A stretch of 64,000 bases of DNA from a virus, in the IMG/VR virus record IMGVR_UViG_3300020473_000017. One strand, 5' to 3'. The translations under genes were made by a program, and so were the position numbers. Under the pieces are notes generated by a model. The model had not been told where the DNA came from. It did not search any database and saw only the letters and a program-made list of their open reading frames with translations. This document shows positions 1 through 64,000 of this stretch, piece after piece; within the stretch, counting starts at the first letter, position 1; each line of letters opens with the position of its first letter.

Positions 1-98
1 CAAAATCTGTTGAGATAGTCATCCATTCCAATGCTGTTTCTATGAATCTTCTCCATCAATTCTGGAAGATTCGCAGCGTGATATCTTGCTAAGTTCAT
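1..98 (-). CDS. hsp20: Small heat shock protein Hsp20, 5' part (runs off window start)
   Basis: Not in ORF track. Manual translation from ATG at 98 gives MNLARYHAANLPELMEKIHRNSIGMDDYLNRF, the typical cyanophage sHsp N-terminus; SD AAGGAG at 107-112; usual position downstream of regA. Confidence 0.85.
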   Translation of the reverse strand, partial: MNLARYHAANLPELMEKIHRNSIGMDDYLNRF

Positions 99-106
99 GA
101 TAGCAT

Positions 107-154
107 CTCCTTAATAAGCGAGTGTTTGATTTTGTGGACCCTTTCGGCATCCAC
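107..154 (-). promoter_or_regulatory. Structured hsp20 5' UTR: GAAA-loop hairpin plus SD-sequestering ROSE-like hairpin
   Basis: Minus strand GTGGATGCC-GAAA-GGGTCCAC (154-134), then CTC-G-CTT-ATT-AAG-GAG (122-107) pairing the SD with a bulged G. Confidence 0.6.
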
Positions 155-160
155 TATTAT

Positions 161-538
161 TTACCACTTTTCCGCTACAATCTCAATAGTGTTATCTACA
201 CTTTTGGATTCGGTTACTACTGTGAAGCCTTGCTCCTGTACGGTTTCCATAACCATAACTTTTGCATAAGCTTGTATGACTTTTTCCAAAAATCTCTCAA
301 CAGGGAACGGTTCTTCCCATGTGTCCATCTCGGCAACCAAATGAAATGTTCCATCTTTATCTTTCTTGAAACCTACATCATTTGTGATACCAACTTCAAC
401 TTGCCATTGCTTGTGATCATGACCATCAGGATTTACAAGCAACACATTCTCTTGTACAGCATAACCTAATTGATTTAATGCTTTTATAAGAGAATCTTTT
501 TTAGTGATCTTGGTTTTGATTTTGCTGAAGTGAGACAT
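161..538 (-). CDS. DUF1257 / Ycf35-like protein
   Basis: MSHFSKIKTKI...L..LGY...DVGF...LVAE...ERFL..V.Q.YA signature; start moved to MSHFS (ATG at 538). Confidence 0.85.
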   Translation of the reverse strand: MSHFSKIKTKITKKDSLIKALNQLGYAVQENVLLVNPDGHDHKQWQVEVGITNDVGFKKDKDGTFHLVAEMDTWEEPFPVERFLEKVIQAYAKVMVMETVQEQGFTVVTESKSVDNTIEIVAEKW

Positions 539-701
539 CGTTAACTTTTTGAAAGTACTCTGGTTTTTCTTTTCTCCATTGTACCACACCAAGATCAGTT
601 TCGATCCTCTCTGTGATATCTAAACACGAACTGCCAACGACACCTTCTACAGTCTCCTCAACAGTACCATCTTGAAGTATGCGAAAGATTATCCTTTGCA
701 T
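501..701 (-). CDS. DUF2997 family protein
   Basis: IIFRILQDGTVEETVEGVVGSSCLDITERIE..LG.V...KPEYFQ signature; usual neighbour of DUF1257. Confidence 0.8.
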   Translation of the reverse strand: MQRIIFRILQDGTVEETVEGVVGSSCLDITERIETDLGVVQWRKEKPEYFQKVNDVSLQQNQNQDH

Positions 702-1123
702 CAGTCCTCTTTCTTCTTACCAATGTTATATTTAGATTCTAATGTCCAGTCACCTTTCTCCTTGTAAGCAAGAACTTTAATTTGACTTAATGGTGCTACG
801 TCAGCAATAGTTTCCTTTGAATTAATGGATACAAGACCCCAATCACTAAGCAATTGAACAATGCGATTTCTACGTTGAACATCATTCAAACTTAAATTTG
901 CTTTCTTACCATCGAGAGCAAACAATTCTTTAAAATGTACTATAAAGTATCTACCCTGCTTGTGCAGTATATGACATGACTGATATAGTTTCTTTTCTTT
1001 TCTAGAAGCTACACCAATACGTGTCAATGTTTCTCTTACCTTAAGGAAGTCATCTGGTTCTTTCAAACCAACTTCCACCATACTGTCAGCAGACCACTTA
1101 ACCTCTTCTGAGACCGAGTTCAT
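701..1123 (-). CDS. regA: Translational repressor RegA
   Basis: DDFLKVRETLTRIGVAS..KKLYQSCHILHKQGRYFIVHFKELF motif; follows gp62. Confidence 0.97.
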   Translation of the reverse strand: MNSVSEEVKWSADSMVEVGLKEPDDFLKVRETLTRIGVASRKEKKLYQSCHILHKQGRYFIVHFKELFALDGKKANLSLNDVQRRNRIVQLLSDWGLVSINSKETIADVAPLSQIKVLAYKEKGDWTLESKYNIGKKKED

Positions 1124-1506
1124 CTCTTTCCTCCCATGTCATGTTTATGTCGTAATGATTCAATTTGGGTTTTGGTGAGAAGAGTTAATGCGACCTTCGC
1201 TTTTTCGTTACTATATCCATAGTGTTTTTTGACCAGATCCAGATCTTCAATCTGTTCTTTCTTCAACCAAGGAGAAAACCTTTTCCGTTTTCTCAATGTA
1301 TTTAGCAAGAAAGAATATTGCATATCAGGGTCAAGATGAGCATTCAAATTCATCTCATTAGAAAATAAAATGCTATCAATAGTACCAGACAAACATCTAT
1401 TAACGATATAAGCAGGGTAAGAAGATATCGCATCAGGGTCTTCACGAGTAAGATCCTGCTTATTGTAGTTGATTGAATTGAGCCAATCCTTGAGTTCATA
1501 TTTCAT
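1120..1506 (-). CDS. gp62: Clamp loader small subunit gp62
   Basis: LKDWLNSIN..K, Y.VNRCLS, NEMN, QY.FL...LRKRKRFSPW, YGYSNEKA. Confidence 0.93.
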   Translation of the reverse strand: MKYELKDWLNSINYNKQDLTREDPDAISSYPAYIVNRCLSGTIDSILFSNEMNLNAHLDPDMQYSFLLNTLRKRKRFSPWLKKEQIEDLDLVKKHYGYSNEKAKVALTLLTKTQIESLRHKHDMGGKR

Positions 1507-1718
1507 TAGAAAGTCCTGATAGGTCCAACCACACCAGTCTCATTATTATTAATTCTATAGATCTGAGTACGACCAGTCTTCATCTGACAATGGATTTCAC
1601 CACCTTGAATGATTGCAGACACAATACTTTGTCCACCGAAATTTGACAACACACCTTTACGTGTGTGATATAACTGTGCACTACCGCTTGGCAGTACACG
1701 AACCCCCAAACTTCCCAT
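1506..1718 (-). CDS. Conserved cyanophage hypothetical protein
   Basis: 70-aa ORF translationally coupled to flanking genes. Confidence 0.65.
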   Translation of the reverse strand: MGSLGVRVLPSGSAQLYHTRKGVLSNFGGQSIVSAIIQGGEIHCQMKTGRTQIYRINNNETGVVGPIRTF

Positions 1719-2535
1719 AATTTGTAATTACTAATTCACGACGTTTTGTTTGATCCTTCATATAGTCACCAGTGGATCGCATGGTGTAGGTATGATCAAA
1801 GTCATACTGGCACCACTCAAGAAATCGCATAACGATATCAGGGTGGTTGTTATATGATATCATAACATTGCATAAGCAATTGTCCATGACATCAGCAAAT
1901 TTAGCATGGTCGAAACCTTTATGCATATCACCTTTATGTCCATAAAGTGCATCCTTAATATCATAAGGTGGATCAGCATAGATGAATGTTAAGGTGTCAT
2001 CTGAGGTGAGTTGATCATAGGATCCATGAGTAATGCGCCACCGCTGGATAAGTTCGGTATACCCAAGGAGTCTGTCGATGCCACGCATGGAGAAATTACT
2101 GTCTGAGGCTGAGGCTGAGAATGAGGACGATTCAGTAAGACCACTGAAAGAACACTTATTAATGATATAAAAATAAATCGCTCTGTCCTTGTTATCGGTG
2201 TCTCCTTCATTTAATTTCTCCTTTGACTTGTTAAATAAACATCTTGCCTTGTCAGGGGTATCATGTTCTTTCTTTAATTTGACTAGTTCTTTATGTAGAT
2301 ACTCACCATCATCTCTTAAATGAATCCAAAAGTTAATCAATGGTTCATACAGATCACTAACCCAAATAGGTACCTCTTCTGGCAGTCTCTTGGTCATTTC
2401 AATGGCCATACTACCACCCCCTAAAAAGGGTTCACGATACTCTGTAATCTCTCGACTAGGCAACCACTGCAATAGCTTGGGAACTGCCCTAGATTTGCCT
2501 CCTGGATACCTTAGAGGGGTCTTCAGGGACTTCAT
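1681..2535 (-). CDS. dam: DNA adenine methyltransferase (D12/Dam class)
   Basis: LRYPGGKS, YREPFLGGGS (SAM binding) and DPPY catalytic motif. Confidence 0.92.
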   Translation of the reverse strand: MKSLKTPLRYPGGKSRAVPKLLQWLPSREITEYREPFLGGGSMAIEMTKRLPEEVPIWVSDLYEPLINFWIHLRDDGEYLHKELVKLKKEHDTPDKARCLFNKSKEKLNEGDTDNKDRAIYFYIINKCSFSGLTESSSFSASASDSNFSMRGIDRLLGYTELIQRWRITHGSYDQLTSDDTLTFIYADPPYDIKDALYGHKGDMHKGFDHAKFADVMDNCLCNVMISYNNHPDIVMRFLEWCQYDFDHTYTMRSTGDYMKDQTKRRELVITNYGKFGGSCTAKR

Positions 2536-2726
2536 TAATAGAACCTCTGCCTTTCTATGGTTACTGCTTCAAAGATCTCGTTAAGAGTATTTGATAATTG
2601 ACGGTATCCTGAACCGACATAAATCTGACCAGCAAATACTGATACAGTTGCAGCACCCCAGAACAGATAATAAAATCTGGACTTGACTTGTGCTCTTAGT
2701 TTTGTTCTTTTACTCATAATTGTCAT
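2535..2726 (-). CDS. Small predicted membrane protein
   Basis: Basic N-terminus and hydrophobic stretch FYYLFWGAATVSVFAGQIYVG; coupled start/stop overlaps. Confidence 0.65.
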   Translation of the reverse strand: MTIMSKRTKLRAQVKSRFYYLFWGAATVSVFAGQIYVGSGYRQLSNTLNEIFEAVTIERQRFY

Positions 2727-3667
2727 TTGAATTCACACTCCACCATAATTTCAGTGAGAGCTGCTAATAAATTTATCTCCTGATCTGCTACGAAAGCAGA
2801 CTGATACTGATACTTTGCAATAATCAATACCGCTTGAGGTATACTAGAAGGTTTAAGGGCATCGTAAAGACTATCGTATACTGTTCTTAGTATAGCATTA
2901 GGATCATTATCTAAATTAGAAACAATCCACTTACGTGCTACAGAAAACTCTTTCTTCTTTAACGCTGATACCAACTCTCCAAGTTTAACTTCGTTGAGGA
3001 CTGCCAAGATCCCCGTATCGATTGATCCCGTGGAGCTATACCGCTGTAGTTCGTTGAGCGTTCTTCTGAAATCTGGAAAATATTTCTGAACGACCTCAGC
3101 GACCACCGCATCATCAAACCGTACATTTTCTCTGGTAAGTATGTCACGGCATCGCTCAAAGAATTTAGCAGCGATCTGTTGTTTGTTCTTTCCTCTAACA
3201 TTACAATCAATTACTGTTGTTCTGGAGTGGAGTGGTTCAATGATTTTGTTCTTGAAATTGCAGGTAAAAATGAATCTGCAGTTTCTGGAGAACTCCTCAA
3301 TACTCGCTCTAAGAAGGAGTTGTACGTCGGGAGTGGTATTGTCTGCCTCGTCGATGATGATAACCTTGTGTCTCGAGCTACTTGTGAGAGATACGGTAGA
3401 CGCAAAGCTCTTGGCACTATTCCGAACTGTATCAAGAAACCTTCCCTCATCGCTTCCATTAATGACATAATAATCAACTCCTAGTTCTTTACATAATGAT
3501 TTAGCAACTGTGGTTTTTCCGATACCAGCAGTACCACATAGTAGGAGATTAGGTATCTCCCCATTGTTAACAAAAGATTGAAATGTATTCTTAATATCGG
3601 ATGATAGAATACAGTCCTCAATAGTTTGTGGGCGGTACTTCTCCACCCACAGAAAATCATCCTTCAT
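2723..3667 (-). CDS. gp44: Clamp loader large subunit gp44 (RFC-like AAA+)
   Basis: LWVEKYRPQ, Walker A GTAGIGKT, Walker B IIIDEAD, IEPLHSR. Confidence 0.97.
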   Translation of the reverse strand: MKDDFLWVEKYRPQTIEDCILSSDIKNTFQSFVNNGEIPNLLLCGTAGIGKTTVAKSLCKELGVDYYVINGSDEGRFLDTVRNSAKSFASTVSLTSSSRHKVIIIDEADNTTPDVQLLLRASIEEFSRNCRFIFTCNFKNKIIEPLHSRTTVIDCNVRGKNKQQIAAKFFERCRDILTRENVRFDDAVVAEVVQKYFPDFRRTLNELQRYSSTGSIDTGILAVLNEVKLGELVSALKKKEFSVARKWIVSNLDNDPNAILRTVYDSLYDALKPSSIPQAVLIIAKYQYQSAFVADQEINLLAALTEIMVECEFK

Positions 3668-4325
3668 ACTTAGAATCTGGCTCCAATGCGATAAGGTATT
3701 CTAAATCTCTATTCACATCTCTAAAGAGAGATGCATTCTGCTTACTAATTGTAACCTCATAATCACCAGGTAACAACTTCAGGTTCTCAACTTTAAAGTT
3801 GAATGTAAAATTACTATCAGTCTCTCCAACCTTTACAGCATAGGTATTTGAAGTATCATTCTTCTTGTCACGAACAACAAGTTTAACAACACCATTCTCT
3901 CCAACAACTGCTAAGTCTTCTATCTGATAAATCGCTGCTGCCTTAATTATATTAGAGATATCACTCCATGCTACTGTGAATGAAATATCACTGCTAGGAA
4001 GTTCCACCCTATTCTCTGGTGGTTGAACTATAGTAGATGGATCAGCAAAGAAATACCTTGATGTATTTCTCCTATCTTTAATAATGAGATAATTATCATT
4101 ATCAAAATTAAACTCAGGATCATCAAATAAAGTAAGTCCAGATAAGAACTCACTTAAATCATAGATAGCAAAATCCTTTGGAAATGCCTCTTCAACAACA
4201 GCACGAGATAAGATATTCTTCTGGATGGATAGAGTGGATAACTCAGTACCTTCCTTGAAGCAAATGGACTGATTAATATTAGAGAAGTTCTTGAGGATAT
4301 CAAGAGTACTCTTAGAAAGTTTCAT
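3657..4325 (-). CDS. gp45: Sliding clamp gp45
   Basis: MKLSKSTLDILKNFSNINQSI, FAIYDLSEFL, FKVENLKLLPGDY, YLIALE; start set at ATG 4325. Confidence 0.95.
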   Translation of the reverse strand: MKLSKSTLDILKNFSNINQSICFKEGTELSTLSIQKNILSRAVVEEAFPKDFAIYDLSEFLSGLTLFDDPEFNFDNDNYLIIKDRRNTSRYFFADPSTIVQPPENRVELPSSDISFTVAWSDISNIIKAAAIYQIEDLAVVGENGVVKLVVRDKKNDTSNTYAVKVGETDSNFTFNFKVENLKLLPGDYEVTISKQNASLFRDVNRDLEYLIALEPDSKYEG

Positions 4326-4773
4326 AACGTTGATCTGGTTCAATTTCAATTGGTTTGGATGTAAAATGATATAGTAACACACAATAGTGTATTGCCTTTA
4401 GTATATCATGTTGTGGGCGACCCTTCTTATCATAGCGACTTAAGTACTTTATAGCATTAGATCTACAAAATGCTTCAGCGTCACCAACTGATTCGATAAG
4501 ATCAAGTGTTTGGATGTTTGAACCTTCAGTAGTATAATGTCCTGAGTATGTACTAGTGATATACTCACTAGCTTTTTTAAGGATTTCATCCTCTCCATAC
4601 TTGACCGTAACCTTATTAGATTCAATTCCTAATTCAATGTTGTCCTGTGCAACATTAGGATCGTATATAGTTCCGACCCCCTCGTGGAAGGTGATGTGGT
4701 CATCACCCATTCCACCCTTAAGGTTTGCTTGTTCCATTTCCTCTAAAACATCATAAAGTAACCACCATGCCAT
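4312..4773 (-). CDS. DUF3310-like protein (T7 gp1.7/SaV-like domain)
   Basis: HY...IQTLDLI....AEAFCRSNAIKYLSRYDKKG...DILKAIHY motif. Confidence 0.7.
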   Translation of the reverse strand: MAWWLLYDVLEEMEQANLKGGMGDDHITFHEGVGTIYDPNVAQDNIELGIESNKVTVKYGEDEILKKASEYITSTYSGHYTTEGSNIQTLDLIESVGDAEAFCRSNAIKYLSRYDKKGRPQHDILKAIHYCVLLYHFTSKPIEIEPDQRYETF

Positions 4774-4775
4774 TA

Positions 4776-5840
4776 TTATACCTCAAAGTCCACGTCCGCG
4801 TCAACCTTGTCGTATAACTCCTGAAACGCTTGCTTAGTTTCATCATCAAAACGAGAGATACAAGTAGTAATTGCTTTAGCACGAGTACCAAAGATTTGGT
4901 ATGCTCTAACGATGTGAACTAGTCTACGTGTACTAATGACTTCATCTATACCACCATCAAAGAAGGTCTTACGGATGATGTCTGCCCAGTCTACTAACCT
5001 CTTATTGAAATCAGTCTCGTCACATACTGCATCGAGTATCTTAATTTCATTAGCAGGTGTTGGGTACTCCTGCTCAAATGTTACTGGGAACCTTTCAAGG
5101 AAGGCTTCATTAAGCACGTTAGTTCCAACAAAACGTCCGTCATCTGAACCTTTACCTTTAGTGTTTGCGGTTGCGATGACGTTGAACCCTGCTGCTGGTC
5201 TGATGTACTTTCCAATCTTCTTAAGGAAAACTCCTTTACCTTCAAGGATTGACTGGAGGCAGAGGATTTTGTTTGAGGCAAGGTCGATCTCGTCAAGGAG
5301 CAAGATAGCTCCTCGCTGGAGAGCTTCCACAACAGGTCCGTTGTGCCATACGGTTGCGCCGTCAACAAGACGGAAGCCGCCAATGAGATCATCTTCATCT
5401 GTTTCGATAGTAATGTTTACACGGATAAGTTCTCTCTTTGCTTGAGCACATGCTTGCTCTACAGAGAAGGTCTTACCATTACCTGACAATCCAGTAATGA
5501 ATGTAGGGTAGAACAAGTTAGATTGAATGATCTTCTTAACATCATTGAAATTTCCAAACTTAACAAAAGTATCATCAAGTTGTGGAATCAAATCTTGCTC
5601 TACATTAGGTAGAACAGTTGGTTGAGCAATTGACTTCTCTAGGATCTCACGTCCTTCTTGTACGGTAAGGTTCCATGATCCACGCTTAACCTGATACTGC
5701 TTCAACTTGCGTGCTACTGTAGGATATGCTGCCCCACGAGAAGTAGCAAACTTCTTTACATGAGAGGCATCTATCTCATTACCAAATTCTTCACGTAATT
5801 CATCAACGAAGTTGACGGATAGTTTTCTCTCGAAAGGCAT
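4776..5840 (-). CDS. cobS: MoxR/CobS-like AAA+ ATPase
   Basis: Walker A GLSGNGKT, Walker B LLLDEID, ATANTKGKG, NEAFLERF, STRRL; core gene of T4-like cyanophages usually labelled CobS. Confidence 0.9.
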   Translation of the reverse strand: MPFERKLSVNFVDELREEFGNEIDASHVKKFATSRGAAYPTVARKLKQYQVKRGSWNLTVQEGREILEKSIAQPTVLPNVEQDLIPQLDDTFVKFGNFNDVKKIIQSNLFYPTFITGLSGNGKTFSVEQACAQAKRELIRVNITIETDEDDLIGGFRLVDGATVWHNGPVVEALQRGAILLLDEIDLASNKILCLQSILEGKGVFLKKIGKYIRPAAGFNVIATANTKGKGSDDGRFVGTNVLNEAFLERFPVTFEQEYPTPANEIKILDAVCDETDFNKRLVDWADIIRKTFFDGGIDEVISTRRLVHIVRAYQIFGTRAKAITTCISRFDDETKQAFQELYDKVDADVDFEV

Positions 5841-5868
5841 AATGATTAAATGATTTGTGTATGTACGT

Positions 5869-5902
5869 AGTATAGCAATAAAAAACCCCCTGTTAAGGGG
5901 GT
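5869..5902 (-). promoter_or_regulatory. Sigma70-type promoter overlapping a terminator-like stem-loop upstream of the AAA+ gene
   Basis: TTAACA(5896-5891)-N16-TATACT(5874-5869) with extended TG; hairpin ACCCCC-TTAACA-GGGGGT followed by a T-run. Confidence 0.6.
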
Positions 5903-5924
5903 GTGTGACAGTTTGTTGATTGGT

Positions 5925-6968
5925 TTAATCTTCTTCTGTTTCTTCCAGTTTATCTTTCTTGGCAGACTTACCGTGGATACCTGTATCGGTTCTCCAATCA
6001 TCCCAAGTTTTGTCACCTATGGTTGCCCAACCAAAACCAGGTGTCAGTACACGATAAACCTTAACAATTTCCTGAAGGATTAAGATGTCTTGAATAGGAC
6101 CAGCAGAGTTGGTGGTAAAATCCTCAATCGGATAATGTTTGATAGAAGTATTAAGGAACGTATTAAAGTTCTCATACCTATCTCCACTATTCGTAACCGA
6201 GATACTATCAAGGAAACTATATGCTGCGGCAAGACCGAAAATAAATCCACCGTTAAGTGGTTTAGACCACTTACATAGTTTTGAAGCGTCTCTATTATGA
6301 CCCTTGTATGTTTCAATTGCCTTTCTGACAAAAGTAGTACCATACTTACCAAGAGCAACTCTCAGTTTATCATAACCTTGTACACGATTTGTACCATCAT
6401 CAGGGGCACCAATAAGTTCAACATGAATATTGAGTGACTTGAACTTTTCCTCAAGATCTAGTGCATACTCTGCACCTTGAGCAACATCAGCACGCAACTT
6501 AGCAACTGAACTTACTTTGTTCCTAAGAGTATTAAACTCTTTAAAGTACTTTGCTTCTGCCTTCTCACACTGATCGATAGTGTAATGAGATGGATGTACC
6601 TGTACCTGACAAGGTAGTTTAAATGATTCAGGATCTTGAACGTAAGTCGCTGCAAGAACTGAAGTGTGTTGACCATCAACCACAACTAAAGTCCCATCAG
6701 GTCTCTTAAAGACTGATAGGGGTTTTACAAACTCAGGTTTAAACTCCTGTGCTTTTCTTATGAATGTGGTGTTTATTAATCTCTGATACTTAGGATCAAC
6801 TGTCAGATCCTTAAGTGGAATATATGTAACTGGGATGAAGGGACCATCTGGTCCTTCGTTCGTAAATACTTTTCTTATTCCTTGTGGAATAATTTTGTTT
6901 GCAATGTATCCTAATGCGACGGATAAGACATTGACAACCGCAGTTAGCGGCTTAGTAATTGTAGCCAT
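5925..6968 (-). CDS. ParB/Srx-like N-terminal domain protein (DUF6551-like, DGQH motif)
   Basis: LTVDPKYQR, PLSVFKRPDG.LVVVDGQH, EA..F..FN..R; SD AAGGAG upstream. Confidence 0.7.
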   Translation of the reverse strand: MATITKPLTAVVNVLSVALGYIANKIIPQGIRKVFTNEGPDGPFIPVTYIPLKDLTVDPKYQRLINTTFIRKAQEFKPEFVKPLSVFKRPDGTLVVVDGQHTSVLAATYVQDPESFKLPCQVQVHPSHYTIDQCEKAEAKYFKEFNTLRNKVSSVAKLRADVAQGAEYALDLEEKFKSLNIHVELIGAPDDGTNRVQGYDKLRVALGKYGTTFVRKAIETYKGHNRDASKLCKWSKPLNGGFIFGLAAAYSFLDSISVTNSGDRYENFNTFLNTSIKHYPIEDFTTNSAGPIQDILILQEIVKVYRVLTPGFGWATIGDKTWDDWRTDTGIHGKSAKKDKLEETEED

Positions 6969-7038
6969 GGGATTTTCTCCTTATGTGAATTTAGCGTTTC
7001 TATCGATGTTGCACGACTTAGCGAAACGTGGTGATGTA

Positions 7039-7064
7039 GAAAAAAAGAAATCCGTAAGGATTTC
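7039..7064 (-). terminator. Rho-independent terminator-like hairpin in the leader of the ParB-like gene
   Basis: GAAATCC-TTAC-GGATTTC followed by seven T on the minus strand. Confidence 0.65.
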
Positions 7065-7081
7065 AATTTTCCTCAATCAAC

Positions 7082-7111
7082 AGTATATATCAAATGGCAA
7101 TACAATGTCAA
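7082..7111 (-). promoter_or_regulatory. Sigma70-type promoter for the ParB-like gene
   Basis: TTGACA(7111-7106)-N18-TATACT(7087-7082). Confidence 0.65.
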
Positions 7112-7115
7112 TTAA

Positions 7116-7135
7116 ATGTTAAGATCTCTTAACAT
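7116..7135. repeat. Perfect 9-bp inverted repeat (operator-like)
   Basis: ATGTTAAGA-TC-TCTTAACAT, directly upstream of the -35 box. Confidence 0.7.
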
Positions 7136-9309
7136 CATGCTATTCTCTCAATGAATGAAGATAAGATCTTCTTATTCATAGCCTTAGACTTAAGTGACTT
7201 AGCAAATGCTCTCTTAATCTGGGTCTTATTTGCATCCTCTGCAACTTCAAACTCAGTATCAGCATCAAGGGCACCAACATGAAGTGCATACTGTACTGTG
7301 TAATAAGAACTAGTGCATATGAAAGATCTTGTTTTCTTCCACTCAGAATCTGCTCTTTCCCATGCATCATAATCATAACCTAAGCACTGACGCTTAAACA
7401 TTCTCCAATCATTCTTACCAATAAGACGGATGTTCATAAACTCACACTCAGGGAAACGAGTTCTAAGTTGTTCAACGAATGTTCCAGTCATATCACGAGA
7501 ACAAGTGAACTTATGAGTATGACCAGTCTGACGATCACGCAAAACATCATTTATAGAAACATGACCATTGATTATCATTTCACCATCTTCATGGTACTTC
7601 TTAACTCTCTTAGCATAACCAATAGGATATCCTTCACCATCAGTTAAGTTAATAACATGAAGCTTCTGAACACCTGTTCTCTTTTTGAACTGAGGAATGA
7701 TTTCATTCATAGCAACCATTGCTTCATTCAATGGAGTTCCACCCAATGAGAATTGATGTGGTGCACCTGCATTATAACCATGGAATGCATTTACTACACG
7801 GAATAAATTCTTTGCCTGTCGTTCATGCTGACGATTGTTACTTTTACTAGTTAAAACATTAACCATATTGAAGTTTCTGCAAAGAACCTTACCCTCAAGT
7901 CCCCAGTCCTGATCTACATAACTCTCTTGCCTTTGATATGAATCACTGAAGAGATAAACATCATAAGCAATTCCAACCTTACGGCAGAATGATACTAATG
8001 TAAGTACCTGCTTCATAGTTGCTTCAATACATTGATGCATTGAACCTGACCAATCTATATTAAAGATCAATCCATGGTTCTTTGCATCAGCAACAGTACT
8101 TACTTTTCTGAAAAGATCTTCGTTATATTTGTAAGTGTGAAGCTTCGTTGTATCGAGAACCCCAGTGCGATTAACAGTAGTACGAGCATAACCGTCAGCT
8201 GCTTTCTTACACTCAAACTCCTTAACCAAGTAATTGACTTCCTTAGTGTTTGAGGATTTGAACTTTCTGTAACTTTCATCAATGTCCTTCAAATTTCTTG
8301 TGTACTGTCTAGCGAGAATCAACTCATAGTCATCAGAATAATCCTGCTGGTTCACAAGACCTTCTTTTGCACTATAGAAACTATCTAGTATTTGATATGT
8401 TTCATCAAATGGTACAATAGAATTTGTTGTCTTAGGAAGTTCAATATAAGTAATCTCATCCCCACTCCTATCAGTTATATTTCTTAATGCTTTATCAAGA
8501 CTATCAACAGTACGACACTTAACTTCAGTCTCTACTGGTGATCCATCATTACGACCTGCTTCACCATCACCAGAACCACCTTGCTTACCTTCCTGCTGTT
8601 CAAGATGATCTTCAAGATGTTCTTCTACTTCATTCTTTGCTTCTGGTTGTGCTGGTGCTGGTATTGGTGCTTCAGATTTCTCCTCTTGTTCACCTTGACC
8701 TTGACCTTCACCACCCTCTAAAGGTAACTCTTGCTGAACACCCTTTGCTTCTGCTTCTTCCTTCTGCTTCTTTTCCAATTCTTGCTGACAATATGCATGG
8801 ATTTCTCTAGCAAGATCACATGCCTGTTCAAAAGTTTCTATCTTATTTGCCTTATCAATATATACTTGCTCTCCTTCTTGGAAAGGAATATCAGTATAAT
8901 TACCAATCTTAAATTCTAAATTTATTCTATCTCCAAGATTAAGATCACAAAGATTAACACCATCAAGTTGAAAGAAATCCTCATCATGAAGAACCTTGTA
9001 TCCATTATAGAATGTCTTAGGGATACCAGCGTACCTACGCTTCATTAACTTCTCAATTCTTACATCCTCTGTGATGTTAATAAAATGATGAGGAACATCT
9101 TTTGGGGGATCCTCATTAGGAGTAAAGAGAGCATGACCAACCTCATGAGCAATGAGAGAATCAATTACAGTAGCCTCAGCGTGCTTCCATATTGGAAGGG
9201 TCAGTACTCTACGCTCTACATCAAACTGTGCAGTTTCAACCTGACGATGTTCTACAATCAGATCTTCCTGAGCAAGAAGTTTAGCAAGTGATTCTTTTAC
9301 GAGGTTCAT
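7135..9309 (-). CDS. CobT-like protein: N-terminal HEXXH metallopeptidase-like domain, acidic linker, vWA domain
   Basis: AHEVGHAL, NITEDVRIEK, Glu/Gln/Gly-rich linker, MIDAS IDWSGSM, GGTPL, LTDGE; start set at MNLVKES. Confidence 0.85.
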   Translation of the reverse strand: MNLVKESLAKLLAQEDLIVEHRQVETAQFDVERRVLTLPIWKHAEATVIDSLIAHEVGHALFTPNEDPPKDVPHHFINITEDVRIEKLMKRRYAGIPKTFYNGYKVLHDEDFFQLDGVNLCDLNLGDRINLEFKIGNYTDIPFQEGEQVYIDKANKIETFEQACDLAREIHAYCQQELEKKQKEEAEAKGVQQELPLEGGEGQGQGEQEEKSEAPIPAPAQPEAKNEVEEHLEDHLEQQEGKQGGSGDGEAGRNDGSPVETEVKCRTVDSLDKALRNITDRSGDEITYIELPKTTNSIVPFDETYQILDSFYSAKEGLVNQQDYSDDYELILARQYTRNLKDIDESYRKFKSSNTKEVNYLVKEFECKKAADGYARTTVNRTGVLDTTKLHTYKYNEDLFRKVSTVADAKNHGLIFNIDWSGSMHQCIEATMKQVLTLVSFCRKVGIAYDVYLFSDSYQRQESYVDQDWGLEGKVLCRNFNMVNVLTSKSNNRQHERQAKNLFRVVNAFHGYNAGAPHQFSLGGTPLNEAMVAMNEIIPQFKKRTGVQKLHVINLTDGEGYPIGYAKRVKKYHEDGEMIINGHVSINDVLRDRQTGHTHKFTCSRDMTGTFVEQLRTRFPECEFMNIRLIGKNDWRMFKRQCLGYDYDAWERADSEWKKTRSFICTSSYYTVQYALHVGALDADTEFEVAEDANKTQIKRAFAKSLKSKAMNKKILSSFIERIA

Positions 9310-9478
9310 TGGGTTCCTTATGTATGTACACATTATAAGACCCCTTCCGTGGGGAAGAGGTCTTGAGTAGACACTTTATCAACTGGTTGCGTCTAGCTCT
9401 CGCTTGCCGCAACGCTTGGGGTTTTAGTTTTCGTTTGGCATCCTTCTTTGAGTGATGCTGCCAATTCGGAACTTTCAT
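9281..9478 (-). CDS. Conserved basic cyanophage hypothetical protein
   Basis: PNWQHHSKK..KRKLKPQALRQARAR motif typical of T4-like cyanophages. Confidence 0.7.
   Translation of the reverse strand: MKVPNWQHHSKKDAKRKLKPQALRQARARRNQLIKCLLKTSSPRKGSYNVYIHKEPNEPRKRITC
9320..9388 (-). promoter_or_regulatory. Stem-loop promoter element upstream of the vWA gene
   Basis: CCAGTTgataAAGTGTC, hairpin AAGACCTCTTCC-CCAC-GGAAGGGGTCTT, TATAAT, then GTACATACA; parallels the element at 5855-5925. Confidence 0.55.
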
Positions 9479-9581
9479 TGAGTTTCTCCAATGCGGTTAG
9501 CAGGTCAGGTGTTTCCTCCCACGACCATTCTTGGTTGTGCTGAGGGTTCTTCTTCTCGATTACATGTGTCCTTGTGGTCAT
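9393..9581 (-). CDS. Hypothetical protein
   Basis: MTTRTHVIEKKNPQHNQEWSWEETP; start set at ATG 9581. Confidence 0.6.
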   Translation of the reverse strand: MTTRTHVIEKKNPQHNQEWSWEETPDLLTALEKLNESSELAASLKEGCQTKTKTPSVAASES

Positions 9582-9592
9582 AGGGTACGAGC

Positions 9593-9633
9593 AATTACAT
9601 ACCATAATACACCACCTGTCAACAGTGTGTCAA
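9593..9633 (-). promoter_or_regulatory. Sigma70-type promoter with tandem TTGACA boxes
   Basis: TTGACAcactgTTGACA followed by TATATG/TGTAAT candidate -10 boxes. Confidence 0.45.
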
Positions 9634-9657
9634 GTAGCACCAGAGAAATATTTATTA

Positions 9658-9954
9658 TCATGTCTGACCTGCTGGTGTTTTAGGTGGACATTCTAGATGA
9701 ACTGTCCCTGTGATAGGTTGATGCAGATGCTCTAGAACATGTTCTAGTTTAGCATTGATCTCATCCAACTTTGCTTGTATCTCATCATGATCGTGACTAC
9801 CTGTATTAATAGTAATGTCACCTGTTGGTACAGTGGTTGTTTCTGGATACAATCCAGGACCACCATCAGATATATCAATACCAGGAATTGCTGATCCTGT
9901 ACCTGAACCTCCGTTTGGAACGAAGTTTCCGTCTATGCCGCCTGAATATGTCAT
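9658..9954 (-). CDS. Hypothetical Gly/Pro-rich protein with short His-rich coiled coil
   Basis: 98-aa ORF preceded by a late-promoter motif ATAAATA (9982-9976). Confidence 0.65.
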   Translation of the reverse strand: MTYSGGIDGNFVPNGGSGTGSAIPGIDISDGGPGLYPETTTVPTGDITINTGSHDHDEIQAKLDEINAKLEHVLEHLHQPITGTVHLECPPKTPAGQT

Positions 9955-9978
9955 ATGTTTAAAGGGTTTGGTGAATAT

Positions 9979-11694
9979 TTATTCTTCCTTAGTAATTACA
10001 GAGAAGTTTTGTTTCTTTTCTACAACTAAAGTGGAAGCAAATTTATCTTGAAGTGATTCTGTCTTATGGGATATAACAAATACATTAGTATTGTCAGAGA
10101 CAGTATGTAAGATCTTCAAAAAGTCATCAGTACCTGATACATCAAGACTACTATCAAAGATCTCATCCAGTATCAATAGATTAGTATTGGCACTGTTCTT
10201 CATCTTAGCAATAGTTCTCCATGTAAACAGGAGTGCCAGATCAATTCTCATCTTCTCTCCTTCAGAGAAGGATGCATATGAAAACTCATCCCTGAACCTT
10301 GACTTGATAGTCTCCTCAAAATTCTCATCAAGATCAAAAGAAACATAGAAATCTAGTTCCTTAAGATACCTATTAATCAATTGATTCATAACAGGTAAAA
10401 ACTTTTTAATGATAACTGATTTGATACCAGTATCACGTAACATGTTTGTTACAGTATCATAGTTATCACGGGTCTTTCTATTAGTGGATAATTCATTCTC
10501 CACTTTCATACCAACACTTGCTAACTCTTGTAACTTCTCCTTCTCTCTACTAAGGTTATTAGTGTCAGCAGAATTTATCTTATCCTCTATCTTTTTAATC
10601 TCTTTCTTCTTCCACTGTATCTCCTTATTACAAGCACTGATCTTCTGTTGTACTTGCATAAGATCTGATAATACAATCTGCTTATCAGATACTTGTTGGA
10701 GAATACTTTCTAATTTTTTCTGTAATGTAATTGATGCCTTATCAATCTCATCTATAGACGCAGTAATTTCAGCTTTCTTATCAGCTCTAACGTCTTCGGT
10801 GATGATGGACTTGCAAGTCGGACAACTATCATTCTTATCAAAAAACTTAAACTCTTTTTTGAATGCTTTCTTCTTATCAACAAACCTCGATTCATATAAA
10901 CGAAGTTGTGCCAATTCATCTTCTACATTCCCATAACTATCTAGGCTCTTATCATGAGATGCAGAAACCTCCAATCCTTCTGCAACATCAGTCATAAGAA
11001 AAGTTATTTCATCCTCTAATGATTCTATATCTTTTTTACGTCTAGCATTATTTGCAGATGATTGTTCTTTAAGATCAGAAATAAACCTTTGCTGCATCTC
11101 AACCTTCTGCTTTACCAATTCATATTGATAATCACATTCCCTAAGAGTTTCTTTAACTCCTTTAACCTTTTCTTTAAGAAGAGTATTCATGGTAGAGAAG
11201 ATACGAATATCTAAAAGATCTTCAATAACTTCTCTACGGTTAGGGGGTGTAAGTTGCATGAATGGAACAAAGCATGATGATCCTAAGATCACCACCTGAG
11301 TAAATGATTTATAATTCAACCTCAGTACACTTTGCTCCAGATGTTTTTGCTGCTCTTGTGCAGATGCTTCTTGATTAAGCATCTCACCATTAAGATAGAT
11401 TTCAAACACATTAGGCTTTGCACCTCTGCGTATCATATAGTCACGAGAACCAATACTAAATTCTATCTCAACAAGCAGATCCCTCTCGTTGACAGCATTG
11501 ACCAATTGGCCTTTTGTTATCTTACGAAAGGGTTTGTTGAACAAAGCAAAGCACATGGCATCCAAGAATGTGGATTTACCAGCACCGTTTGTACCAACTA
11601 TCAGGGTAGCAGGACTTGCATCAAGTCTTATCTCACTAAAAACATTACCAGTTGAAAGAAAATTCTTCCATCTGACAGACTTAAAAAGAATCAT
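9979..11694 (-). CDS. gp46: Recombination endonuclease subunit gp46 (Rad50/SbcC-like ATPase)
   Basis: WKNFLSTGN, GTNGAGKST, zinc hook CPTC, FSEGEKMRIDLAL, LILDEIFDSSLD. Confidence 0.97.
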   Translation of the reverse strand: MILFKSVRWKNFLSTGNVFSEIRLDASPATLIVGTNGAGKSTFLDAMCFALFNKPFRKITKGQLVNAVNERDLLVEIEFSIGSRDYMIRRGAKPNVFEIYLNGEMLNQEASAQEQQKHLEQSVLRLNYKSFTQVVILGSSCFVPFMQLTPPNRREVIEDLLDIRIFSTMNTLLKEKVKGVKETLRECDYQYELVKQKVEMQQRFISDLKEQSSANNARRKKDIESLEDEITFLMTDVAEGLEVSASHDKSLDSYGNVEDELAQLRLYESRFVDKKKAFKKEFKFFDKNDSCPTCKSIITEDVRADKKAEITASIDEIDKASITLQKKLESILQQVSDKQIVLSDLMQVQQKISACNKEIQWKKKEIKKIEDKINSADTNNLSREKEKLQELASVGMKVENELSTNRKTRDNYDTVTNMLRDTGIKSVIIKKFLPVMNQLINRYLKELDFYVSFDLDENFEETIKSRFRDEFSYASFSEGEKMRIDLALLFTWRTIAKMKNSANTNLLILDEIFDSSLDVSGTDDFLKILHTVSDNTNVFVISHKTESLQDKFASTLVVEKKQNFSVITKEE

Positions 11695-11704
11695 TCGACA
11701 AAAA

Positions 11705-11962
11705 CTATTCTCTAGGCGGTACTACTATATCATCAGGAGTGACAACATAATATTCATGACCGTGTGTTACGCAAGCATGGATGATCTCTCGATCGTCAAC
11801 CTCTACCACTGACATGTCTGGAAAGTCATCAGCTTCCAGAAGTCCAGCATAGCGTATTGCGTCGTCTTTGTCAAGGAACATATATACTAATTGCTTTCCT
11901 TGATTGCCATTGACTGCATAAGCACCTTCATTCTCTTTTCCTTTTATGGCTAGAATGTGCAT
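11705..11962 (-). CDS. Conserved cyanophage hypothetical protein between gp47 and gp46
   Basis: EGAYAV, DDA.RYA.LLEA, TPDDIVVPP; conserved position. Confidence 0.75.
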   Translation of the reverse strand: MHILAIKGKENEGAYAVNGNQGKQLVYMFLDKDDAIRYAGLLEADDFPDMSVVEVDDREIIHACVTHGHEYYVVTPDDIVVPPRE

Positions 11963-13008
11963 TATACCATCTCCAACGCTTCAACATAAAGAGATTTTAA
12001 AATAGTTTTAAGTGCAGGTTTATCTGAGTGTTCCATATCATCCACATACCTTTCAAGTATGGTGAGAGTATCTTCTTTATCAATATCAATCTCTTCATTC
12101 AAGTCTTGCTCAAAGGAAGGATCCTCAATTATTTTAATATCATGTACACCAGCAGCGTATAGTTGACTGATAAAGAATTCAAATTTATCTGAATCAGTTT
12201 TCTTTTCTACTATAACTTTTATAAAGTTGTTAGTATACTTACCATAATCAAATCTAGTACTATTTAACTGTTCTTCATTGTAATATATCTTGCTATAAAT
12301 CTCATAGGGGTTCGGTATAAACTCCAAGTTCATAGAATTTGTATCAAATATATGGAACCCACGTTTAGAATTATAATCATTCCAATAGATTTGATAGGGA
12401 TTACCCAAGTATGTTATATTCTCTCTAGTACTTTTCTGATGATAATGTCCTGAGAATACCTTTTCAAATTTCTTATAAGGAGAAGTAGCATGGCCATGAT
12501 CCATGATATATCCTCTATGTGCTTCAAATCCATTGAGTTCTAAGTGACCCATTGCTATAGGGCAATCTGATTCTTCAATGAGAGCATAGGTCTTATCATT
12601 ATTCTCTGAGTTAATCCAAGGTATGAATAAGATAGGTAGTCCACCTATCATAACTTCAGTAGCCTCTTCATATATGTGTATATTATTATACTCGCTTAGT
12701 ACACTCTGAAGTGTATTGACTTTATTAGTATCTTTAAAATATGCTGTATGGTTTCCAACTAAAGAATGTATTGTGACACCCATCTCCTTTAACTTAGTAA
12801 AGTAATTATCTTTACCCCACTGAGCAGACCAAAGATCTAAATTCCTACGGTTGTCAAAGGTATCTCCAAGATCCAATACAATATCGATCCCGCGTTTTTT
12901 TAGGGTAGGAAAGAATACATTATCATAAAACTTCTTAAAGAACTCATGAAAGATACGACTAGACTTCCTAGCACCGAAGTGCTGGTCTGTTATTATTGCT
13001 ATCTTCAT
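11962..13008 (-). CDS. gp47: Recombination endonuclease subunit gp47 (Mre11/SbcD-like)
   Basis: ITDQHFG, LGDTFD, VGNH, GHLELNGF, FSGHYH, YLGNPY. Confidence 0.97.
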   Translation of the reverse strand: MKIAIITDQHFGARKSSRIFHEFFKKFYDNVFFPTLKKRGIDIVLDLGDTFDNRRNLDLWSAQWGKDNYFTKLKEMGVTIHSLVGNHTAYFKDTNKVNTLQSVLSEYNNIHIYEEATEVMIGGLPILFIPWINSENNDKTYALIEESDCPIAMGHLELNGFEAHRGYIMDHGHATSPYKKFEKVFSGHYHQKSTRENITYLGNPYQIYWNDYNSKRGFHIFDTNSMNLEFIPNPYEIYSKIYYNEEQLNSTRFDYGKYTNNFIKVIVEKKTDSDKFEFFISQLYAAGVHDIKIIEDPSFEQDLNEEIDIDKEDTLTILERYVDDMEHSDKPALKTILKSLYVEALEMV

Positions 13009-13376
13009 TTAATTCTTCTAGGTACTTTAATTGTCCATGCTGGTGATACTAGATCAACCATCTCAAATTGTTTCCTATTCTTTTCTATCTGATTAAGGTA
13101 TGCTTCACGTCCAGGTTCAGGTTGTATCTCACCATAATGAGTTTCTTTTATATCTAAGTATTCTAAAAGAGCATCATCTACCATCTGAAATAATGTATCC
13201 CATGTTAATGTATCTCTTAACTTGGATGCAATTCTATCAACATCATTCTCATCAAGATACTCACCTTTAGATACTTTCTCTGAATAATCATCATACTGTG
13301 TCAAGAGTTTTGCTCTTATCGTTACCAACTTATTAAGGTTGATAGTGATTTTAATGTCATCTTCAATTGCCATCAT
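13005..13376 (-). CDS. Hypothetical protein
   Basis: 123-aa ORF coupled by overlaps to both neighbours. Confidence 0.7.
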   Translation of the reverse strand: MMAIEDDIKITINLNKLVTIRAKLLTQYDDYSEKVSKGEYLDENDVDRIASKLRDTLTWDTLFQMVDDALLEYLDIKETHYGEIQPEPGREAYLNQIEKNRKQFEMVDLVSPAWTIKVPRRIK

Positions 13377-14026
13377 CTTGCACGAACTAATGGTGGTTTC
13401 TTACCTGTGATCTCCATACCAAAAAAGTTTAATGTTAGTCTTTCCTTAGTACCAAAAGTTTTAACTCCATGATGTGTCCTGTTGTTGAATAACACAAATC
13501 TATTATAGACGTTCTCTACAGAACATGTTTCAACATACTGTTTACTCATAGAATCAAAGGCTTCATTGTACTTATCTATATCAAGATCCTTACCAAGATA
13601 TAAATCCTCCTTCTGTTTCATCTCTTCTCTATACTGTAAAGAATATCCATTCTTAACCTTATAGATGGACGTACCCGAATTAGGACTTGGATCCTTTGAC
13701 AAGTATACTACACCACCAAACCATGTGTCAACATCTTGATGGATCCAACCTTGATTTCTCTTATCCCATTGGTCATCTCCAAATGGTTTTATCTTTTGAA
13801 AATGACATTGTAATTTCCAATACTCTGGTACTTCATCATGGAATAACCAATGAATTCTTTCACCAAAATAATCGAATAACCTAGGTGTCTCAAGATGAAG
13901 TTGCTTTGTTCTCTCGCCTGGCCAGTTTCCTATATCAGGCTTATACCACTTAAGAGACTGAGCTATCTTTACAACTTCATCTGGATCCTCAAAGAAATCA
14001 TCAACAATCGTAATAGGATATGTCAC
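13373..14026 (-). CDS. 2OG-Fe(II) oxygenase superfamily protein (DUF6445-like)
   Basis: IVDDFFEDPD, WPGERT, HxD (WIHQD), GVVYL, SGTSIY, YNRFVLF, distal H (HHGV), R (ERLT). Confidence 0.85.
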   Translation of the reverse strand: MTYPITIVDDFFEDPDEVVKIAQSLKWYKPDIGNWPGERTKQLHLETPRLFDYFGERIHWLFHDEVPEYWKLQCHFQKIKPFGDDQWDKRNQGWIHQDVDTWFGGVVYLSKDPSPNSGTSIYKVKNGYSLQYREEMKQKEDLYLGKDLDIDKYNEAFDSMSKQYVETCSVENVYNRFVLFNNRTHHGVKTFGTKERLTLNFFGMEITGKKPPLVRAR

Positions 14027-14496
14027 TTGATCTTGATTTCAACGTTCTCCTTAATTGTATTATAGTCTGAATGTCCTGTCTTGTCATCAGTGTGGAAGAC
14101 CTGATCATATCCTGACTTAGTTAGAATCTTATTCTTAATTTCTAACTGACGCTTCTCTTTCTGAATCCTTCTAAGGAATGCGTAGTATATAATCTGAGTA
14201 AAATATGCAAAGGGATTGTTTGACTTTGCTGGATTAAAATTCTGTATGTATTGTACACAATTCTCAATGCCATCACATATCATGTCCTCTCGGAACATGT
14301 AGTTGACAAAGTTTGGTTTGTATGATAAATGTGTAGCAATCTTTAAAAAACATTCCCCAATATAATTGCTGATGGGTGGTCGGGGTTCACCCGCTTCCTT
14401 CGCTTCAGCACATGCTTTTTTAAAAATAACAAGTGCCTCAAGGAATTCTTTGTTATTTACATAATGCTCACTAACTACTTTCTTTCTAACTGCCAT
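14023..14496 (-). CDS. gp55: Late-transcription sigma factor gp55
   Basis: HYVNNKEF, YIGECFLKIA.HLS.KPNF.NY, DGIENC, NPFAYFTQI.YYAFLRRIQKEK. Confidence 0.97.
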   Translation of the reverse strand: MAVRKKVVSEHYVNNKEFLEALVIFKKACAEAKEAGEPRPPISNYIGECFLKIATHLSYKPNFVNYMFREDMICDGIENCVQYIQNFNPAKSNNPFAYFTQIIYYAFLRRIQKEKRQLEIKNKILTKSGYDQVFHTDDKTGHSDYNTIKENVEIKIK

Positions 14497-14520
14497 ATAT
14501 TTGTATGGGTGAGTACATAT

Positions 14521-14549
14521 ATTTTATACAAAAATGATACAAAAGTCAA
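14521..14549 (-). promoter_or_regulatory. Sigma70-type promoter for gp55
   Basis: TTGACT(14549-14544)-N17-TAAAAT(14526-14521). Confidence 0.75.
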
Positions 14550-14556
14550 GGGGGGC

Positions 14557-14585
14557 TTGACAAACCGTAATTCCGTCTGTAGAAT
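14557..14585 (+). promoter_or_regulatory. Divergent antisense sigma70-type promoter
   Basis: TTGACA(14557-14562)-N17-TAGAAT(14580-14585), back to back with the gp55 promoter. Confidence 0.65.
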
Positions 14586-14609
14586 ATGAGTGTGCGAGTT
14601 CAGAAAGGG

Positions 14610-14984
14610 TTATATATTAAATAGCTTGTCTAGGTTAATACGAGCCTCTTCAACTGTAGCTATTCTACCTTTAGCATCTGTAATAGTATCACCATTAAGT
14701 CTTCTTAGAGACATTGCATAAAATATTTGAACTTCAGTATCTACTTCAACGATAGTAATAATTTTATCTTTAGGTATAATAAATTCTTCTTCTTTAGAAA
14801 ATTTCATCCACGGCGAAACCTTAGCACCTTGTGCTTTGTTGGGTAGAGTTACCTCTTCAATTTGGATGGGATTTTCTACTATTAGATAATCTCCGTTCTC
14901 ATCACGTACATGGGATACTACAGATAGAATCTCTTCCCCAGATACTAATTTTAATGCGGCGAGAAAGTCTGCTTTTTCTTCCAT
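14610..14984 (-). CDS. Conserved Sm-like-fold hypothetical protein (often mislabelled methylamine utilization protein)
   Basis: LKLVSGEEI, ENPI.I, PWM..S.EE.F.I; conserved position between uvsW and gp55; start set at MEEKADF. Confidence 0.75.
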   Translation of the reverse strand: MEEKADFLAALKLVSGEEILSVVSHVRDENGDYLIVENPIQIEEVTLPNKAQGAKVSPWMKFSKEEEFIIPKDKIITIVEVDTEVQIFYAMSLRRLNGDTITDAKGRIATVEEARINLDKLFNI

Positions 14985-14988
14985 TGTT

Positions 14989-16455
14989 TTATTTAATTCG
15001 GACATCAATAAATTCATAATCAAAATTTTCTTCATTGTATATCTTCACACGTTCAACAAGATGATTCAAGGTATAGTTTCTTTTAGATCCTTTAGAGATG
15101 TTATCTGCGATGTCGTACAGAACTGCTTTACGATTGTCTAAACCTCGTCTGAGGACTCTTCCAATGGATTGTAGATTTCTAATTCTGGACTTTGAGGGGC
15201 TTGCGAACACGACGTTGTTAAGATTCCTAATGTTGATACCAGTACTAAAAGTCCCATAGCTGGCAACAATGATAGAATCCTTTGTTGTTTCTGCAATCTC
15301 TCTTGCGTTTTCTCGATCTTCAACTTCTACTCCTCCATGGACTAAAAAAACCTGACGGTCTTTCCCTACCTTATTATTTATTAATTCAAATAAAGGCATA
15401 CCATGCCGTTCAACGTAGTTGAACAAGACGAGTGTGTTACCATCTAACTGAGAAACTAGGTTACGTATAAACTTATTCCTTCCTTCATGCTCTACAAGGT
15501 AATCCATTTCCTGTTGATATGAATCAAACTCTTTATCATCATGATTAAGGATTAAAACTTTGATTTCAAATTCAGAAAGGTGTCCTTCTTTAATTAACTT
15601 CTCTGTTCTAGTAACTTTATCAACAGTACCAAATACACCCTCTAATACCAGACGGTTCGTTTGTGTGCCGTCTAAGGTGCCTGTGAACCCCACACGGTAC
15701 TTACAATCGTAAAGCTTATTCATTATACTAGTCAGAGATTTTGCTTTAAAAAGATGAGCTTCATCTCCTATTATAGCACCAAATCTTTCAAAATAAACTT
15801 TAGGTAATTTGTATACTGATTGCCATGTAGTAATAATAACATCCTTATCTGATCTAGGATCAGTACCTGCATATACCTTATGACAATGGTGGTTTGAATC
15901 CCAACCATACTTTTGAAAATCTTTATACATCTGCTCAACGAGAGATGTAGTTGGAACAACTATTAGTGTTCTTATATTCTTTCTCTCCCAAAAACGTGCG
16001 AGAGCATATATCATTAAAGACTTACCAGAACCTGTAGGTGATAAGAGTAACTTTCGTTTATGTCTTAACGCTTCGTATATACCTTTGTACTGATAGTCTC
16101 TAACTTTAAACGGCAGGTTCAGTGATTTTACGAAGTCTCCGATCCCTTGGGGCGTAATGAACTCATCCACTTGCGATGGAAGTCCGTAAAATTCGTTGTC
16201 CCTATGGATGACTTCATACCCCCTTTGCTCGCAAAACGCAATAATATAAGGGAGAAGACCAACATAAATCTCGCCTGTACCTGGGGAGAATAATTTAATT
16301 TTCCCATCCCAAAACCTCTTCTTGTACGCTGACATGAACTTGGCTTGAGGCACTTCAAAAGTAAACTCGTCTGCTAGCTCGTGACCTACATGAGGTTCAC
16401 ATTCAATTGTTAGATAGACTTCGTTCTTCTTCTGTATAATAACATTAGATTTCAT
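14989..16455 (-). CDS. uvsW: SF2 DNA helicase UvsW
   Basis: WDGKIKLF, RDYQ, SPTGSGKS, DEAH, GFTGT, FSTGINI, QSIGRVLR. Confidence 0.97.
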   Translation of the reverse strand: MKSNVIIQKKNEVYLTIECEPHVGHELADEFTFEVPQAKFMSAYKKRFWDGKIKLFSPGTGEIYVGLLPYIIAFCEQRGYEVIHRDNEFYGLPSQVDEFITPQGIGDFVKSLNLPFKVRDYQYKGIYEALRHKRKLLLSPTGSGKSLMIYALARFWERKNIRTLIVVPTTSLVEQMYKDFQKYGWDSNHHCHKVYAGTDPRSDKDVIITTWQSVYKLPKVYFERFGAIIGDEAHLFKAKSLTSIMNKLYDCKYRVGFTGTLDGTQTNRLVLEGVFGTVDKVTRTEKLIKEGHLSEFEIKVLILNHDDKEFDSYQQEMDYLVEHEGRNKFIRNLVSQLDGNTLVLFNYVERHGMPLFELINNKVGKDRQVFLVHGGVEVEDRENAREIAETTKDSIIVASYGTFSTGINIRNLNNVVFASPSKSRIRNLQSIGRVLRRGLDNRKAVLYDIADNISKGSKRNYTLNHLVERVKIYNEENFDYEFIDVRIK

Positions 16456-16858
16456 AACCTTTCAGGAACTTAGCAAACTCAATTGCATTTTTAATATAGA
16501 ATGAACGGTTATTGATCGCTTGTAGAATTGCTTTCAATGCCTCGACCATTTGGTTATAGTACTTTAGCTTAAGAACGGATTTAGAATATTCTTCATCAGA
16601 TTCCAGATAGATTGGAACATCTGTCTTGATGAGTTTAAGGTGAAAAGGTTTCTCCGCTTTACCCGTATAGTACTCCCACCTCTCTCGGTAGGTACGTTTA
16701 CAATCCAACTCACCTTGATCCCGAAGGACAATGAAGTTGTTGTAAAGTCTTAAATATTTAGCATGTAATCTGGGGATCTCTAAACTGTCATGATCTAATT
16801 TTTCATCATTTAGTTGTGAGTCTTTCTCCCACATGTCATTCAAAGTGTCTAGGTTCAT
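16445..16858 (-). CDS. uvsY: Recombination mediator UvsY
   Basis: W..DS, SL.IP.LH.KYL, WEYY.GKA, I.NR.F.IKNAIE. Confidence 0.92.
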   Translation of the reverse strand: MNLDTLNDMWEKDSQLNDEKLDHDSLEIPRLHAKYLRLYNNFIVLRDQGELDCKRTYRERWEYYTGKAEKPFHLKLIKTDVPIYLESDEEYSKSVLKLKYYNQMVEALKAILQAINNRSFYIKNAIEFAKFLKGYEI

Positions 16859-17412
16859 ACTTTAAGTCCGTCTTTATCAGTTATCTCGTAGAGTGTATAC
16901 TTGAAGTTAACCTGAGCTGTAAAGTAATTGATGTCAGTTGCAGATGCATCAAACTCTAAAGTGGTTAAACTTGTTGGAAATATATTAAAGAAGTTAATAG
17001 CAGAGATTGTATTATAGTTACTATTCAGAATCAATAAACGAGCATCACTCATTGTTTTCTTAAATTTACCTATCCTACCTTTCTCATCAACTGTATTAAT
17101 ATAATCATAAAACTCTTGCTGCTCTTTAGGGGTAGTAAGTCCCTTCAACCATTTGTAGATTTCATAATAGTTATCAAGATCTTCATTAACTAGGAAACTT
17201 AATTGCAAATCTCCAAACGTCATCTTATCACCAGGAATTGAATAGTCCTTTATTGGTGTCTGTATGTCCCTTACACCAATACTAACTTCAGGTATAGAAG
17301 CCGATTGACAAAAGTAATCTACATTAGGTGTCCTACCAATAACAAATTTAAAACCTACGGGAGATAAAAAGTTTTTGTTAGCAGGAGAGAATAGGGATTG
17401 ATCGTAAGCCAT
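16855..17412 (-). CDS. gp3: Tail completion and sheath stabilizer gp3
   Basis: NFLSPVGFKF, YFCQSA.IP, PGDK..F.DL...FLV.E.L.NY, SDARL.IL, FP.SL. Confidence 0.92.
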   Translation of the reverse strand: MAYDQSLFSPANKNFLSPVGFKFVIGRTPNVDYFCQSASIPEVSIGVRDIQTPIKDYSIPGDKMTFGDLQLSFLVNEDLDNYYEIYKWLKGLTTPKEQQEFYDYINTVDEKGRIGKFKKTMSDARLLILNSNYNTISAINFFNIFPTSLTTLEFDASATDINYFTAQVNFKYTLYEITDKDGLKV

Positions 17413-17447
17413 TAGTTCACGCAGGTCTCCGTATTATTTAGAGACAT

Positions 17448-17474
17448 AAAAAAAGAGGGTCTTTCGACCCCCTC
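17448..17474 (-). terminator. Rho-independent terminator
   Basis: GAGGGGGTC-GAAA-GACCCTC followed by a T-run. Confidence 0.85.
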
Positions 17475-17500
17475 AAACTAAAAGTTTTCAGTGCATGGTT

Positions 17501-17680
17501 CTAATCGAATACGTTTTTACACATTGATTTGCATGATGCTGGTAAGTCTTCACACTCTATAAGACACTCAAAATAATCATCGATCAAATTTATATCAGCG
17601 TCGTTTTCGCTTAAAGTTGTCATACTACTATCGATACGATTCCAACTGCCTAGTTGATTTTGTGAGACTATGTTGTGCAT
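17501..17680 (-). CDS. 59-aa picocyanobacterial-type microprotein with CX3C-X6-CX3C motif
   Basis: MHNIVSQNQLGSW...DDYFECLIECEDLPASCKSMC; strong SD AAGGAGG 5 nt before ATG 17680. Confidence 0.8.
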   Translation of the reverse strand: MHNIVSQNQLGSWNRIDSSMTTLSENDADINLIDDYFECLIECEDLPASCKSMCKNVFD

Positions 17681-17768
17681 GTGCACCTCCTTAAATTGAA
17701 CTTCATAATAAAACCATTTGGTTTCATCTTGTTCTCCAATTCTACTATTATGTATGCAAATACTAACC

Positions 17769-17782
17769 GTATTTACCGATAC
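17769..17782. promoter_or_regulatory. Putative NtcA binding site
   Basis: Minus strand (T)GTA-tcggtaaa-TAC, an exact GTA-N8-TAC match; candidate -10 TAGAAT at 17744-17739. Confidence 0.6.
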
Positions 17783-17822
17783 ATTTTAACAAAAAGAAAT
17801 GCCTACGAGATTATACCTAGAC

Positions 17823-17850
17823 AAAAAAAGAGACCCCGTAGGGTCTCTTT
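17823..17850 (-). terminator. Rho-independent terminator after gp23
   Basis: AAAGAGACCC-TACG-GGGTCTCTTT followed by a T-run. Confidence 0.9.
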
Positions 17851-17872
17851 GAAAGTATGTATATCCCGTGGA

Positions 17873-19243
17873 TTACATGAGGTTTGCAACTTTAACTCTT
17901 CTGTAGTAAGCGTTAGCGTTGAGGTTACCAGCTGCCTGTGGATCTGAATCAGATAGAGCAGCAAGTCCCTTAGCAAATGGGTTAAGAACCATTCCGTAAC
18001 GAGTTTTAAACCCGATACGTGGTTGGAATGAATCCTGACCAATCGCTCTGTACATCTGGAGAGGTACATAAGGACAGTAGAATAATCCAGCATCGTATGC
18101 GTTGGATCCTTTATAACCTACAACGTAGTACTGATCAGAACTTACGTTTGCAGAATATGGGTCAATGTAGACCTTGAAGCGTCCGTTGAGTGTTCCAACG
18201 AAAGTGTTGCCTGTGTCATCAACTTCGCCAAGTCCACCAGTAGCACCAGTGATACCTGAATCGTAGTCAAGGATACCAGACATAGCAAGAGCAGAAGCTA
18301 CATCAGCAGATGTGATGATAACGTTGCCCTTCCCGCGACGAGTTTCCTGCGCGATTGCGTTAGCGTCTCTTTCGATTTGGAAGAGTAGACCTTTGAATTT
18401 CTCAACAGACCATCTACCATTACTGTCAACGTCAAGGTCGAATACACCTTGGTTTGCTACGTTTGCCTGAGCACCTGGCTTAGCACCACGGTAAACAGTA
18501 CGTACAACTTCACGGTTGATTTCAGCAAGGATCTCTGTTGAAAGAATGTTTGCTAGTTCAGACTCGGCATCTAATCCGTGGATTGCTTTCAAGTCTTGAG
18601 CAAGTTCAACTGAGTAGTCAGCTCTTAGCGCACGACCTTTTGCTTCTACAGCAATACGGTCTATGCTAAATGCCATCTCCATGAAGGCATTACCAGCTGT
18701 ACCATCGCCTAGTCCTTCAAGATCGCCAGTAGAGAACTTGCTAGAAGCAAGGTCATAGTTAGTGGATGTTGTACCACCACCAGTTGCGTCGTTGATAAGA
18801 CCTGGGTTTTTCTCAGTGGTAGCTGTAGGAGGTGTTCCACCCTTAGTACCAGAGAACTGTGCATCTGGCTCATCGAAGAATGCTTCGTTACCAGCCTGAT
18901 TGGTGTAACGAGAACGCATTGCGAAAATAAGTCCAGTTGGACCTGACATAGGCTGAACGCCAGCGATGTCATAAGCAATTAGCTTAGGCATAGCACGACG
19001 GATCAAGCTGATGAGGATAGGGTCGAAACCATATACAGCACCAGAACCTGTTGTCTGAGTGTTGATAGGACCAACGTTTGTTGGTGCCTCTGTAAGAACG
19101 GCACGTTCTTCTTGTAGTGCCTTCTCTTGGTTCTCCAAGAGGATGGCGGTTACCGACTTACGATAGTTGTCCTTAATTTCAGGAAGACCATCATGGTTAA
19201 GTACTGGTGCCCACTTCTCTTGGAGTTGTTCTGCATTAAACAT
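17873..19243 (-). CDS. gp23: Major capsid protein gp23
   Basis: KWAPVL, LIRRAMP.LIAYDIAGVQPM.GPTGLIFAMR, ELAQDLKAIHGLDAE.EL, FQPRIGFKTRYG. Confidence 0.99.
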   Translation of the reverse strand: MFNAEQLQEKWAPVLNHDGLPEIKDNYRKSVTAILLENQEKALQEERAVLTEAPTNVGPINTQTTGSGAVYGFDPILISLIRRAMPKLIAYDIAGVQPMSGPTGLIFAMRSRYTNQAGNEAFFDEPDAQFSGTKGGTPPTATTEKNPGLINDATGGGTTSTNYDLASSKFSTGDLEGLGDGTAGNAFMEMAFSIDRIAVEAKGRALRADYSVELAQDLKAIHGLDAESELANILSTEILAEINREVVRTVYRGAKPGAQANVANQGVFDLDVDSNGRWSVEKFKGLLFQIERDANAIAQETRRGKGNVIITSADVASALAMSGILDYDSGITGATGGLGEVDDTGNTFVGTLNGRFKVYIDPYSANVSSDQYYVVGYKGSNAYDAGLFYCPYVPLQMYRAIGQDSFQPRIGFKTRYGMVLNPFAKGLAALSDSDPQAAGNLNANAYYRRVKVANLM

Positions 19244-19281
19244 GCTAGATACTCCGAATTTGTTTTTTGGGTTTACAGTTT

Positions 19282-20340
19282 TTAAAGTCTCTTAGCTAAT
19301 TCAGCGACATAAGATGTCATTGATTCACTAAGTTGCTTTTCAACTTTTGCTTGTGGCTCTTCAGTAGAGATTTCTTCTGCTACTTCAGGTGTCTTAGCAC
19401 CAAAGTAACTCTCTTTGATTTGTCCAAGCTTTTCACGATACGTCTCTTCTGATTTGAACTCGACTGCTTCGGCTAGAGAGGTAAACTTGTCCTTCTGAAC
19501 TTCTGCAAGTCCTCTGGATAGTTCTGTCAAAATCTCATTCTTACGATAGGTAGATACCTTCTCATGCAGTCCGACGTTCTTCTCAACTTGTTCGTTAAGA
19601 CGGGTCTCCATTTCATCAAGTTTCTCGCTCATATCAGCGACTGCATCAAGCTTCTCATCTGGAAGATTGATGTTGCTTTCAATGAACAATTTCTTTAATC
19701 CATCCATGAATGCCTCTGTTACTTCTGAACGGAGTCCTTTCTCGATAGCGAGTTCGTTCTCGGACATCCATTCCTCAGTGGCATACTGTAGGAAATTCTC
19801 TACGCGACCAGCGAACTCTTCTTTGATCTTTTCGAGTTCTTCACCAATTCTGGTCTCTGCGGTTTCCTTAAGTCCAGCGACTTGCTCTTGTACCTTTGCG
19901 TGTACAGCAGCTTCAAATACAGTCGTTGCTTTCTTTTGGAATTCTTCGTCAAGATCGGCACCTGCAAGAATTGCACTGATGTCTTCTTTGACTTCTGTTT
20001 CGGAGATTGTGTCTCCTTCCTTTTCTACATCATCAAAGATCTTAGCGGAAAGTCCACCTGGAAGACTAGGTGAAGCACCACTTGGCTTTGTTTGAATTGT
20101 AGAATCTTTTGTTGCACCTACAGGAGCAGCCGCTTTAGCACCAACATTTTCTGGTCCTTCTGGCTTCTCTTTTGTGCTTCCACCTACTTCGATAGCATCG
20201 TTTTTTAGGTCGGATTTCTGTTGAGGTACTGCGCCTTTCTTGATGGCTGCATCGCCGACTGCGGCATCTTCCTCGATTTTTTCAGCTGGAGCTTTGCTTT
20301 CGGCAATCACCTTCTGAAATTTTTCATCAATACTTGACAT
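19282..20340 (-). CDS. gp22: Prohead core scaffolding protein gp22
   Basis: EEF..KA.TVFEAAV, EEW..ENELAIE.G.RSE..E.F..GLK.LF.E, IKESYF. Confidence 0.95.
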   Translation of the reverse strand: MSSIDEKFQKVIAESKAPAEKIEEDAAVGDAAIKKGAVPQQKSDLKNDAIEVGGSTKEKPEGPENVGAKAAAPVGATKDSTIQTKPSGASPSLPGGLSAKIFDDVEKEGDTISETEVKEDISAILAGADLDEEFQKKATTVFEAAVHAKVQEQVAGLKETAETRIGEELEKIKEEFAGRVENFLQYATEEWMSENELAIEKGLRSEVTEAFMDGLKKLFIESNINLPDEKLDAVADMSEKLDEMETRLNEQVEKNVGLHEKVSTYRKNEILTELSRGLAEVQKDKFTSLAEAVEFKSEETYREKLGQIKESYFGAKTPEVAEEISTEEPQAKVEKQLSESMTSYVAELAKRL

Positions 20341-20387
20341 TTAAGTAACTCCTTACTGGATAATTAGACGGGGTAATTTCTATAATT

Positions 20388-20395
20388 TATTTATA
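20388..20395 (-). promoter_or_regulatory. T4-type late promoter
   Basis: Exact TATAAATA upstream of gp22. Confidence 0.85.
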
Positions 20396-20397
20396 AA

Positions 20398-21048
20398 TCA
20401 CAGACTTCTGAGAAGTTGATTGAAAGCGCGGAGCTTTCTCTCAGCAAGTTCTTGCGATGAGGGAGCGTTATCAAGGGATTCCTTGACAGCTTCTAATTGT
20501 GCTTCTTTAATCTTACCATCAACTAAAGTCCACTCTTTACCTTCATAGATACCTTCAACAAAAGCATCAGGTGCAGAAGGGTCAGCAACTATATCTGCTG
20601 CTGTAGATAGGATAAAGTCGTCGGCGACTACAGATGTAGCACCCTCTTTTTTAAGAGAGCCTAAACCTCTAGAAGAAACACCAAGTTGTACCCCTTCCTC
20701 AAGCAAGTTCTTTGCGATCTTACCCATTGGGGTTTCTAACAACTTTGCCTTACCCACGAAGTTTTTACCTTCAGGAGTAAGTTCAACGATCTTATGGGAA
20801 ACGCGATCCAAATTAATTGTTGGACCTTCAGGATGACCAAGTTCTCCGAGTGCTCTTCCGCGTTGGATGAACTCCTCATTGTACTTGTTTACCTCACGAG
20901 CCATGGTATCGTACTTATACATACGACCATTGCGATTGGTGATCTCGGTCTGTAAAAACACACCCTTAATGTAGGTATCCTTCTTACCGTCTTTGTCTTC
21001 GGTAAGAACTTCTACAGGTTCAATTTGTTCCGTGATCAGTTTCATCAT
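20398..21048 (-). CDS. gp21: Prohead protease gp21
   Basis: MKLITE, NRNGR.Y, RALGELGHP, LDRVSH, GVSSRGLGS, DIVADPSAPDAFV. Confidence 0.97.
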   Translation of the reverse strand: MMKLITEQIEPVEVLTEDKDGKKDTYIKGVFLQTEITNRNGRMYKYDTMAREVNKYNEEFIQRGRALGELGHPEGPTINLDRVSHKIVELTPEGKNFVGKAKLLETPMGKIAKNLLEEGVQLGVSSRGLGSLKKEGATSVVADDFILSTAADIVADPSAPDAFVEGIYEGKEWTLVDGKIKEAQLEAVKESLDNAPSSQELAERKLRAFNQLLRSL

Positions 21049-21325
21049 CGTTTTCCTTTGCTTCGTTGTCATCTGGATTGCGGTTAATCACATCTGCCAT
21101 TTCCTCTGGTGAAGCTTCACCTTCTGGTGGTAGACCTGTTTCCCTAGAATTCACATTACCTTCATCAGGAACATGCGGGAACATGCGATTAGCAATATCC
21201 AATTTGCTGGCATCAACGGACGCGGCCGCCTTTACCTGCAACATGTCTTTGAGTTTGTCCAGAGCAGCAGCATCCTGCCCTCCGTCCCAAAGTAAATCAA
21301 CGATTTCTCGTTCTTGTGTAGCCAT
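21020..21325 (-). CDS. Small acidic protein at the prohead-core (gp67/gp68) position
   Basis: Located between gp20 and gp21 with its own ATAAATA motif (21353-21347). Confidence 0.6.
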   Translation of the reverse strand: MATQEREIVDLLWDGGQDAAALDKLKDMLQVKAAASVDASKLDIANRMFPHVPDEGNVNSRETGLPPEGEASPEEMADVINRNPDDNEAKENDDETDHGTN

Positions 21326-21345
21326 AATGTAACGTTGTCTAAGAT

Positions 21346-22959
21346 TTATTTATTACCGTTTGCTTTTTGAGGCGCGGGTTTGAGTGCTTGCTTGGTCTGA
21401 GCCTTCTTCAATTCTATGTCTTGTTCCGCGCTAGCCTGGTCGGTTTCCATGCTCTGAACGTCCATTGCAAGTAGATCTGAAGGTGCCAATGCAAGTCCAT
21501 TCTTGATATCATCAGCCATCTCTCCATCTATTTCTTCTATCTCAGTTTCAGTCTGACCAAGAATCTGAGTACGGATATATTCCGTAGAGAAGTACTTACC
21601 AACAAAAGGATCCATAGCAGCAATGACATTTAATTTCTCATTCATCATCTCAAGATTTTTAAGTTCCGTGAAATGATTATCATAGAGATAGTCATATTGA
21701 ATATGCTCCTTCATGTCTTCCCAATCTTCAGGAGTAATAACACCCTTAAGAATGAGTTGAGTCTTTAGAGTATCTTGGAAGATATCACTAAACTTCTTGC
21801 GGAGTTTTCCTACAAACTTAGTGAACTTCAGTTCATCTCTAGTGATTTCTGAAGATCTACCAAGGTTAAATGATGTCTGAGAATCTAATCTACCAGCAGG
21901 AACATTTAACGCTTTGTAAAGTTTTGTTTGGAAATATTGCACGTCTGTAAGCTCTCCAAGGTTTTGACCCCCTGGAAGTGTGGTAATTTCCGTTCCTCTA
22001 CCACCTTCACGGCGAGGTAACCAGAAATCTTCCATCATAGACATGTATTTACGATCATCTCTGATCTCACCAGTAGCAGCATCGTATACTAATTTGTTAC
22101 GATACCTACCCATAACTTCACGAAGGTACTGTTCCGCTTTAACTTTCGGAAGATTACCTACGTCAATATAAAATATTCTACGCTCTGGTGCACGAGATAT
22201 ACGATAGATGACCAAAGAATCTTCAATCATTCTAAGTTGATTGAGTACTTTGATACCTTTGTGCAAATAAGATAATACAATATTTCTATTGGTATCCATG
22301 ATACCAGAAGTAATATAGGTTATTGCATCCTTTGCAATCTTGATTCCACTATTAGCAGATGTGTTATTCAACCCTTTAGGATTGTATATGAAGTATTCTT
22401 CTGACTTACCAAAGTCATACTTCATAAATTCATCTGCAGTTTTAGGTTTATTAATCTGCCTTACTTTCTTAATCTTTGAAGGATCAACATAACGAACCTC
22501 AAGAATACCATCTTGGGGTGCATCTAAATTGATTACCTTATGATAATATAAACGCCCATCAATGTACCATCTACGGAACATCTCATGGGCTTTACTATCA
22601 AATGCAAATAAGTTTTTAATATAATCAAACTCTGTACGAATCATCCCCTTAACACTTTCGCTAACTTCGAGGTTATCTAAGTTAACTTGTACAGGACTAT
22701 CGTTCTTGTCAGCAACGATTGCTTCATGGATAATATCTTCGATAGCTGAATCCACTTCAGGATGCATCGCCATCTCACGATATTTTTTCACCATATCGTA
22801 CTCGGTCTTGAAGTTACCGTCTAGATCAAGATACTGACCATAGTAACCACCCGCAATAAAACTGGTTGCGCCGTCCTCGCTTGAAGGGGCAATTGGAGAA
22901 GGAGCTCTGTCCTTCTCCTGAACCTTCTTCTTAAACGAGAAACCGAATAACTCTGCCAT
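21346..22959 (-). CDS. gp20: Portal protein gp20
   Basis: RRWYIDGR, IEDSLVIYRISRAPERRIFYIDVGNLPK, EDFWLPRREGGRGTEITTLPGG. Confidence 0.99.
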   Translation of the reverse strand: MAELFGFSFKKKVQEKDRAPSPIAPSSEDGATSFIAGGYYGQYLDLDGNFKTEYDMVKKYREMAMHPEVDSAIEDIIHEAIVADKNDSPVQVNLDNLEVSESVKGMIRTEFDYIKNLFAFDSKAHEMFRRWYIDGRLYYHKVINLDAPQDGILEVRYVDPSKIKKVRQINKPKTADEFMKYDFGKSEEYFIYNPKGLNNTSANSGIKIAKDAITYITSGIMDTNRNIVLSYLHKGIKVLNQLRMIEDSLVIYRISRAPERRIFYIDVGNLPKVKAEQYLREVMGRYRNKLVYDAATGEIRDDRKYMSMMEDFWLPRREGGRGTEITTLPGGQNLGELTDVQYFQTKLYKALNVPAGRLDSQTSFNLGRSSEITRDELKFTKFVGKLRKKFSDIFQDTLKTQLILKGVITPEDWEDMKEHIQYDYLYDNHFTELKNLEMMNEKLNVIAAMDPFVGKYFSTEYIRTQILGQTETEIEEIDGEMADDIKNGLALAPSDLLAMDVQSMETDQASAEQDIELKKAQTKQALKPAPQKANGNK

Positions 22960-22996
22960 AATATTTTTGGTTTCTGCTTACCTACTATTTAGTCGC

Positions 22997-23599
22997 TTAA
23001 CCAGGGTCTGTTTCAGCGGAAACTAAATTAACTCCATCACCATCCTTAGTGACGTGGTATTGATATGCAAACTCAACATCAAATTCTTCATAAGAATCGT
23101 TGTTGTCATATGCAACAGAAATTTGAGAAACACTTACAGGCCATGCTCCTATCAAATCATAGGAACGAATGACTTTTAGTGCATCCGCACTGCTGAACTT
23201 ATCAAGTTGTGAAACAGTAATCTTTTGGAATGTTGCAGCGATGTCTGCTTCTGCTAGGTTAGCATCTACAGCATTTGTTAATGAGATCCACTTCTCATAA
23301 GCGGCACGCATCTTAAATGCATCATCGTTGTAGAATGTTCCAGTCCATGTCTCGTAAGTTCTGTCACCAGGAACTTTTACGACACGACCACGGAAAGGAA
23401 GTTCAACTGTTCCAACATTAGTTGCAGGTAATGCAGCAGACTTACACATAAATTGTACTGGATCGGAATCAGCACCTCTAATTACAGGTGCTGTAACTCC
23501 ACCAGGCCAACCATGTGTAACTGAAAAGAGGTTAGGGCGAACACCACCTCTTATAGCTTCCTGAAAACTTAGTAGCCCTAGTTTGGTTGCTTCAGCCAT
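22997..23599 (-). CDS. gp19: Tail tube protein gp19
   Basis: GG.RPNLF.V, F.CK.A.LP, PFRGR..K.PGDR.YE.W, EEFDVEFAYQY. Confidence 0.96.
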   Translation of the reverse strand: MAEATKLGLLSFQEAIRGGVRPNLFSVTHGWPGGVTAPVIRGADSDPVQFMCKSAALPATNVGTVELPFRGRVVKVPGDRTYETWTGTFYNDDAFKMRAAYEKWISLTNAVDANLAEADIAATFQKITVSQLDKFSSADALKVIRSYDLIGAWPVSVSQISVAYDNNDSYEEFDVEFAYQYHVTKDGDGVNLVSAETDPG

Positions 23600-23624
23600 T
23601 TTCTTTTAATACTCCTTAATTAAT

Positions 23625-25631
23625 TTAGCGTTTGGGGACGACTTCTTCAAAGCTAACACCAGTACGGGTAGCGATAAAGGTCAATGTGATAAAGTTGATC
23701 GAGCGTGCTGGCTTGATGTAGAAATCAGCCTTAAACTCGTTAGCGTCAATGATTGCACCAGTATTATTGGTACTATCACAAACAACCAAGAAGTCAGTGA
23801 TACCTCTTTCGGCTTGAATGCCTCTAAGATATGGTTCAACAACATTCTTAAAGTTGTTACGAGTGAACTCGTCATTAAGTTCAAAAAGAACCCCCTTCGC
23901 AGCGTTACCGATTGTCTTCTCTATCACGTTGAAAAGACGGCGAACGTTAATGCGATCAAAAGCAGATGGTGAAGCGAGAGCAGTTTTGTCTCCGAACAGG
24001 ATGATACCCTGACCAGGAAGAGAAGTAACTGGGTTAATTCTATTCTGATAGAGTTTATCTCTCTCTGTTCTTGTTGGTGAGAATGCAAGTTTAACAGCAT
24101 TCTTGATTGCACCACGATTCAAACCAGCAGGTGAGAACCAAGGCAATCCATTAGCAGTAGTAGCGGCACATAATCCTGCTGTGTCTCCATTGCAGGGAAC
24201 GTAACGATACTTGTCACTAAATCTGTCGTAGACATACTTCCAAGTATTGTCAAACACACCGAATGATGTTGCTTGAAGTGTATCGTAGAAGTCAACTACG
24301 TTTTGTGTTTGTGTTGCAGAGCTTGTTACTCCAACAACATCTCCTCTATATGGTGAGAGGAATGCGATACAATCTTTACGAGCAGAAGCAATTGTTAATG
24401 CAGCAGCTGCAACAGCCTTTGTATTAGTCTTTGCAGATGCACTACTTCCAGTATCTCCTGGACCTGCCAGTAGATAATCGATCATGATTGTTTCAGGATC
24501 AGCAAACTCTTGCATTGCTGAAATGATTTCTCCAGATGTCGCACCACCTGATTCAGCACCTTTTGCCAAGGTGTAAGATCTTCCACCGATTAAGTCAAAT
24601 GCAGTTGTGCTATCATTACCAGCATTATTAGTACCAGCAATGTTACCAGTAGCTAGTTGATTAGCACTTACATCATAAAGATCAGTAGCTTCATGAGATC
24701 CCCAGTATACCCAATTGGATTTATCTAGGAAAACTTGTGGATAGTAATTACCAGATCCTTCAGATGTCTTACCGTTATTTGCTTTAGACAAATAAGTAAA
24801 CTTCTCAAGAACTGTATTTGGAACTCCGCTGATATCGCCTGTTCCGTCATATACTACTACATGAACTTCATCATTAGATCCACCACGAGCAGCTACGTAA
24901 GGAGAAGTTCCAGGACGAGGACCGATTGAACTCCAGTTAAGACCTGTGAAGACTTCTTGCTCATCATACCAAGGAGCTTTTGCTGTGACGTTGAGGTCGG
25001 TAACACCGTTCTCAATGAGGTCAGTTGCAATCCAAGTGTCAGAAGTAATTATGGATACTTTATTATTAGCAGCATCCCAATCGAAAATGTACCCAGATTT
25101 AGCACCGTTGGGGCTAGCAGAGGCAGTGGTTATTTGGGTACCTACTGTTGTTGTTCCTAATGCACCGTCAAGTGTTAGAGTAATGTCAGCACCAGCATCT
25201 ATAGTTGCAACTCTCAGAGAGTTTTGCTCTGTTCCTATATTTCTTGATGCCCACTTGAATGCATTATTACCTGCATCGAAATAGGTTGCTTCATATACAT
25301 CCTTAGTTGGAATTGAAAGAAGGTATGGAGAAGTCGTACTGTCGTCTGAAGCACTTAGTTGTCCTGAAGTAGATGCTCTAACTACATCCACTACTCCACC
25401 GTATGATAGGAAACTTGCAGCAGTCCACCATGTTTCTGCGTTTGCATCAGTGGGTTCACCGAAGGTTTCAATTAATTGAGCTTCTGTTGATATGCGTATC
25501 GGTGTCAGTACTGGTCCTTTTGTGAAGGCCCCAGCAATAGCTCCTACGTTTACGTCAACGGTCTCAATCGAACCAATAGTCAGATCCCTTTCCTGGATCT
25601 CAACTCCTGGCGATAAGAGCGTGCTAGCCAT
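23625..25631 (-). CDS. gp18: Tail sheath protein gp18
   Basis: LSPGVEIQERDLT, PWFSPAGLNRG, GDKT, FDRINVRRLF, KPARSINFITL.F.A. Confidence 0.98.
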   Translation of the reverse strand: MASTLLSPGVEIQERDLTIGSIETVDVNVGAIAGAFTKGPVLTPIRISTEAQLIETFGEPTDANAETWWTAASFLSYGGVVDVVRASTSGQLSASDDSTTSPYLLSIPTKDVYEATYFDAGNNAFKWASRNIGTEQNSLRVATIDAGADITLTLDGALGTTTVGTQITTASASPNGAKSGYIFDWDAANNKVSIITSDTWIATDLIENGVTDLNVTAKAPWYDEQEVFTGLNWSSIGPRPGTSPYVAARGGSNDEVHVVVYDGTGDISGVPNTVLEKFTYLSKANNGKTSEGSGNYYPQVFLDKSNWVYWGSHEATDLYDVSANQLATGNIAGTNNAGNDSTTAFDLIGGRSYTLAKGAESGGATSGEIISAMQEFADPETIMIDYLLAGPGDTGSSASAKTNTKAVAAAALTIASARKDCIAFLSPYRGDVVGVTSSATQTQNVVDFYDTLQATSFGVFDNTWKYVYDRFSDKYRYVPCNGDTAGLCAATTANGLPWFSPAGLNRGAIKNAVKLAFSPTRTERDKLYQNRINPVTSLPGQGIILFGDKTALASPSAFDRINVRRLFNVIEKTIGNAAKGVLFELNDEFTRNNFKNVVEPYLRGIQAERGITDFLVVCDSTNNTGAIIDANEFKADFYIKPARSINFITLTFIATRTGVSFEEVVPKR

Positions 25632-25671
25632 GCGTTTTACTCCTGATGATAAATCAATTTTTGTCTAATAT

Positions 25672-25678
25672 TATTTAG
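25672..25678 (-). promoter_or_regulatory. Late promoter-like motif upstream of gp18
   Basis: CTAAATA; the same variant precedes gp3 (17441-17435), gp20 (22992-22986) and the 301-aa gene (40392-40386). Confidence 0.55.
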
Positions 25679-25690
25679 AAAAAAGTGAAT

Positions 25691-27379
25691 TTAGCGATAC
25701 TCCCACATAAAGTTTCTATCTCCATATTCATCTACCTTCCAGTTTTCTGGATCCTTTTCATTCATATCGACAGTCCAAATGTTTCCTTCAGTATCTACTA
25801 TCTGTTCATCTTCCAACCCATCATCGATAAAACCAAAGGGAGCCATATCCTGTTCTATCTGATTCTTCTGCTCTTCATATATTCTTTTACGGATATCTTG
25901 ATCCGTCATCTCTTTAAAGTATTCTTGCTGTACTAACCAAGCAAATATAACGAGACACATCACAAGGTCGTCGTTGTATCCTTCGTCAGCTTCAAAGGAT
26001 TGTTTGTTTTGAATGAAGGTAGTTAACTCAGCAACAATGTTATAATCCTTAACAAGTAACTTATCATCTTCTATTAAATGCTTCAAGTTAGAGCACCCTT
26101 GTGCTTTAACTGTCTTACTCATCTTGACACCCATCTGGGTCTTAGTACCTGAGAATCCCTGACCTACTATTTGACCTGCTCTACCACGCATAGCACACAT
26201 GAGAACATTCTCATACTCAATATCATAAAATAAACTCGAAGCAACTGCTTCTCCAATATCATTTACTTCTATAAGAATATGTGCATTATTATAATTTGTA
26301 CCAACATTATACATTACGTTGGGGAATAACATAGGTCTTACTTCATTACTCCTATACTTAGCAACCAATGACCATGGTGCTTTTGTTATATCAATGACTA
26401 CAAAGGCAGAGTAATCCTGTGATAAACCACGAGATACGTCAACACATATGATGTAATCATGACCATCCAAAGGATCTTCATAAACATCTAATCCAGCATT
26501 TTTTACAATTGGGTCGTCATAAACTAATGTTCTCAGTTTAGCAGCCGATATTAAAGTGTCAACAGATCCTAAGAACTCACACTCAAACTCTTGAGTGAAC
26601 TGTCTTTCGGATGTATTGGCAATAGTTGTCTCTTTCCATTTAGCATCTCGACCAGGCACTTTACTCCAATGTACCTCAGTCCATGCATATCCATTCCTAC
26701 CTTTCTGAGCATCAACCCAAAGTTTGTAGAAATGATTCATCCCATATGGAGTTGAGATGATGATGACTTTCGTTTTTGTACCAGACGTAATAGTAGGATA
26801 AACAGAACTAAAGAATGCTTCTGCGATATGATTTGGGATAAAGGCGAACTCGTCGAGGAAAATGATATTGAACGACATGCCTCGGACAGCACTTGCAGAT
26901 GTAGAAGCTGCCAAAATCTTTGATCCATTTTCTAACTCCATGCTACCTTTGTTGTACACAACAATACCCTGTTGTAGCCACAAAGGTAATTGTTCATATG
27001 CTAATTGCAATCTTCCAAGCAAGTCCCTAGCAGTGGATAACTTGTTTGCAAGAATACCAATATTAACATTATCATTAAACAAAGCATAATGAAGAAGATA
27101 AGACACACACGTAGTGGACTTACCAGTCTGTCGAGGTAACTTTGCTATATTGAATCTATTGTTATGAAATTTTTCAATCAGTTCTTCCTGAAAATCCCAC
27201 ATTGAAAATGGAACTATACCTTCATCAAGAGATATGATCTTGATATAGTTCCTAGTGAAATAGATAGGATCATCCTTGCACTTAAGATACTCCTCAATTT
27301 GTTCTTGAGTGAATTGTATCTCAGTACCAACCTTTTTAAGATTGGGGTTACCTAAGTAAAAATCTGATTGATCTGCCAT
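25691..27379 (-). CDS. gp17: Terminase large subunit gp17
   Basis: YLGNPNLK, PRQTGKST, FLDEFAF, STPYG.NHFY, VDVSRG...DYSA, DDLVM. Confidence 0.98.
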   Translation of the reverse strand: MADQSDFYLGNPNLKKVGTEIQFTQEQIEEYLKCKDDPIYFTRNYIKIISLDEGIVPFSMWDFQEELIEKFHNNRFNIAKLPRQTGKSTTCVSYLLHYALFNDNVNIGILANKLSTARDLLGRLQLAYEQLPLWLQQGIVVYNKGSMELENGSKILAASTSASAVRGMSFNIIFLDEFAFIPNHIAEAFFSSVYPTITSGTKTKVIIISTPYGMNHFYKLWVDAQKGRNGYAWTEVHWSKVPGRDAKWKETTIANTSERQFTQEFECEFLGSVDTLISAAKLRTLVYDDPIVKNAGLDVYEDPLDGHDYIICVDVSRGLSQDYSAFVVIDITKAPWSLVAKYRSNEVRPMLFPNVMYNVGTNYNNAHILIEVNDIGEAVASSLFYDIEYENVLMCAMRGRAGQIVGQGFSGTKTQMGVKMSKTVKAQGCSNLKHLIEDDKLLVKDYNIVAELTTFIQNKQSFEADEGYNDDLVMCLVIFAWLVQQEYFKEMTDQDIRKRIYEEQKNQIEQDMAPFGFIDDGLEDEQIVDTEGNIWTVDMNEKDPENWKVDEYGDRNFMWEYR

Positions 27380-27380
27380 A

Positions 27381-27542
27381 CTAATGGGTCGCTAGCCACT
27401 CCTCCGCTTCCTGCTTGGTATTAAAGAAATGAAGGTGTCTGTTTAATTGTAGAGTATATTGATGATCAACTTGATCATACCCTATGATACCTTCATAGTC
27501 GATCCAATCAGGATCAAGACGATCTTCTGGAACTGTTGTCAT
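27381..27542 (-). CDS. Small hypothetical protein
   Basis: MTTVPEDRLD...; fills the gap before gp17; start set at ATG 27542. Confidence 0.55.
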   Translation of the reverse strand: MTTVPEDRLDPDWIDYEGIIGYDQVDHQYTLQLNRHLHFFNTKQEAEEWLATH

Positions 27543-27669
27543 GGCTCGGGACCTCCGATTTCTTGAGCTCATATTCTAGCATAGATCTAAGCAATTTGGA
27601 TCTAGTAGAATCCCCGAATGCTTCGAGGACTTGTAGTTCAGATTGTAATTCGGCAATTCGCTTATCCAT
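27514..27669 (-). CDS. Small hypothetical protein
   Basis: MDKRIAELQSELQVLEAFGD..RSKLL.SMLEYE; start set at ATG 27669. Confidence 0.6.
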   Translation of the reverse strand: MDKRIAELQSELQVLEAFGDSTRSKLLRSMLEYELKKSEVPSHDNSSRRSS

Positions 27670-27685
27670 TATATAGGTCCGTATG

Positions 27686-28219
27686 TTATTTTTTCTTGTT
27701 GTGTTGAGCCCACGCAAATGCGTATGCTTTGTCTTTTCCGACTTTCTTTTTTAAAGATTTAACTTGTTTCTCTCTTCCAGGAGGTGCATCCTCTCCGAAG
27801 ATACCACCAACTGCAGGTGGTAAAGATTGTTTACTACTATCAGCTGACCAATGACCATCTGAAATATTTGGTTTAAGAGGTTTCTTACCTCCACCTTTCT
27901 TTTTCCAGTTAGATGACTTTTTTGTTTTTGCTGCTAAACCTGCAGAACCCCCATCAGTCTTTGCTGCTAAACCTCCTCCACCACCAGAGATTGATGCTAA
28001 AGATTCATTAGTCATGAATACAGTTCCATCAGTAGGATCTGATTCATGATATTTAATAACCCTACTACCAGGATAGACACTCTGTGCTATCTTCTGTGCT
28101 TGAGGTCTTTGAAGTTTTTGTAACTTACTTCTAAACACAGTGATATCATATTCTCTACCTCGCCATACGAGGGTGAGAACGTAGTACCTCCCGTACATTG
28201 TAGGGATGCGTGATGCCAT
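27686..28219 (-). CDS. Basic low-complexity protein, candidate internal head protein
   Basis: Lys/Gly-rich segments, duplicated GLAAKT, C-terminal E-DAPPGREKQVK.LKKK...AYA.AW.QHNK. Confidence 0.65.
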   Translation of the reverse strand: MASRIPTMYGRYYVLTLVWRGREYDITVFRSKLQKLQRPQAQKIAQSVYPGSRVIKYHESDPTDGTVFMTNESLASISGGGGGLAAKTDGGSAGLAAKTKKSSNWKKKGGGKKPLKPNISDGHWSADSSKQSLPPAVGGIFGEDAPPGREKQVKSLKKKVGKDKAYAFAWAQHNKKK

Positions 28220-28476
28220 TATGCGGATATAGCGTTGCAGTCTTTATCATGACGCTGATACGCAGCAGGAGTTCTAGCAGTGTTGTTAGTATTCCTTGCC
28301 TGATATGTACCAGGTGTTCTCGCAGTATTGTCAGTATTACGAGCTTGATAATCTGCATTCCAATTCTTGAAGGTCTTGGTAGACCATCCTTCATTACCAC
28401 TGAACCAATTGACAGTTGTACTGCCTGGTTGTGGACTTACGGGATCACAGTTTTCGTCGTTTCTTTGATATGCCAT
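28219..28476 (-). CDS. 85-aa repeat protein with its own late promoter
   Basis: YQARNT.NTARTP tandem repeat; ATAAATA at 28488-28482. Confidence 0.75.
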   Translation of the reverse strand: MAYQRNDENCDPVSPQPGSTTVNWFSGNEGWSTKTFKNWNADYQARNTDNTARTPGTYQARNTNNTARTPAAYQRHDKDCNAISA

Positions 28477-28480
28477 GTGA

Positions 28481-28960
28481 CTATTTATCGTTTTCCTTAG
28501 ATACCTTTTTCAGCATCTTTTGAAGATCAGCAGTACTACCAACAAACAATGAATTGTTAGTTACTACCTTCTTAGCACTCTCTTCCTTGACAGCTTTCTT
28601 GTCTTTTTGTAGTGCCATTAATTTGTCAGCTACATCTCCGACGTGCTTGATGAGTTGTCCAGCAACTTCATATGCTCTAGGGTGATCAGAAGACATAGCC
28701 AAATCAAGAGCACCGTTGACAGCTTCTTGTCCCTTATCCACCAATAAGTAAAGGTTTCCTCGTGCATACTCATAATCATCCTGTACTTGATCTTGTCCAT
28801 CAACTTTTTTGAGTTGATCTTTTCTTGTGCTACACCCACCTTCAGGTGTAGTACTAACTTCAGTTGCAACTGCTTCTACAGTTTCAAATGCTTCATCCAA
28901 TCCAGAAGTATCATCTTCGATTCTATCTTCTGCTGTTTTTTTCTTTGCCCAATTACTCAT
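28481..28960 (-). CDS. gp16: Terminase small subunit gp16
   Basis: DYEYARGNLY.L..KGQEA, HPRAYEVAGQLIK, NNSLFVGSTADLQK.L. Confidence 0.95.
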   Translation of the reverse strand: MSNWAKKKTAEDRIEDDTSGLDEAFETVEAVATEVSTTPEGGCSTRKDQLKKVDGQDQVQDDYEYARGNLYLLVDKGQEAVNGALDLAMSSDHPRAYEVAGQLIKHVGDVADKLMALQKDKKAVKEESAKKVVTNNSLFVGSTADLQKMLKKVSKENDK

Positions 28961-29954
28961 AATATGCTATGGTTTCTCCAAATCCAAAATCATCATCACT
29001 TGTTAACAGTGCATCATCAGCAGCATCAATTAGATCAACCTTAGTACCAGATGCTGCAGCTGCAGCAGTGGTTCCATTCTGTGCTCTACGTACAGATAAT
29101 TTGTTTGGTGATGTCTTACTCTTGACATAGAATACTTCATTGCCAATCTCAATATAGGATTGAGTAGGAATGTTGCTGTAGTCTTGAACTTCTATAACAA
29201 GATTTCTTGCGGTAATTGCACCTGCAAGTTCTGTAGTACCATCCTGGTCTTTGTCTGTCTTTGCTTTTGGTACAACCTGATAAGCAATCTGCCTTGTCTT
29301 GGAAAGATCGACATCCAAAGTAGTATCGATTTTTGCTTTCTTGATAGGACCAGCAGTTCCAACAGGTCCAAAGATGTAAGACTTGACTGTAAACTGCATA
29401 GTGATTAAGGTTATCTTCTTGTCATCAAAAGAACCTTCGTAATCATCACTATAGTTAATGCTATTTAATATGATAGGAATATCTCTATACTCATTCATGT
29501 CCTCAACCAACTTAATAGTCATCTGATATGATGGTTGAAACACTGGAACAATCTGTTCAGTTATTTCTAATGCTTCATCATTAGTCTTAGATATAATATT
29601 CAATTCAAAATCTATATTATATGGAACAGGAGTGAACTGTTTCTTTACAGCATCCTTAGTATTTGCCTTTAGTGTTAAAGTTGTAGGAGCAAGTTTCCTA
29701 CCAGCATCATATGAGATACCTGTCATTTCAAATGACAAACGAGGAACAGTGATAGCAACCTTCTGGTTGAGATCTGCCTGTTGTTCTAGTCTTGCTAAAA
29801 ATTTCTGTCGAGGACCATAAGCAAGAGGTACCTTCATTCTGCTATAAACAGAACCATCACTCTTTTCTTTACGGACTTCTATATTATTGAATAGTGTACC
29901 AAATCCTATGACGCACTTTCTAATAATCTTATTGTATGTGTATGCACCTAACAT
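28953..29954 (-). CDS. gp15: Tail terminator / sheath stabilizer gp15
   Basis: IRK..IGFGTLFNNI, VPLAYGP.QKFL, PRLSFE, PVPYN, EQI.P.FQP, DDYEG.F. Confidence 0.95.
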   Translation of the reverse strand: MLGAYTYNKIIRKCVIGFGTLFNNIEVRKEKSDGSVYSRMKVPLAYGPRQKFLARLEQQADLNQKVAITVPRLSFEMTGISYDAGRKLAPTTLTLKANTKDAVKKQFTPVPYNIDFELNIISKTNDEALEITEQIVPVFQPSYQMTIKLVEDMNEYRDIPIILNSINYSDDYEGSFDDKKITLITMQFTVKSYIFGPVGTAGPIKKAKIDTTLDVDLSKTRQIAYQVVPKAKTDKDQDGTTELAGAITARNLVIEVQDYSNIPTQSYIEIGNEVFYVKSKTSPNKLSVRRAQNGTTAAAAASGTKVDLIDAADDALLTSDDDFGFGETIAYYE

Positions 29955-31294
29955 TACAAGTTACCTGCTAATCCAAATGGGTTTGTTTCAGTGAAGTCTA
30001 ATATATCATCACCAGCTGTCTCAAAAGTAACAGCTTCAGAATATTTAGGATCTGCTGTTGCCATTTCGTCTCTACTATCTAGCACAATTGTAGCACCAGA
30101 ATCTGAACCCATGATCGTTTCACCTATAACAAAGGTAGCGGTTGGCGACTTCAATTTAATCCAACCCTCCTGTGCTTCCCACTCAACTATCTGAGCAGTT
30201 GCACCAGTAGTACCACCAGTAACTGTTTCTGGAACTTGGAATGTACCTGTTAAACCAGTAGGTGCTGCAGAGAATGTAGCAGTTGCAGACGTATAAGAAC
30301 TACCAGCATTTGTAATATCCACTAACTTAACACTCTTATATCCAGACCCACCATTAACTATATTAAGAGCAGTTAAAACTCCACCAGTAAATGTAGGTGT
30401 TATGACTGCAGGAACAGCACCACCATCAGGGGAACTAACTACTAAAGTAGTTCTATCCTCATCATATCCAGAACCACCATTAACAATCTGAACAGATCTA
30501 ATCTGACCTTCTTTAACAGTACCTCGAATCTCAGCTTGGGTAGTTGGTGTTCCACCACTAAGTGTTATATTACATAGGTATGCTGTTGCTGTTGCATCAA
30601 TACCATCTCCAGAAATAGTAACAGTGGGAACTTCGTTATACTTAGATCCATTATCACTGATATAGATATTCTCTATAGTATTGGTGCTGCTAATAACTGG
30701 AGTACCAGTAGCAGTAATACCATTTGTAGGAAGATAGAAATGCTTGACTGTGTACCCGTAATCGACGAGATCCTCATCACTCTCGAATAGATCACCTTGC
30801 TCATCACTGTACTCAAATAATTCTGCCTTAAGTTTATAAATGTATCCTTTACCTAACTGATAAAATGGTTCTTCATGCTCTACAAATTTTATCTCAAAGT
30901 AATTACTTGTTAGTGGTAGGTATATTAAATCTCCTTCTTGTGGTCTCTCTGGTGCTTGGTAGTCTTTATCTAATAAAAGAAACTGAGAAATAAGATCAGT
31001 AAATCTTTGCTGAGATATAACCATTGTTATCTCATCAGTCTGTGCCACACCAAACTTAGTTAATAGATCTCCACCACCTTGGAATCCATCATAGTTTTCC
31101 ATGTATGCTTCAATAATATATGCATCATTAAACTCACCAATTACTTCCTCATTAAACACACCATCCTTTTCCATAATCTCTCTAGGACAGTAAAGGATAT
31201 CCATCCCATACATCTTAAGAAATTCTTCTGTAAGATCTTGCTGTAAGAACTGTTCGTTCCTAGTACCGTGAGTAAAATAAGTAGTTCTTGCCAT
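29954..31294 (-). CDS. gp14: Neck protein gp14 with an inserted beta-repeat region
   Basis: G.D..Y.PR, IEAY..N.DGF, LTKFG, RP.EGDLIY.P, FEIKFVEHE.PFYQLG, DFTETNPFG. Confidence 0.95.
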   Translation of the reverse strand: MARTTYFTHGTRNEQFLQQDLTEEFLKMYGMDILYCPREIMEKDGVFNEEVIGEFNDAYIIEAYMENYDGFQGGGDLLTKFGVAQTDEITMVISQQRFTDLISQFLLLDKDYQAPERPQEGDLIYLPLTSNYFEIKFVEHEEPFYQLGKGYIYKLKAELFEYSDEQGDLFESDEDLVDYGYTVKHFYLPTNGITATGTPVISSTNTIENIYISDNGSKYNEVPTVTISGDGIDATATAYLCNITLSGGTPTTQAEIRGTVKEGQIRSVQIVNGGSGYDEDRTTLVVSSPDGGAVPAVITPTFTGGVLTALNIVNGGSGYKSVKLVDITNAGSSYTSATATFSAAPTGLTGTFQVPETVTGGTTGATAQIVEWEAQEGWIKLKSPTATFVIGETIMGSDSGATIVLDSRDEMATADPKYSEAVTFETAGDDILDFTETNPFGLAGNL

Positions 31295-32109
31295 TATCCA
31301 ATCATGTCAAGTGGTGGTGTTTCGTAACTACGGATCATTTCATCCTCAAGTTTCTCAATTGCTTGCTTACCTTCATTATAAATGAACTCACCATTCATAG
31401 TAATTCCACCTGGTAATTGTGCTCCTTGGAATTTAATTAAATTTGATCCCCACTGCCTTTTAACTAATGCAGTAACATATCTCTTCATCCAAAGATCATT
31501 ATATACAGCAGCTGTACTGCTAGGATCTATTGCACGATAGACTTCAAGAATCAAGTAATCATTCTCTTTGACATCAGTTTTAAAGTCAAGATCCAAATAA
31601 AGTCTATCTCCTCTCATCTGGAATCTAGTTTGCTTCTGTCCTTCCAGCAAGAAGTATATATCTTCCAACCTACGGTTAACCATTTCGTAAGTAAGAATTT
31701 CTGTATTAGTTAAATCCCAAAGATCATTTAATCTCCACTGATACCTAACATCAAACAAGTTTGTGACATTCTTAGATACAAAATCAAATACTTTTATAAC
31801 ACTAGTGACATGCTCAGGAACTTTAATATAATTATTTTGCTCTTCCCAATTAACTGATATTGCTGATGAAGTTGCAGCAGCTACTGCTGTAGTTGAATCA
31901 GTAGTCATGTCATCAATCATGGCTTGACTAAACTTCACCTTCAAGTGAGTTCTAATATAACCGTCCATGTGACGTTCATTATAAAACTGGATAGCATCAT
32001 CCACTAGATCATCTATCTGATCATCTTCAATATTAATTTCTAATACAGGAGCACCGTTTTGACGTAAAGCGTAGTCAATCAGTCCCTGCCTTGTGGAAGG
32101 AGAAGCCAT
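31294..32109 (-). CDS. gp13: Neck protein gp13
   Basis: LIDYALR..GAPVLEIN, DDAIQF..ERH.DG, KRQWG.NL.KF.G..LPGG. Confidence 0.96.
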   Translation of the reverse strand: MASPSTRQGLIDYALRQNGAPVLEINIEDDQIDDLVDDAIQFYNERHMDGYIRTHLKVKFSQAMIDDMTTDSTTAVAAATSSAISVNWEEQNNYIKVPEHVTSVIKVFDFVSKNVTNLFDVRYQWRLNDLWDLTNTEILTYEMVNRRLEDIYFLLEGQKQTRFQMRGDRLYLDLDFKTDVKENDYLILEVYRAIDPSSTAAVYNDLWMKRYVTALVKRQWGSNLIKFQGAQLPGGITMNGEFIYNEGKQAIEKLEDEMIRSYETPPLDMIG

Positions 32110-32112
32110 GTC

Positions 32113-35100
32113 TTAAGTTGGGTTAACGTTGAATCTAATTCTCACTAGATATGTAGTATTTGCATCAAGATTAACATTACCAGGTAGTGTGTATGCTACT
32201 TTGTTGGTTGAGTTACCAAGAGATTGATGTAGTATAGTTGTAAACTGTGGGTTGTTTACAGGTACTTCTACGTTAGGAGCAAATTGCCAGTCACTAGATG
32301 TATGCTGATATCCAGTCTTCATTGCAATAGGATCAACATTAATCGTTGGATTAAATGCTGGTGTTATTACTTGAATGTCTGGTTGATCAACAATTGGAGT
32401 TGAGAAATTAGCAGCAGAAGTATATGCACTCTCTAATCCATTATTATCTCTGAATTTAACCTGAACAAAGTATGCTGTATCAAAATCTAAAATTGATACA
32501 GGAACAGTAAAGGTTGTTAAGTTACCTGTGTCACCCTGAGCAAACGTTCCACTTGTATCATATACAGTGACGTTATCACTAGTTCTTCTTATCCTCCAGA
32601 ATGTAGAATAATGAGTTGACCCTGCATACTCTTGAATGAAAGCAGAAGTAGTAATAACTGGTTGTCTTGAAAGTGTCTTAGTAGTATCAGCATCAACGGT
32701 TGGAGTTACAGATACTGGTCCAGATACAAACTCAGATTCATTAACAGTAAGAACTACTGCATCAGAAGTTACTGTAGTTGCCTCAGCATTAGATAGAACA
32801 ACTCTGAACTGTTCAGATGGATTTGTTGGGAATACAGTTGCTGGTGATGTATAACTAGAAGCATTAGCTCCATTGATATTAGACCATGATCCACCAGAGT
32901 TAACTGAGTTCTGCCACTGATATGAAATTACATCACTTGTAATTGCAGCAGTAATACTAAAGGTTGCGGTCTGTCCTTCAATAACAGATGTATTAACTGG
33001 TTGCTGACTAATAGAAATAACCCTTAGAACAGTTAATAAACCATGATCTGAAGTTATGTCTGCAGCAGATCCAACAAGAGAAACTACACAACGATAACGA
33101 TCTTCATCATCATCGGCATGTACTAATGTTGGTGTTGTATATGTATTGTTAGTTGCACCACCTACAGACGCATAGTTTGAACCATTATCATCAGATCTTT
33201 CCCACTGATATGTTGGTGTTCCACTACTTGATGTTGTAGCAACAGAGAATACTGCAGTTGCCCCTTCATTTGCAGTTGGGTTGGAAGGTTGTGCTGTAAT
33301 AGAGAATGTTCTTTGTACAGTTAAAGTTGCATTATCTGTATACGCAGAAACAGATGCTCCAGTAGCATCTAACTTACAACGATATAAATCTTGGTTATCA
33401 TCAGCATATGTTAATGCAGCAGTTGTGTATGATGCAGATGTTGCTGAACCAATATCACTCCAGTTAGCTCCAGCATCATCTGATTTTTGCCACTGATATG
33501 TTACTGAAGGTTCGTGATGTGATTGACCTTCAAATCCTCCACCTCCTCCTCCAGAAGGAGTTGTAAAGGTTTCTGTATCAAATGATGAACTAGCAGCATT
33601 ACCACCAAAAGGTTGCATAGTAACATCACCCAAGCAAGTGAACGTTGCAGTAGCATTTTCATTGACTGTAGCATCAGATGGATGAGTTGAAACAACTACA
33701 GTTACAGTTTCTACTTGTAATGTAGCAGCATTACTAGGTATGGTTGTTGCACCTGGACATGCAAGTAAACAACGGTATTGATTCTCGTCGTATGTTGTAG
33801 TTAATGTAGGTGTCGTATATGTTGCTGTTGTACCTCCAGATCCTTCAGTAACATCAGACCATGAAGCACCATCAGTAATAGAAACTTGCCACTGGTATGT
33901 TATATCTCCTGCATCACTATCAGATGTAGTTGCAGCTACACCAAATTGTTCTGTACCACCAACTGCACCAGTAGTATTTGTTGGTTGTGCAGTAATACTA
34001 ATTGTTCTTGTTACTAGACTTCTAGCAACAGAAGAAGTTACGTTTGCTGCACCAGCAGCAGATAAAATACAACGATAATAGTCTCCATAGCTATCATCGT
34101 AGGTTGTAGATCCTGTACTATATGTTGTTGAGGTAGCTCCACCTATAGGACTATAACTTACCCCGTCGCCATTCTCTGATTTCTCCCACTGATATGTGAT
34201 AGCAGCAGAATCAAGAGTACTAGCAGCAACAGTAAATGATGCAGCTGCAGGTGCAACTGGAGCTGAATCTACTGGTTGATTACTTATAGTAATAGTACGG
34301 AATACTGTTAGGGTAGCAGCAGTAGTATATGCAGGGACTACAGCAGTAGTTGTATCTAACTTACAACGATACTGATAAGTGTTCTTGGCAAAATCATCAT
34401 CTACTGTTAAGGTATTTGTTGTTGCTCCACTATATCCACCACCATTAGAAACATCAGACCAACCTACACCACCATTACTTGAGAACTGCCATTGGAATGT
34501 AATGGTAGATCCATCAGAACTAATACCCGAAACAGGACCAAACGTAGCAGTACCTCCAGATCCAGCTTCAACTGAAGTATCAGATGGGTGTTGTGTGATT
34601 GTAACTAGAACACCAGTTCCTGTTGTAGTAAAGCTATAAGATTGAGCATTACCAGTAATGTTCTCAGTTACAGTAAAGTTAAATGTGGTATCAATATAAT
34701 CTGAAGTTACAGTACCACTTAAAGCACCTGTTGTTGTACTTAATGCAAGACCAGATGCTCCAATACTATCTCCACTAAGACTATATGATTCTGCAGTTGG
34801 TTCACTAGCAAATGTAGTTCCCGCTAATCCAAGATCTATATTAACACTTGCACCATTAGCAAATGGAGTTCCACTTACTGCACCTGAAGATGCTTGCCAT
34901 GTTACATTAGTATCAATGTATGGGAAGAATATGCCACGCTTCGTTGTGAGAGGAGATGTATTAGCATCATACTTAAAGTCAACACCACTATCTACTGGGA
35001 AATATATGACATTAGTATAAGTTCCTGTACCAGCAGCTTCTTGTACATCAGTTTGAGATCTTAAAGTTGTTTCTGTTAGAATAACTCCATCTGTACCTTC

Positions 35101-37272
35101 ATGATATTTTTCCTCTGGATTTATCAGAGCAAGATAGTTATTTGATCCACCACCAGTTGTACCAGCATTAGCAACACTTTGAGCCTGAATAGTAATAGTA
35201 TTATTAACAGCACTCTCTGCCTGAATATTCAACCATCCAGATTGAGATAGTAAAGCAAGATCAATACCACCAACAGTTAATGCTCCAGTTGATCCTGTGG
35301 TTCTTAATTGAACTTTCTTACCAACATTACCAATGAAATGTGCTGCATCAGCAGGGTCAAATGAAACCACAACATAATCAGAACCATTTGAAGTTTCAAA
35401 TGGATCAGCTGGAAGCTTCTTATCTATTATACTATTGACTGGATAATTACCATGAGCACCCTTAGTAATATCACCATTGCTAGCTGATACAGTTCTACAG
35501 AATTCTTTTGCCTGACCTGCTATATTATTTGTATTAAGAGTGAAACCATTCTTACTACACCATGCTGCCATGATGCCCGAAACTATTGGACATGAGAATG
35601 ATGTACCATTTATAGTACTGTAATTTGCTGTACTTGTATATGGTGTGTTAGCAGTCCAGTCATATGTTGGAGTTAATATTCTAGCACCAGGAGCAACAGT
35701 AGTTACACCCGAACCATAGTTTGAGAAGTCTGCCCATCTATCATTATACTCTGTAGCACCAACACAAATCTTTTTCTGATCAGTATCTACATTATTAATA
35801 CCACCTGTGGCATTATCTGAATAACCAGCAGTTCTTGATCCAGCAATAGCTTTGGTTTGCATTGGTCCTGCAAAGACATCACTACTATTCTTGAAACCAT
35901 TACCTGCAGATCGACATACAATTATACTATGGTTATCTGAAATAGTTCCTTCAATATCATCTAGTATTTCCTCATCAGTACCACTATCATCACCAGCATC
36001 ATTTAGTTCCACATAAGGATAATTTTCATTAGGTATAGTAGGACCAAATGAAGCATTGATAATTGCAGGTCTAGTGTTACCTTTATAGTCAGCATGACCA
36101 GAATCATTATGATCAATAACTGCCTGATAAGCACTTAAGATAGCAGTGAATGATCCAGAATTACTAGAACTAAATGCTTTAGCTGCATATATTTTTGCAT
36201 TCTTAGCAACACCTGCACTTCTACCAGCAGCTAGAATAGCACAATAAGTTCCGTGACCATTATCATCTTCATTATTAGTTCCATAAGAACCAGCATAATT
36301 AGTCATCTGGAACACTCGATAGTTCTGTTGCTCAGAAGCACCGTTCAGATCTGATACAAAATCAGGATCATAAAGTTCTGGATGTAAAGCAGCGTTGTTA
36401 CCAGTTGGTCTACTTGCTCCACGAACACCAGTATCAATTACATATATGTCAACACCATCACCTGTTTGAGTGTAACTATATTCTCCGTTTAAATATTGAC
36501 GTTCTTGTTTTGTGATTCTATCTAAATGCCAGAAATCATGTACATTGACAGTACCATATCTACTGACAGGAGAATATGCATACCTACCCATATTAGTATG
36601 AGCAGTGCAATAGAAGAATAAAACTGAAGGAGTTGAAGCACTTACAGATAAAACTGTAGTACCATCTGTACCTGGTGAACCAGTAGTACTTACTCCTGTT
36701 GTAAACTCTGTACCATTAGTAGTATGAGTTCCATCTGGTGTTATAGAAAATCTAAATGGATGACCAGCGTTTGAAGCGTCTGACTGATCAAATGTATATG
36801 TACCACCCTGAACAAAACCAGTTTGGTTTGAATATGTTGAATAAGTTCCACTAGGACTACTAGCAAATACAAAGAGATCATTACCACCGAAGTTTTGTAC
36901 CTTCACATAAATGGTACCTGCACCAGTGGTGGTTAAATTTCTAGTATTACTTGTTGTTGAAGTCTCAGCAGAAGTATTAATATCTAATGAATCTGAATTA
37001 TCTACAGTTAAAGTAGCACCTGTTTCAACAGGATCTATAGAAAACTTATCATCAGCATCCCAAGTACACTTCTTGACTGGTCCCAAAGCATTTAATTTAT
37101 CAAGCAAACCGCTTGTATACTTATCTGGACAATCAAAAGTTATGATTGCAAAACTTCTAAATGATTCTACAAAGGTGAGATAACCGTATAATTTGAGAAT
37201 TGCTGCAGCAGCGGAATCCAAACTATAATTATCAGATACCCTAACGACTACCCTCTTCATTCTAACTGGCAC
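32113..37272 (-). CDS. Multidomain subtilisin-like (S8) serine protease with cupredoxin-like insert, six Ig-like repeats and C-terminal beta-sandwich domains; probable virion protein
   Basis: Catalytic triad YVIDTG / NGHGT / GTSFSCP, oxyanion SAGNG; repeats I..QP...TYQW..S...W..I.GAT..TYT...YRC; GTG start with SD and TATAAATA upstream. Confidence 0.88.
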   Translation of the reverse strand: MPVRMKRVVVRVSDNYSLDSAAAAILKLYGYLTFVESFRSFAIITFDCPDKYTSGLLDKLNALGPVKKCTWDADDKFSIDPVETGATLTVDNSDSLDINTSAETSTTSNTRNLTTTGAGTIYVKVQNFGGNDLFVFASSPSGTYSTYSNQTGFVQGGTYTFDQSDASNAGHPFRFSITPDGTHTTNGTEFTTGVSTTGSPGTDGTTVLSVSASTPSVLFFYCTAHTNMGRYAYSPVSRYGTVNVHDFWHLDRITKQERQYLNGEYSYTQTGDGVDIYVIDTGVRGASRPTGNNAALHPELYDPDFVSDLNGASEQQNYRVFQMTNYAGSYGTNNEDDNGHGTYCAILAAGRSAGVAKNAKIYAAKAFSSSNSGSFTAILSAYQAVIDHNDSGHADYKGNTRPAIINASFGPTIPNENYPYVELNDAGDDSGTDEEILDDIEGTISDNHSIIVCRSAGNGFKNSSDVFAGPMQTKAIAGSRTAGYSDNATGGINNVDTDQKKICVGATEYNDRWADFSNYGSGVTTVAPGARILTPTYDWTANTPYTSTANYSTINGTSFSCPIVSGIMAAWCSKNGFTLNTNNIAGQAKEFCRTVSASNGDITKGAHGNYPVNSIIDKKLPADPFETSNGSDYVVVSFDPADAAHFIGNVGKKVQLRTTGSTGALTVGGIDLALLSQSGWLNIQAESAVNNTITIQAQSVANAGTTGGGSNNYLALINPEEKYHEGTDGVILTETTLRSQTDVQEAAGTGTYTNVIYFPVDSGVDFKYDANTSPLTTKRGIFFPYIDTNVTWQASSGAVSGTPFANGASVNIDLGLAGTTFASEPTAESYSLSGDSIGASGLALSTTTGALSGTVTSDYIDTTFNFTVTENITGNAQSYSFTTTGTGVLVTITQHPSDTSVEAGSGGTATFGPVSGISSDGSTITFQWQFSSNGGVGWSDVSNGGGYSGATTNTLTVDDDFAKNTYQYRCKLDTTTAVVPAYTTAATLTVFRTITISNQPVDSAPVAPAAASFTVAASTLDSAAITYQWEKSENGDGVSYSPIGGATSTTYSTGSTTYDDSYGDYYRCILSAAGAANVTSSVARSLVTRTISITAQPTNTTGAVGGTEQFGVAATTSDSDAGDITYQWQVSITDGASWSDVTEGSGGTTATYTTPTLTTTYDENQYRCLLACPGATTIPSNAATLQVETVTVVVSTHPSDATVNENATATFTCLGDVTMQPFGGNAASSSFDTETFTTPSGGGGGGFEGQSHHEPSVTYQWQKSDDAGANWSDIGSATSASYTTAALTYADDNQDLYRCKLDATGASVSAYTDNATLTVQRTFSITAQPSNPTANEGATAVFSVATTSSSGTPTYQWERSDDNGSNYASVGGATNNTYTTPTLVHADDDEDRYRCVVSLVGSAADITSDHGLLTVLRVISISQQPVNTSVIEGQTATFSITAAITSDVISYQWQNSVNSGGSWSNINGANASSYTSPATVFPTNPSEQFRVVLSNAEATTVTSDAVVLTVNESEFVSGPVSVTPTVDADTTKTLSRQPVITTSAFIQEYAGSTHYSTFWRIRRTSDNVTVYDTSGTFAQGDTGNLTTFTVPVSILDFDTAYFVQVKFRDNNGLESAYTSAANFSTPIVDQPDIQVITPAFNPTINVDPIAMKTGYQHTSSDWQFAPNVEVPVNNPQFTTILHQSLGNSTNKVAYTLPGNVNLDANTTYLVRIRFNVNPT

Positions 37273-37274
37273 TA

Positions 37275-38477
37275 TTATCCTTCAGTTGTATTTATACTGA
37301 AAAAATTGGATAGTCTTTTTTCCATTTCATAGAAGAATTCATCATCCCATAGGAAATTAGCAATAATTCTCATAGACTTATTCCTAGTCTTTGTTAGAAC
37401 TATTCCTGATTCTTGTAATTCCTCTTGACTTAAATCCCTATGTACATCTAAAGAAAGTAATAAACCACTAAGTCTATACCCTGTAATATAATTTTTATTC
37501 AATAAACTTTCAGAAACAGATCTGAGTTTATCTTCTATACCCTGACATTTACTAAACAAATTCTCACGTACGATAATATTATTAACTGTATTCATAGCAG
37601 ATATACCTGTCATGGTAGGTTGCCAAGTATGTCCCCAAGTCCAATCCTTTTTCTTTATTACATCCCCAACCTTCTTATTAGCAACCGCACAACCAAGAGG
37701 TGTGTATCCAGCAGTTAAAGATTTACCCAATGCAGATATATCAGGTTGTACTCCATACCTCTTATATCCATGGTAATCTCCACCCTTACCCCAACATACT
37801 GCACAATCATCACTCATCATAAGGATATCATTTTCATCACATATATGACGAATCATTCTCCACCAAGATTTTGACCATGGAATACCACCATTAATCCATG
37901 GTAAAGTTTCCATAACTATACATCCAATCTTTCTTCCACAACAATTATATGACTTAATAACAAGATCCAAATACTTAAGTGCTTTCTCCTCAGACCTTAC
38001 CTGATCCTTTTCATCTTTCCATATAGGAGTTGGCACCTTCTTAAGTCTCTTATTTACACTATCAACCTCACTCATATCTCTAGTAAGAAATGTTGTTCCA
38101 TGATAGCTTGGTGTAAAGGTAACAATATAGTTACTTTGATTACCCCAATATTGATCATTCATTTTAATTGCAGCTTCAACTGCAGATGATCCAGATATAG
38201 CCCAAGACAAAACATCCCAGTTGCCAGTAGAGCAAACTAGGTCTGTCATCTTTATACACAATTCAGAAGTCTCTCCTCGATTACCTCTGATAAAATTAAC
38301 TTCAGGTGCCAAAGCACCCATTACTTCTTTATTACCGTATCCTAATATATACGCGGAATTACCAGACTGAAGATCTATCAGTCTAGTTCCATCAGAATAT
38401 TCTATCCAATATCTATCTGTCTTAGTTACAACTTTATCTAAGGGTTCTTTACTCCAAGCCCTAAGTTCATAACCCAT
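37275..38477 (-). CDS. Class-III PLP-dependent aminotransferase (BioA/GabT fold)
   Basis: DG.RLIDL.SG, LGY, SGSSAVEAAIK, SYHGTT, PDI...GKSLTAGY.PLG (PLP lysine), GHT. Confidence 0.85.
   Translation of the reverse strand: MGYELRAWSKEPLDKVVTKTDRYWIEYSDGTRLIDLQSGNSAYILGYGNKEVMGALAPEVNFIRGNRGETSELCIKMTDLVCSTGNWDVLSWAISGSSAVEAAIKMNDQYWGNQSNYIVTFTPSYHGTTFLTRDMSEVDSVNKRLKKVPTPIWKDEKDQVRSEEKALKYLDLVIKSYNCCGRKIGCIVMETLPWINGGIPWSKSWWRMIRHICDENDILMMSDDCAVCWGKGGDYHGYKRYGVQPDISALGKSLTAGYTPLGCAVANKKVGDVIKKKDWTWGHTWQPTMTGISAMNTVNNIIVRENLFSKCQGIEDKLRSVSESLLNKNYITGYRLSGLLLSLDVHRDLSQEELQESGIVLTKTRNKSMRIIANFLWDDEFFYEMEKRLSNFFSINTTEG
37289..37296 (-). promoter_or_regulatory. T4-type late promoter
   Basis: Exact TATAAATA upstream of the S8 gene. 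Confidence 0.85.
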
Positions 38478-38787
38478 CTGGTAAATATTTCTTAAGTTCT
38501 CCCTCAGTAGGTGCAGCAGTCATTCTCTCAACTGGCTTACTGAATTTTAAATCATGTGCTGAATCAAATTGGAACTTAGTTCTTAAATGAGTTCTATCTC
38601 GTTCTACAATAAGATGATAGTAATGCCCATAAACATTTTCACTAAATCCAATTGCTATAATTGGTCGGGTATCATAAACATCCCCGACCTTCCATGGACA
38701 AGTTTCCTCAGTTCCATCAAAAGGAATATAGAACTGAGTTGATTCTACGTGTTCTTTTTGTCGAGCTGCACTACTCTTTACTATCAT
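38467..38787 (-). CDS. Hypothetical protein
   Basis: 106-aa ORF overlapping both neighbours. Confidence 0.65.
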   Translation of the reverse strand: MIVKSSAARQKEHVESTQFYIPFDGTEETCPWKVGDVYDTRPIIAIGFSENVYGHYYHLIVERDRTHLRTKFQFDSAHDLKFSKPVERMTAAPTEGELKKYLPDGL

Positions 38788-38950
38788 CTGTCTCTGGTTC
38801 TTTCTGTGTTAATTGAAGTGCTTCAATAGCTCCTTCCAATCTCAACACCTGTTCGTTACGGGATTTGAGTTGCTTTTCAAGTTCCACTACAGTTGCTTTC
38901 TGCTCTTTCAATTGATTGGTGAACTCTCCCACCATCTTTTCAATATCCAT
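38771..38950 (-). CDS. 59-aa coiled-coil protein (absent from ORF track)
   Basis: Manual translation MDIEKMVGEFTNQLKEQKATVVELEKQLKSRNEQVLRLEGAIEALQLTQKEPETDDSKE; ATAAATA at 38978-38972 upstream. Confidence 0.75.
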   Translation of the reverse strand: MDIEKMVGEFTNQLKEQKATVVELEKQLKSRNEQVLRLEGAIEALQLTQKEPETDDSKE

Positions 38951-38988
38951 GTTTTAAAATTATAAGTGTATTATTTATTATAGCACAA

Positions 38989-39459
38989 TTACTCCAGATC
39001 GGGCAACGCTACACCATTCATAACCAATGCTGGATCTTCAGTTACAACTTCTTTCCTATAGTTTGTTGCCACTTGAGCTGTCATATACTTTAACTTGTGA
39101 GAATCAATAGCTGGCAAATTCAATGCTGTTATATTGGCTTCATAAGTATCAAGATCAATAACTCCTAGTTTTAAGTTCTTTACATTGTCATAACATGCAG
39201 TTGCATCACTTATCAACTGTGTGTCAGTAGCACCTGATTCTAGTGTAGAAATAATTCCTGCCTGTGCATCTTTCTTCACCTTCAAGATATACTGAGCATA
39301 AGTATGCCACTTCTCTCTTCTTGGTTTCAGCCTAGGTAAAGAAGTTTTTCCTTCCAATCTAAGACCTTTAATATAATCCTCTTCTGCTGTTGTCAGAGTT
39401 AAGGAACTATCACTACGCATCTGTAGGATGAGTAGATATTCTGTAGCAGATAAATTCAT
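38989..39459 (-). CDS. Hypothetical helical protein, possible fibre-tip chaperone
   Basis: 156-aa ORF coupled (ATGA overlap) to the 301-aa tip-like gene. Confidence 0.65.
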   Translation of the reverse strand: MNLSATEYLLILQMRSDSSLTLTTAEEDYIKGLRLEGKTSLPRLKPRREKWHTYAQYILKVKKDAQAGIISTLESGATDTQLISDATACYDNVKNLKLGVIDLDTYEANITALNLPAIDSHKLKYMTAQVATNYRKEVVTEDPALVMNGVALPDLE

Positions 39460-40361
39460 TGTACCCAGATCTCCGCACGCATGGTTCTATTTACACCAGT
39501 GGTTCCTTGACAACAGTAGATATGATCTCCTGCAGAGGAGTCTGTTCTACGATGACCTATACCACCACAAACATCATTGGAACTTTCTCCACCTTCGTTG
39601 TTCCAACCAAATCCCCAACGCATAGCATTGTTACTTGATCCAGTATAGTTAAATCCATACCATTGGAATCCATTCTGGTTTGTGAATCCAGATCCAACGT
39701 ACATACTTTCTCCGCGTGGGTTACTTGATATACGATAGTTACTCTGGAATCTTTGTAAGCATGTCTGTCCTATACCACCTTGCTTCCAAGTCCAACCATT
39801 ATAACCAACTGATGATTGACCACCATTGTTTATATCAGGGAAAACTGCACCGAGTGTTTGTGCAACAAAATAATTGAATACATGGTTCTTATGATCACCA
39901 TCGTTTCTATTCAACTGAGATGTTTCATTATATGTGTTTGTAGCTGTCCAATAGTTAGTATCATAATGGAAGGTGCTTCCTCTAGTACACTTCCATGCTA
40001 ACATCCAACCACCACCACCTAAGTGGTTTACATCCATCATACAATATACTTGCTTCGCACCTACACTAGGTAATAAGATCCAGTATACACCATCTGTAGC
40101 TTGTGGATTAACTTGTAATATTGATGATGCACTTGTGGCCGCTTTTTCTGCAGAAGAACCATCTGGTTCTGATCCACCACCGATGTTCATCCACTCAGAT
40201 CCATTCCAAGTTTGTAGTTTCTCAGAAGTACTATTATAAATCGTTGCACCAACGTCCAAACCACTTGTGGGTCTACCGCCTTCTGAATAACTAGGAAAGT
40301 TTAAATGTGCGGAGGCATCTACGGTACTGGAATTGAGAGTGCTACAGTTAAGAGTTCCCAT
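39456..40361 (-). CDS. Fibre-tip-like protein with fibrinogen-related domain
   Basis: N-terminal RP...G.TIYN.T..KLQ.WNG.EW fibre motif; DGVYWI...QVYC.MD...GGGWML fibrinogen-like motif. Confidence 0.7.
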   Translation of the reverse strand: MGTLNCSTLNSSTVDASAHLNFPSYSEGGRPTSGLDVGATIYNSTSEKLQTWNGSEWMNIGGGSEPDGSSAEKAATSASSILQVNPQATDGVYWILLPSVGAKQVYCMMDVNHLGGGGWMLAWKCTRGSTFHYDTNYWTATNTYNETSQLNRNDGDHKNHVFNYFVAQTLGAVFPDINNGGQSSVGYNGWTWKQGGIGQTCLQRFQSNYRISSNPRGESMYVGSGFTNQNGFQWYGFNYTGSSNNAMRWGFGWNNEGGESSNDVCGGIGHRRTDSSAGDHIYCCQGTTGVNRTMRAEIWVQ

Positions 40362-40384
40362 TATTTCCTATGATAAGTCCTAAT

Positions 40385-42118
40385 CTATTTAGACAGGACT
40401 AAAACGTATAAACCGTTCCACCACATTTTATCATCCTCTTGATCATTGAGAAGTTCCCTTTCATATAAAATATTTAACTTTTGCTTCTCAACCCAACCTT
40501 TAGTGATAGCAACATTCTGTTCTACATTTGCATCATCAACTACTAAAGTAAAAACATTTTCAGTAAACCCTAGCATATTGTTAAAAAATTCTATCATTTT
40601 ATGCTCGGCATTATCCCCATCATAAAAGATTATATTAACATCCTCTTTAAAATCTTTCTTACCTAACTGGGATGAATCACCATTGAGAACTTGTATATCA
40701 AAATCTAAGGTGTCTGTAGTTACATTCGTCTGTAAATTTTTGACAAAAGTAGTAACACTAACGTCTTCTAATGGTAAAGTAATATCCTTTCTAGCTGGTT
40801 GTAAATTTGGTTCTGACCAATTATCATTTGCATATGCTGCAACCATATCATTATTCTGAATAGCAGCACAGAATGTAGATCCAGCAAACACACCCACCTC
40901 AAGATAGACCGCACCTTCCTGGGAGCAGAGATTATTTAAGAAATGTCTTACTCTAGCTGACGATAATCCAGGTACATTATAATACGCATCAGGATCTTTA
41001 GGATCATAAGCCTTATGATTTGATAGGTACTTACCAGAATTAATAAATGCTTCTATACAAGTTTCTACTTGTGGATGTACAATCAGATCAGCTTTCTTCA
41101 TATGAGATTCTACTACTTTCTCACAGTAGTTACAATCCCAACAATCAAACTTACATGTTTTTATTTTCTGCCTCCACATCCTAACAGGAGAATCTTTTAT
41201 TTCCAATTGAGCATTATATTTAATATACTCTGGAAACATATATTCTTCTTTAGCTGCCCATCTTTTGATGAGATCCATACTCTCTTGAAGTCTCATCATA
41301 CTTTCCCTACCATGTAGTTTAAAAGTATCAATACCCAACTCAAGAAATTCTAACCAGTCATCTCTCCATGGTGGAAGATTTGCTGCTTTTAAATCATACT
41401 CTGGATGTTGTACATCCCAAGTAGAACATGATACTCTACTAATAGGACTAGCAAAGAATATAGGATCCTTTGGTCCTCTTGTACTATTATATTGATAATG
41501 CTCTGGCATGATAGGACAACCACCCCAACATGTTTCATTGACTAGCATTGATAACATGACAGGTTTACCTAAGAACTTACAGTAATCCTTTGCCTTCTGA
41601 ATACGAATTAATTGATCACGATCTCTCATGAGATCCCGATCAAGATTTATATAATGAAATCCAGCCTCTGCTAATGCTACTATCTCATTGGGTCTTGTAA
41701 CCTCTCTAAGAATAGTATTCTTAATAAACAGATCTGGAAATGCTTGTTGAATCTGACCAGTAGATACCCATGATGTATGTGGTAGTGTTACCACTCTAAC
41801 ACCAGCATTATAAATGGGAGCAAAATTTTCAATCCAAAGATCTAAATTCTTTTGATCTGGTCTCACCCATATATTATTAAATGTAGCTGATAATGGGATA
41901 TTAGATTTATTTGAAATATAACATGCAGATTGTATTAAAGCTTGATTCTCAGCAAAACAATCCCCCATAGCATCCTGATCGAATGGAGGGATTCTGCAAG
42001 TGAAATATAGATCTAATATGTATTCTTTATATTCTTCTAAGAACGGAAGAAATGTATTGACTACAAAGTGCTCACTCAGCTTCGGGTTTATCGGTAGACT
42101 GAAGACTCTTTTGTTCAT
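40385..42118 (-). CDS. U32-family (UbiU/RlhA-like) Fe-S protein fused to a class I SAM methyltransferase
   Basis: INLDRDL, NETCWGGCP...EH, CSTW, GIDTFKLHGRE (cf. U32 LKIEGR), CKFDCWDCNYC; C-terminal YLEVGVFAGST, IFYDGD, VVDD, WWNG. Confidence 0.75.
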   Translation of the reverse strand: MNKRVFSLPINPKLSEHFVVNTFLPFLEEYKEYILDLYFTCRIPPFDQDAMGDCFAENQALIQSACYISNKSNIPLSATFNNIWVRPDQKNLDLWIENFAPIYNAGVRVVTLPHTSWVSTGQIQQAFPDLFIKNTILREVTRPNEIVALAEAGFHYINLDRDLMRDRDQLIRIQKAKDYCKFLGKPVMLSMLVNETCWGGCPIMPEHYQYNSTRGPKDPIFFASPISRVSCSTWDVQHPEYDLKAANLPPWRDDWLEFLELGIDTFKLHGRESMMRLQESMDLIKRWAAKEEYMFPEYIKYNAQLEIKDSPVRMWRQKIKTCKFDCWDCNYCEKVVESHMKKADLIVHPQVETCIEAFINSGKYLSNHKAYDPKDPDAYYNVPGLSSARVRHFLNNLCSQEGAVYLEVGVFAGSTFCAAIQNNDMVAAYANDNWSEPNLQPARKDITLPLEDVSVTTFVKNLQTNVTTDTLDFDIQVLNGDSSQLGKKDFKEDVNIIFYDGDNAEHKMIEFFNNMLGFTENVFTLVVDDANVEQNVAITKGWVEKQKLNILYERELLNDQEDDKMWWNGLYVLVLSK

Positions 42119-42848
42119 TACTATGTTCCGCTGTCAGTTGATTGAATAATTCTAAGTTGAGGTTATCTTCAATGTTATCGAAGGTTGGGAACCTAGGTGG
42201 TTCTCCATCTGTTAACATCTTATCAATTTGAGGTTTCATACTATTCTGAACCTTAGCAATACCTGCATTAAGCATTCCTGAATATTGCATTGCTATACTG
42301 ACAGCATAGATCTGATCCTCCTCTCTCATCATAGCAATAGAATCCATATTACCAATACCTATTCTACCATTAGCATATATGTCAATAGCAGCCTGTTTAC
42401 CCATACGAGCAATCCAGTATTTTCTTTCTTCCTCTTCAGTATAGTCAGCAGCTTCTCCCATCTCTTCAATGGACTTAAAATTCTTACGAACATAATTCAT
42501 AAAAGGTTCCAGTTCATGATCATACTGACGTATGCTCACATCAAACTTACCTAAGTCTAATTTATATTCAGCAATATCTAATTCGATGAGCTCCCTTTCA
42601 AAAGGATCATCTTCTTTTTCTAATTTCTCTTCGAGTTGACGTATCTTTACAGTCTTTCTCTTTCTATCTAATTTTACTTTCTTCCTTTCATGGTTCCTAC
42701 TTTCAATCTCAATTAGAGCTTGACGTAGTTGACGAAAATCAGTGACATGTGAATTGATAACAAAATTTTTAATTTGCTCTCCAGTCATGCCATAGTGCAT
42801 AGAGGTTTCTACCCAATCCTCTATATTCTGGGCGGTAATCTCAGTCAT
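42072..42848 (-). CDS. Coiled-coil hypothetical protein
   Basis: FRQLRQALIEIESR, long heptad region, EEERKYWIARMGKQAAIDI...GRIG.GN. Confidence 0.7.
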   Translation of the reverse strand: MTEITAQNIEDWVETSMHYGMTGEQIKNFVINSHVTDFRQLRQALIEIESRNHERKKVKLDRKRKTVKIRQLEEKLEKEDDPFERELIELDIAEYKLDLGKFDVSIRQYDHELEPFMNYVRKNFKSIEEMGEAADYTEEEERKYWIARMGKQAAIDIYANGRIGIGNMDSIAMMREEDQIYAVSIAMQYSGMLNAGIAKVQNSMKPQIDKMLTDGEPPRFPTFDNIEDNLNLELFNQLTAEHSNEQKSLQSTDKPEAE

Positions 42849-42860
42849 AGTATAAAATAA

Positions 42861-43634
42861 TTAAACTTTTAATCCAGGCTCCACGTTGTCTACGGTTTGT
42901 ACTCCATTGAGACCCTCATGAGTCTGACCAAGTTCCTCTGCTTGTTTGTAAGGTACTGGCATACCCATGTACTTTTGATAAAGTACGTTTAGTTCTTTTA
43001 TTGTAGCACAAGATTTGAATTCTTGCTTGATCTTCAGCATATCTGCGTAAAGAGCTACTACTTTTTCTTTGAAATCTGCTTGACCTGCTTTAATTGCAGC
43101 AGCGACTTCTTCTTTTGTTGAACCTTTAACAGCTACAATACTATCTATAACAGGTGTTTCACCATCCAAATTGTTCGCTTCTCTGATCTGAGATTCCCAA
43201 AGAAACTGTTCAATCTTAGATTCTTCTGCCTTGAGTGTAAGAAACTTACGATCATATTGATCTTCAATAATAAGTTTTGCTGCTAACTTCATAAATGCTA
43301 TGGCAGCATCAAATCTTTCTTGTGGTAGTTCAACTTTAGTTTTACCATCACCAACTTCTTCAAGTAAATACTCATCATCTTCAGATAAAGGGTCTTCATC
43401 TGTAACTTTAACTACAGCACGAATTTCTCCAAAGTGCTTGGTTCCCCACCTACCTAGATCTTCACTTATCTCTTCATATGATTTTGGTAAAGTATATAAA
43501 TCTCTAACCCATTTTTCTTCTACGGAAAATACGCAGATACCAAACATATTCCAGATGATATTGGCTGTTGACAACCAATCAATATCATCACTTCTTCTTC
43601 CTATGAAGTACTTTAGTTTAATTTCTTCGCTCAT
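42861..43634 (-). CDS. Tail-fibre-assembly-like protein
   Basis: C-terminal E...W..Q..EA......TP.I..I...KG....E...I motif resembling fibre-associated assembly proteins. Confidence 0.55.
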   Translation of the reverse strand: MSEEIKLKYFIGRRSDDIDWLSTANIIWNMFGICVFSVEEKWVRDLYTLPKSYEEISEDLGRWGTKHFGEIRAVVKVTDEDPLSEDDEYLLEEVGDGKTKVELPQERFDAAIAFMKLAAKLIIEDQYDRKFLTLKAEESKIEQFLWESQIREANNLDGETPVIDSIVAVKGSTKEEVAAAIKAGQADFKEKVVALYADMLKIKQEFKSCATIKELNVLYQKYMGMPVPYKQAEELGQTHEGLNGVQTVDNVEPGLKV

Positions 43635-43635
43635 G

Positions 43636-44802
43636 TTAGAATCCTGTGTATCCGTACATTAAGGTACCATATTCGGAACCAGCAGCAGATGCTGTTCCTG
43701 GAGGACCACTCCTATCCATTCGACTATCTCTTTGGAAACTATGACTTGCATAAGTGAAGAGATAACCATTGTTATTCTGGGAACCATCATACTGACCACA
43801 AATGAAACCATATTCATTTCCAGTATGGAATGTTTCCTCACCAGTAGTTATGCCATTTTTACTGACAGATGCTCTACGACCACCATTGTAAGAATCTCTT
43901 ACATGCCAGTCACTAGAAGTACGATAACCACCACCAGTGTTCCAGTACCCAAAACCATTTCTACTTGAGAGTGTTTTGTTAGTACCGTCAGTTCCTGGTC
44001 CGTCTGTCCAACCATGGAATACTTCGGTAGAGAAGTTGAAACTTTGTTTACTACCAGTAGCAATCCAACCTACAGTAGCACCTTGTCCACCAGCAGGGTT
44101 GTTCTGTGTACCATTGGGATGGGTTGTACTAAACTGATTTGCAGCAGTTGCTAAATTATATTTCACCAAGTTGCTACTATTACCACCACCATGTACATAT
44201 GCATAAGTAAAATCTTTCTTCATGCAGGTAGCTCTATGTTTTGTTCCTGCCATAGAGGTTGCTGCACCAGTATTGGTTTCTGTTACCATACTGATAGATG
44301 ATACTAGGTCAGTAGTTGCGTTCCAACTATCTCCAGTACAGAATATGTAACTCTTAAATGCTGTGTTCCATGCAGAATCAATATAAGCACCTGACCATGT
44401 AGTTAAATCTCCTAAGTTAGTCTGGGTAAATGTTGAGTGTACAAGTCTATTAACGTTCTTGTAAGAGGTTCCTCCACGATATCCACACTGACTAAATCCT
44501 CTAGTTATATCAAATCCTGCTTTATATGCTGCCTGATTCGCACCTCCTGCAGTTCCTTCTCCACCTTCATCCCAATAAGCCTGACCACTACTACCACCAG
44601 ATCTCAGAACAGCACCAATGTTAGTTACATCCTGAGTTGGTAGAGTTACAAATGGTTGTCCATTTTGTAATAAAGTACCAGTAAAATCTATATTTCCAGC
44701 AACAGATACATTACCAGTAAAAGAAGCACCACCCGTCGGAAAACTTACAGCTCCCGATTCGGCTCTATTTGTTACTTCATCAACTTTAATTCTAGATGCC
44801 AT
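43636..44802 (-). CDS. Fibre-tip-like protein with Kelch-like beta-propeller
   Basis: MASRIKVDEV adaptor-like start, GNIDFTG.LLQNG.PF fibre motif, about six GY/GG-containing blade repeats. Confidence 0.65.
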   Translation of the reverse strand: MASRIKVDEVTNRAESGAVSFPTGGASFTGNVSVAGNIDFTGTLLQNGQPFVTLPTQDVTNIGAVLRSGGSSGQAYWDEGGEGTAGGANQAAYKAGFDITRGFSQCGYRGGTSYKNVNRLVHSTFTQTNLGDLTTWSGAYIDSAWNTAFKSYIFCTGDSWNATTDLVSSISMVTETNTGAATSMAGTKHRATCMKKDFTYAYVHGGGNSSNLVKYNLATAANQFSTTHPNGTQNNPAGGQGATVGWIATGSKQSFNFSTEVFHGWTDGPGTDGTNKTLSSRNGFGYWNTGGGYRTSSDWHVRDSYNGGRRASVSKNGITTGEETFHTGNEYGFICGQYDGSQNNNGYLFTYASHSFQRDSRMDRSGPPGTASAAGSEYGTLMYGYTGF

Positions 44803-44814
44803 GTCGTTTCCGTA

Positions 44815-45777
44815 TTAATGTAACCAAAGGGTCCAAGCGTTTGTATAACGATACTCACCATAAGCATCTGTTGTTCCCCAAATCACCTGACAAGGTGCTG
44901 AAGAACTTCCTCTCTCCGTACCAAAAGATAGAGGTCCAATATTTTGAGAGTGAGAGTTATTACCACTAGTCAAGTTACCTGGATCAATAATAAGCATATT
45001 GCTACTAAAGTTTCCAGATGTATTACCATCAAAAATAACAGCCCAATAACCACAACCATTGTTCTGGTATGGTGAATTATTTACAATACCACTAAAGTTC
45101 TGAGTAAATGCACAGAAGTCAGCAGTATGAAAACCACCAGAAACATAACTTGCTTGGTAATGAACTTTAGTCAATTTGGGTAAACTACATCTAATTGTAG
45201 ATAGTGAGTTACCACCAGAGTGAGTTTGGTTTCTACCAATTCTATGGGTACCTTGTCCAATAGTATCATTATTAGTACTGGTATCTGAGTTACTATTCCA
45301 AGCAGGGATAATCGTACTTGGAGTTCCATATTCAGTATGTGCTATAGCAGAGTTATTTGCACCGAAGAATGCAGCATCATATTTAATCCACCCATTATCT
45401 CCAGTACCAAAACGATCAGTTGCATCATAATCAAATTCAAATGCTCCACTTCCAGGTATTGTTACCCATACAGTACCAGATGTTTGGTTACCTTGTTCGT
45501 ATGCATCCTTACCAGAAAATGCAGGATTACTTGAAGACCCACCACGGTTTCCTCCACCGCAGTTTGCCCATCTATCTCCAGTCCAAACTTCCAAAGATGC
45601 TGTATCCGTGTTGAGAATCAACTCACCGACATAAGGGTTTGCTGGTCTACTACCTTGAGCATAATTTGGTAATCTATATCTTCCTGAAGTACAGTGCAAT
45701 TCATGTCCTGCAGGAATTTCAATCTGATTATTATAAGTTGCAATTCCTTGCAAATTGTGTACTGATAATGTGCTCAT
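44815..45777 (-). CDS. Fibre-tip-like protein (putative receptor-binding domain)
   Basis: MSTLSVHNLQG start, RPANP..GELI.NT...LEVWTG..W fibre motif, Gly/Asn/aromatic-rich C-domain. Confidence 0.65.
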   Translation of the reverse strand: MSTLSVHNLQGIATYNNQIEIPAGHELHCTSGRYRLPNYAQGSRPANPYVGELILNTDTASLEVWTGDRWANCGGGNRGGSSSNPAFSGKDAYEQGNQTSGTVWVTIPGSGAFEFDYDATDRFGTGDNGWIKYDAAFFGANNSAIAHTEYGTPSTIIPAWNSNSDTSTNNDTIGQGTHRIGRNQTHSGGNSLSTIRCSLPKLTKVHYQASYVSGGFHTADFCAFTQNFSGIVNNSPYQNNGCGYWAVIFDGNTSGNFSSNMLIIDPGNLTSGNNSHSQNIGPLSFGTERGSSSAPCQVIWGTTDAYGEYRYTNAWTLWLH

Positions 45778-45780
45778 AGT

Positions 45781-48700
45781 TTAAACAATCGTCCAGGATC
45801 CACCGTTATCTATAGTAACTGTGCTACCGTTATTTATAGTCAATGGCCCCGCGCTCATGCAGCAATCTCCATTAGCAACAGTGATGCTTTCTCCAACAGA
45901 ATTTCTATTACGCTTGAATACCCCGTGAGAATCGATCCATTGCTTGTCGCCACCTGCTCTTAGAACTGTGCTCTTCTGTCCAGAAGATAGTCCTTCAGAT
46001 GCATTAAGGTTTAATCCACTATCTCCAGTAACTTGTACTCTATATGTTGACTGAATAGAGTTGCCACCTGGTTCGTGGAAATGACATCTACCACCCTGAT
46101 CCCATGATGCAAATGTTTGGTCACTATCATTTCTAAAGAAGAAGTCATCACCAGTCTTAATATAAGTATGACTATTATTAGCAAAGTAGAATCTTTGCTG
46201 ACCACCATCATCTGATATCCAAGTGTTAACTACACCCTGTAGATAAGGTAGGTTAAGTGCACTATAACCATCAAGTAAGTCTGCATTCAGGTTAGTACAT
46301 ACAGTAGTAGAACTAACACTAAGTGGTGCAGTACCAGTAGCAACAGTAGACTTAAGTTGATTGTCAGTTTCAATAGCACCACCAACATTCAATCTTGAAC
46401 CAGCTCCAGTACCAGCTGCCCTGTTAATAAACCATCTACCAGTAGCTTGATAGATCGCAAGGTTACAAGATCCAGTAGTAGCTTGAGCATTGATAGTTGC
46501 TGCAGCACCTGGATTTGCAAATCCTTTAAGAACAAAATATGATACGTTAGCATCATCTGCACCCATGACCCATGCATTATCATTATCTTTATCATCCCAT
46601 GTAATAGAAGGAGATCCACCACTCGTACCAAGTAATATACGACCATCATTAGCAGCACCAGATTCAAAGGTTGCCCATGCAGCAAGACCATCTTGATCCT
46701 TAGTGACATGTAAAGGTGATCCAGGATTAGATTGTCCAACACCTAAACGTGCATTACGGAAGTATACACCATTGTATGATAAGTGAGTTCCATTCCAACC
46801 AAAGTCATTAGTGTCAGTACCAAAGCGGATGTAACCAACAGTACCACTGTTTCTACCCTTGATGGATAGAGAGTTAGTTGCTGCCTTACCTAGGTCAACA
46901 CCATTAGCACCAGCAAGTTGTAAAACTCCAGTACCAGTGTTATTGAATGTACCTTGGTCACCAGTTAGATCGTTAACTGTAAGGTGTCCAGAAGCGTCTC
47001 TACGAGCGATTGTATTAGCATTTGCTGCAGTAGACTGAGTGAAACCATCTAAGTAATGAGCGTCTAGCTGTGAGGAACTACCATCGTTACCTGCGTGCCA
47101 CACGGTGTTACCGTTGACGGTGATATCACCAGTATTAATTCTTAAAGTACCATTTCCGTTATTGGTATTACCACCAGAAATGTAGAACTGAACATCGTAA
47201 TCAGGAGCTTGTCCCGAAGAACGGAAGTCAACTGTTGGAGTTGTAGAAACAGATCCCTTACCAATTTGTAGTTTAGCACCTGCAGCAGCATCACGTAATC
47301 CAATAACAGTAGTAGAACCGCTAGAGATTGGGTTGGATGATGTTACAGTCCACTTAGTACCTGGGTTAGGACCAACAACATATATGTTTGCGTTAGTATT
47401 ATTACCAACAAATGCGATTGTACCTGTTACTAATGAATAAATCTCACCAGATGTATGAGTAAGTTCACTAACACCATTAGCATCAACTACGATAGAACCA
47501 ATGTTGTTTGTTGCACCTACATCAGAGTAGATAGTGTAAGTACCACTTGGGTTAATGTTACCATTAGCACCAGTCCTACAATGGAAATCTGGAATGTATA
47601 ATGTGTACTTCAGACCACTATCATTAAGATAGAAGTTCTCGAAGACCATCTTGTCTTGACCAAGAACTTCAGGTAAGAACATATCACCCATAGGTGTATT
47701 GATTCCACCCTTAGAATTACCGAAGTTATAACCTGACTGATACCATAGACCTTGTGATCCATCTAGTTTATCAGCATCTAGGCCACTCGCAGCACCATCA
47801 TTAGCACCTGACCAAATCTTAGACCAGTTACCATATACAGTGTTACCTCCACTGTTACCTCTAATCCAAAGGTTATCATTATCAGTGTAACCGATTTGAA
47901 TAGCAGCAGAACCTGTTGCTTCCCTTCTGTAGGTCATGATACCGTGTGTGGTACCACCGTCAGTTAAACCAGTTGCACTATTATTTCTTAATGCAGCAGA
48001 AATACCGTTTGCTGCCTGTGCAGGTGATGGGTTAGAAGTTAGAGATGCAGTCTCGTTGAATACTCTGTTTGCTGTGTCAGCAGTACCAGAGATAGAAATA
48101 TTATATGTTGTATTTGCAAGACGTGCGGGATCAAGTGTACCAGCATTCAAACTACCAGCGTTCTGATAGAATGCACCGTGGTTACCATCCAGTTTATCAG
48201 CATTAAGTTCTGATCCTGGTCCTTGGTCAATAGTTACCTGACCATCATTATCAATTACGAAACCACCTTCTGATTGGTTACCAACTGCTTGGTTAGCAAC
48301 ATCCTTACGGAAACGGAATACACCGTAGTTACCATAGACAGTAGCGGCAGGAGTAAGGTTATCACCCTTCCTCATGTCAATTTCTATGTTACCATATACA
48401 CGGTTAATAGTACCCTTAACAGCAGTTAAGATTGCTCCATTACCACCACCAAATTCTGCAGGTATTGTTATACTAAATCCAGCAGTATATCCTGTACCAG
48501 AGTCAGTTACAGTAGCAGATGTAATAACACCACTTGTAACTGTATAAGTTGCTCTTGCAACACCACTATCAGTAACACTTACGTTACCACCTTCTAATGG
48601 TAAGTTCTGATAAGTACCGTCTGTGTATGAAGTACCACCGTTAGTTATAGTGATGGTGTCAATATATGTACTGTCTGTGACAGATCCATCAATAACAATA

Positions 48701-51700
48701 CAATCCTGAGTAGCAGGTCTAATTGCTTGTAATGCATACTCCCAAGAAGAATCACCACGTAAGAATGTGTAAGAGTTAGATACACCTCTACTTGCTAATC
48801 TCTCTGGGTCAATAGTACCAGCAACAATGTTAGAAGCATCAATGTTAGTTGATGTTAACTGTGTCCAGTTCGCTGCATTAGAAGCAGAAGTATTAATTAC
48901 CCTTGTAAGGTCAACAATTCTCTTTCTAGCAAAGTTACCAGAAGTACTTGCTGAAGCAGCAGAAGTTACTGTATACTGGTTAGCATTAATTAGAGAAATT
49001 GTATAGAAACCATCAGCACCCTGACCACTTGTAAAGTCTAAGAAAACAAGGGATGCGTTTGATAAGTTATGTCCAGTCTCATCAACTGTAATGGTAGTAC
49101 CAGATTGAGAATAAGTACCAGTTCCTTCATTAGCACCAGCACCATCAAGGATAAAGTCACCAGCATCAAACTTGATATTGTTTGCAATGTTGATGTTAAC
49201 TCTACCTTCAATTTGAGCAGCAAGAACTGCATTATTGTTAGTAGGTGAGTTAGGTGCAGTTACAGTTGGCTGTGAGTAGTATCCAGAACCAGGGTTGGTA
49301 ATAGTAACCTTAGTTACGATACCACTTGTTACGTTAGCAGTAGCAGTTGCCTGTGTGCCAGATCCACCAGGTGCAGAAATTGTTAGTGCAAAGTCACCAG
49401 TATAATCCGCACCACCATCAGTGATAACGAAGTTATAAATTTGACCATCATTAAAGGACTGAACAGTACCACGAGCAGTAGTAGAACTACCAGTTAGGAT
49501 AGCACCATTAGTGAATGAGTAATTACTATTCGGTGTGAATGCTAAGAACTGAGATTCTAAGTCATTCTCCAAGATATAGGAGATTGCAGTACCATCAGTT
49601 GTAAACGTATGAGTACCTGTACCCTGACCAGTAAGGTCAATAGCAGTACCATTTGTTGCGTTTGATGATGTAGAAGCAAGTTTAACAGTGTTGTCATCAA
49701 CCTTGATAACAAAGTACTTGGTAGCAGTTGAAAGTCCACCAATCGCTGTTGTTCCCTCAGTATATGTTAATCCATCACCAGTATTTGCACCATGAGCTGT
49801 GATGGTAATCTCTTCAGTACCTGTATTAACTGAAGCAGGAGCAACGCTGAAGTCTACAGCAGTTGTCTCAATAGCAATGTCACCAGCATTTGCGTCTTCA
49901 ATAGCAAGTCTTTCTACCTGAGATGTAACAGAAGTAATATTGAAAGGACGTAAAGCAGGTATCTGATCAATGTTAATCTTACCTGAAGACGTTAACTGAA
50001 CCAGTGCAGATGGAACTGCGTTTGTTGAATATGGCTGGTTGAGGTATGGTCCTAGGTTATTTGAAATATAATCTTTAACTGATGCCTGAGTAGGTAGTAA
50101 ACTATCAGATGCGAATGCACCACCTAAGTTGTCATCATCAGAGAAACCTGTAATCGTGATGTCACCACCAACGATCTTAATGGATGATAGTTCAGAGATA
50201 CTAACAGTACCAACGAAACTAATAGCACCAGTTCTGTTGAAGATAGTAACGAAATTACCAACCTTGAAGTCACCAAATTCGTTAGTACCAGATGTATAAA
50301 CCTGACCGAAGGCTTGTTCTGAAGCTTCGTATGCAGTACCTAAACCAAATCCACCGTTCTGAGGTAGAGCAGCATAGGTGTTACCAGATCCAGAATATTC
50401 CCAAGTATGTGATGAGGAGTTAACAACAGATGGTCTGTGGAATTGGATTGAGCGATTGACTAAGTTACTTAAGTTACCGTTAGCATAACTGTTCCTAGTG
50501 TTAGGAGCTGCTGTATCGGTATAATCCATCGACCTGTTGGTCGTGATCTTAGCAACTACCTGAGTTCCAGGAGCACCACTGACTACTTCTGTTTCAAGAA
50601 TGATATGCTCAACAGCAGGGTCAGTTGGATTACATCCACCAATTCTAATGATATAATCTTCTGTTGGAATATTGGTTAATGTTGTACCAGATACCTGAAT
50701 GACCTGTCTGCCAGATTCAACTTGGTTGTTATCAACATCATTAGTAATACTATCAATGACACCAATGTCAAAGCTGTATGGGTCTTCTCTAAATCCAGTT
50801 GCACGTAGAGAGTACGTACCAAAGTTAGATGCAGAGTTAGTAATAGATGCATATCCACCAGACTGACAAACAACACCATCTTGACAGAAGATAGCGAACA
50901 CAGAAACGACCTGTGTATATCCATCATTAGTGACGTTGTATGCAGTACCACCAAAAGATATAATGGTAAATGCGTTTGCAACCATCGACTTACCTTGTGG
51001 GTCGAACTGTGCAATACTATTACCTTGTGCGTCTAATTTAAGACCTGGACGAGGTACGTTTGGTGTAGCAACCTTAGCACCGTCAATATCACAACCAGAA
51101 CCTCCAAGGAATGATATAACAGAAGAGTTCTGAATGAATGGTGATGCTTCGACTACTGGTAAGTCTAAGAATAGATTGAGTAGTGGGAACTTGTACTTAG
51201 CAGCATCCTGTTCAGTAATAAGAGGATCTGGTTCTGTAATAGTACCACTGTATAAAGTACCACTGGATAAAACGTTATCTAAAATACCCCAGTTGGTAGT
51301 TAGTGCAGATACAACATTAGCACACTCAGGAGCACTTGAATCTATAGTAATAGAACTATTAGAAACAGGAGCAATATTTGAGAAGAAGCCTGGTTCTAAA
51401 TCATTTCTTATTGCTTTGATGCAAAGCTCTTTAGCATATGCAAAGATAGCACGAGTATAATCTACTTCTTGAGTAACATGTGCAATAGCACCACTAGAGA
51501 TATACTTGTTAGCAGATTCAACTATTGAAGAGTTACCAGTGTAACGAAGGTCATACTGAAGTGCTCTAACAATATGAAGAATATCATCTAAACATTGTTG
51601 ATCACCAGGTGAGAATGTTCTAGTTACAGCAGATAAATCACCGTATGAACCATCTGTACCAAGTGCAGTTGTAATTATACCAAAGAATGTATCAATTGCA

Positions 51701-54700
51701 GATACTACATCAGTACATGTTGGTGTTGTGGCACTAGTATCAGTAGCATGAGCTAAACTATCAGTAGCAATTGCTTGCTCAACAATAGAGAATAAAGTAT
51801 CAACAGTTGACTTAGGAGTTGTACATCCACCAGGATCAACTGTAATTGTTAGATCCTTAGATTGACCTACACCATGCCATCCTCTAATATTTACAGTCTC
51901 ATTAGCAATAACTTGTTGAGTAATATCACTTGCAATCTCCATGACTGCACGAGCATAGAACTCCTCACCATCTACGTGAGTGGTTCCAACAAAGTATCCT
52001 GCATGATCGTATACAGCATCGTTACCACCATTAACAAGGTTGTAAGCAACTGCTCTTAGAACATCAGATACATCATCCTTACAATCCTGATTATGATTAG
52101 GGATTGAGAATCTTGCAGCAGCAATTGGATCTGTTATACGAGGATAGGTGTAGTTTCCACCACCCTGAGCACAACTATAAATTATAGAATTAGTTGCAAT
52201 CTTAACTGTAGATCTAGCATGACTAATAGCATCAGCTGCAGCACCTTGATAAGTATGAGTTGTAGTGTTAGTAGAAGGAACTGTATCTAGTACTTGTACA
52301 TCAAATGTGTTCGTAGTAACATTAGAAATAATGACCCACTTGTTAGCAATTGGATCTGTCGAACGTGGATATGCAGTTGTTCCACCGCTACCATGAGTAC
52401 AACTAAAGCTTATTGCACCAACATCAAACTTAACTTTATCACCAACAGCAAATCCATGACCGTTGATAGTAACAGTCATAATACCTGTAGTAGGATCATA
52501 CGCACCACCAGATGCAGTATGTGTTGTAGGAGCTAGTAATTCATTAGATCCGATAGTTAATACTAGATCACCTGTAGCTGGGGTATATGTTGAAGATGAT
52601 GGAATATAATTGTTTATAGTAGAAGAAGTTGATCTCTTAACACCATTAGAAGTTGCACTTACAAATGAGTGTGCATAGTTACCACCAGTGATGACTGAAT
52701 TACCTAGTGCAGACTGATAAGCATGAGTTGTAGTGTTAGATGAGATACCAACATCAACAGTAATTGTAGTTCCTGTTGTTGCTACGATAGGAACTGAAGT
52801 ATTGTGTGACTTATCACGCTTCTGTGTGATTCCACCTGTTGTAGCAGATACAAATGCATGAGCATCTGTATTTGTTGATGGGATTGTAGATAAGACTTGA
52901 ATTTCAAATGTAGTTGAAGTTACATTAAAGATCTTCTGCCATTTTCCAGAAATAGGATCACCTGATCTTGGATATGACTTCTGTGCAGCAGGACCAGAAG
53001 CACCGCCAAATGCACAACTGAATGTAATAGAATTATCAGCAAGTTTAACCCAATCACCGTTTCTCATTCCATGAGAAGCAGTTGTCTCGACATGTACAAT
53101 ACCTGATGATGGGAAGTAGTGAGTACCACCCTTGGTTATAGCACCAGCAGATGTTCCACCCTGCCAAGTATGAATATAATCACCACCACTAGTAATAGCG
53201 TTAGTTGCAGTGAATCCAGGCTTCCATCTATGAGTAGAAGTATCTGAAGCAGTACCAACGTCTAGAGTAATTGTTGTTGCTGTTACAGCAGTAATGTTGA
53301 CCGCTGTATCGTATGCAGGGTCATCTGAGGTTGCTCCACCTTGTCCACTAGCACGAGGATATAAATGATCAGATCCATAGCTATCAGTATTACACTGGAA
53401 GCTAAGAGACTGATTAGCAATCTTAACACTGGTGTTTGCCTTAAGGCTATGAGCACCAATATCTAAAACCATAATACCTGTAGTAGGATCATATGTTGCA
53501 TCAGTTACTGTATGTTGTACTAAAGGAGATTGTCCAACATTTAAAGTAATTGTATCTGAACCTACTGCTTTAACAGGAATAGACTTTCCGTAATATGGGT
53601 CACTTGCTCTTGGATATGTCTTAGTTGAAGTGTTGCCATCCATTGTGCAATTGAAGGACAATGAATCAGGCTTAACGAATACGCTATCGCTAGTTGTTAA
53701 TCCATGACCATTACCAACTGTAAGAACCATATCACCACTGACTGCATTATAAGAAGCACCAGTGACATTGAAATTTGTACCACCAATTGCTGTATGTGAA
53801 TCAACTAATGCTCTTGGATATGCGTGCTCAGTTGATTGACTATCCTCATCACACTTAAATGTGATAGCACCAGTTGTAAGTTTAATATTTTCTTTAACGT
53901 GCTGAAGTCCATTACTAACAGCAGATACAAATGTATGAACATCATCAACTGTTAGTGCTACACCACCAGTACAATCAAACTTAAATGTATTTGTAGTAAC
54001 ACCCCAGATATTGATCCACTTACCAGCAATGGGTTGACCTGCTTTTGGATAAGACTCATTACCACCGCCACCATAAGGGCAACTCATGGTTATAGAACCA
54101 ACAGCAAGATTAATCTTATCTCCTTCTTGGAAACCGTGATCATTAATGGTCACAGTCATAATACCACTATGATTCTCAAGAGTTGCATCCGTTACTGTAT
54201 GAGAGGTAGGAGCCGCAAGGCTATGATTACCTACGGTAATCTCCATAAGACCCGTTGTAGGGGTATATACAGCGTTTGTGGGGGTGAACGTAACAGGTGG
54301 TGTAGTACCTACATTAATATCAAAAGTATCAGTAGTAATGTTAGAAACACTCTTCCAAACATTAAGTGCTGGATCAGTTGATCTAGGATATGTGTGCTTG
54401 GAGAAGTTGTCATCCATTGAGCAAGTAAAGGTCAATGAATCTTGAGCGACCTGTACTTTCTCACCAACTGTGAAACCATGACCAGGAATTGTAAGGGTTA
54501 GTACACCTGTAATTGGTTCGTATGCTGCATTAGTTACTGAATGCTGTGTGAAACCAACATCATTGTATACAACTGCTCTTGTTACAGAATTTGCTGCAGC
54601 ACTTACGAATGTATGTGGAGTAACGTCAGTTTTTGCCTTACCAACATTAACTTTAATATTATTAGCGTCTACCTTAATTACACCAAGATACTTGTTATAG

Positions 54701-57700
54701 AATGGATCTGTTGTACGAGGATACGTCTTATTAGAACCATCATTATCCATCTCACAAGTAAATGTGAGTGAATTAGGTGCAATTAAAATTCTGTCTCCAT
54801 CAACAAATGGGTGACTTGCAATGGTAAGAACCATTTCACCTGTTTGTGGATTATAATCAGCACCAGTTGGTTGGAATTGATATGTGCTTAAACCTTGGAA
54901 TGTATGTGTAGTAGTATTAGTTGGAGTAGTACCATTAAGTGCATTAATAGTAATATCATTTCCATTAACAGCAGTTACAGGAGTTTCAGTAAGACTTGAA
55001 ACAAAACGCTCTACTGCTTCTTCTGAAATGAACTTGTTATTAGTATTAATTAAATTAGCAGCATCCTGAGTTAGGTTAGGTACAGTACCATATGTTGCTC
55101 TATCAAGAGTAATAGTTTCATACTGTTGAGGATGAGTAGTATGTGGATGTCTTAGAATTGGTAGGTTACGAATTACCTTAGCAGCATATCCCTTAGCATT
55201 ATTGAATGCAGTTACATACTTACTCTGATTACTTGTAGTTACATCTTTAAGGAAGTAATTAGCAGCATCATATACTCTGTCATTACCACCCCACTTAAGG
55301 TTGTGATAAAGTGACTTCTTAAGGAAGTCGGAAATATCATCAGTACATGCTGTATTACCAGTAGGAACACTATATCCAGTATCAGCAACCATCTTCTCAA
55401 CAGATAGTTCTGCAATCATTTCAGCATTAGCAGCAAGTAAATCTGCAGCATCTGCTTGCTTATTATTCTCTGGGAAACTATTTGGAGTTCTATATGGTTT
55501 TCTTAAATCAGTGAAAGTACCATCAGTTCCTGTATATGTTGTACCTTCTGCTTCATTTTTACCAGAACTATTAACGCCAAGATCAAGAGTGAAAGTTCTA
55601 TGATCTACAATATCCTTAATAGGCCATGTGCTGTTAAGACTAAATCCATTCGCGAATGCAGCGACACCTTTAATTTCTACACCAGCAGAAGTACCAACAT
55701 TAACTGTAACTGTTCCAGCTGCATCTACTGCTGTAATTGCTAAAGTAGCACCGTATGCAGGGTCAGTTGATCTTGGATAAGTATGGGATGTAGCATGGTT
55801 GTCTCTAGAACATGTAAAGCTTAAAGAACCATTAGCAATGACTAATGTGTCAGAAGTAGTAAAGGTATGAGCACCTATTGATAATACTAGGTCTCCTGAT
55901 ACAGGGTCGTATGTTGCACCTGTTACATTCTTTTGAACACTACCAGCAGTTATTGTAATAGCATTACTTGCTGTACCACCATCATAAATGTGAGCATGAT
56001 TCTTATATCCTCTATAAAGGTTATGTCCTTGATTAACTTTAATAGTGGCAACATCATCACTTACAGCCCATGAAGTAATTGGATGGTCAAACTCCATCCC
56101 CAATGCACTAAATGTAGTAGGTCCAATTACAAGAGTACTATTTCTAGTAGAAGACTTCTCATAATGAGACTTAACATATCCGTATGCTTCTTGTGCAATA
56201 AATTCTTGGTTAGCTCTGATAGATTCAGCACCATCCCTAAAGCGAGCAGTCTGAGAGATCTTGACAAATCCATAAGGAGAGTTCCTTAGAGATGCAAGAA
56301 CATAGTTATTAGTAGAAATAACTGACTGGTTACCAGTTGGATTAAGTTGTGCATCAAATACACTAATAGCAGATCTTACAACAAATTGTAAGGCATAACC
56401 ATCAGCACGTTCAATACGATGCGTAATGTACTTACGTCCATTAAGATCTTCAACGTTATCTAAGACACTAACTGTAGATCCACTAGCAGTTGCAGTATTA
56501 GTTGTTGACTGAATATTTGCTGTCCTAAGTACAAAGGTAACAGTTAAGTTGGAACTATTGTATCTACCATAACCCATACCCAATTCAGTGTTACCAGGTA
56601 AGGATGGAGTACCAGATCCAAGATCAAACTGGTCAATAAGATATGTTTTACTTAATGCTTCAGATCCAGCTCCATCAAAGTTAAACTTAAGACCACATTC
56701 ACCAAGTGACTGCCAGTTAGAGAATAATGCAGTAGTTAAAGTATTATCTACGTTAGCAATAGTAACTGTGACTTCGCCACTTGATAAAGACCAAGATGGG
56801 TTAGTACCTGCACCCCAGTTAATAGCAGAACTTTGGAAACCATATAAGAAAACTTCCTGACCAACTTCATAGTCATGGTAAGAAGTACCTGCTAAAGTGA
56901 AAGTTGGACCATTATATGTCTGTTGTGTAGCTAATGTTGTGTCCAGAGTTGCGATTGATAATAATCTTGTCGCATCTTCAAATCTTTGATATCCTAAACC
57001 TGTACCTGTAAGATCTAAAGTTGTAGGAGCATCATTACCATTAGCATCCTTATTAAGAGCGTTAGCAGCAGTAGCAGCAAATCTTACCCAATCATTATTT
57101 TCTTTGTAGATATAATAAGTTGTACCATCTAGAAGACCACCAATCGCACCCATCTTACTAGCACGATATACAACACCATCTCCAGTTGCATACTGGTGAG
57201 TGAAGATTCTCATATTATTCGATTCTGGCATAATACTACCAGAAGTGAATAGATGGAGACTAGTATCTGGAGATACCGCAGTTATATCCTTTCTACCTGT
57301 AGTTGAAGTAAGTGTAGTAGCATTTAACCAAGTATCAAATAGTTCAATAGTATCAGCATCAACAAACCTTACATAATATACTGTACCATCAATAAGACCA
57401 CCAAGAGCATTAGTGTTCTCATCTTTCTGATAATAAACCTGATCACCACTCTTAAAGCTATGCCCAGTAATTGTTATTCTATCAGTGGTTAGATTAACCT
57501 TAGTAGAATCAGCTGCAAATGCAGTTGTTTCTCTTTCAGAATTAACTGTATGCTGATAAATCTGGTTAGAGATAGTCTCTAATTCAGGTCTTAATGATTC
57601 AGCATCAACAACGTCAAAGCGATCTGATACACTTGGGTTAGTGATATCAGTGATAATATTATTTGCTACAGCATCATAGAATATTTTCTCAGCGTCCTGG

Positions 57701-59046
57701 AATACGTCGTTAACACCTGACGTAATTAAAACCTTAACAGTACCACTTGCATTTGGTGTTCCAGCTGGTCCTGTGAAATTAACTTCTTGGATAGTACCTA
57801 ATGTACCTGAAGATCCACCTTGTACAAAGTAACCAACCTGTAGAGTTATGTCACTACCTGTATGGTTGTTAAATGTAATAAGGAAGATGTTATCACCACG
57901 GAACTTATCACCAGGAATAGCTGGGATTTGTGCAAGTTCTGGTTCGTAGTATAATCTCTGCTTATCGTCAAATACGAATGCATACTTCCAAGTATGAATT
58001 ACTGTACTTTGTGGGTCAGAAGAGTTCTGTAGTGCATCTCTGAATACACAACCAGCAACATATGTTTCGTTAGATGCTTTGATCATGTGACGATCAGCAT
58101 TTAACGGTCTTACAATTACACGACGTAGGTTGTCACCAATAAGTGAACAGTTCCTAGGAAGTGAAATTGGGTTATCTTCTAGGTACTCACCACCAGAAAC
58201 GATCAGTGATACGTACTCATCACTAGGATCTGGCTGTGCTTTCTGTAAACCGTAAGCAATTTGTGCTGCTTTCTTAATAGTTTTTACAGGTCTTGCAGCA
58301 GAACGACCATCATTTAGATCACTACCAATAGTTTGAGAGACATATACACGTCCACCAGTGTCATTTGTAGCAACTTTATAAACAAAATCTGTAGTTGCGA
58401 CACGTCTTGACTGATCAGTCAGAGGTGGAGTATCAGCAGTTGGATAAAATGTTGTACCAAAAGTATTACTTGTTACGTCTGTATCTTCGTAGTTGATTAA
58501 ATTAGGAGCACGAAGAGCCAGTGCAGGGTTGATAATGGTCTGGATGTCTAAGTTAACAACCTGAGCAGTATCAGAAATGATAGAACGAGTGGTTCTGATT
58601 TGACCCTCAACGTCAAGTTCGTACTGAGGATCGGTAGTATTAACACCAACGCGAATATTATTTTGAGGATTTAAGTTTAATGTTAATGCATCTTTCTCAT
58701 TAGCATCAACACCAACAGATAATTCTACAGATTCATCCCCTTGAATACTTAAAGAACGTACTCTTTTATATGATACTGTATTACCAGCAGTAATTACACC
58801 TAAGTTTGAACTCTGGAATGAAAGATTATCATCATCTACCTTTGATACTGTATAAGTTCCATCTGTTTCACCGCCAGATGTGAAATCTAAGTATAACTTT
58901 TCATCTCCAATGAAACCGTGAGCAACAGAAAGAATATTAACAACACCAGATACCGTCCTACTATAAGTGGAGTTTACCCAATTACCTGTAGGAGTAGCAC
59001 CAGATGCCTGTATTCTTTGCTGGTCGGCATTAATCTTAAGACTCAT
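45781..59046 (-). CDS. Giant (4421 aa) tail-fibre/virion structural protein
   Basis: Split pectin-lyase-like beta-helix, repeated YPR..DP beta domains, helical C.DD repeats, GxGY repeats, DAD.LDG fibre repeats, SAGP...WTIV C-terminus. Confidence 0.85.
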   Translation of the reverse strand: MSLKINADQQRIQASGATPTGNWVNSTYSRTVSGVVNILSVAHGFIGDEKLYLDFTSGGETDGTYTVSKVDDDNLSFQSSNLGVITAGNTVSYKRVRSLSIQGDESVELSVGVDANEKDALTLNLNPQNNIRVGVNTTDPQYELDVEGQIRTTRSIISDTAQVVNLDIQTIINPALALRAPNLINYEDTDVTSNTFGTTFYPTADTPPLTDQSRRVATTDFVYKVATNDTGGRVYVSQTIGSDLNDGRSAARPVKTIKKAAQIAYGLQKAQPDPSDEYVSLIVSGGEYLEDNPISLPRNCSLIGDNLRRVIVRPLNADRHMIKASNETYVAGCVFRDALQNSSDPQSTVIHTWKYAFVFDDKQRLYYEPELAQIPAIPGDKFRGDNIFLITFNNHTGSDITLQVGYFVQGGSSGTLGTIQEVNFTGPAGTPNASGTVKVLITSGVNDVFQDAEKIFYDAVANNIITDITNPSVSDRFDVVDAESLRPELETISNQIYQHTVNSERETTAFAADSTKVNLTTDRITITGHSFKSGDQVYYQKDENTNALGGLIDGTVYYVRFVDADTIELFDTWLNATTLTSTTGRKDITAVSPDTSLHLFTSGSIMPESNNMRIFTHQYATGDGVVYRASKMGAIGGLLDGTTYYIYKENNDWVRFAATAANALNKDANGNDAPTTLDLTGTGLGYQRFEDATRLLSIATLDTTLATQQTYNGPTFTLAGTSYHDYEVGQEVFLYGFQSSAINWGAGTNPSWSLSSGEVTVTIANVDNTLTTALFSNWQSLGECGLKFNFDGAGSEALSKTYLIDQFDLGSGTPSLPGNTELGMGYGRYNSSNLTVTFVLRTANIQSTTNTATASGSTVSVLDNVEDLNGRKYITHRIERADGYALQFVVRSAISVFDAQLNPTGNQSVISTNNYVLASLRNSPYGFVKISQTARFRDGAESIRANQEFIAQEAYGYVKSHYEKSSTRNSTLVIGPTTFSALGMEFDHPITSWAVSDDVATIKVNQGHNLYRGYKNHAHIYDGGTASNAITITAGSVQKNVTGATYDPVSGDLVLSIGAHTFTTSDTLVIANGSLSFTCSRDNHATSHTYPRSTDPAYGATLAITAVDAAGTVTVNVGTSAGVEIKGVAAFANGFSLNSTWPIKDIVDHRTFTLDLGVNSSGKNEAEGTTYTGTDGTFTDLRKPYRTPNSFPENNKQADAADLLAANAEMIAELSVEKMVADTGYSVPTGNTACTDDISDFLKKSLYHNLKWGGNDRVYDAANYFLKDVTTSNQSKYVTAFNNAKGYAAKVIRNLPILRHPHTTHPQQYETITLDRATYGTVPNLTQDAANLINTNNKFISEEAVERFVSSLTETPVTAVNGNDITINALNGTTPTNTTTHTFQGLSTYQFQPTGADYNPQTGEMVLTIASHPFVDGDRILIAPNSLTFTCEMDNDGSNKTYPRTTDPFYNKYLGVIKVDANNIKVNVGKAKTDVTPHTFVSAAANSVTRAVVYNDVGFTQHSVTNAAYEPITGVLTLTIPGHGFTVGEKVQVAQDSLTFTCSMDDNFSKHTYPRSTDPALNVWKSVSNITTDTFDINVGTTPPVTFTPTNAVYTPTTGLMEITVGNHSLAAPTSHTVTDATLENHSGIMTVTINDHGFQEGDKINLAVGSITMSCPYGGGGNESYPKAGQPIAGKWINIWGVTTNTFKFDCTGGVALTVDDVHTFVSAVSNGLQHVKENIKLTTGAITFKCDEDSQSTEHAYPRALVDSHTAIGGTNFNVTGASYNAVSGDMVLTVGNGHGLTTSDSVFVKPDSLSFNCTMDGNTSTKTYPRASDPYYGKSIPVKAVGSDTITLNVGQSPLVQHTVTDATYDPTTGIMVLDIGAHSLKANTSVKIANQSLSFQCNTDSYGSDHLYPRASGQGGATSDDPAYDTAVNITAVTATTITLDVGTASDTSTHRWKPGFTATNAITSGGDYIHTWQGGTSAGAITKGGTHYFPSSGIVHVETTASHGMRNGDWVKLADNSITFSCAFGGASGPAAQKSYPRSGDPISGKWQKIFNVTSTTFEIQVLSTIPSTNTDAHAFVSATTGGITQKRDKSHNTSVPIVATTGTTITVDVGISSNTTTHAYQSALGNSVITGGNYAHSFVSATSNGVKRSTSSTINNYIPSSSTYTPATGDLVLTIGSNELLAPTTHTASGGAYDPTTGIMTVTINGHGFAVGDKVKFDVGAISFSCTHGSGGTTAYPRSTDPIANKWVIISNVTTNTFDVQVLDTVPSTNTTTHTYQGAAADAISHARSTVKIATNSIIYSCAQGGGNYTYPRITDPIAAARFSIPNHNQDCKDDVSDVLRAVAYNLVNGGNDAVYDHAGYFVGTTHVDGEEFYARAVMEIASDITQQVIANETVNIRGWHGVGQSKDLTITVDPGGCTTPKSTVDTLFSIVEQAIATDSLAHATDTSATTPTCTDVVSAIDTFFGIITTALGTDGSYGDLSAVTRTFSPGDQQCLDDILHIVRALQYDLRYTGNSSIVESANKYISSGAIAHVTQEVDYTRAIFAYAKELCIKAIRNDLEPGFFSNIAPVSNSSITIDSSAPECANVVSALTTNWGILDNVLSSGTLYSGTITEPDPLITEQDAAKYKFPLLNLFLDLPVVEASPFIQNSSVISFLGGSGCDIDGAKVATPNVPRPGLKLDAQGNSIAQFDPQGKSMVANAFTIISFGGTAYNVTNDGYTQVVSVFAIFCQDGVVCQSGGYASITNSASNFGTYSLRATGFREDPYSFDIGVIDSITNDVDNNQVESGRQVIQVSGTTLTNIPTEDYIIRIGGCNPTDPAVEHIILETEVVSGAPGTQVVAKITTNRSMDYTDTAAPNTRNSYANGNLSNLVNRSIQFHRPSVVNSSSHTWEYSGSGNTYAALPQNGGFGLGTAYEASEQAFGQVYTSGTNEFGDFKVGNFVTIFNRTGAISFVGTVSISELSSIKIVGGDITITGFSDDDNLGGAFASDSLLPTQASVKDYISNNLGPYLNQPYSTNAVPSALVQLTSSGKINIDQIPALRPFNITSVTSQVERLAIEDANAGDIAIETTAVDFSVAPASVNTGTEEITITAHGANTGDGLTYTEGTTAIGGLSTATKYFVIKVDDNTVKLASTSSNATNGTAIDLTGQGTGTHTFTTDGTAISYILENDLESQFLAFTPNSNYSFTNGAILTGSSTTARGTVQSFNDGQIYNFVITDGGADYTGDFALTISAPGGSGTQATATANVTSGIVTKVTITNPGSGYYSQPTVTAPNSPTNNNAVLAAQIEGRVNINIANNIKFDAGDFILDGAGANEGTGTYSQSGTTITVDETGHNLSNASLVFLDFTSGQGADGFYTISLINANQYTVTSAASASTSGNFARKRIVDLTRVINTSASNAANWTQLTSTNIDASNIVAGTIDPERLASRGVSNSYTFLRGDSSWEYALQAIRPATQDCIVIDGSVTDSTYIDTITITNGGTSYTDGTYQNLPLEGGNVSVTDSGVARATYTVTSGVITSATVTDSGTGYTAGFSITIPAEFGGGNGAILTAVKGTINRVYGNIEIDMRKGDNLTPAATVYGNYGVFRFRKDVANQAVGNQSEGGFVIDNDGQVTIDQGPGSELNADKLDGNHGAFYQNAGSLNAGTLDPARLANTTYNISISGTADTANRVFNETASLTSNPSPAQAANGISAALRNNSATGLTDGGTTHGIMTYRREATGSAAIQIGYTDNDNLWIRGNSGGNTVYGNWSKIWSGANDGAASGLDADKLDGSQGLWYQSGYNFGNSKGGINTPMGDMFLPEVLGQDKMVFENFYLNDSGLKYTLYIPDFHCRTGANGNINPSGTYTIYSDVGATNNIGSIVVDANGVSELTHTSGEIYSLVTGTIAFVGNNTNANIYVVGPNPGTKWTVTSSNPISSGSTTVIGLRDAAAGAKLQIGKGSVSTTPTVDFRSSGQAPDYDVQFYISGGNTNNGNGTLRINTGDITVNGNTVWHAGNDGSSSQLDAHYLDGFTQSTAANANTIARRDASGHLTVNDLTGDQGTFNNTGTGVLQLAGANGVDLGKAATNSLSIKGRNSGTVGYIRFGTDTNDFGWNGTHLSYNGVYFRNARLGVGQSNPGSPLHVTKDQDGLAAWATFESGAANDGRILLGTSGGSPSITWDDKDNDNAWVMGADDANVSYFVLKGFANPGAAATINAQATTGSCNLAIYQATGRWFINRAAGTGAGSRLNVGGAIETDNQLKSTVATGTAPLSVSSTTVCTNLNADLLDGYSALNLPYLQGVVNTWISDDGGQQRFYFANNSHTYIKTGDDFFFRNDSDQTFASWDQGGRCHFHEPGGNSIQSTYRVQVTGDSGLNLNASEGLSSGQKSTVLRAGGDKQWIDSHGVFKRNRNSVGESITVANGDCCMSAGPLTINNGSTVTIDNGGSWTIV

Positions 59047-59061
59047 TTCGTTCCTATTCTG

Positions 59062-59595
59062 TTATGATACTACTGTGATATCTAAAATACCAATCCACTT
59101 AACAGTAGAATTGGTTGTCACTGACTTCACTTCAAACGTGAAGAATGGAGCAGCTCCAATCAAGAAGGCATCTGGAGTTACACTCCAATTTTCCTGTCCT
59201 GGTGGATTATCCGTAATTATATTCTCATAACTAGATGCGACAGATGGAGTACCATCATTAGCAGTGGTCACTACAATATCAAATGTTGTTGCATAAACAT
59301 ATTGATTACTTGTAGTTTCCTGACCAAAAACTCTTGCCTTAATAAAAGATACCCTATCTGCAGCAAGTGCAGGGGTATTTCCAGCGAGAGCAGTTGTGCC
59401 ATCAAGTGTCAATTGTAAGGTATTGTTAGCAGCATCTGTTACTCTTTTAACAAGATACTTGTCATGCGTCGCATCAGCGAAATTATCGCTGACCATATGA
59501 ATTGCTGAAATGTTCTTGAGCTCGAAACTAGTGTTAACGACCTCTGTAGATCCTACAGCAAATCCTCCAATTGATGAGAAATTCTTTGTTGGCAT
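59062..59595 (-). CDS. Virion structural protein
   Basis: MPTKNFSSIGGFAVG start, beta-rich; TATAAATA directly upstream; lies between two giant structural genes. Confidence 0.75.
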   Translation of the reverse strand: MPTKNFSSIGGFAVGSTEVVNTSFELKNISAIHMVSDNFADATHDKYLVKRVTDAANNTLQLTLDGTTALAGNTPALAADRVSFIKARVFGQETTSNQYVYATTFDIVVTTANDGTPSVASSYENIITDNPPGQENWSVTPDAFLIGAAPFFTFEVKSVTTNSTVKWIGILDITVVS

Positions 59596-59617
59596 GACGT
59601 TATAATACCTTCAGGGT

Positions 59618-59625
59618 TATTTATA
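59618..59625 (-). promoter_or_regulatory. T4-type late promoter
   Basis: Exact TATAAATA overlapping the upstream TAA stop. Confidence 0.85.
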
Positions 59626-62600
59626 CCTTGACCTTAGTAGTTGTATATCTACCAGTAAAGGATGTGGATGTTGTTGCAGCAGAAGATTTATTCAAACTGA
59701 TATTTACAGCATTTGCCGCAACTGAAACGGTAGCATCCATCAAATCATTATCTGAAGTAATGGAATTAGTGACAGTAGCATGTGCAACAGTACCACCAGC
59801 AGCACATATAGCAGTTACTTCAAACATATGAACTTTTCCATCATCACTTTCAACAGTGATTAATGTCTTAGCTCCCTTATATGCTGTCTTATCAAACGCA
59901 GTGATAGATGCGTTAGAAGTGAATGTGGTCATTTGGCCACCTTCTACACGACAATCATCAAGTTCCATAAAGTCAGCAGTTGAATCAAAGACTGTTTGAT
60001 AACTTGCTGCACCACCAGCACCCCAGTTCTTATTAATCTTCCATAGTGCTTCAGAACCATTAGCATCTAAATCAATAAAGAATTTATTATCTAATCTAGT
60101 AATAAAGTTTTGAAGTAGTACGTCGTTTCTTGCATATGGAGCAGATCCTCCAGAAATTGTATCAACCTTAATTGTGACATCTTGGGAAGGTGATAATCCA
60201 CCAAGAAGTGTACCAGCAATAGTAATTACTTCCCCTACCTGGTAAGTAGTACCACCAGCATTAATTGCAACTGCAGTTACTGTTCCATTTCCATCTGTAG
60301 TAACATCTACGGTTAATCCAGTACCTTCAACCTGAGCAGTTGTTGCCAGTCCAGTGAATGATTGAGATGGAGTATATGATGTTGCAACCTGTGTTAATGT
60401 AGCAGCATCTAATGTAGCAACAACACCCTGAGAAGGAACATTACGTAATCTTAAACCACCAGTAATTTCAACGTCTTGTTGGCTTCTTATTGAGAATAAT
60501 GTGCTATTGCTAGATTTAATATTTAATGGATTTAAAGAAGAACTTGTACCATCAATGTTAAAGCTGTTTGGAATAGTATGAGTGAATGAAGTATTTGGAT
60601 AAACAACACTTGTCATGTTACCCTTAAAGGTCATTGTATCTTTGCTTATTGCAAGGTTATTTTGACCTTGAGCAAAGAACTCAAATGTATCTTCATCAGA
60701 ACCAGGTGCTGATTCAGTTAATATGTAAGTATCTTGGTCAACGTCTCTAACACCACCAAGAGAAACAAAGTCAGTTCCGTTGTAACCTTCAAATTGTAAC
60801 TGTGTAGTATTATATCTAATAGCACCAGGTCTACGATCTAAAGCATTAGGACGTTCGTTTGTAGTACCTGAAGGAACTATTAACGAACCTGTAGTATTAC
60901 ATAGAACATCGAAACCTGCAGATGGTTTAAGTTCAACACCTAGACCGTCAACATCAGTAATATTAACAGTTCTACCAGTACCACCACCAACAGCAGCAAT
61001 TGTTAAAGTATCACCTACAGCATAATTTTGACCTTTACCAACAACTGTAACCGCTGAGAAGTCTCCACCAGCAACAGTAACAGTTACGGTACATCCAGTA
61101 CCAACACCATTAGATGTTGTTGCGGTTGCAGTGTAAGTTCCGTCTGTATATCCAGATCCAGATCCAGTAACACTGGTTGCTAGTATCTGACCGAAGGATC
61201 TAGTTGCAGTTGTACTATTGTTTATTATTGCATTATCTAATATACGAAGCAATCCAGCATCAAGATTACCACTAACAGTTACATCACCAGTTAAAGTTTC
61301 AATCTTAAACTTCTCTGAGGAACCATCAGTAATACTAAAGTCTTTGTCAGTACCACCCTTAAATATGAAATCTCCACCACCCTTGGTTTCAAAGTTTAAT
61401 GGAATATCAACATTACTACCATCAACTTTAATAGTATTAGTATTATCAATTGATAAGAAGTTTGTAGCAGGTCCAATTGTAACTGCATTTGCAGTTGGAT
61501 CTACCTTGAAGAATGGAGCAACATTTCCAAGAGTGGAATCTATTTGAAGTTTAGCACCATCATATCCATCAGCACCAAGTCTAAATGTTTCTACACCTGC
61601 GATTGAAACTCCAATAACATCAGCAGCTTGTCTGAATAAACCAGTAGTTAGAGAATTATCAAAGTTTAATGTTGGAGATGCTGCAGCACCATCAGCAAGA
61701 CTTGCAGTTGTATTGACAAGAGTTGTGACACCTGCAGTTGTAATACCACCATTGAATGTTGCTAATCCAGTAAACGTGGATGTAGATTGTGCAGTTATTA
61801 CACCAGAGAAGTTTGCAGTTGTTCCAGAAACACCTGTGAATGCTGCACTACCACTTCCAGAAATACTCCAAGATCCAGAAGATACCTGACCATCTGGATT
61901 TAAAACTAATTGAGTTGCACCTGTAGGTCCAAGAGTTAGAACTCCCAATTGGGACATCTCTAACTGTTTAGTACTGTTTATAGTAGCAAGAGTTGCAGTA
62001 AGACCATTTCCCTGTGCGACATTAGCACCACCAACAGGACCAAGTATTAATGTATCCGCAGCTTCATATGCAGTACCTTCAGCAGCTACAGCTAGTGCAG
62101 TACAGAATCCAACGTTAGTAACGGTATATTGGAAACCAGCTCCACCACCACCTCCAACTGTACTATCATCTACAGAAAGAACATCTCCAATTGCATATCC
62201 AGCACCATCTAATGATATGTCAGTAACACTAGTAATACCTGTAGTATTAGTTTGAAGAGTATATTGGAAACCAGCTCCACCTTGACCACCAAGATCTACG
62301 TCATCTGCTAATAATACATCACCAATCTGGTAATTAGTACCTTGAGAAGTAATAGTTACAGTAGTAACAATACCACTAGCAACAACCAATGATGCAGTCA
62401 TCTGATCACCAGCATCACCTAAAGCACCAGAAGCGAATGTAATTACTGCATTCTCGGACATTCCAGTTCCATGGACTGTACATGAATATGTCGCAGTTGC
62501 AGTAGTTCCAGATACAGAAGCAAGAACAACTTCAAAATAAGATCCAGCATCTCCTGGAGTTCCGTATTGTCTAGTAGTTAAGTCTGGAACAGCAATTATT

Positions 62601-64000
62601 TGTAATGGATGACCAGCATTGGTAGAATCACTAGTATCAAATCTATATGTATTGTTATCTAATAAAGTAAAGTCAGCTGCCTCAGTTGCACCAGAACCAG
62701 TATCAATGAAATACCTATTAACTCCACCAGCTAATGTATCTAATGTTGCAGTAGCATTTGAATTTCCACCTGTTATGGTATCTACTTGAGCATCTGAAAA
62801 TGTACCAGAAGCGTTATTAACAAATATAAAAGCATTACTTGTATCAACATATGTAACTGTTGCAGTTACACCAGAACTTGATCCAGTTACTGTCTCTCCT
62901 ACTTGGAAAGGTCCATTAGCAATACCAGAAATTGTTAACTTATCTCTAGCTGCTACTGTAACTGTATATGTTGCAGTTGGTGTATTACGTAAGGTTACAG
63001 CATAGGTTCCATCTAAGTATCCAGAACCACCATTAGTAAGAGTTCCTTGAAGACCTGGAATAACGAATGTAGCAGTTGCGGTTACACTTGGACTTCCACC
63101 AGTAAAGGTTACGTTTGGATATGAACCTGCGGTATAACCAGAACCAGCAACACTAATGTTTCCTTCAAGAGATTGAATACTAGCTTCTAAACTACCACCA
63201 GTACCACCACCTCCAGTAAATGTAAGTGTTGGTGCAGAAGTGTATCCTTCACCAGCAACAGAAAGAGTTACAGATGATACCCTACCTTCTTTCTCGTTAA
63301 GTACAGGAGTAAATTGTGCATCTACTAAAGCATCGCCTGTACCAGGACTTAATACTGGAAGATTTCTATATCCTAAACCTTGTCCAGTTAATGTAACTGA
63401 AGCAATAGGGAATCCAATAGTTGCAGTAGCAGTAGCACCAGATCCAGTTGTATCTCCAGCACCAAGGGTAAATCCTACTGTTGGTGCAGATGTATATACA
63501 CCACCTTGACCAACTGTTATAGTATCAACTGCAAATCCTAAATCTACTGCAAGAACACAACCAGCACCTGATCCAGAATCAGTTACTGTAACAGCAGGTG
63601 CGTTTTGGTATCCAGAACCAACATCAGTAACAGTGACACTATCAACAACACCAGCAGTTTGACCAAGAGTTATAGTTGCAGTAGTACCAATAAGGAATTG
63701 ATCTAATGTACCTGTGCTAGTAATATCAATTTCAGTTCCAGCGTTAGCATTAACCAAACTAGTTGCTAATTTAACAAAATCTTTATCTACTCTAATAGCA
63801 AAATATGAACCATTATGAGCAAGTCCACCAGGAGCAGTTGCAGCTGCATTTTGAGTTTGTGAATCTAGAGTACAAACCATCCCAGTCTCAAAGGAATGGT
63901 TCTCAATACGAATAGTATTATTAGTTACATCTACAGTATTTTGCTGAACATTATTAGCATCATTATATGTACCATCACCAACATAAATGTTTTGTTGAGG
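59621..64000 (-). CDS. Large virion structural protein (baseplate/fibre region), 5'-truncated by the window
   Basis: Frame stays open from 63880 to 64000 (PQQNIYVGDG...); GxGY..PTVT repeats, cupredoxin-like insert, GAIRYNT..QFEGYNG..SLGGVRDVDQDTYI motif of cyanophage structural proteins. Confidence 0.85.
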   Translation of the reverse strand, partial: PQQNIYVGDGTYNDANNVQQNTVDVTNNTIRIENHSFETGMVCTLDSQTQNAAATAPGGLAHNGSYFAIRVDKDFVKLATSLVNANAGTEIDITSTGTLDQFLIGTTATITLGQTAGVVDSVTVTDVGSGYQNAPAVTVTDSGSGAGCVLAVDLGFAVDTITVGQGGVYTSAPTVGFTLGAGDTTGSGATATATIGFPIASVTLTGQGLGYRNLPVLSPGTGDALVDAQFTPVLNEKEGRVSSVTLSVAGEGYTSAPTLTFTGGGGTGGSLEASIQSLEGNISVAGSGYTAGSYPNVTFTGGSPSVTATATFVIPGLQGTLTNGGSGYLDGTYAVTLRNTPTATYTVTVAARDKLTISGIANGPFQVGETVTGSSSGVTATVTYVDTSNAFIFVNNASGTFSDAQVDTITGGNSNATATLDTLAGGVNRYFIDTGSGATEAADFTLLDNNTYRFDTSDSTNAGHPLQIIAVPDLTTRQYGTPGDAGSYFEVVLASVSGTTATATYSCTVHGTGMSENAVITFASGALGDAGDQMTASLVVASGIVTTVTITSQGTNYQIGDVLLADDVDLGGQGGAGFQYTLQTNTTGITSVTDISLDGAGYAIGDVLSVDDSTVGGGGGAGFQYTVTNVGFCTALAVAAEGTAYEAADTLILGPVGGANVAQGNGLTATLATINSTKQLEMSQLGVLTLGPTGATQLVLNPDGQVSSGSWSISGSGSAAFTGVSGTTANFSGVITAQSTSTFTGLATFNGGITTAGVTTLVNTTASLADGAAASPTLNFDNSLTTGLFRQAADVIGVSIAGVETFRLGADGYDGAKLQIDSTLGNVAPFFKVDPTANAVTIGPATNFLSIDNTNTIKVDGSNVDIPLNFETKGGGDFIFKGGTDKDFSITDGSSEKFKIETLTGDVTVSGNLDAGLLRILDNAIINNSTTATRSFGQILATSVTGSGSGYTDGTYTATATTSNGVGTGCTVTVTVAGGDFSAVTVVGKGQNYAVGDTLTIAAVGGGTGRTVNITDVDGLGVELKPSAGFDVLCNTTGSLIVPSGTTNERPNALDRRPGAIRYNTTQLQFEGYNGTDFVSLGGVRDVDQDTYILTESAPGSDEDTFEFFAQGQNNLAISKDTMTFKGNMTSVVYPNTSFTHTIPNSFNIDGTSSSLNPLNIKSSNSTLFSIRSQQDVEITGGLRLRNVPSQGVVATLDAATLTQVATSYTPSQSFTGLATTAQVEGTGLTVDVTTDGNGTVTAVAINAGGTTYQVGEVITIAGTLLGGLSPSQDVTIKVDTISGGSAPYARNDVLLQNFITRLDNKFFIDLDANGSEALWKINKNWGAGGAASYQTVFDSTADFMELDDCRVEGGQMTTFTSNASITAFDKTAYKGAKTLITVESDDGKVHMFEVTAICAAGGTVAHATVTNSITSDNDLMDATVSVAANAVNISLNKSSAATTSTSFTGRYTTTKVKV

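Follow-up and report, generated by a model that had tools for sequence, protein, structure and literature searches.

A four-gene block in a T4-like cyanophage joins a tip-domain protein, two helical proteins and a U32-like/methyltransferase fusion

The window analysed here, a 64,000-nucleotide stretch of viral DNA, comes from a T4-like cyanophage whose nearest relative is P-HM2, and it carries a compact block of four genes on the minus strand, as are all open reading frames (ORFs) of interest. The block encodes a 388-aa tip-domain protein, two acidic helical proteins of 257 and 258 aa and a 577-aa fusion of a U32-like domain with a methyltransferase domain (Table 1). Unrelated phages and one bacterial chromosome have the same set of genes, so the four look like one undescribed functional system. 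We tentatively propose that they form a late module in which the enzyme tailors the tip, that tip A, and likewise tip C together with its 156-aa partner, are swappable host-range cassettes beside it and that the nearby aminotransferase is an unrelated, accessory mobile metabolic gene. Taken as a whole, we consider this reading possible, at somewhat less than an even chance.

Table 1. Features of the block and its flanks (positions in the window)
Feature	Position	Strand	Basis
Late-promoter-like motif TATAAATA	45831..45838	-	about 50 nt 5' of 320-aa gene
Tip A, 320 aa	44815..45777	-	phrog_4831
Tip-domain protein, 388 aa (core member 1)	43636..44802	-	T4-GC351, phrog_1417
Acidic helical protein, 257 aa (core member 2)	42861..43634	-	T4-GC352, phrog_1604
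Acidic helical protein, 258 aa (core member 3)	42072..42848	-	T4-GC353, phrog_1409
U32-like/methyltransferase fusion, 577 aa (core member 4)	40385..42118	-	T4-GC354 (U32-like part)
U32-like Fe-S TIM-barrel domain, residues 1 to ~345	41084..42118	-	AF2 fold, profile link, invariant cysteines
C197-x3-C201 codons, within NETCWGGCP...EH	41516..41530	-	invariant (30 homologues); also in bacterial U32 proteins
Second cysteine cluster, C322-x3-C326-x2-C329-x2-C332, domain junction	41123..41155	-	invariant; also in bacterial U32-like proteins
Class-I SAM methyltransferase domain, residues ~375-577, Methyltransf_24 type	40385..40996	-	profile matches
Tip C, 301 aa	39456..40361	-	fibrinogen-like GGGWT_bact, NF040941
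Partner of tip C, 156 aa	38989..39459	-	co-occurrence with close 301-aa variant
Late-promoter-like ATAAATA	38972..38978	-	38-nt gap before 59-aa gene
Small conserved protein, 59 aa	38771..38950	-	T4-GC517, phrog_580
Small conserved protein, 106 aa	38467..38787	-	T4-GC518, phrog_26228
Class-III aminotransferase (omega-transaminase/BioA-like), 400 aa	37275..38477	-	family match, aligned PLP lysine

The ORFs of an earlier note on this DNA are confirmed at the sizes it states, and so is its description of tight packing directly 3' of the giant fibre gene (4421 aa). They measure 320, 388, 257, 258, 577, 301, 156, 59, 106 and 400 aa and all lie on the minus strand; the 258- and 577-aa genes share 47 nt, at the 3' end of the former and the start of the latter. 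The note had further suggested that tip, chaperones and enzyme travel as one cassette, which locus comparison supports for the 388-, 257-, 258- and 577-aa genes but not for tip A, tip C with its 156-aa partner or the aminotransferase. The order 388–257–258–577 is kept in all IMG/VR metagenomic loci with enough flank, and collinearity holds down to 53% enzyme identity, with both flanks varying. Co-inheritance of the 'propeller', 257-aa, 258-aa and U32 genes, which the note had offered as a check, is clearly borne out by collinear loci, matching record counts and two further lineages. Of 50,697 phage records, 126 have the U32-like domain and the same 126 also have the 258-aa protein; the methyltransferase is present in 123 and the tip domain in 117, with the same host breakdown throughout. 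Carriers make up roughly a quarter of sequenced marine T4-like cyanophages, the denominator being about 460 cyanophage records with gp13. The proteins of the module are acidic throughout (pI 4.5–6.1). Two observations count against our proposal, namely a frame break in the methyltransferase domain of the cultured phage P-SSM3 and a tolerated 6-kb insertion within the block of S-RIM14.

Orthologues of these genes in P-HM2 (PHM2_097 to PHM2_103) are all late genes by transcriptomics (PMC5082946 supplement), in agreement with the late expression claimed earlier. The TATAAATA motif is predicted to start a late unit running from the 320-aa through the 156-aa gene, and the ATAAATA at 38972 a separate unit comprising the 59-aa, 106-aa and aminotransferase genes; a third ATAAATA lies at 37289, upstream of a 1719-aa gene. 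The heptamer is depleted in the window (10 found, about 21 expected), and all ten copies are on the coding strand. The further late-promoter motifs reported ahead of tip C are absent, with none between the 577- and 301-aa genes.

Domain models and profile matches uphold the description of the 577-aa protein as a two-domain U32 Fe–S/methyltransferase fusion. The N-terminal domain is modelled as a TIM barrel (AF2 pLDDT 91), and its best match among solved structures is, by two aligners, the U32 peptidase Mk0906 (5d88), which is the top Foldseek match (E = 1.5e-7) and reaches a VIA-align Z of 16.5 versus 12.7 for the next structure, with generic TIM barrels at 12.7 or less. A profile of the domain matches bacterial proteins with E values of 1e-13 to 1e-20, some of which pass the PF01136 cut-off, and these bacterial U32 proteins have both cysteine motifs of the phage domain. 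Pfam's own U32 model does not match the 577-aa protein, a point against our preferred reading. The assignment rests on the predicted fold together with the profile link to U32 proteins, which point to a divergent, Cys-rich relative of U32 Fe–S enzymes. Across 30 homologues, seven cysteines never vary and E195, E206 and H207 hardly do, and the NETCWGGCP...EH motif reads as a variant of the U32 cysteine motif.

The C-terminal domain retains intact, conserved SAM-binding motifs, and its best PDB profile match is the YrrM/TrmR structure 5zw3 (E = 1.6e-4). By these comparisons it is a Methyltransf_24-type, YrrM-like O-methyltransferase, although its Methyltransf_24 score falls below the gathering cut-off. 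Methyltransf_24 and sugar O-methyltransferases are nearer to its clade than Methyltransf_3 is. The nearest relatives outside the cyanophages are fused to glycosyltransferase-like RXYLT1_C or Glyco_trans_1_2 domains and score on the TylF and RMNT_CmcI sugar O-methyltransferase models, which, like the low Methyltransf_24 score, weighs against tailoring of the tip. A family-model search found no U32 C-terminal or other RNA-binding domain in the 577-aa protein.

The 388-aa protein combines a fibre-like N terminus with an all-beta C-terminal domain that is conserved and rich in Gly and aromatic residues. Its earlier description as Kelch-like is unsupported: Kelch_4 matches one of 16 homologues (E = 0.039), and the AF2 model has a pLDDT of only 49. 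The 257-aa protein, which we propose to be an adaptor or chaperone, belongs to a family weakly linked to the 'phage tail protein' helical family HI1402_helical. The 258-aa protein has an invariant core, YW..R.GKQAA...G....GN. Family and profile searches gave no enzyme signature for either helical protein.

Homologues of all four parts lie side by side in one Leptospirales chromosome (a metagenome-assembled genome, MAG). There the counterpart of the 388-aa protein is the C terminus of a 1511-aa protein (phrog_1417 E = 1.6e-8; hhalign probability 90% over 273 columns), and the 257-aa counterpart (phrog_1604 E = 2.5e-12; hhalign 67%) is the only genome-wide match of its profile. A second phage lineage (L113–L116) carries tips, 258-like, 257-like, radical SAM, U32-like and methyltransferase genes, in some cases with a permease; here the methyltransferase domain is a separate, adjacent gene. 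Members L113–L115 have 257-aa counterparts and two or three paralogues of the tip-domain protein. Homologues of the 258-aa protein adjoin the U32-like gene in L113–L115, in the Leptospirales MAG (E = 2.8e-66) and in Ralstonia phage RP12 (E = 1.6e-24), which has 258-like, U32-like and permease genes. In its fuller form the module comprises two or three tip paralogues, 258-like and 257-like genes, a radical SAM gene adjoining the U32-like gene, the methyltransferase, a 315-aa protein and a DUF401 permease; the block in the window is a reduced form of this wider module of other phages. More distant U32-like homologues without tip genes (L088, L091 and L092) count against our proposal.

Operon-encoded maturation of protein-derived cofactors or cross-links, as by QhpD/QhpG in quinohemoprotein amine dehydrogenase and PqqE/PqqD in PQQ, places a target protein beside a radical SAM enzyme, a ring hydroxylase, small adaptors and a transporter. 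The fuller module of L113–L116 has the same gene make-up, but there is no sequence relationship, its radical SAM matches fall far below the family cut-offs of these systems and the phage target would be a putative fibre-tip domain. TrhP (YegQ; YrrN/YrrO in B. subtilis) and TrmR (YrrM) likewise pair a U32 Fe–S protein with a class-I SAM O-methyltransferase of the same clan, follow a hydroxylate-then-O-methylate logic and include the best solved match of the phage C-terminal domain. In the phage, by contrast, the two activities are fused, the U32 motif is C-x3-C rather than C-x6-C with an added four-cysteine cluster, the U32 C-terminal RNA-binding domain is missing, the proteins are acidic, the gene is late and it always accompanies the tip-domain protein and two helical proteins. 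UbiU/UbiV, of the same U32 superfamily, act with UbiT as O2-independent, prephenate-dependent ubiquinone ring hydroxylases. The parallel extends to a [4Fe–4S] cluster on four cysteines, reliance on an accessory partner that is no enzyme and a pathway in which O-methylation comes after ring hydroxylation (PMC10990095). The phage block differs in cysteine spacing and in having no quinone pathway context, and no search of this analysis related UbiT to the 257- or 258-aa protein. RlhA, which forms ho5C2501 in 23S rRNA, has two essential U32-motif cysteines and further essential cysteines in its C-terminal region (PMC5727448), a two-site layout common to the phage domain, but the latter lacks DUF3656 or an RNA-binding region and sits in a different context. 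One report indicates that methylation of a mycobacteriophage tail protein by MepM can be needed for adsorption (PMC13445384); as described there, MepM is host-encoded and of another family, whereas in the window the phage itself encodes the methyltransferase, joined to a U32-like domain.

In the proposed mechanism, the U32-like domain would oxidise or hydroxylate an aromatic position late in infection, in a step that, by analogy with characterised U32 enzymes, may be oxygen-independent and prephenate-dependent, and the fused methyltransferase would then O-methylate the product. The substrate may be the tip-domain protein or a group attached to it, and the helical proteins could bring the tip domain to the enzyme or act as its chaperones. 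We know of no U32 enzyme that acts on a protein, which counts against this scheme; RlhA, TrhP and UbiU/V are Fe–S- and prephenate-dependent hydroxylation factors for aromatic rings (PMC5727448, PMC6599085, PMC10990095). An unlikely but substantial alternative is that the U32-like and methyltransferase domains, with or without radical SAM enzyme and permease, make or tailor an aromatic, quinone-like or sugar compound that the tip domain binds or carries, or that alters the host surface, making the tip a user and not a substrate. Four lineages, namely RP12, the Leptospirales MAG, L115/L116 and cyanophages (loci MbCM1 and L084), have a DUF401/CitMHS-type permease linked to the U32-like gene. This linkage suggests that the substrate or a co-substrate is a small molecule and counts against our proposal; the adjoining radical SAM enzyme, the sugar-related methyltransferase relatives and the action of UbiU/V on a small aromatic ring (PMC10990095) point the same way. 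However, the block in the window, like that of most cyanophages, lacks a permease, a radical SAM gene and any further biosynthetic gene, so the fused enzyme would need a host metabolite as substrate, and the constant retention of two helical non-enzyme proteins and a tip-domain protein is left unexplained.

Two other accounts dispense with tailoring of either kind. A non-catalytic role, with a barrel of metal-binding cysteines and helical proteins serving as tip chaperones in the manner of T4 gp38/gp57A, is consistent with the constant location of the block in fibre clusters, the lack of an enzyme signature in the helical proteins and the HI1402_helical link. We consider it improbable, given that the U32-like domain is the most conserved part (59–62% identity versus 25–38% for the tip, helical and methyltransferase parts), that its seven cysteines are invariant, with E195, E206 and H207 close behind, and that a methyltransferase with intact SAM-binding motifs is always present, joined by a radical SAM enzyme in fuller modules. 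A shade less probable still is RNA modification, in which the fusion would be a phage TrhP plus TrmR (U34 to ho5U to mo5U in tRNA) or RlhA (ho5C in rRNA) and the fibre context incidental. In its favour, no other pairings of U32 proteins with an O-methyltransferase from this clan are known to have been characterised, 5zw3 ranks top and the U32 and TrmR genes are paired in Bacillus (PMC6599085). Against it stand late expression alongside structural genes, co-occurrence with the other three core genes (tip-domain, 257 and 258) across four lineages, a bacterial chromosome among them, the acidity of all parts and the lack of an RNA-binding domain, the absence of tRNA genes within the window and the position of the methyltransferase clade.

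The 400-aa protein is indeed an aminotransferase (class-III model, 153.5 bits versus a cut-off of 30.5; PLP lysine aligned); it is of the omega-transaminase type and not a sugar aminotransferase. The earlier note had drawn it into a single tailoring pathway with hydroxylase and methyltransferase, travelling with tips A, B and C, a view that can cite the confinement of all genes to one strand and 8.6 kb, the late-promoter-like motifs there and nine related loci with the aminotransferase at the same site. That site, between GC518 and GC519, is spanned by 25 loci, 16 of which lack the gene; it was also not found in P-HM2 or in any sequenced cyanophage of the phage collection. Its presence is independent of the tip C variant at the locus, its relatives in other large phages (41–51% identity) are found in replication modules, with nrdA/B on one side and RNase H or ligase on the other, and it belongs to a predicted late unit apart from the block. 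The distribution data thus largely refute the three-enzyme pathway, which we regard as very improbable.

Tip A is a variable fibre-tip-like flank protein and does not belong to the fixed set: many loci have another gene in its place or a diverged form (31–45% identity). Over its N-terminal ~105 aa it shows homology to the 301-aa protein (E = 9e-12). T4-type cassettes (gp37/gp38, gp57A; Tfa) consist of a tip gene and, after it, small assembly genes dedicated to that tip, and they are exchanged as a unit. The 301- and 156-aa pair fits this pattern, as possibly do the 257- and 258-aa proteins, but family and profile searches detected no homology of block or cassette proteins to known fibre chaperones, none of which, to our knowledge, has a linked Fe–S enzyme or methyltransferase. 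The fibrinogen-like assignment of tip C stands (GGGWT_bact NF040941, 38.7 bits versus a cut-off of 30). The 156-aa protein, which has no family match in family-profile searches, is a candidate tip-specific assembly factor: its gene occurs only with the ~87%-identical 301-aa variant, which in turn is always accompanied by it, and other loci carry a ~31% variant or different genes at the 301-aa position.

Across the region, the window is 78% identical at the DNA level to the Prochlorococcus phage P-HM2 and has the same gene order from the giant fibre gene to gp13/gp14; it is part of a T4-like cyanomyovirus. All of the genes that the earlier note had described as a tight cluster were found, at the sizes it gave and on the minus strand, and we refer to them by the T4-GC numbers of Sullivan et al. 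2010. At the center of the cluster is a four-gene block encoding the 388-aa tip protein, two helical proteins of 257 and 258 aa and a 577-aa enzyme fusion. Literature searches with the locus tags yielded no publication, and neither phage U32 enzymes nor the 577-aa enzyme family were found to be described in a paper. No tRNA genes lie within the window.

Genes and other features in the window and in related loci
Feature	T4-GC number	Position	Strand
320-aa protein (tip A)	GC514		minus
388-aa protein (tip B)	GC351		minus
257-aa protein	GC352		minus
258-aa protein	GC353		minus
577-aa enzyme fusion	GC354		minus
301-aa protein (tip C)	GC585		minus
156-aa protein (tip C partner)	GC586		minus
59-aa protein	GC517		minus
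106-aa protein	GC518		minus
400-aa aminotransferase (follows GC518; not in P-HM2)			
1719-aa protein (follows the aminotransferase)	GC519		
Overlap of the GC354 start with the 258-aa gene		window 42072-42118	minus
GC354 start region in locus L002		L002 7001-7127	
Slot from GC354 to the 59-aa gene		window 38951-40384	
ATAAATA sites		window 9649, 9976, 15375, 20388, 21347, 28482, 37289, 38972, 45831, 59618	minus (coding)
Insert in S-RIM14 (L107, KX349302.1)		5239-11000	
GC354 ortholog in P-SSM3 (L108, NC_021559.1), unannotated		8001-9688	
DUF401-type permease in metaG-MbCM1 (L003), annotated 'hypothetical protein Glov_0511'		9466-10503	

The proposal that the tip B, 257-aa, 258-aa and U32 genes are inherited together was borne out when every window protein was compared by tblastn with 80 IMG/VR loci around homologs of the 577-aa protein and with annotated phages. 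The order 388, 257, 258, 577 is held in all loci with enough upstream DNA, even where identity falls to 53–56% for the enzyme and about 30% for the 257-aa protein. Both flanks of the block vary. The 320-aa gene on the upstream side is replaced, and after the block comes the 301-aa and 156-aa pair, an unrelated 301-like gene (~31%) plus as much as 5 kb of other genes, gp13 within 1 kb or, in P-SSM4, denV. One of two exceptions in this survey, S-RIM14, keeps all four block genes despite a ~6-kb insert between GC353 and GC354. The insert itself encodes four hypothetical proteins of ~215–240 aa, plastocyanin (petE), 6-phosphogluconate dehydrogenase (gnd) and small ORFs. Over 50,697 sequenced phage records, the U32-like domain and the 258-aa protein each occur in 126, with identical host breakdowns (77 Synechococcus, 38 'Cyanophage', 8 Prochlorococcus and 3 Ralstonia), the methyltransferase domain in 123, which are the cyanophage records, and the tip domain of the 388-aa protein in 117, solely from cyanophages. 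With the roughly 460 cyanophage records that contain gp13 as the denominator, about one in four sequenced marine T4-like cyanophages carries the block. Identity to the window is uneven among distant cyanophages (L107–L109), at 59–62% for the U32-like domain, 33–38% for the methyltransferase domain, 31–38% for the 258-aa protein, 26–32% for the 257-aa protein and 25–33% for the tip domain.

The 577-aa family comprises 1,868 clusters at 90% identity among metagenomic proteins (1,251 representatives at E ≤ 0.001), and its two halves are also known as separate proteins of ~340 and ~220 aa. A Pfam scan of the N-terminal half matched no family; PF01136 did not match the window protein and matched one of 30 homologs (E 0.033), and PDB sequence and profile searches with the domain found no relatives. 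The AF2 model of this half is a confident TIM barrel (pLDDT 91) whose top Foldseek match is the U32 peptidase Mk0906 (5d88; E 1.5e-7). VIA-align superposes 227 of 247 residues on 5d88 (Z 16.5, rmsd 3.3), with generic barrels next best at Z 12.7 or less, and ESM Atlas clusters near the model bear PF01136. A profile built from the 30 homologs has bacterial matches with E values from 1e-13 to 1e-20; two of these proteins exceed the PF01136 cut-off (40.7 and 35.3 bits vs 22.4), and the alignment with bacterial U32 proteins spans the barrel and includes both cysteine motifs. Seven cysteines are invariant (C197, C201, C231, C322, C326, C329 and C332). The motif E195-x-C197-x3-C201 is also invariant, with a spacing unlike the canonical E-x7-C-x6-C, which in RlhA consists of E161, C169 and C176 (PMC5727448). 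Because the cysteines are spaced C-x3-C rather than C-x6-C, we class the domain as U32-like and non-canonical; on its predicted fold and the profile link, it belongs to a divergent subfamily. RlhA requires C580 and C611 near its C terminus in addition to the two U32-motif cysteines (PMC5727448), and the 577-aa protein similarly has invariant cysteines C-terminal to the barrel (C231 and C322/C326/C329/C332). In one homolog, P0248 of locus L085, the U32-like domain is fused to DUF7483 instead of a methyltransferase.

Older annotations of GC354 (for example, PSSM4_035, and phrog_1458, which begins at residue 51) start ~45–50 codons too late. Residues 1–50 are conserved among stand-alone homologs, with F6 nearly invariant, and are modeled as the first β-strand and helix of the barrel (pLDDT >90). 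The gene thus truly starts 47 nt before the 258-aa gene ends.

The C-terminal half is, by sequence, a Methyltransf_24-type methyltransferase. The window protein falls short of the PF13578 cut-off (20.4 vs 26.3 bits), homologous domains score 43.1 and 100.7 bits, and a close homolog carries the PF13578 tag. SAM-binding motif I (E/D-x-G-x-x-x-G) reads LEVGVFAGST, the acidic Y-D-G-x-H/N motif reads FYDGDN, and G45, G49 and D136 are invariant in the domain alignment. A match to YrrM/TrmR is weak (E 1.6e-4); relatives of the domain either carry a fused glycosyltransferase-like domain or score on Methyltransf_24, TylF or rhamnosyl O-methyltransferase models. P-SSM3, the second exception in the block survey, has a frame-broken methyltransferase domain: its GC354 reads in frame 3 to 9305 and in frame 2 from 9422, with ~40 residues missing, and its U32-like domain is intact as a 447-aa ORF. 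Either this cultured phage truly has the lesion, or the break stems from faulty sequencing.

The 388-aa protein pairs a fibre-like N terminus with a strongly conserved, glycine- and aromatic-rich, all-β C-terminal domain. As to the Kelch-like character ascribed to it, Kelch_4 matched one of 16 homologs (E 0.039), and the AF2 model is all-β but has a pLDDT of only 49. PDB profile searches with the tip domain and the 257-aa and 258-aa proteins found no relatives, and the ESM Atlas linked the 257-aa protein weakly to HI1402_helical and gave no match for the 258-aa protein; the two helical proteins have no detectable paralogy (hhalign 12%). All block proteins are acidic. Downstream of the block, the fibrinogen-like character ascribed to tip C holds, as residues 77–121 of the 301-aa protein match the GGGWT_bact domain NF040941 (38.7 bits vs a cut-off of 30). 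This protein and the 320-aa protein have ~105 N-terminal residues in common, and close variants of it are always paired with the 156-aa gene in the window and in the corresponding slot of L005–L056. Bounded by GC354 and the 59-aa gene, this slot is hypervariable across the loci, ranging from 0.9 to ~5 kb with differing genes, a pattern typical of swappable receptor-binding cassettes.

Related modules occur outside cyanophages. A scan of genome contigs found a single genome, a Leptospirales MAG in which the module genes lie in a row on a 6.4-Mb contig with no other phage genes close by. The row encodes a 1511-aa protein with DUF6519, DUF2341 and Laminin_G_3 domains and, in its final ~300 residues, homology to the 388-aa tip domain (phrog_1417, E 1.6e-8; hhalign 90% over 273 columns), a 245-aa homolog of the 258-aa protein (E 7e-20), a 229-aa protein from the PHROG family to which the 257-aa protein belongs (E 2.5e-12; hhalign 67%), a 357-aa U32-like protein and, last, a DUF401/CitMHS-type permease. 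The 229-aa protein is the sole match of the 257-aa profile in that genome. A narrow tip-domain profile found no match in the Ralstonia jumbo phage RP12 or in the Leptospirales genome, where the homology came from the broader phrog_1417 and hhalign. In RP12, genes for 258-like, U32-like and permease proteins are consecutive. Another phage lineage (L113–L116) encodes, in order, two or three tip-domain paralogs, 258-like, 257-like, radical SAM and U32-like proteins, a separate methyltransferase and a 315-aa protein; a permease ends the module in L115 and L116, and the gene preceding the tips carries a lactococcal receptor-binding-protein N-terminal domain. Family searches placed the radical SAM enzyme in no subfamily. 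A permease also lies near GC354 in the cyanophage loci MbCM1 and L084, and that of MbCM1 is homologous to those of RP12, the Leptospirales MAG and L115/L116. In RP12 and the MAG, the U32-like gene is followed by a gene of ~350 aa that had been considered as a second U32 subunit; this idea was rejected, because the gene encodes the DUF401 permease. Both the radical SAM gene and the permease are absent from the window, whose version of the module is thus a reduced one. Related-locus searches with proteins P0262 and P0285 returned no loci. Distant U32-like genes in L088, L091 and L092 lie without recognizable tip or helper genes, and some adjoin radical SAM enzymes; in L097, L091 and L102, distant bacterial Cys-rich members adjoin radical SAM enzymes resembling the STM4012 and STM4011 families. 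One distant bacterial member adjoins 3-dehydroquinate synthase II, which is of interest because U32 enzymes depend on prephenate.

The window has ten ATAAATA sites, every one on the coding strand, at roughly half the frequency seen in shuffled sequence; this pattern fits a T4-type late promoter selected against elsewhere. Late-promoter motifs had been reported around the tip genes: in this region, they precede the 320-aa, 59-aa and 1719-aa genes, and none lies between the 577-aa and 301-aa genes. A sigma-70 promoter scan of the window was at chance level. Transcriptomics of P-HM2 classed PHM2_097 to PHM2_103 as late (PMC5082946 supplement).

Together, these comparisons provide strong evidence that the tip-domain protein, the two helical proteins and the U32-like enzyme act as one functional system, because these parts have been retained repeatedly and independently, through a move from phage to bacterial chromosome, shuffling of gene order, and the joining or splitting off of the methyltransferase. 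Characterized U32 proteins support oxygen-independent, prephenate-dependent hydroxylation of aromatic rings (PMC10990095, PMC5727448). By analogy, and given the fusion, the U32-like domain would hydroxylate its target, which the fused O-methyltransferase would then methylate. The target that we favor, at somewhat less than an even chance, is the tip-domain protein or a group that it carries, because this protein is the sole constant non-enzyme partner and multiple paralogs of it lie beside the enzymes. The parts are also acidic and late. A more specific and more tentative proposal, possible though we would not count on it, is that a receptor-binding-type β domain undergoes dedicated maturation by a U32-like enzyme (with radical SAM in some modules) and an O-methyltransferase, in phages and at least one bacterium. 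In the tip protein, the product might be a cross-link or an aromatic residue that has been oxidized and methylated, and the two helical proteins may act as adaptors guiding the modification.

The main rival, which we consider unlikely but weightier than the others, is that the enzymes make a small molecule or glycan instead of modifying the tip; the permease recurs beside the U32-like gene, and the methyltransferase has affinities to sugar O-methyltransferases. A purely chaperone role for the block is improbable, given that the enzyme domain is its best conserved part. Slightly less probable still is that the fusion modifies RNA as TrhP and TrmR do; their tRNA xo5U pathway is the closest characterized chemistry but matches the gene context poorly. 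TrhP has an RNA-binding C-terminal domain, and the 577-aa protein carries neither a Peptidase_U32_C nor another RNA-binding domain; TrmR is of the Methyltransf_3 type, whereas the methyltransferase domain here is Methyltransf_24-like with a pI of 4.5.

Marine T4-like cyanophages are among the ocean's most abundant viruses. Tip tailoring, if true, would mean that a U32 enzyme acts on a protein for the first time, beyond the RNA and quinones known for the family, and that a phage for the first time encodes enzymes that tailor its own fibre tip; host recognition would then hinge on a chemical step invisible to sequence-based host-range prediction. If a small molecule is made instead, the block would represent a new late phage metabolic function linked to the adsorption apparatus. 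The question is directly testable in P-HM2, a cultured phage with orthologs of all the core genes. This analysis newly contributes the four-part island in a bacterium, the fuller module that includes radical SAM and permease genes, the co-occurrence counts over the whole collection and the exclusion of the aminotransferase.

That enzyme had been proposed as a third member of a tailoring pathway with the hydroxylase and methyltransferase, a role that does not stand: it is present in 9 of the 25 loci spanning the GC518–GC519 insertion site, irrespective of tip C variant, is missing from P-HM2 and, from the ATAAATA positions, does not share a predicted late unit with the enzyme fusion. The 400-aa protein is a class III aminotransferase (PF00202, 153.5 bits vs 30.5) whose LGKSL lysine lines up with that of the 3hmu active site; these family scores led us to reject a sugar aminotransferase identity. 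No named NCBIfam subfamily (BioA, ArgD or others) was reached, the best equivalog being bioA at 141.5 bits against a cut-off of 405. Sequenced phages contain no close relative. The 400-aa aminotransferase is a separate mobile phage metabolic gene outside the tip–enzyme system. Its relatives at 41–51% identity sit between ribonucleotide reductase (nrdA/nrdB) and RNase H or DNA ligase, and this phage class III family looks like an uncharacterized metabolic gene in its own right. The relatives come from L104–L106 and two further contigs of large T4-like non-cyanophages, among which this position is conserved.

What the first reader, a model, noticed from the sequence alone, without database searches (positions are those of the whole stretch)
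52110..54990. Russian-doll protein: one ~100-aa domain recursively inserted into itself, five levels deep
Seen: the repeat A.Y.P.TG.M.LTI..H / SL.F.C..D....YPR..DP / TIT.NVG / HTFVSA...IT does not occur as simple tandem copies; its parts open and close like balanced brackets. Approximate spans: A 54553-52631 contains B 54297-52684; B contains C 54210-53896 and D 53803-52819; D contains E 53779-53131; E contains F 53523-53185. G (from 52614) contains H 52530-52216, and G's missing last strands appear at the start of the block (about 54990-54895), i.e. circularly permuted. The whole block itself splits a helical repeat (EEAVERF...FSIP...C.DD). Delayed closing strands appear consecutively (THRWK...AITSG-GDYIHTWQ...AITK; THAYQ...VITG-GNYAHSFVSA). 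Inference: a branched, dendritic antenna encoded in one chain, each branch held by two linkers, grown by repeated in-frame insertion at a few permissive loops; a distinct mode of adhesin evolution and a folding puzzle.
Basis: partly seen in the sequence, partly recalled or inferred. Interest (0 to 1): 0.82.

Follow-up and report, generated by a model that had tools for sequence, protein, structure and literature searches.

The report
Nested beta-barrels in cyanophage tail fibre
A giant tail-fibre protein of a marine cyanophage carries about ten copies of one small beta-barrel domain spliced into each other's loops, five to six levels deep; this Russian-doll build was previously described only for the RNA polymerase of cyanobacteria.

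Summary
Window 52108-54990 (- strand) is residues 1353-2313 of a 4421-aa tail-fibre protein. Its N-terminus and gene order match PHM2_096 of Prochlorococcus phage P-HM2.

**Sequence.** A profile built only from uninterrupted copies maps the region as 5 whole and 4 split copies of a ~100-aa domain. The fragments of each split copy complement each other exactly. Joined again, each gives one full-length match (E 1e-35 to 2.5e-22).

**Structure.** In an AlphaFold2 model, single ~100-residue solved barrels superpose on ranges that start in an opening fragment and end in its distant closing fragment.

**Relatives.**
- 23 of 24 orthologues lack exactly E+F+E-closer, and 2 also lack C.
- A distant lineage has a clean four-level onion (pTM 0.70, four concentric ranges).

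**Fold and distribution.**
- The fold is a small barrel like the E1 FCCH domain, the endosialidase barrel and FNR FAD-binding barrels.
- It has no Pfam or PDB sequence match.
- It was found only in marine cyanomyoviruses.

**Still open.**
- The 3D closure of the permuted domain G is untested.
- An adhesin function is untested.

Recursive same-domain nesting is already known from cyanobacterial RNA polymerase Si3, so this is a new variant, not a new principle.

The parts
45781..59046 (-). Giant tail-fibre protein gene, 4421 aa. It is the orthologue of P-HM2 PHM2_096 'tail fiber protein'.
   Evidence: Searches give the open frame. PHROG 5342 'tail fiber protein', 3110 bits; the N-terminal 450 aa are 83% identical to PHM2_096, with the same gene order (gp7-like, 177-aa protein, fibre, 320-aa protein).
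54991..55089 (-). N-side of the interrupted helical repeat unit (aa 1320-1352, ends ...EEAVERFVSSL).
   Evidence: the rejoined unit aligns to the uninterrupted unit at aa ~1194-1294 with score 154, against 31.9 +/- 5.3 for shuffles.
54877..54990 (-). G, last strands (profile 64-94; aa 1353-1390). This is the permuted piece that opens the block.
   Evidence: Conserved in all 24 orthologues. In the model its strands have pLDDT 57-75. 3D closure not tested.
54571..54873 (-). c1, an uninterrupted barrel (aa 1392-1492).
54280..54555 (-). A, opening part (aa 1498-1589, profile 2-87).
   Evidence: many rows with range 199..840-845, 72-85 residues aligned.
54211..54279 (-). B, first fragment (aa 1590-1612, profile 3-25).
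   Evidence: ranges 285/286..821/822.
53896..54210 (-). C, an uninterrupted barrel inserted in B's first loop (aa 1613-1717).
   Evidence: E 1e-45. A gap of exactly one domain (105 aa, MAFFT boundaries 1616-1720) marks its absence in L012 and L014.
53806..53895 (-). B, second fragment (aa 1718-1747, profile 27-54, ends at YPR).
53782..53805 (-). D, N-terminal strand (aa 1748-1755, ..SHTA..).
   Evidence: ranges 449..777/778. It is contiguous with D in the 23 orthologues that lack E(F).
53524..53781 (-). E, opening part (aa 1756-1841, profile 1-80).
   Evidence: ranges 456-458..674/675.
53185..53523 (-). F, the innermost uninterrupted barrel (aa 1842-1954).
   Evidence: profile 1-101, E 3.5e-39.
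53131..53184 (-). E, closing hairpin (aa 1955-1972, GDYIHTWQ...).
   Evidence: In the model, residues 661-670 have pLDDT 82. It is lost together with E and F in 23 orthologues.
52819..53130 (-). D, main body (aa 1973-2076), in B's YPR loop.
   Evidence: profile 3-102, E 1.6e-43. Also.
52684..52818 (-). B, closing part (aa 2077-2121, profile 59-99).
52627..52683 (-). A, closing hairpin (aa 2122-2140, GNYAHSFVSA...).
   Evidence: It is the only spare closer in orthologues that lack E(F), so it must belong to A.
52531..52614 (-). G, first fragment (aa 2145-2172, profile 4-23).
52216..52530 (-). H, an uninterrupted barrel inserted in G's first loop (aa 2173-2277).
   Evidence: E 4.4e-45; model range 873..979.
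52108..52215 (-). G, second fragment (aa 2278-2313, profile 28-67). It runs straight into the helical host.
51937..52107 (-). C-side of the interrupted helical repeat unit (aa 2314-2370, SIPNHNQDCKDD...).
55627..55929 (-). c0, a lone uninterrupted copy upstream of the block (aa 1040-1140). It lacks the last conserved His.
   Evidence: E 2.4e-39. P-HM2 has a three-domain nest at the same site.

Best explanation
**What it is.** Residues 1353-2313 of a 4421-aa cyanomyovirus tail-fibre protein form a branched cluster of nine copies of one ~100-residue beta-barrel domain, with a tenth lone copy upstream. The cluster is built by domain-in-domain insertion.

**How it is built.**
- A whole copy, or an already nested group, sits in one of four or five surface loops of another copy.
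- The loops are: after the short N-terminal strand; after the 'TI..H' strand; after YPR; and before and after the 'TITVNVG' strand.
- The nesting tree is: helical repeat > G (joined to the host through its own YPR loop, so permuted in sequence) > {c1, A > B > {C, D > E > F}} and H.
- Each host barrel is completed only when its last hairpin ('H-x-F-V-S-A') is made, up to 530 residues after its first strands. Folding must therefore run from the inside out (inferred).

**How it evolves.** Whole modules are gained, lost and moved as cassettes between related phages. This is shown by comparison.

**What it probably does.** Inferred, about 55%: it gives a rigid, doubly tethered, multivalent display of variable barrel surfaces on the fibre shaft, for weak binding to the host surface. 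Otherwise (about 35%) it is a purely structural bulge or spacer.
For: **Sequence.** The fragments complement each other and rejoin to full-length matches. The parse has no crossings.

**Comparison with relatives.**
- 23 of 24 orthologous blocks lack exactly E-open+F+E-close (218 aa). That leaves one spare closer, which must belong to A.
- L012 and L014 also lack exactly C.
- Break points cluster at profile positions ~25, ~54-55, ~72-74 and ~80-88 across 52 architectures.
- The E(F) pair is 54.6% identical over 205 aa to an equally nested pair at a different site in L016, L017, L020 and L047. Those proteins match the block as a whole at only ~28-34%.
- The P-HM2 orthologue is 83% identical at its N-terminus. 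It has no such block, and it has a three-domain nest where this protein has the single copy c0.

**Structure models.**
- AlphaFold2 model of aa 1300-2400: barrels at pLDDT 70-85.
- In that model, single ~100-residue solved barrels align 66-91 residues at rmsd ~3 A over ranges 199..841 (A), 285..822 (B), 449..778 (D) and 457..675 (E). They align equally over the whole copies at 88..192 and 873..979.
- A distant four-level onion gives pLDDT 80.6 and pTM 0.70, with four concentric ranges: 247..354, 173..383, 85..402 and 1..421.

**Function (weak support).**
- The gene sits in the baseplate and fibre module.
- Copy number varies between close relatives.
Against: - The 3D evidence comes from predictions with shallow alignments (25 and 9 sequences). 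Mean pLDDT of the block model is only 66.8 and pTM 0.41.
Contacts are inferred from the first and last aligned residues of structural alignments with middling Z (5-8).
- G's closure across ~760 residues was not tested in 3D.
- The models are monomers, while phage fibres are usually trimers, so strand exchange between chains is not excluded.
- No test bears on binding. The conserved residues (H21, C40, Y51-P52-R53, H89) look structural rather than ligand-specific.
Confidence: 0.78

Rival explanations
1. Linear tandem array. The 'fragments' are simply truncated or decayed repeats and linkers between independently folding beads. The bracket pattern is a coincidence of repeat decay.
For: Repeat arrays in phage fibres often hold partial copies. 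Several short fragments score weakly on their own (E 0.0036 to 0.31 for three of them).
Against: - The fragments complement each other to the residue, and each rejoined copy gives one full-length match.
- Only 0.25% of random orders parse as well.
- Indels among relatives remove an opener, its insert and its closer together.
- The models put the split pieces into single barrels.
- The onion has four openers followed by four consecutive closers, conserved in 9 distinct sequences.
Confidence: 0.04
2. Inter-chain swap. In a trimeric fibre the delayed closing hairpins complete barrels of neighbouring chains, or of a crossing partner in the same chain. The assembly would be interdigitated rather than strictly nested.
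For: Phage fibres are commonly trimers (general knowledge). In RNA polymerase Si3, some recursively inserted domains exchange secondary-structure elements (PMC11515920). Only monomer models were made here.
Against: - The monomer models satisfy every opener with its own nested closer at reasonable confidence. The onion has pTM 0.70.
- In relatives without E(F), only one spare closer exists for A.
- Short two-residue linkers flank most inserts, which fits in-chain return.
Confidence: 0.1
3. The nesting is real but has no binding role. The cluster is a structural bulge, spacer or stabiliser of the fibre shaft, or near-neutral expansion of a domain that tolerates insertion.
For: - The conserved positions are core-like (G12, H21, C40, Y51, P52, H89).
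- The P-HM2 orthologue does without the block.
- There is no recognisable ligand-binding motif.
Against: Module content turns over fast between phages with nearly identical fibre N-termini, and cassettes are exchanged between genes. This is the pattern usual for host-interaction regions. The family is kept across hundreds of cyanomyoviruses (329 records).
Confidence: 0.35

Closest known systems
Si3 insertion of cyanobacterial RNA polymerase beta' (recursively inserted SBHM/HABAS domains)
   Same: - One small beta domain is inserted into copies of itself.
- About half of the domains are discontinuous in sequence.
- Several levels are present: eight SBHMs, four of them built from distant segments (PMC10895346), described as a six-level recursive architecture (PMC13114784).
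- The whole array sits in a loop of a helical host element.
   Different: - The host is a cellular enzyme, not a virion protein.
- The domain is HABAS, CATH 2.40.50.100 (PMC11515920). The best structural matches here are E1 FCCH, endosialidase and FNR-type barrels, and no RNA polymerase chain was among the listed matches. That leaves the fold comparison inconclusive rather than excluded.
- Module content here varies between close relatives, and pre-nested cassettes move between sites.
- One domain here is circularly permuted around its host.
Prochlorococcus phage P-HM2 tail fiber protein PHM2_096 (YP_004323465) and 'gp7' PHM2_086
   Same: PHM2_096 is the orthologue: 83% identity over the first 450 aa and the same gene order. 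Both P-HM2 proteins carry the same barrel family in nested form.
   Different: - PHM2_096 is 744 aa shorter.
- It lacks the second helical unit with the nine-copy block.
- It has a three-domain nest (aa 1022-1335) where this protein has the single copy c0.
- The records annotate neither the domain nor the nesting.
Inserted beta-barrel domain of phage endosialidases (phi92, PDB 4hiz) and the FCCH domain of ubiquitin E1 (PDB 4p22; Pfam PF16190)
   Same: - The nearest named ESM-Atlas cluster is a viral E1_FCCH cluster, score 0.92.
- Both are themselves domains inserted into a larger host domain (general knowledge).
   Different: - There is no sequence-level relation. Pfam gives no hit at E<=0.1, and a profile against PDB sequences gives nothing significant.
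- Those domains are single insertions, not recursive ones.

Membership tests
Recursive homotypic domain insertion (architecture class exemplified by RNA polymerase Si3) | Domains are discontinuous in sequence, and their segments are separated by complete copies of the same domain. | tested here: met
   Profile mapping and rejoining. Structural ranges 199..841, 285..822, 449..778 and 457..675.
Recursive homotypic domain insertion (architecture class exemplified by RNA polymerase Si3) | More than two levels of nesting. | tested here: met
   A>B>D>E>F. Four concentric ranges in the onion model.
RNA polymerase Si3 / SBHM (HABAS) domain family | The domain has the sandwich-barrel hybrid fold (CATH 2.40.50.100). 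| tested here: inconclusive
   The top 50 structural matches are FCCH, endosialidase, FNR-FAD, EF-Tu-like and uL3 barrels. No RNA polymerase chain is listed, and an unlisted family is not excluded.
RNA polymerase Si3 / SBHM (HABAS) domain family | Located in the trigger loop of the RNA polymerase beta' subunit. | tested here: not met
   The host is a phage tail-fibre protein in the baseplate and fibre gene module.
Pfam PF16190 E1_FCCH | Sequence match to the family profile above the curated cut-off. | tested here: not met
   A Pfam scan of the whole protein at E<=0.1 returned only a sub-threshold phycobilisome hit. The similarity is at fold level only.
Cyanomyovirus tail fibre protein PHROG 5342 (P-HM2 PHM2_096 orthologue group) | Full-length profile match, orthologous N-terminus and conserved gene order. 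| tested here: met
   PHROG 5342 at 3110 bits. 83% identity over aa 1-450 and a matching neighbourhood.
T4 gp7 baseplate wedge protein | Homology to gp7 and the gp7 position next to gp8. | tested here: not met
   The gp7-like gene is the upstream ORF 59621-63880 (PHROG 32294; PHM2_094). The DNA hits under 'gp7' reflect the shared barrel repeat in another gene, PHM2_086.
Circularly permuted domain (G) | The N- and C-terminal halves are swapped in sequence but form one fold in 3D. | tested here: inconclusive
   Complementary profile ranges 64-94 / 4-23 / 28-67 are conserved in 24 orthologues. In the model these pieces are strands at pLDDT 55-75. No 3D contact test was possible (closed; the structural aligner is presumed to match in sequence order).

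The most novel reading that the evidence does not exclude
Marine cyanomyoviruses may have a dedicated, evolvable 'fractal' display scaffold. The parts of this reading are:
- A virus-specific barrel whose nearly invariant His-Cys-His triad acts as a metal clasp. The clasp is closed by the last hairpin, so nested barrels lock from the inside out as the chain emerges.
- Pre-nested cassettes are shuffled between the tail-fibre and baseplate (gp7-annotated) genes to retarget host binding.

This would be a new mechanism of receptor-binding diversification. It would also be the first natural system in which recursive domain insertion can be watched happening between close relatives.
Probability: 0.2. 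Interest if true: 0.82.

Novelty: new variant of a known kind. Interest (0 to 1): 0.64.

Why it matters
- **A rare architecture, second case.** Deep recursive insertion of a domain into itself has so far been described for one cellular protein, cyanobacterial RNA polymerase Si3. Here it appears in a different, unannotated barrel family and in a virion protein.
- **Living variation.** Near-identical fibres differ by whole nested modules, and a pre-nested pair is found at different sites. That makes the origin of nested architectures and the inside-out folding of discontinuous domains testable by comparison. It can also be tested in a cultured relative (P-HM2 on Prochlorococcus MED4).
- **Annotation.** This gives a domain definition and a parsing rule for about a thousand residues of 'hypothetical' sequence in giant structural proteins of abundant ocean viruses. 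It also warns that repeat finders and domain callers will mis-segment them.
- **Ecology, if it binds.** If the cluster binds the host surface, it is a candidate host-range determinant in globally abundant phages.

Tried and rejected
- **Complex prediction.** Complex prediction was to test whether G's first piece docks onto G's last pieces, using alignments A2 and A3.
- **Foldseek.** Foldseek against the PDB gave only long, low-TM nonsense alignments with both multi-domain models.
- **Sequence-level family searches.** All of these found no family:
  - Pfam on the whole protein.
  - phmmer of the block against PDB sequences.
  - A domain profile against PDB sequences (best E 0.0064, an iota-carbonic anhydrase repeat, judged chance).
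- **Family-wide bracket parser.** The automatic parser run on 146 representative proteins was unreliable. There were many fragments, missed short closers and a more distant repeat family, and it gave inflated depths of up to 21. It barely beat shuffled orders, so I do not use it.
- **Own genome.** The genome search 'own' failed because no genome is held for this window.
- **Model coordinates.** These are not exposed. Contacts, the geometry of the His/Cys/His triad and the position of the insertion loops on the barrel could not be examined.
- **Literature.** Searches for a description of this nesting in cyanophage proteins found none. The library is incomplete.
- **The 'gp7' label.** I considered and rejected the idea that the gene is gp7.


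Full report
**Where it lies.** The finding sits inside one open reading frame, 45781..59046 on the minus strand, 4421 aa. The block 52110-54990 is residues 1353-2313.
- The window is a T4-like marine cyanomyovirus.
- The first 450 residues of the protein are 83% identical to the 'tail fiber protein' PHM2_096 of Prochlorococcus phage P-HM2, and to its counterparts in P-HM1 and MED4-213.
- The neighbours match too: a gp7-like gene, a 177-aa structural protein, the fibre, then a 320-aa protein.
- The DNA hits under 'gp7' come from a second P-HM2 gene, PHM2_086, which carries the same repeat.

**Checking the observation.** I built a profile from six uninterrupted copies only and mapped it back on the protein.
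- Whole copies lie at 1394-1490 (c1), 1617-1716 (C), 1846-1953 (F), 1973-2076 and 2177-2277 (H). One more (c0) lies upstream at 1040-1140.
- All other matches are partial, and they complement each other:
  - A = profile 2-87 at 1504-1589, plus 88-101 at 2125-2138.
  - B = 3-25, 27-54 and 59-99 at 1590-1612, 1719-1746 and 2081-2118.
  - E = 1-80 at 1760-1840, plus a closer at 1958-1973.
  - G = 4-23 and 28-67 at the end of the block, and 64-94 at its very start.
- The block has nine YPR/YPK motifs. Reading the translation by eye, it also has nine 'H-x-aromatic' closers; the closer sub-profile recovers them.
- Joined again in a script, A, B, E and G each give a single full-length match, with E values of 1e-35, 2.6e-26, 8e-31 and 2.5e-22.
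- A simple bracket parser reads the protein without a crossing. Only 0.25% of random orders of the same 14 segments do as well.
- The block interrupts a helical repeat unit. The rejoined unit aligns to the neighbouring intact unit with score 154, against 31.9 +/- 5.3 for shuffles, with one gap residue at the junction.

**Relatives fix which closer belongs to which opener.** Scans of viral and metagenome contigs gave 61 loci.
- Of 24 distinct orthologous blocks, one (L032) has the same architecture as the window.
- The other 23 lack 218 residues, equal to E-open + F + E-close. Two of them (L012, L014) also lack 105 residues, equal to C, so B's first two fragments become contiguous.
- In the 23 blocks without E(F), A is the only barrel still missing its last hairpin and there is exactly one spare hairpin. 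So A closes with 2122-2140, and in the window E closes with 1955-1972.
- Across 52 distinct architectures the breaks cluster at profile positions ~25, ~54-55, ~72-74 and ~80-88. This means a handful of permissive loops.
- A distant lineage (L024, L025, L029, L058-L060) has a textbook onion, conserved in nine distinct sequences. It has three openers, then a whole copy, then three consecutive 'HTFVSA' closers; the third host barrel's closer also carries back its 'TINVG' strand.

**Three-dimensional test.** Rejoined sequences cannot be folded with these tools, so I folded natural contiguous stretches.
- The model of aa 1300-2400 used 25 orthologues. Mean pLDDT is 66.8 and pTM 0.41. The barrels are at 70-85 and the truncated helical flanks are below 35.
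However, an all-against-representatives structural alignment reports the first and last aligned model residue.
- Single solved barrels of ~100 residues align 66-91 residues at rmsd ~3 A over these model ranges:
  - 199..840-845, which is A-open start to A-close end.
  - 285/286..821/822, which is B.
  - 449..777/778, which is D including its short N-terminal strand.
  - 456-458..674/675, which is E.
  - The whole copies at 88..192 and 873..979.
- The same kinds of PDB domains hit split and whole copies, so the split copies have the same fold class in the model.
- The onion model (9 sequences) has pLDDT 80.6 and pTM 0.70. It shows four concentric ranges: 247..354, 173..383, 85..402 and 1..421.
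- Caveats:
  - These are predictions from shallow alignments.
  - A range gives only its end points.
  - Only monomers were modelled.
- G's closure could not be tested. The aligner is presumed to match in sequence order, and the complex predictor was closed. Its pieces are modelled as strands at pLDDT 55-75, which is weak support.

**What the domain is.**
- Pfam has no match. PDB sequences give none either, with the block or with a 29-sequence profile.
- The best structural matches are:
  - Then FNR-type FAD-binding barrels, riboflavin-synthase, EF-Tu-like and uL3 barrels.
- The nearest named ESM-Atlas cluster is a viral 'E1_FCCH' cluster at 0.92.
- I read this as a small closed barrel of the reductase/elongation-factor common-domain type. 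That classification is my own knowledge and was not tested.
- The family is narrow. It has 755 clusters at E<=0.001 among 1.84 billion representative proteins. By tblastn it has 329 of 50,697 phage records, all of them Synechococcus or Prochlorococcus phages or marine single-cell viral contigs.
- BFVD holds predicted chunks of such proteins, for example A0A0E3EYG1_2 with TMq 0.62. I found no paper that describes the nesting.

**How it evolves.**
- Paralogous copies are 24-46% identical, so the duplications are old.
- The E(F) pair is 54.6% identical over 205 residues to an equally nested pair in L016, L017, L020 and L047. There it sits directly in a helical repeat, at another place in proteins that match the block as a whole at only ~28-34%.
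- So a pre-nested pair behaves as a cassette. In the window's lineage it landed between D's N-terminal strand and the rest of D.
- The P-HM2 orthologue lacks the whole second helical unit with its block. It carries a three-domain nest where the window has the single copy c0.
- G's permuted order (last strands, then c1 and A, then first strands) is what duplication followed by loss of the outer halves would give. That is inference.

**How it most likely works.**
- Shown: the architecture, the loops used and the modular turnover.
- Inferred: because a barrel's two ends must meet for it to sit in a loop, every branch is tethered twice. The cluster is compact (onion pTM 0.70), and each host barrel can only close after everything inside it has been made. 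A waits 532 residues for its last hairpin.
- Function: I favour, at about 55%, a rigid multivalent display of variable barrel surfaces on the fibre shaft for weak host-surface binding. The grounds are the gene's place in the adsorption apparatus, the rapid module turnover and the endosialidase-barrel likeness.
- The alternative, at about 35%, is a purely structural bulge or spacer. No test here bears on binding.

**Comparison with the known.**
- Recursive insertion of one domain into itself is established for Si3 of cyanobacterial RNA polymerase:
  - It has eight SBHMs, four of them built from distant segments (PMC10895346).
  - It has 'recursively inserted' HABAS domains (PMC11515920).
  - It is described as a six-level architecture (PMC13114784).
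- The present case shares the principle. It differs in fold family (as far as tested), in host protein, in having a permuted member, and in showing module gain, loss and transfer among close relatives.
- I therefore rate it a new variant of a known kind, with interest 0.64.
Another (e1-5725371) proposed a metal site, and I checked only its conservation: H21, C40 and H89 are all present in 136 of 141 distinct whole copies.

Noticed in passing
window 52108-54990 and loci L001-L061 (profile positions 21, 40, 89): His21, Cys40 and His89 of the barrel are all present in 136 of 141 distinct uninterrupted copies. G12, Y51 and P52 are also near-invariant. In split barrels the last His arrives with the delayed closing hairpin. 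G lacks the first His (Asn instead) and c0 lacks the last. This could be a structural metal site, but the geometry could not be checked.
   Followed up: partly
window 55627-55929 (c0, aa 1040-1140); L063 14001-25034 (PHM2_096 aa 1022-1335): The lone copy c0 sits where the P-HM2 orthologue has a three-domain nest (profile ranges 1-83, 2-54, 2-101, 57-101, 86-101). c0 itself seems to be embedded in a different small domain; flanking motifs such as 'VATIKVNQGHNL' and 'WPIKDIVDHRTFTLDLG' suggest this.
   Followed up: partly
window 53131-53805 versus L016 aa 3927-4128 (also L017, L020, L047): The nested pair E(F) is 54.6% identical over 205 aa to an equally nested pair placed directly in a helical repeat of much more distant proteins. 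This suggests that a pre-nested cassette was transferred.
   Followed up: partly
protein P0006 (2997 aa), around 'GGDYPHQF...GGDYAHQF': Five consecutive closing hairpins in a row (H-x-F/Y motifs, mostly preceded by 'GGDY') suggest a five-level onion in another family member. The openers upstream are divergent and were not parsed.
   Followed up: no
window 52627-52683, 53131-53184; onion loci L024/L025/L029: Closing hairpins that follow an insert start with a recurrent return linker: 'GG(D/N)Y-x-H' in the window's lineage and 'H(L/E)PQ-x-x-H' in the onion lineage. Uninterrupted copies have 'PSTNT-x-x-H' or similar there instead. This is useful as a marker for parsing.
   Followed up: no
window aa 1234, 2322, 2444, 2485, 2575 of the ORF (about 51320-55347): The helical shaft that hosts the block is itself a repeat with a conserved Cys ('C-x-D-D-(I/V)-S-D..L....NL..GGND.VYD'). 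At least five units are present and only one is interrupted here.
   Followed up: no
L062 (P-HM2 PHM2_086 'gp7', aa ~2490-3680): A second giant P-HM2 protein, annotated gp7, carries its own nested cluster of the same barrel. So the family populates two different baseplate or fibre genes of one phage.
   Followed up: partly
L030 (VTLG01000015.1, 86 kb metagenome contig): This contig is 99.6-100% identical to the window over the block and is probably its source or a near-clone. L032, from the same study, is the only other contig with the E(F) module (90.8% identity over it).
   Followed up: no
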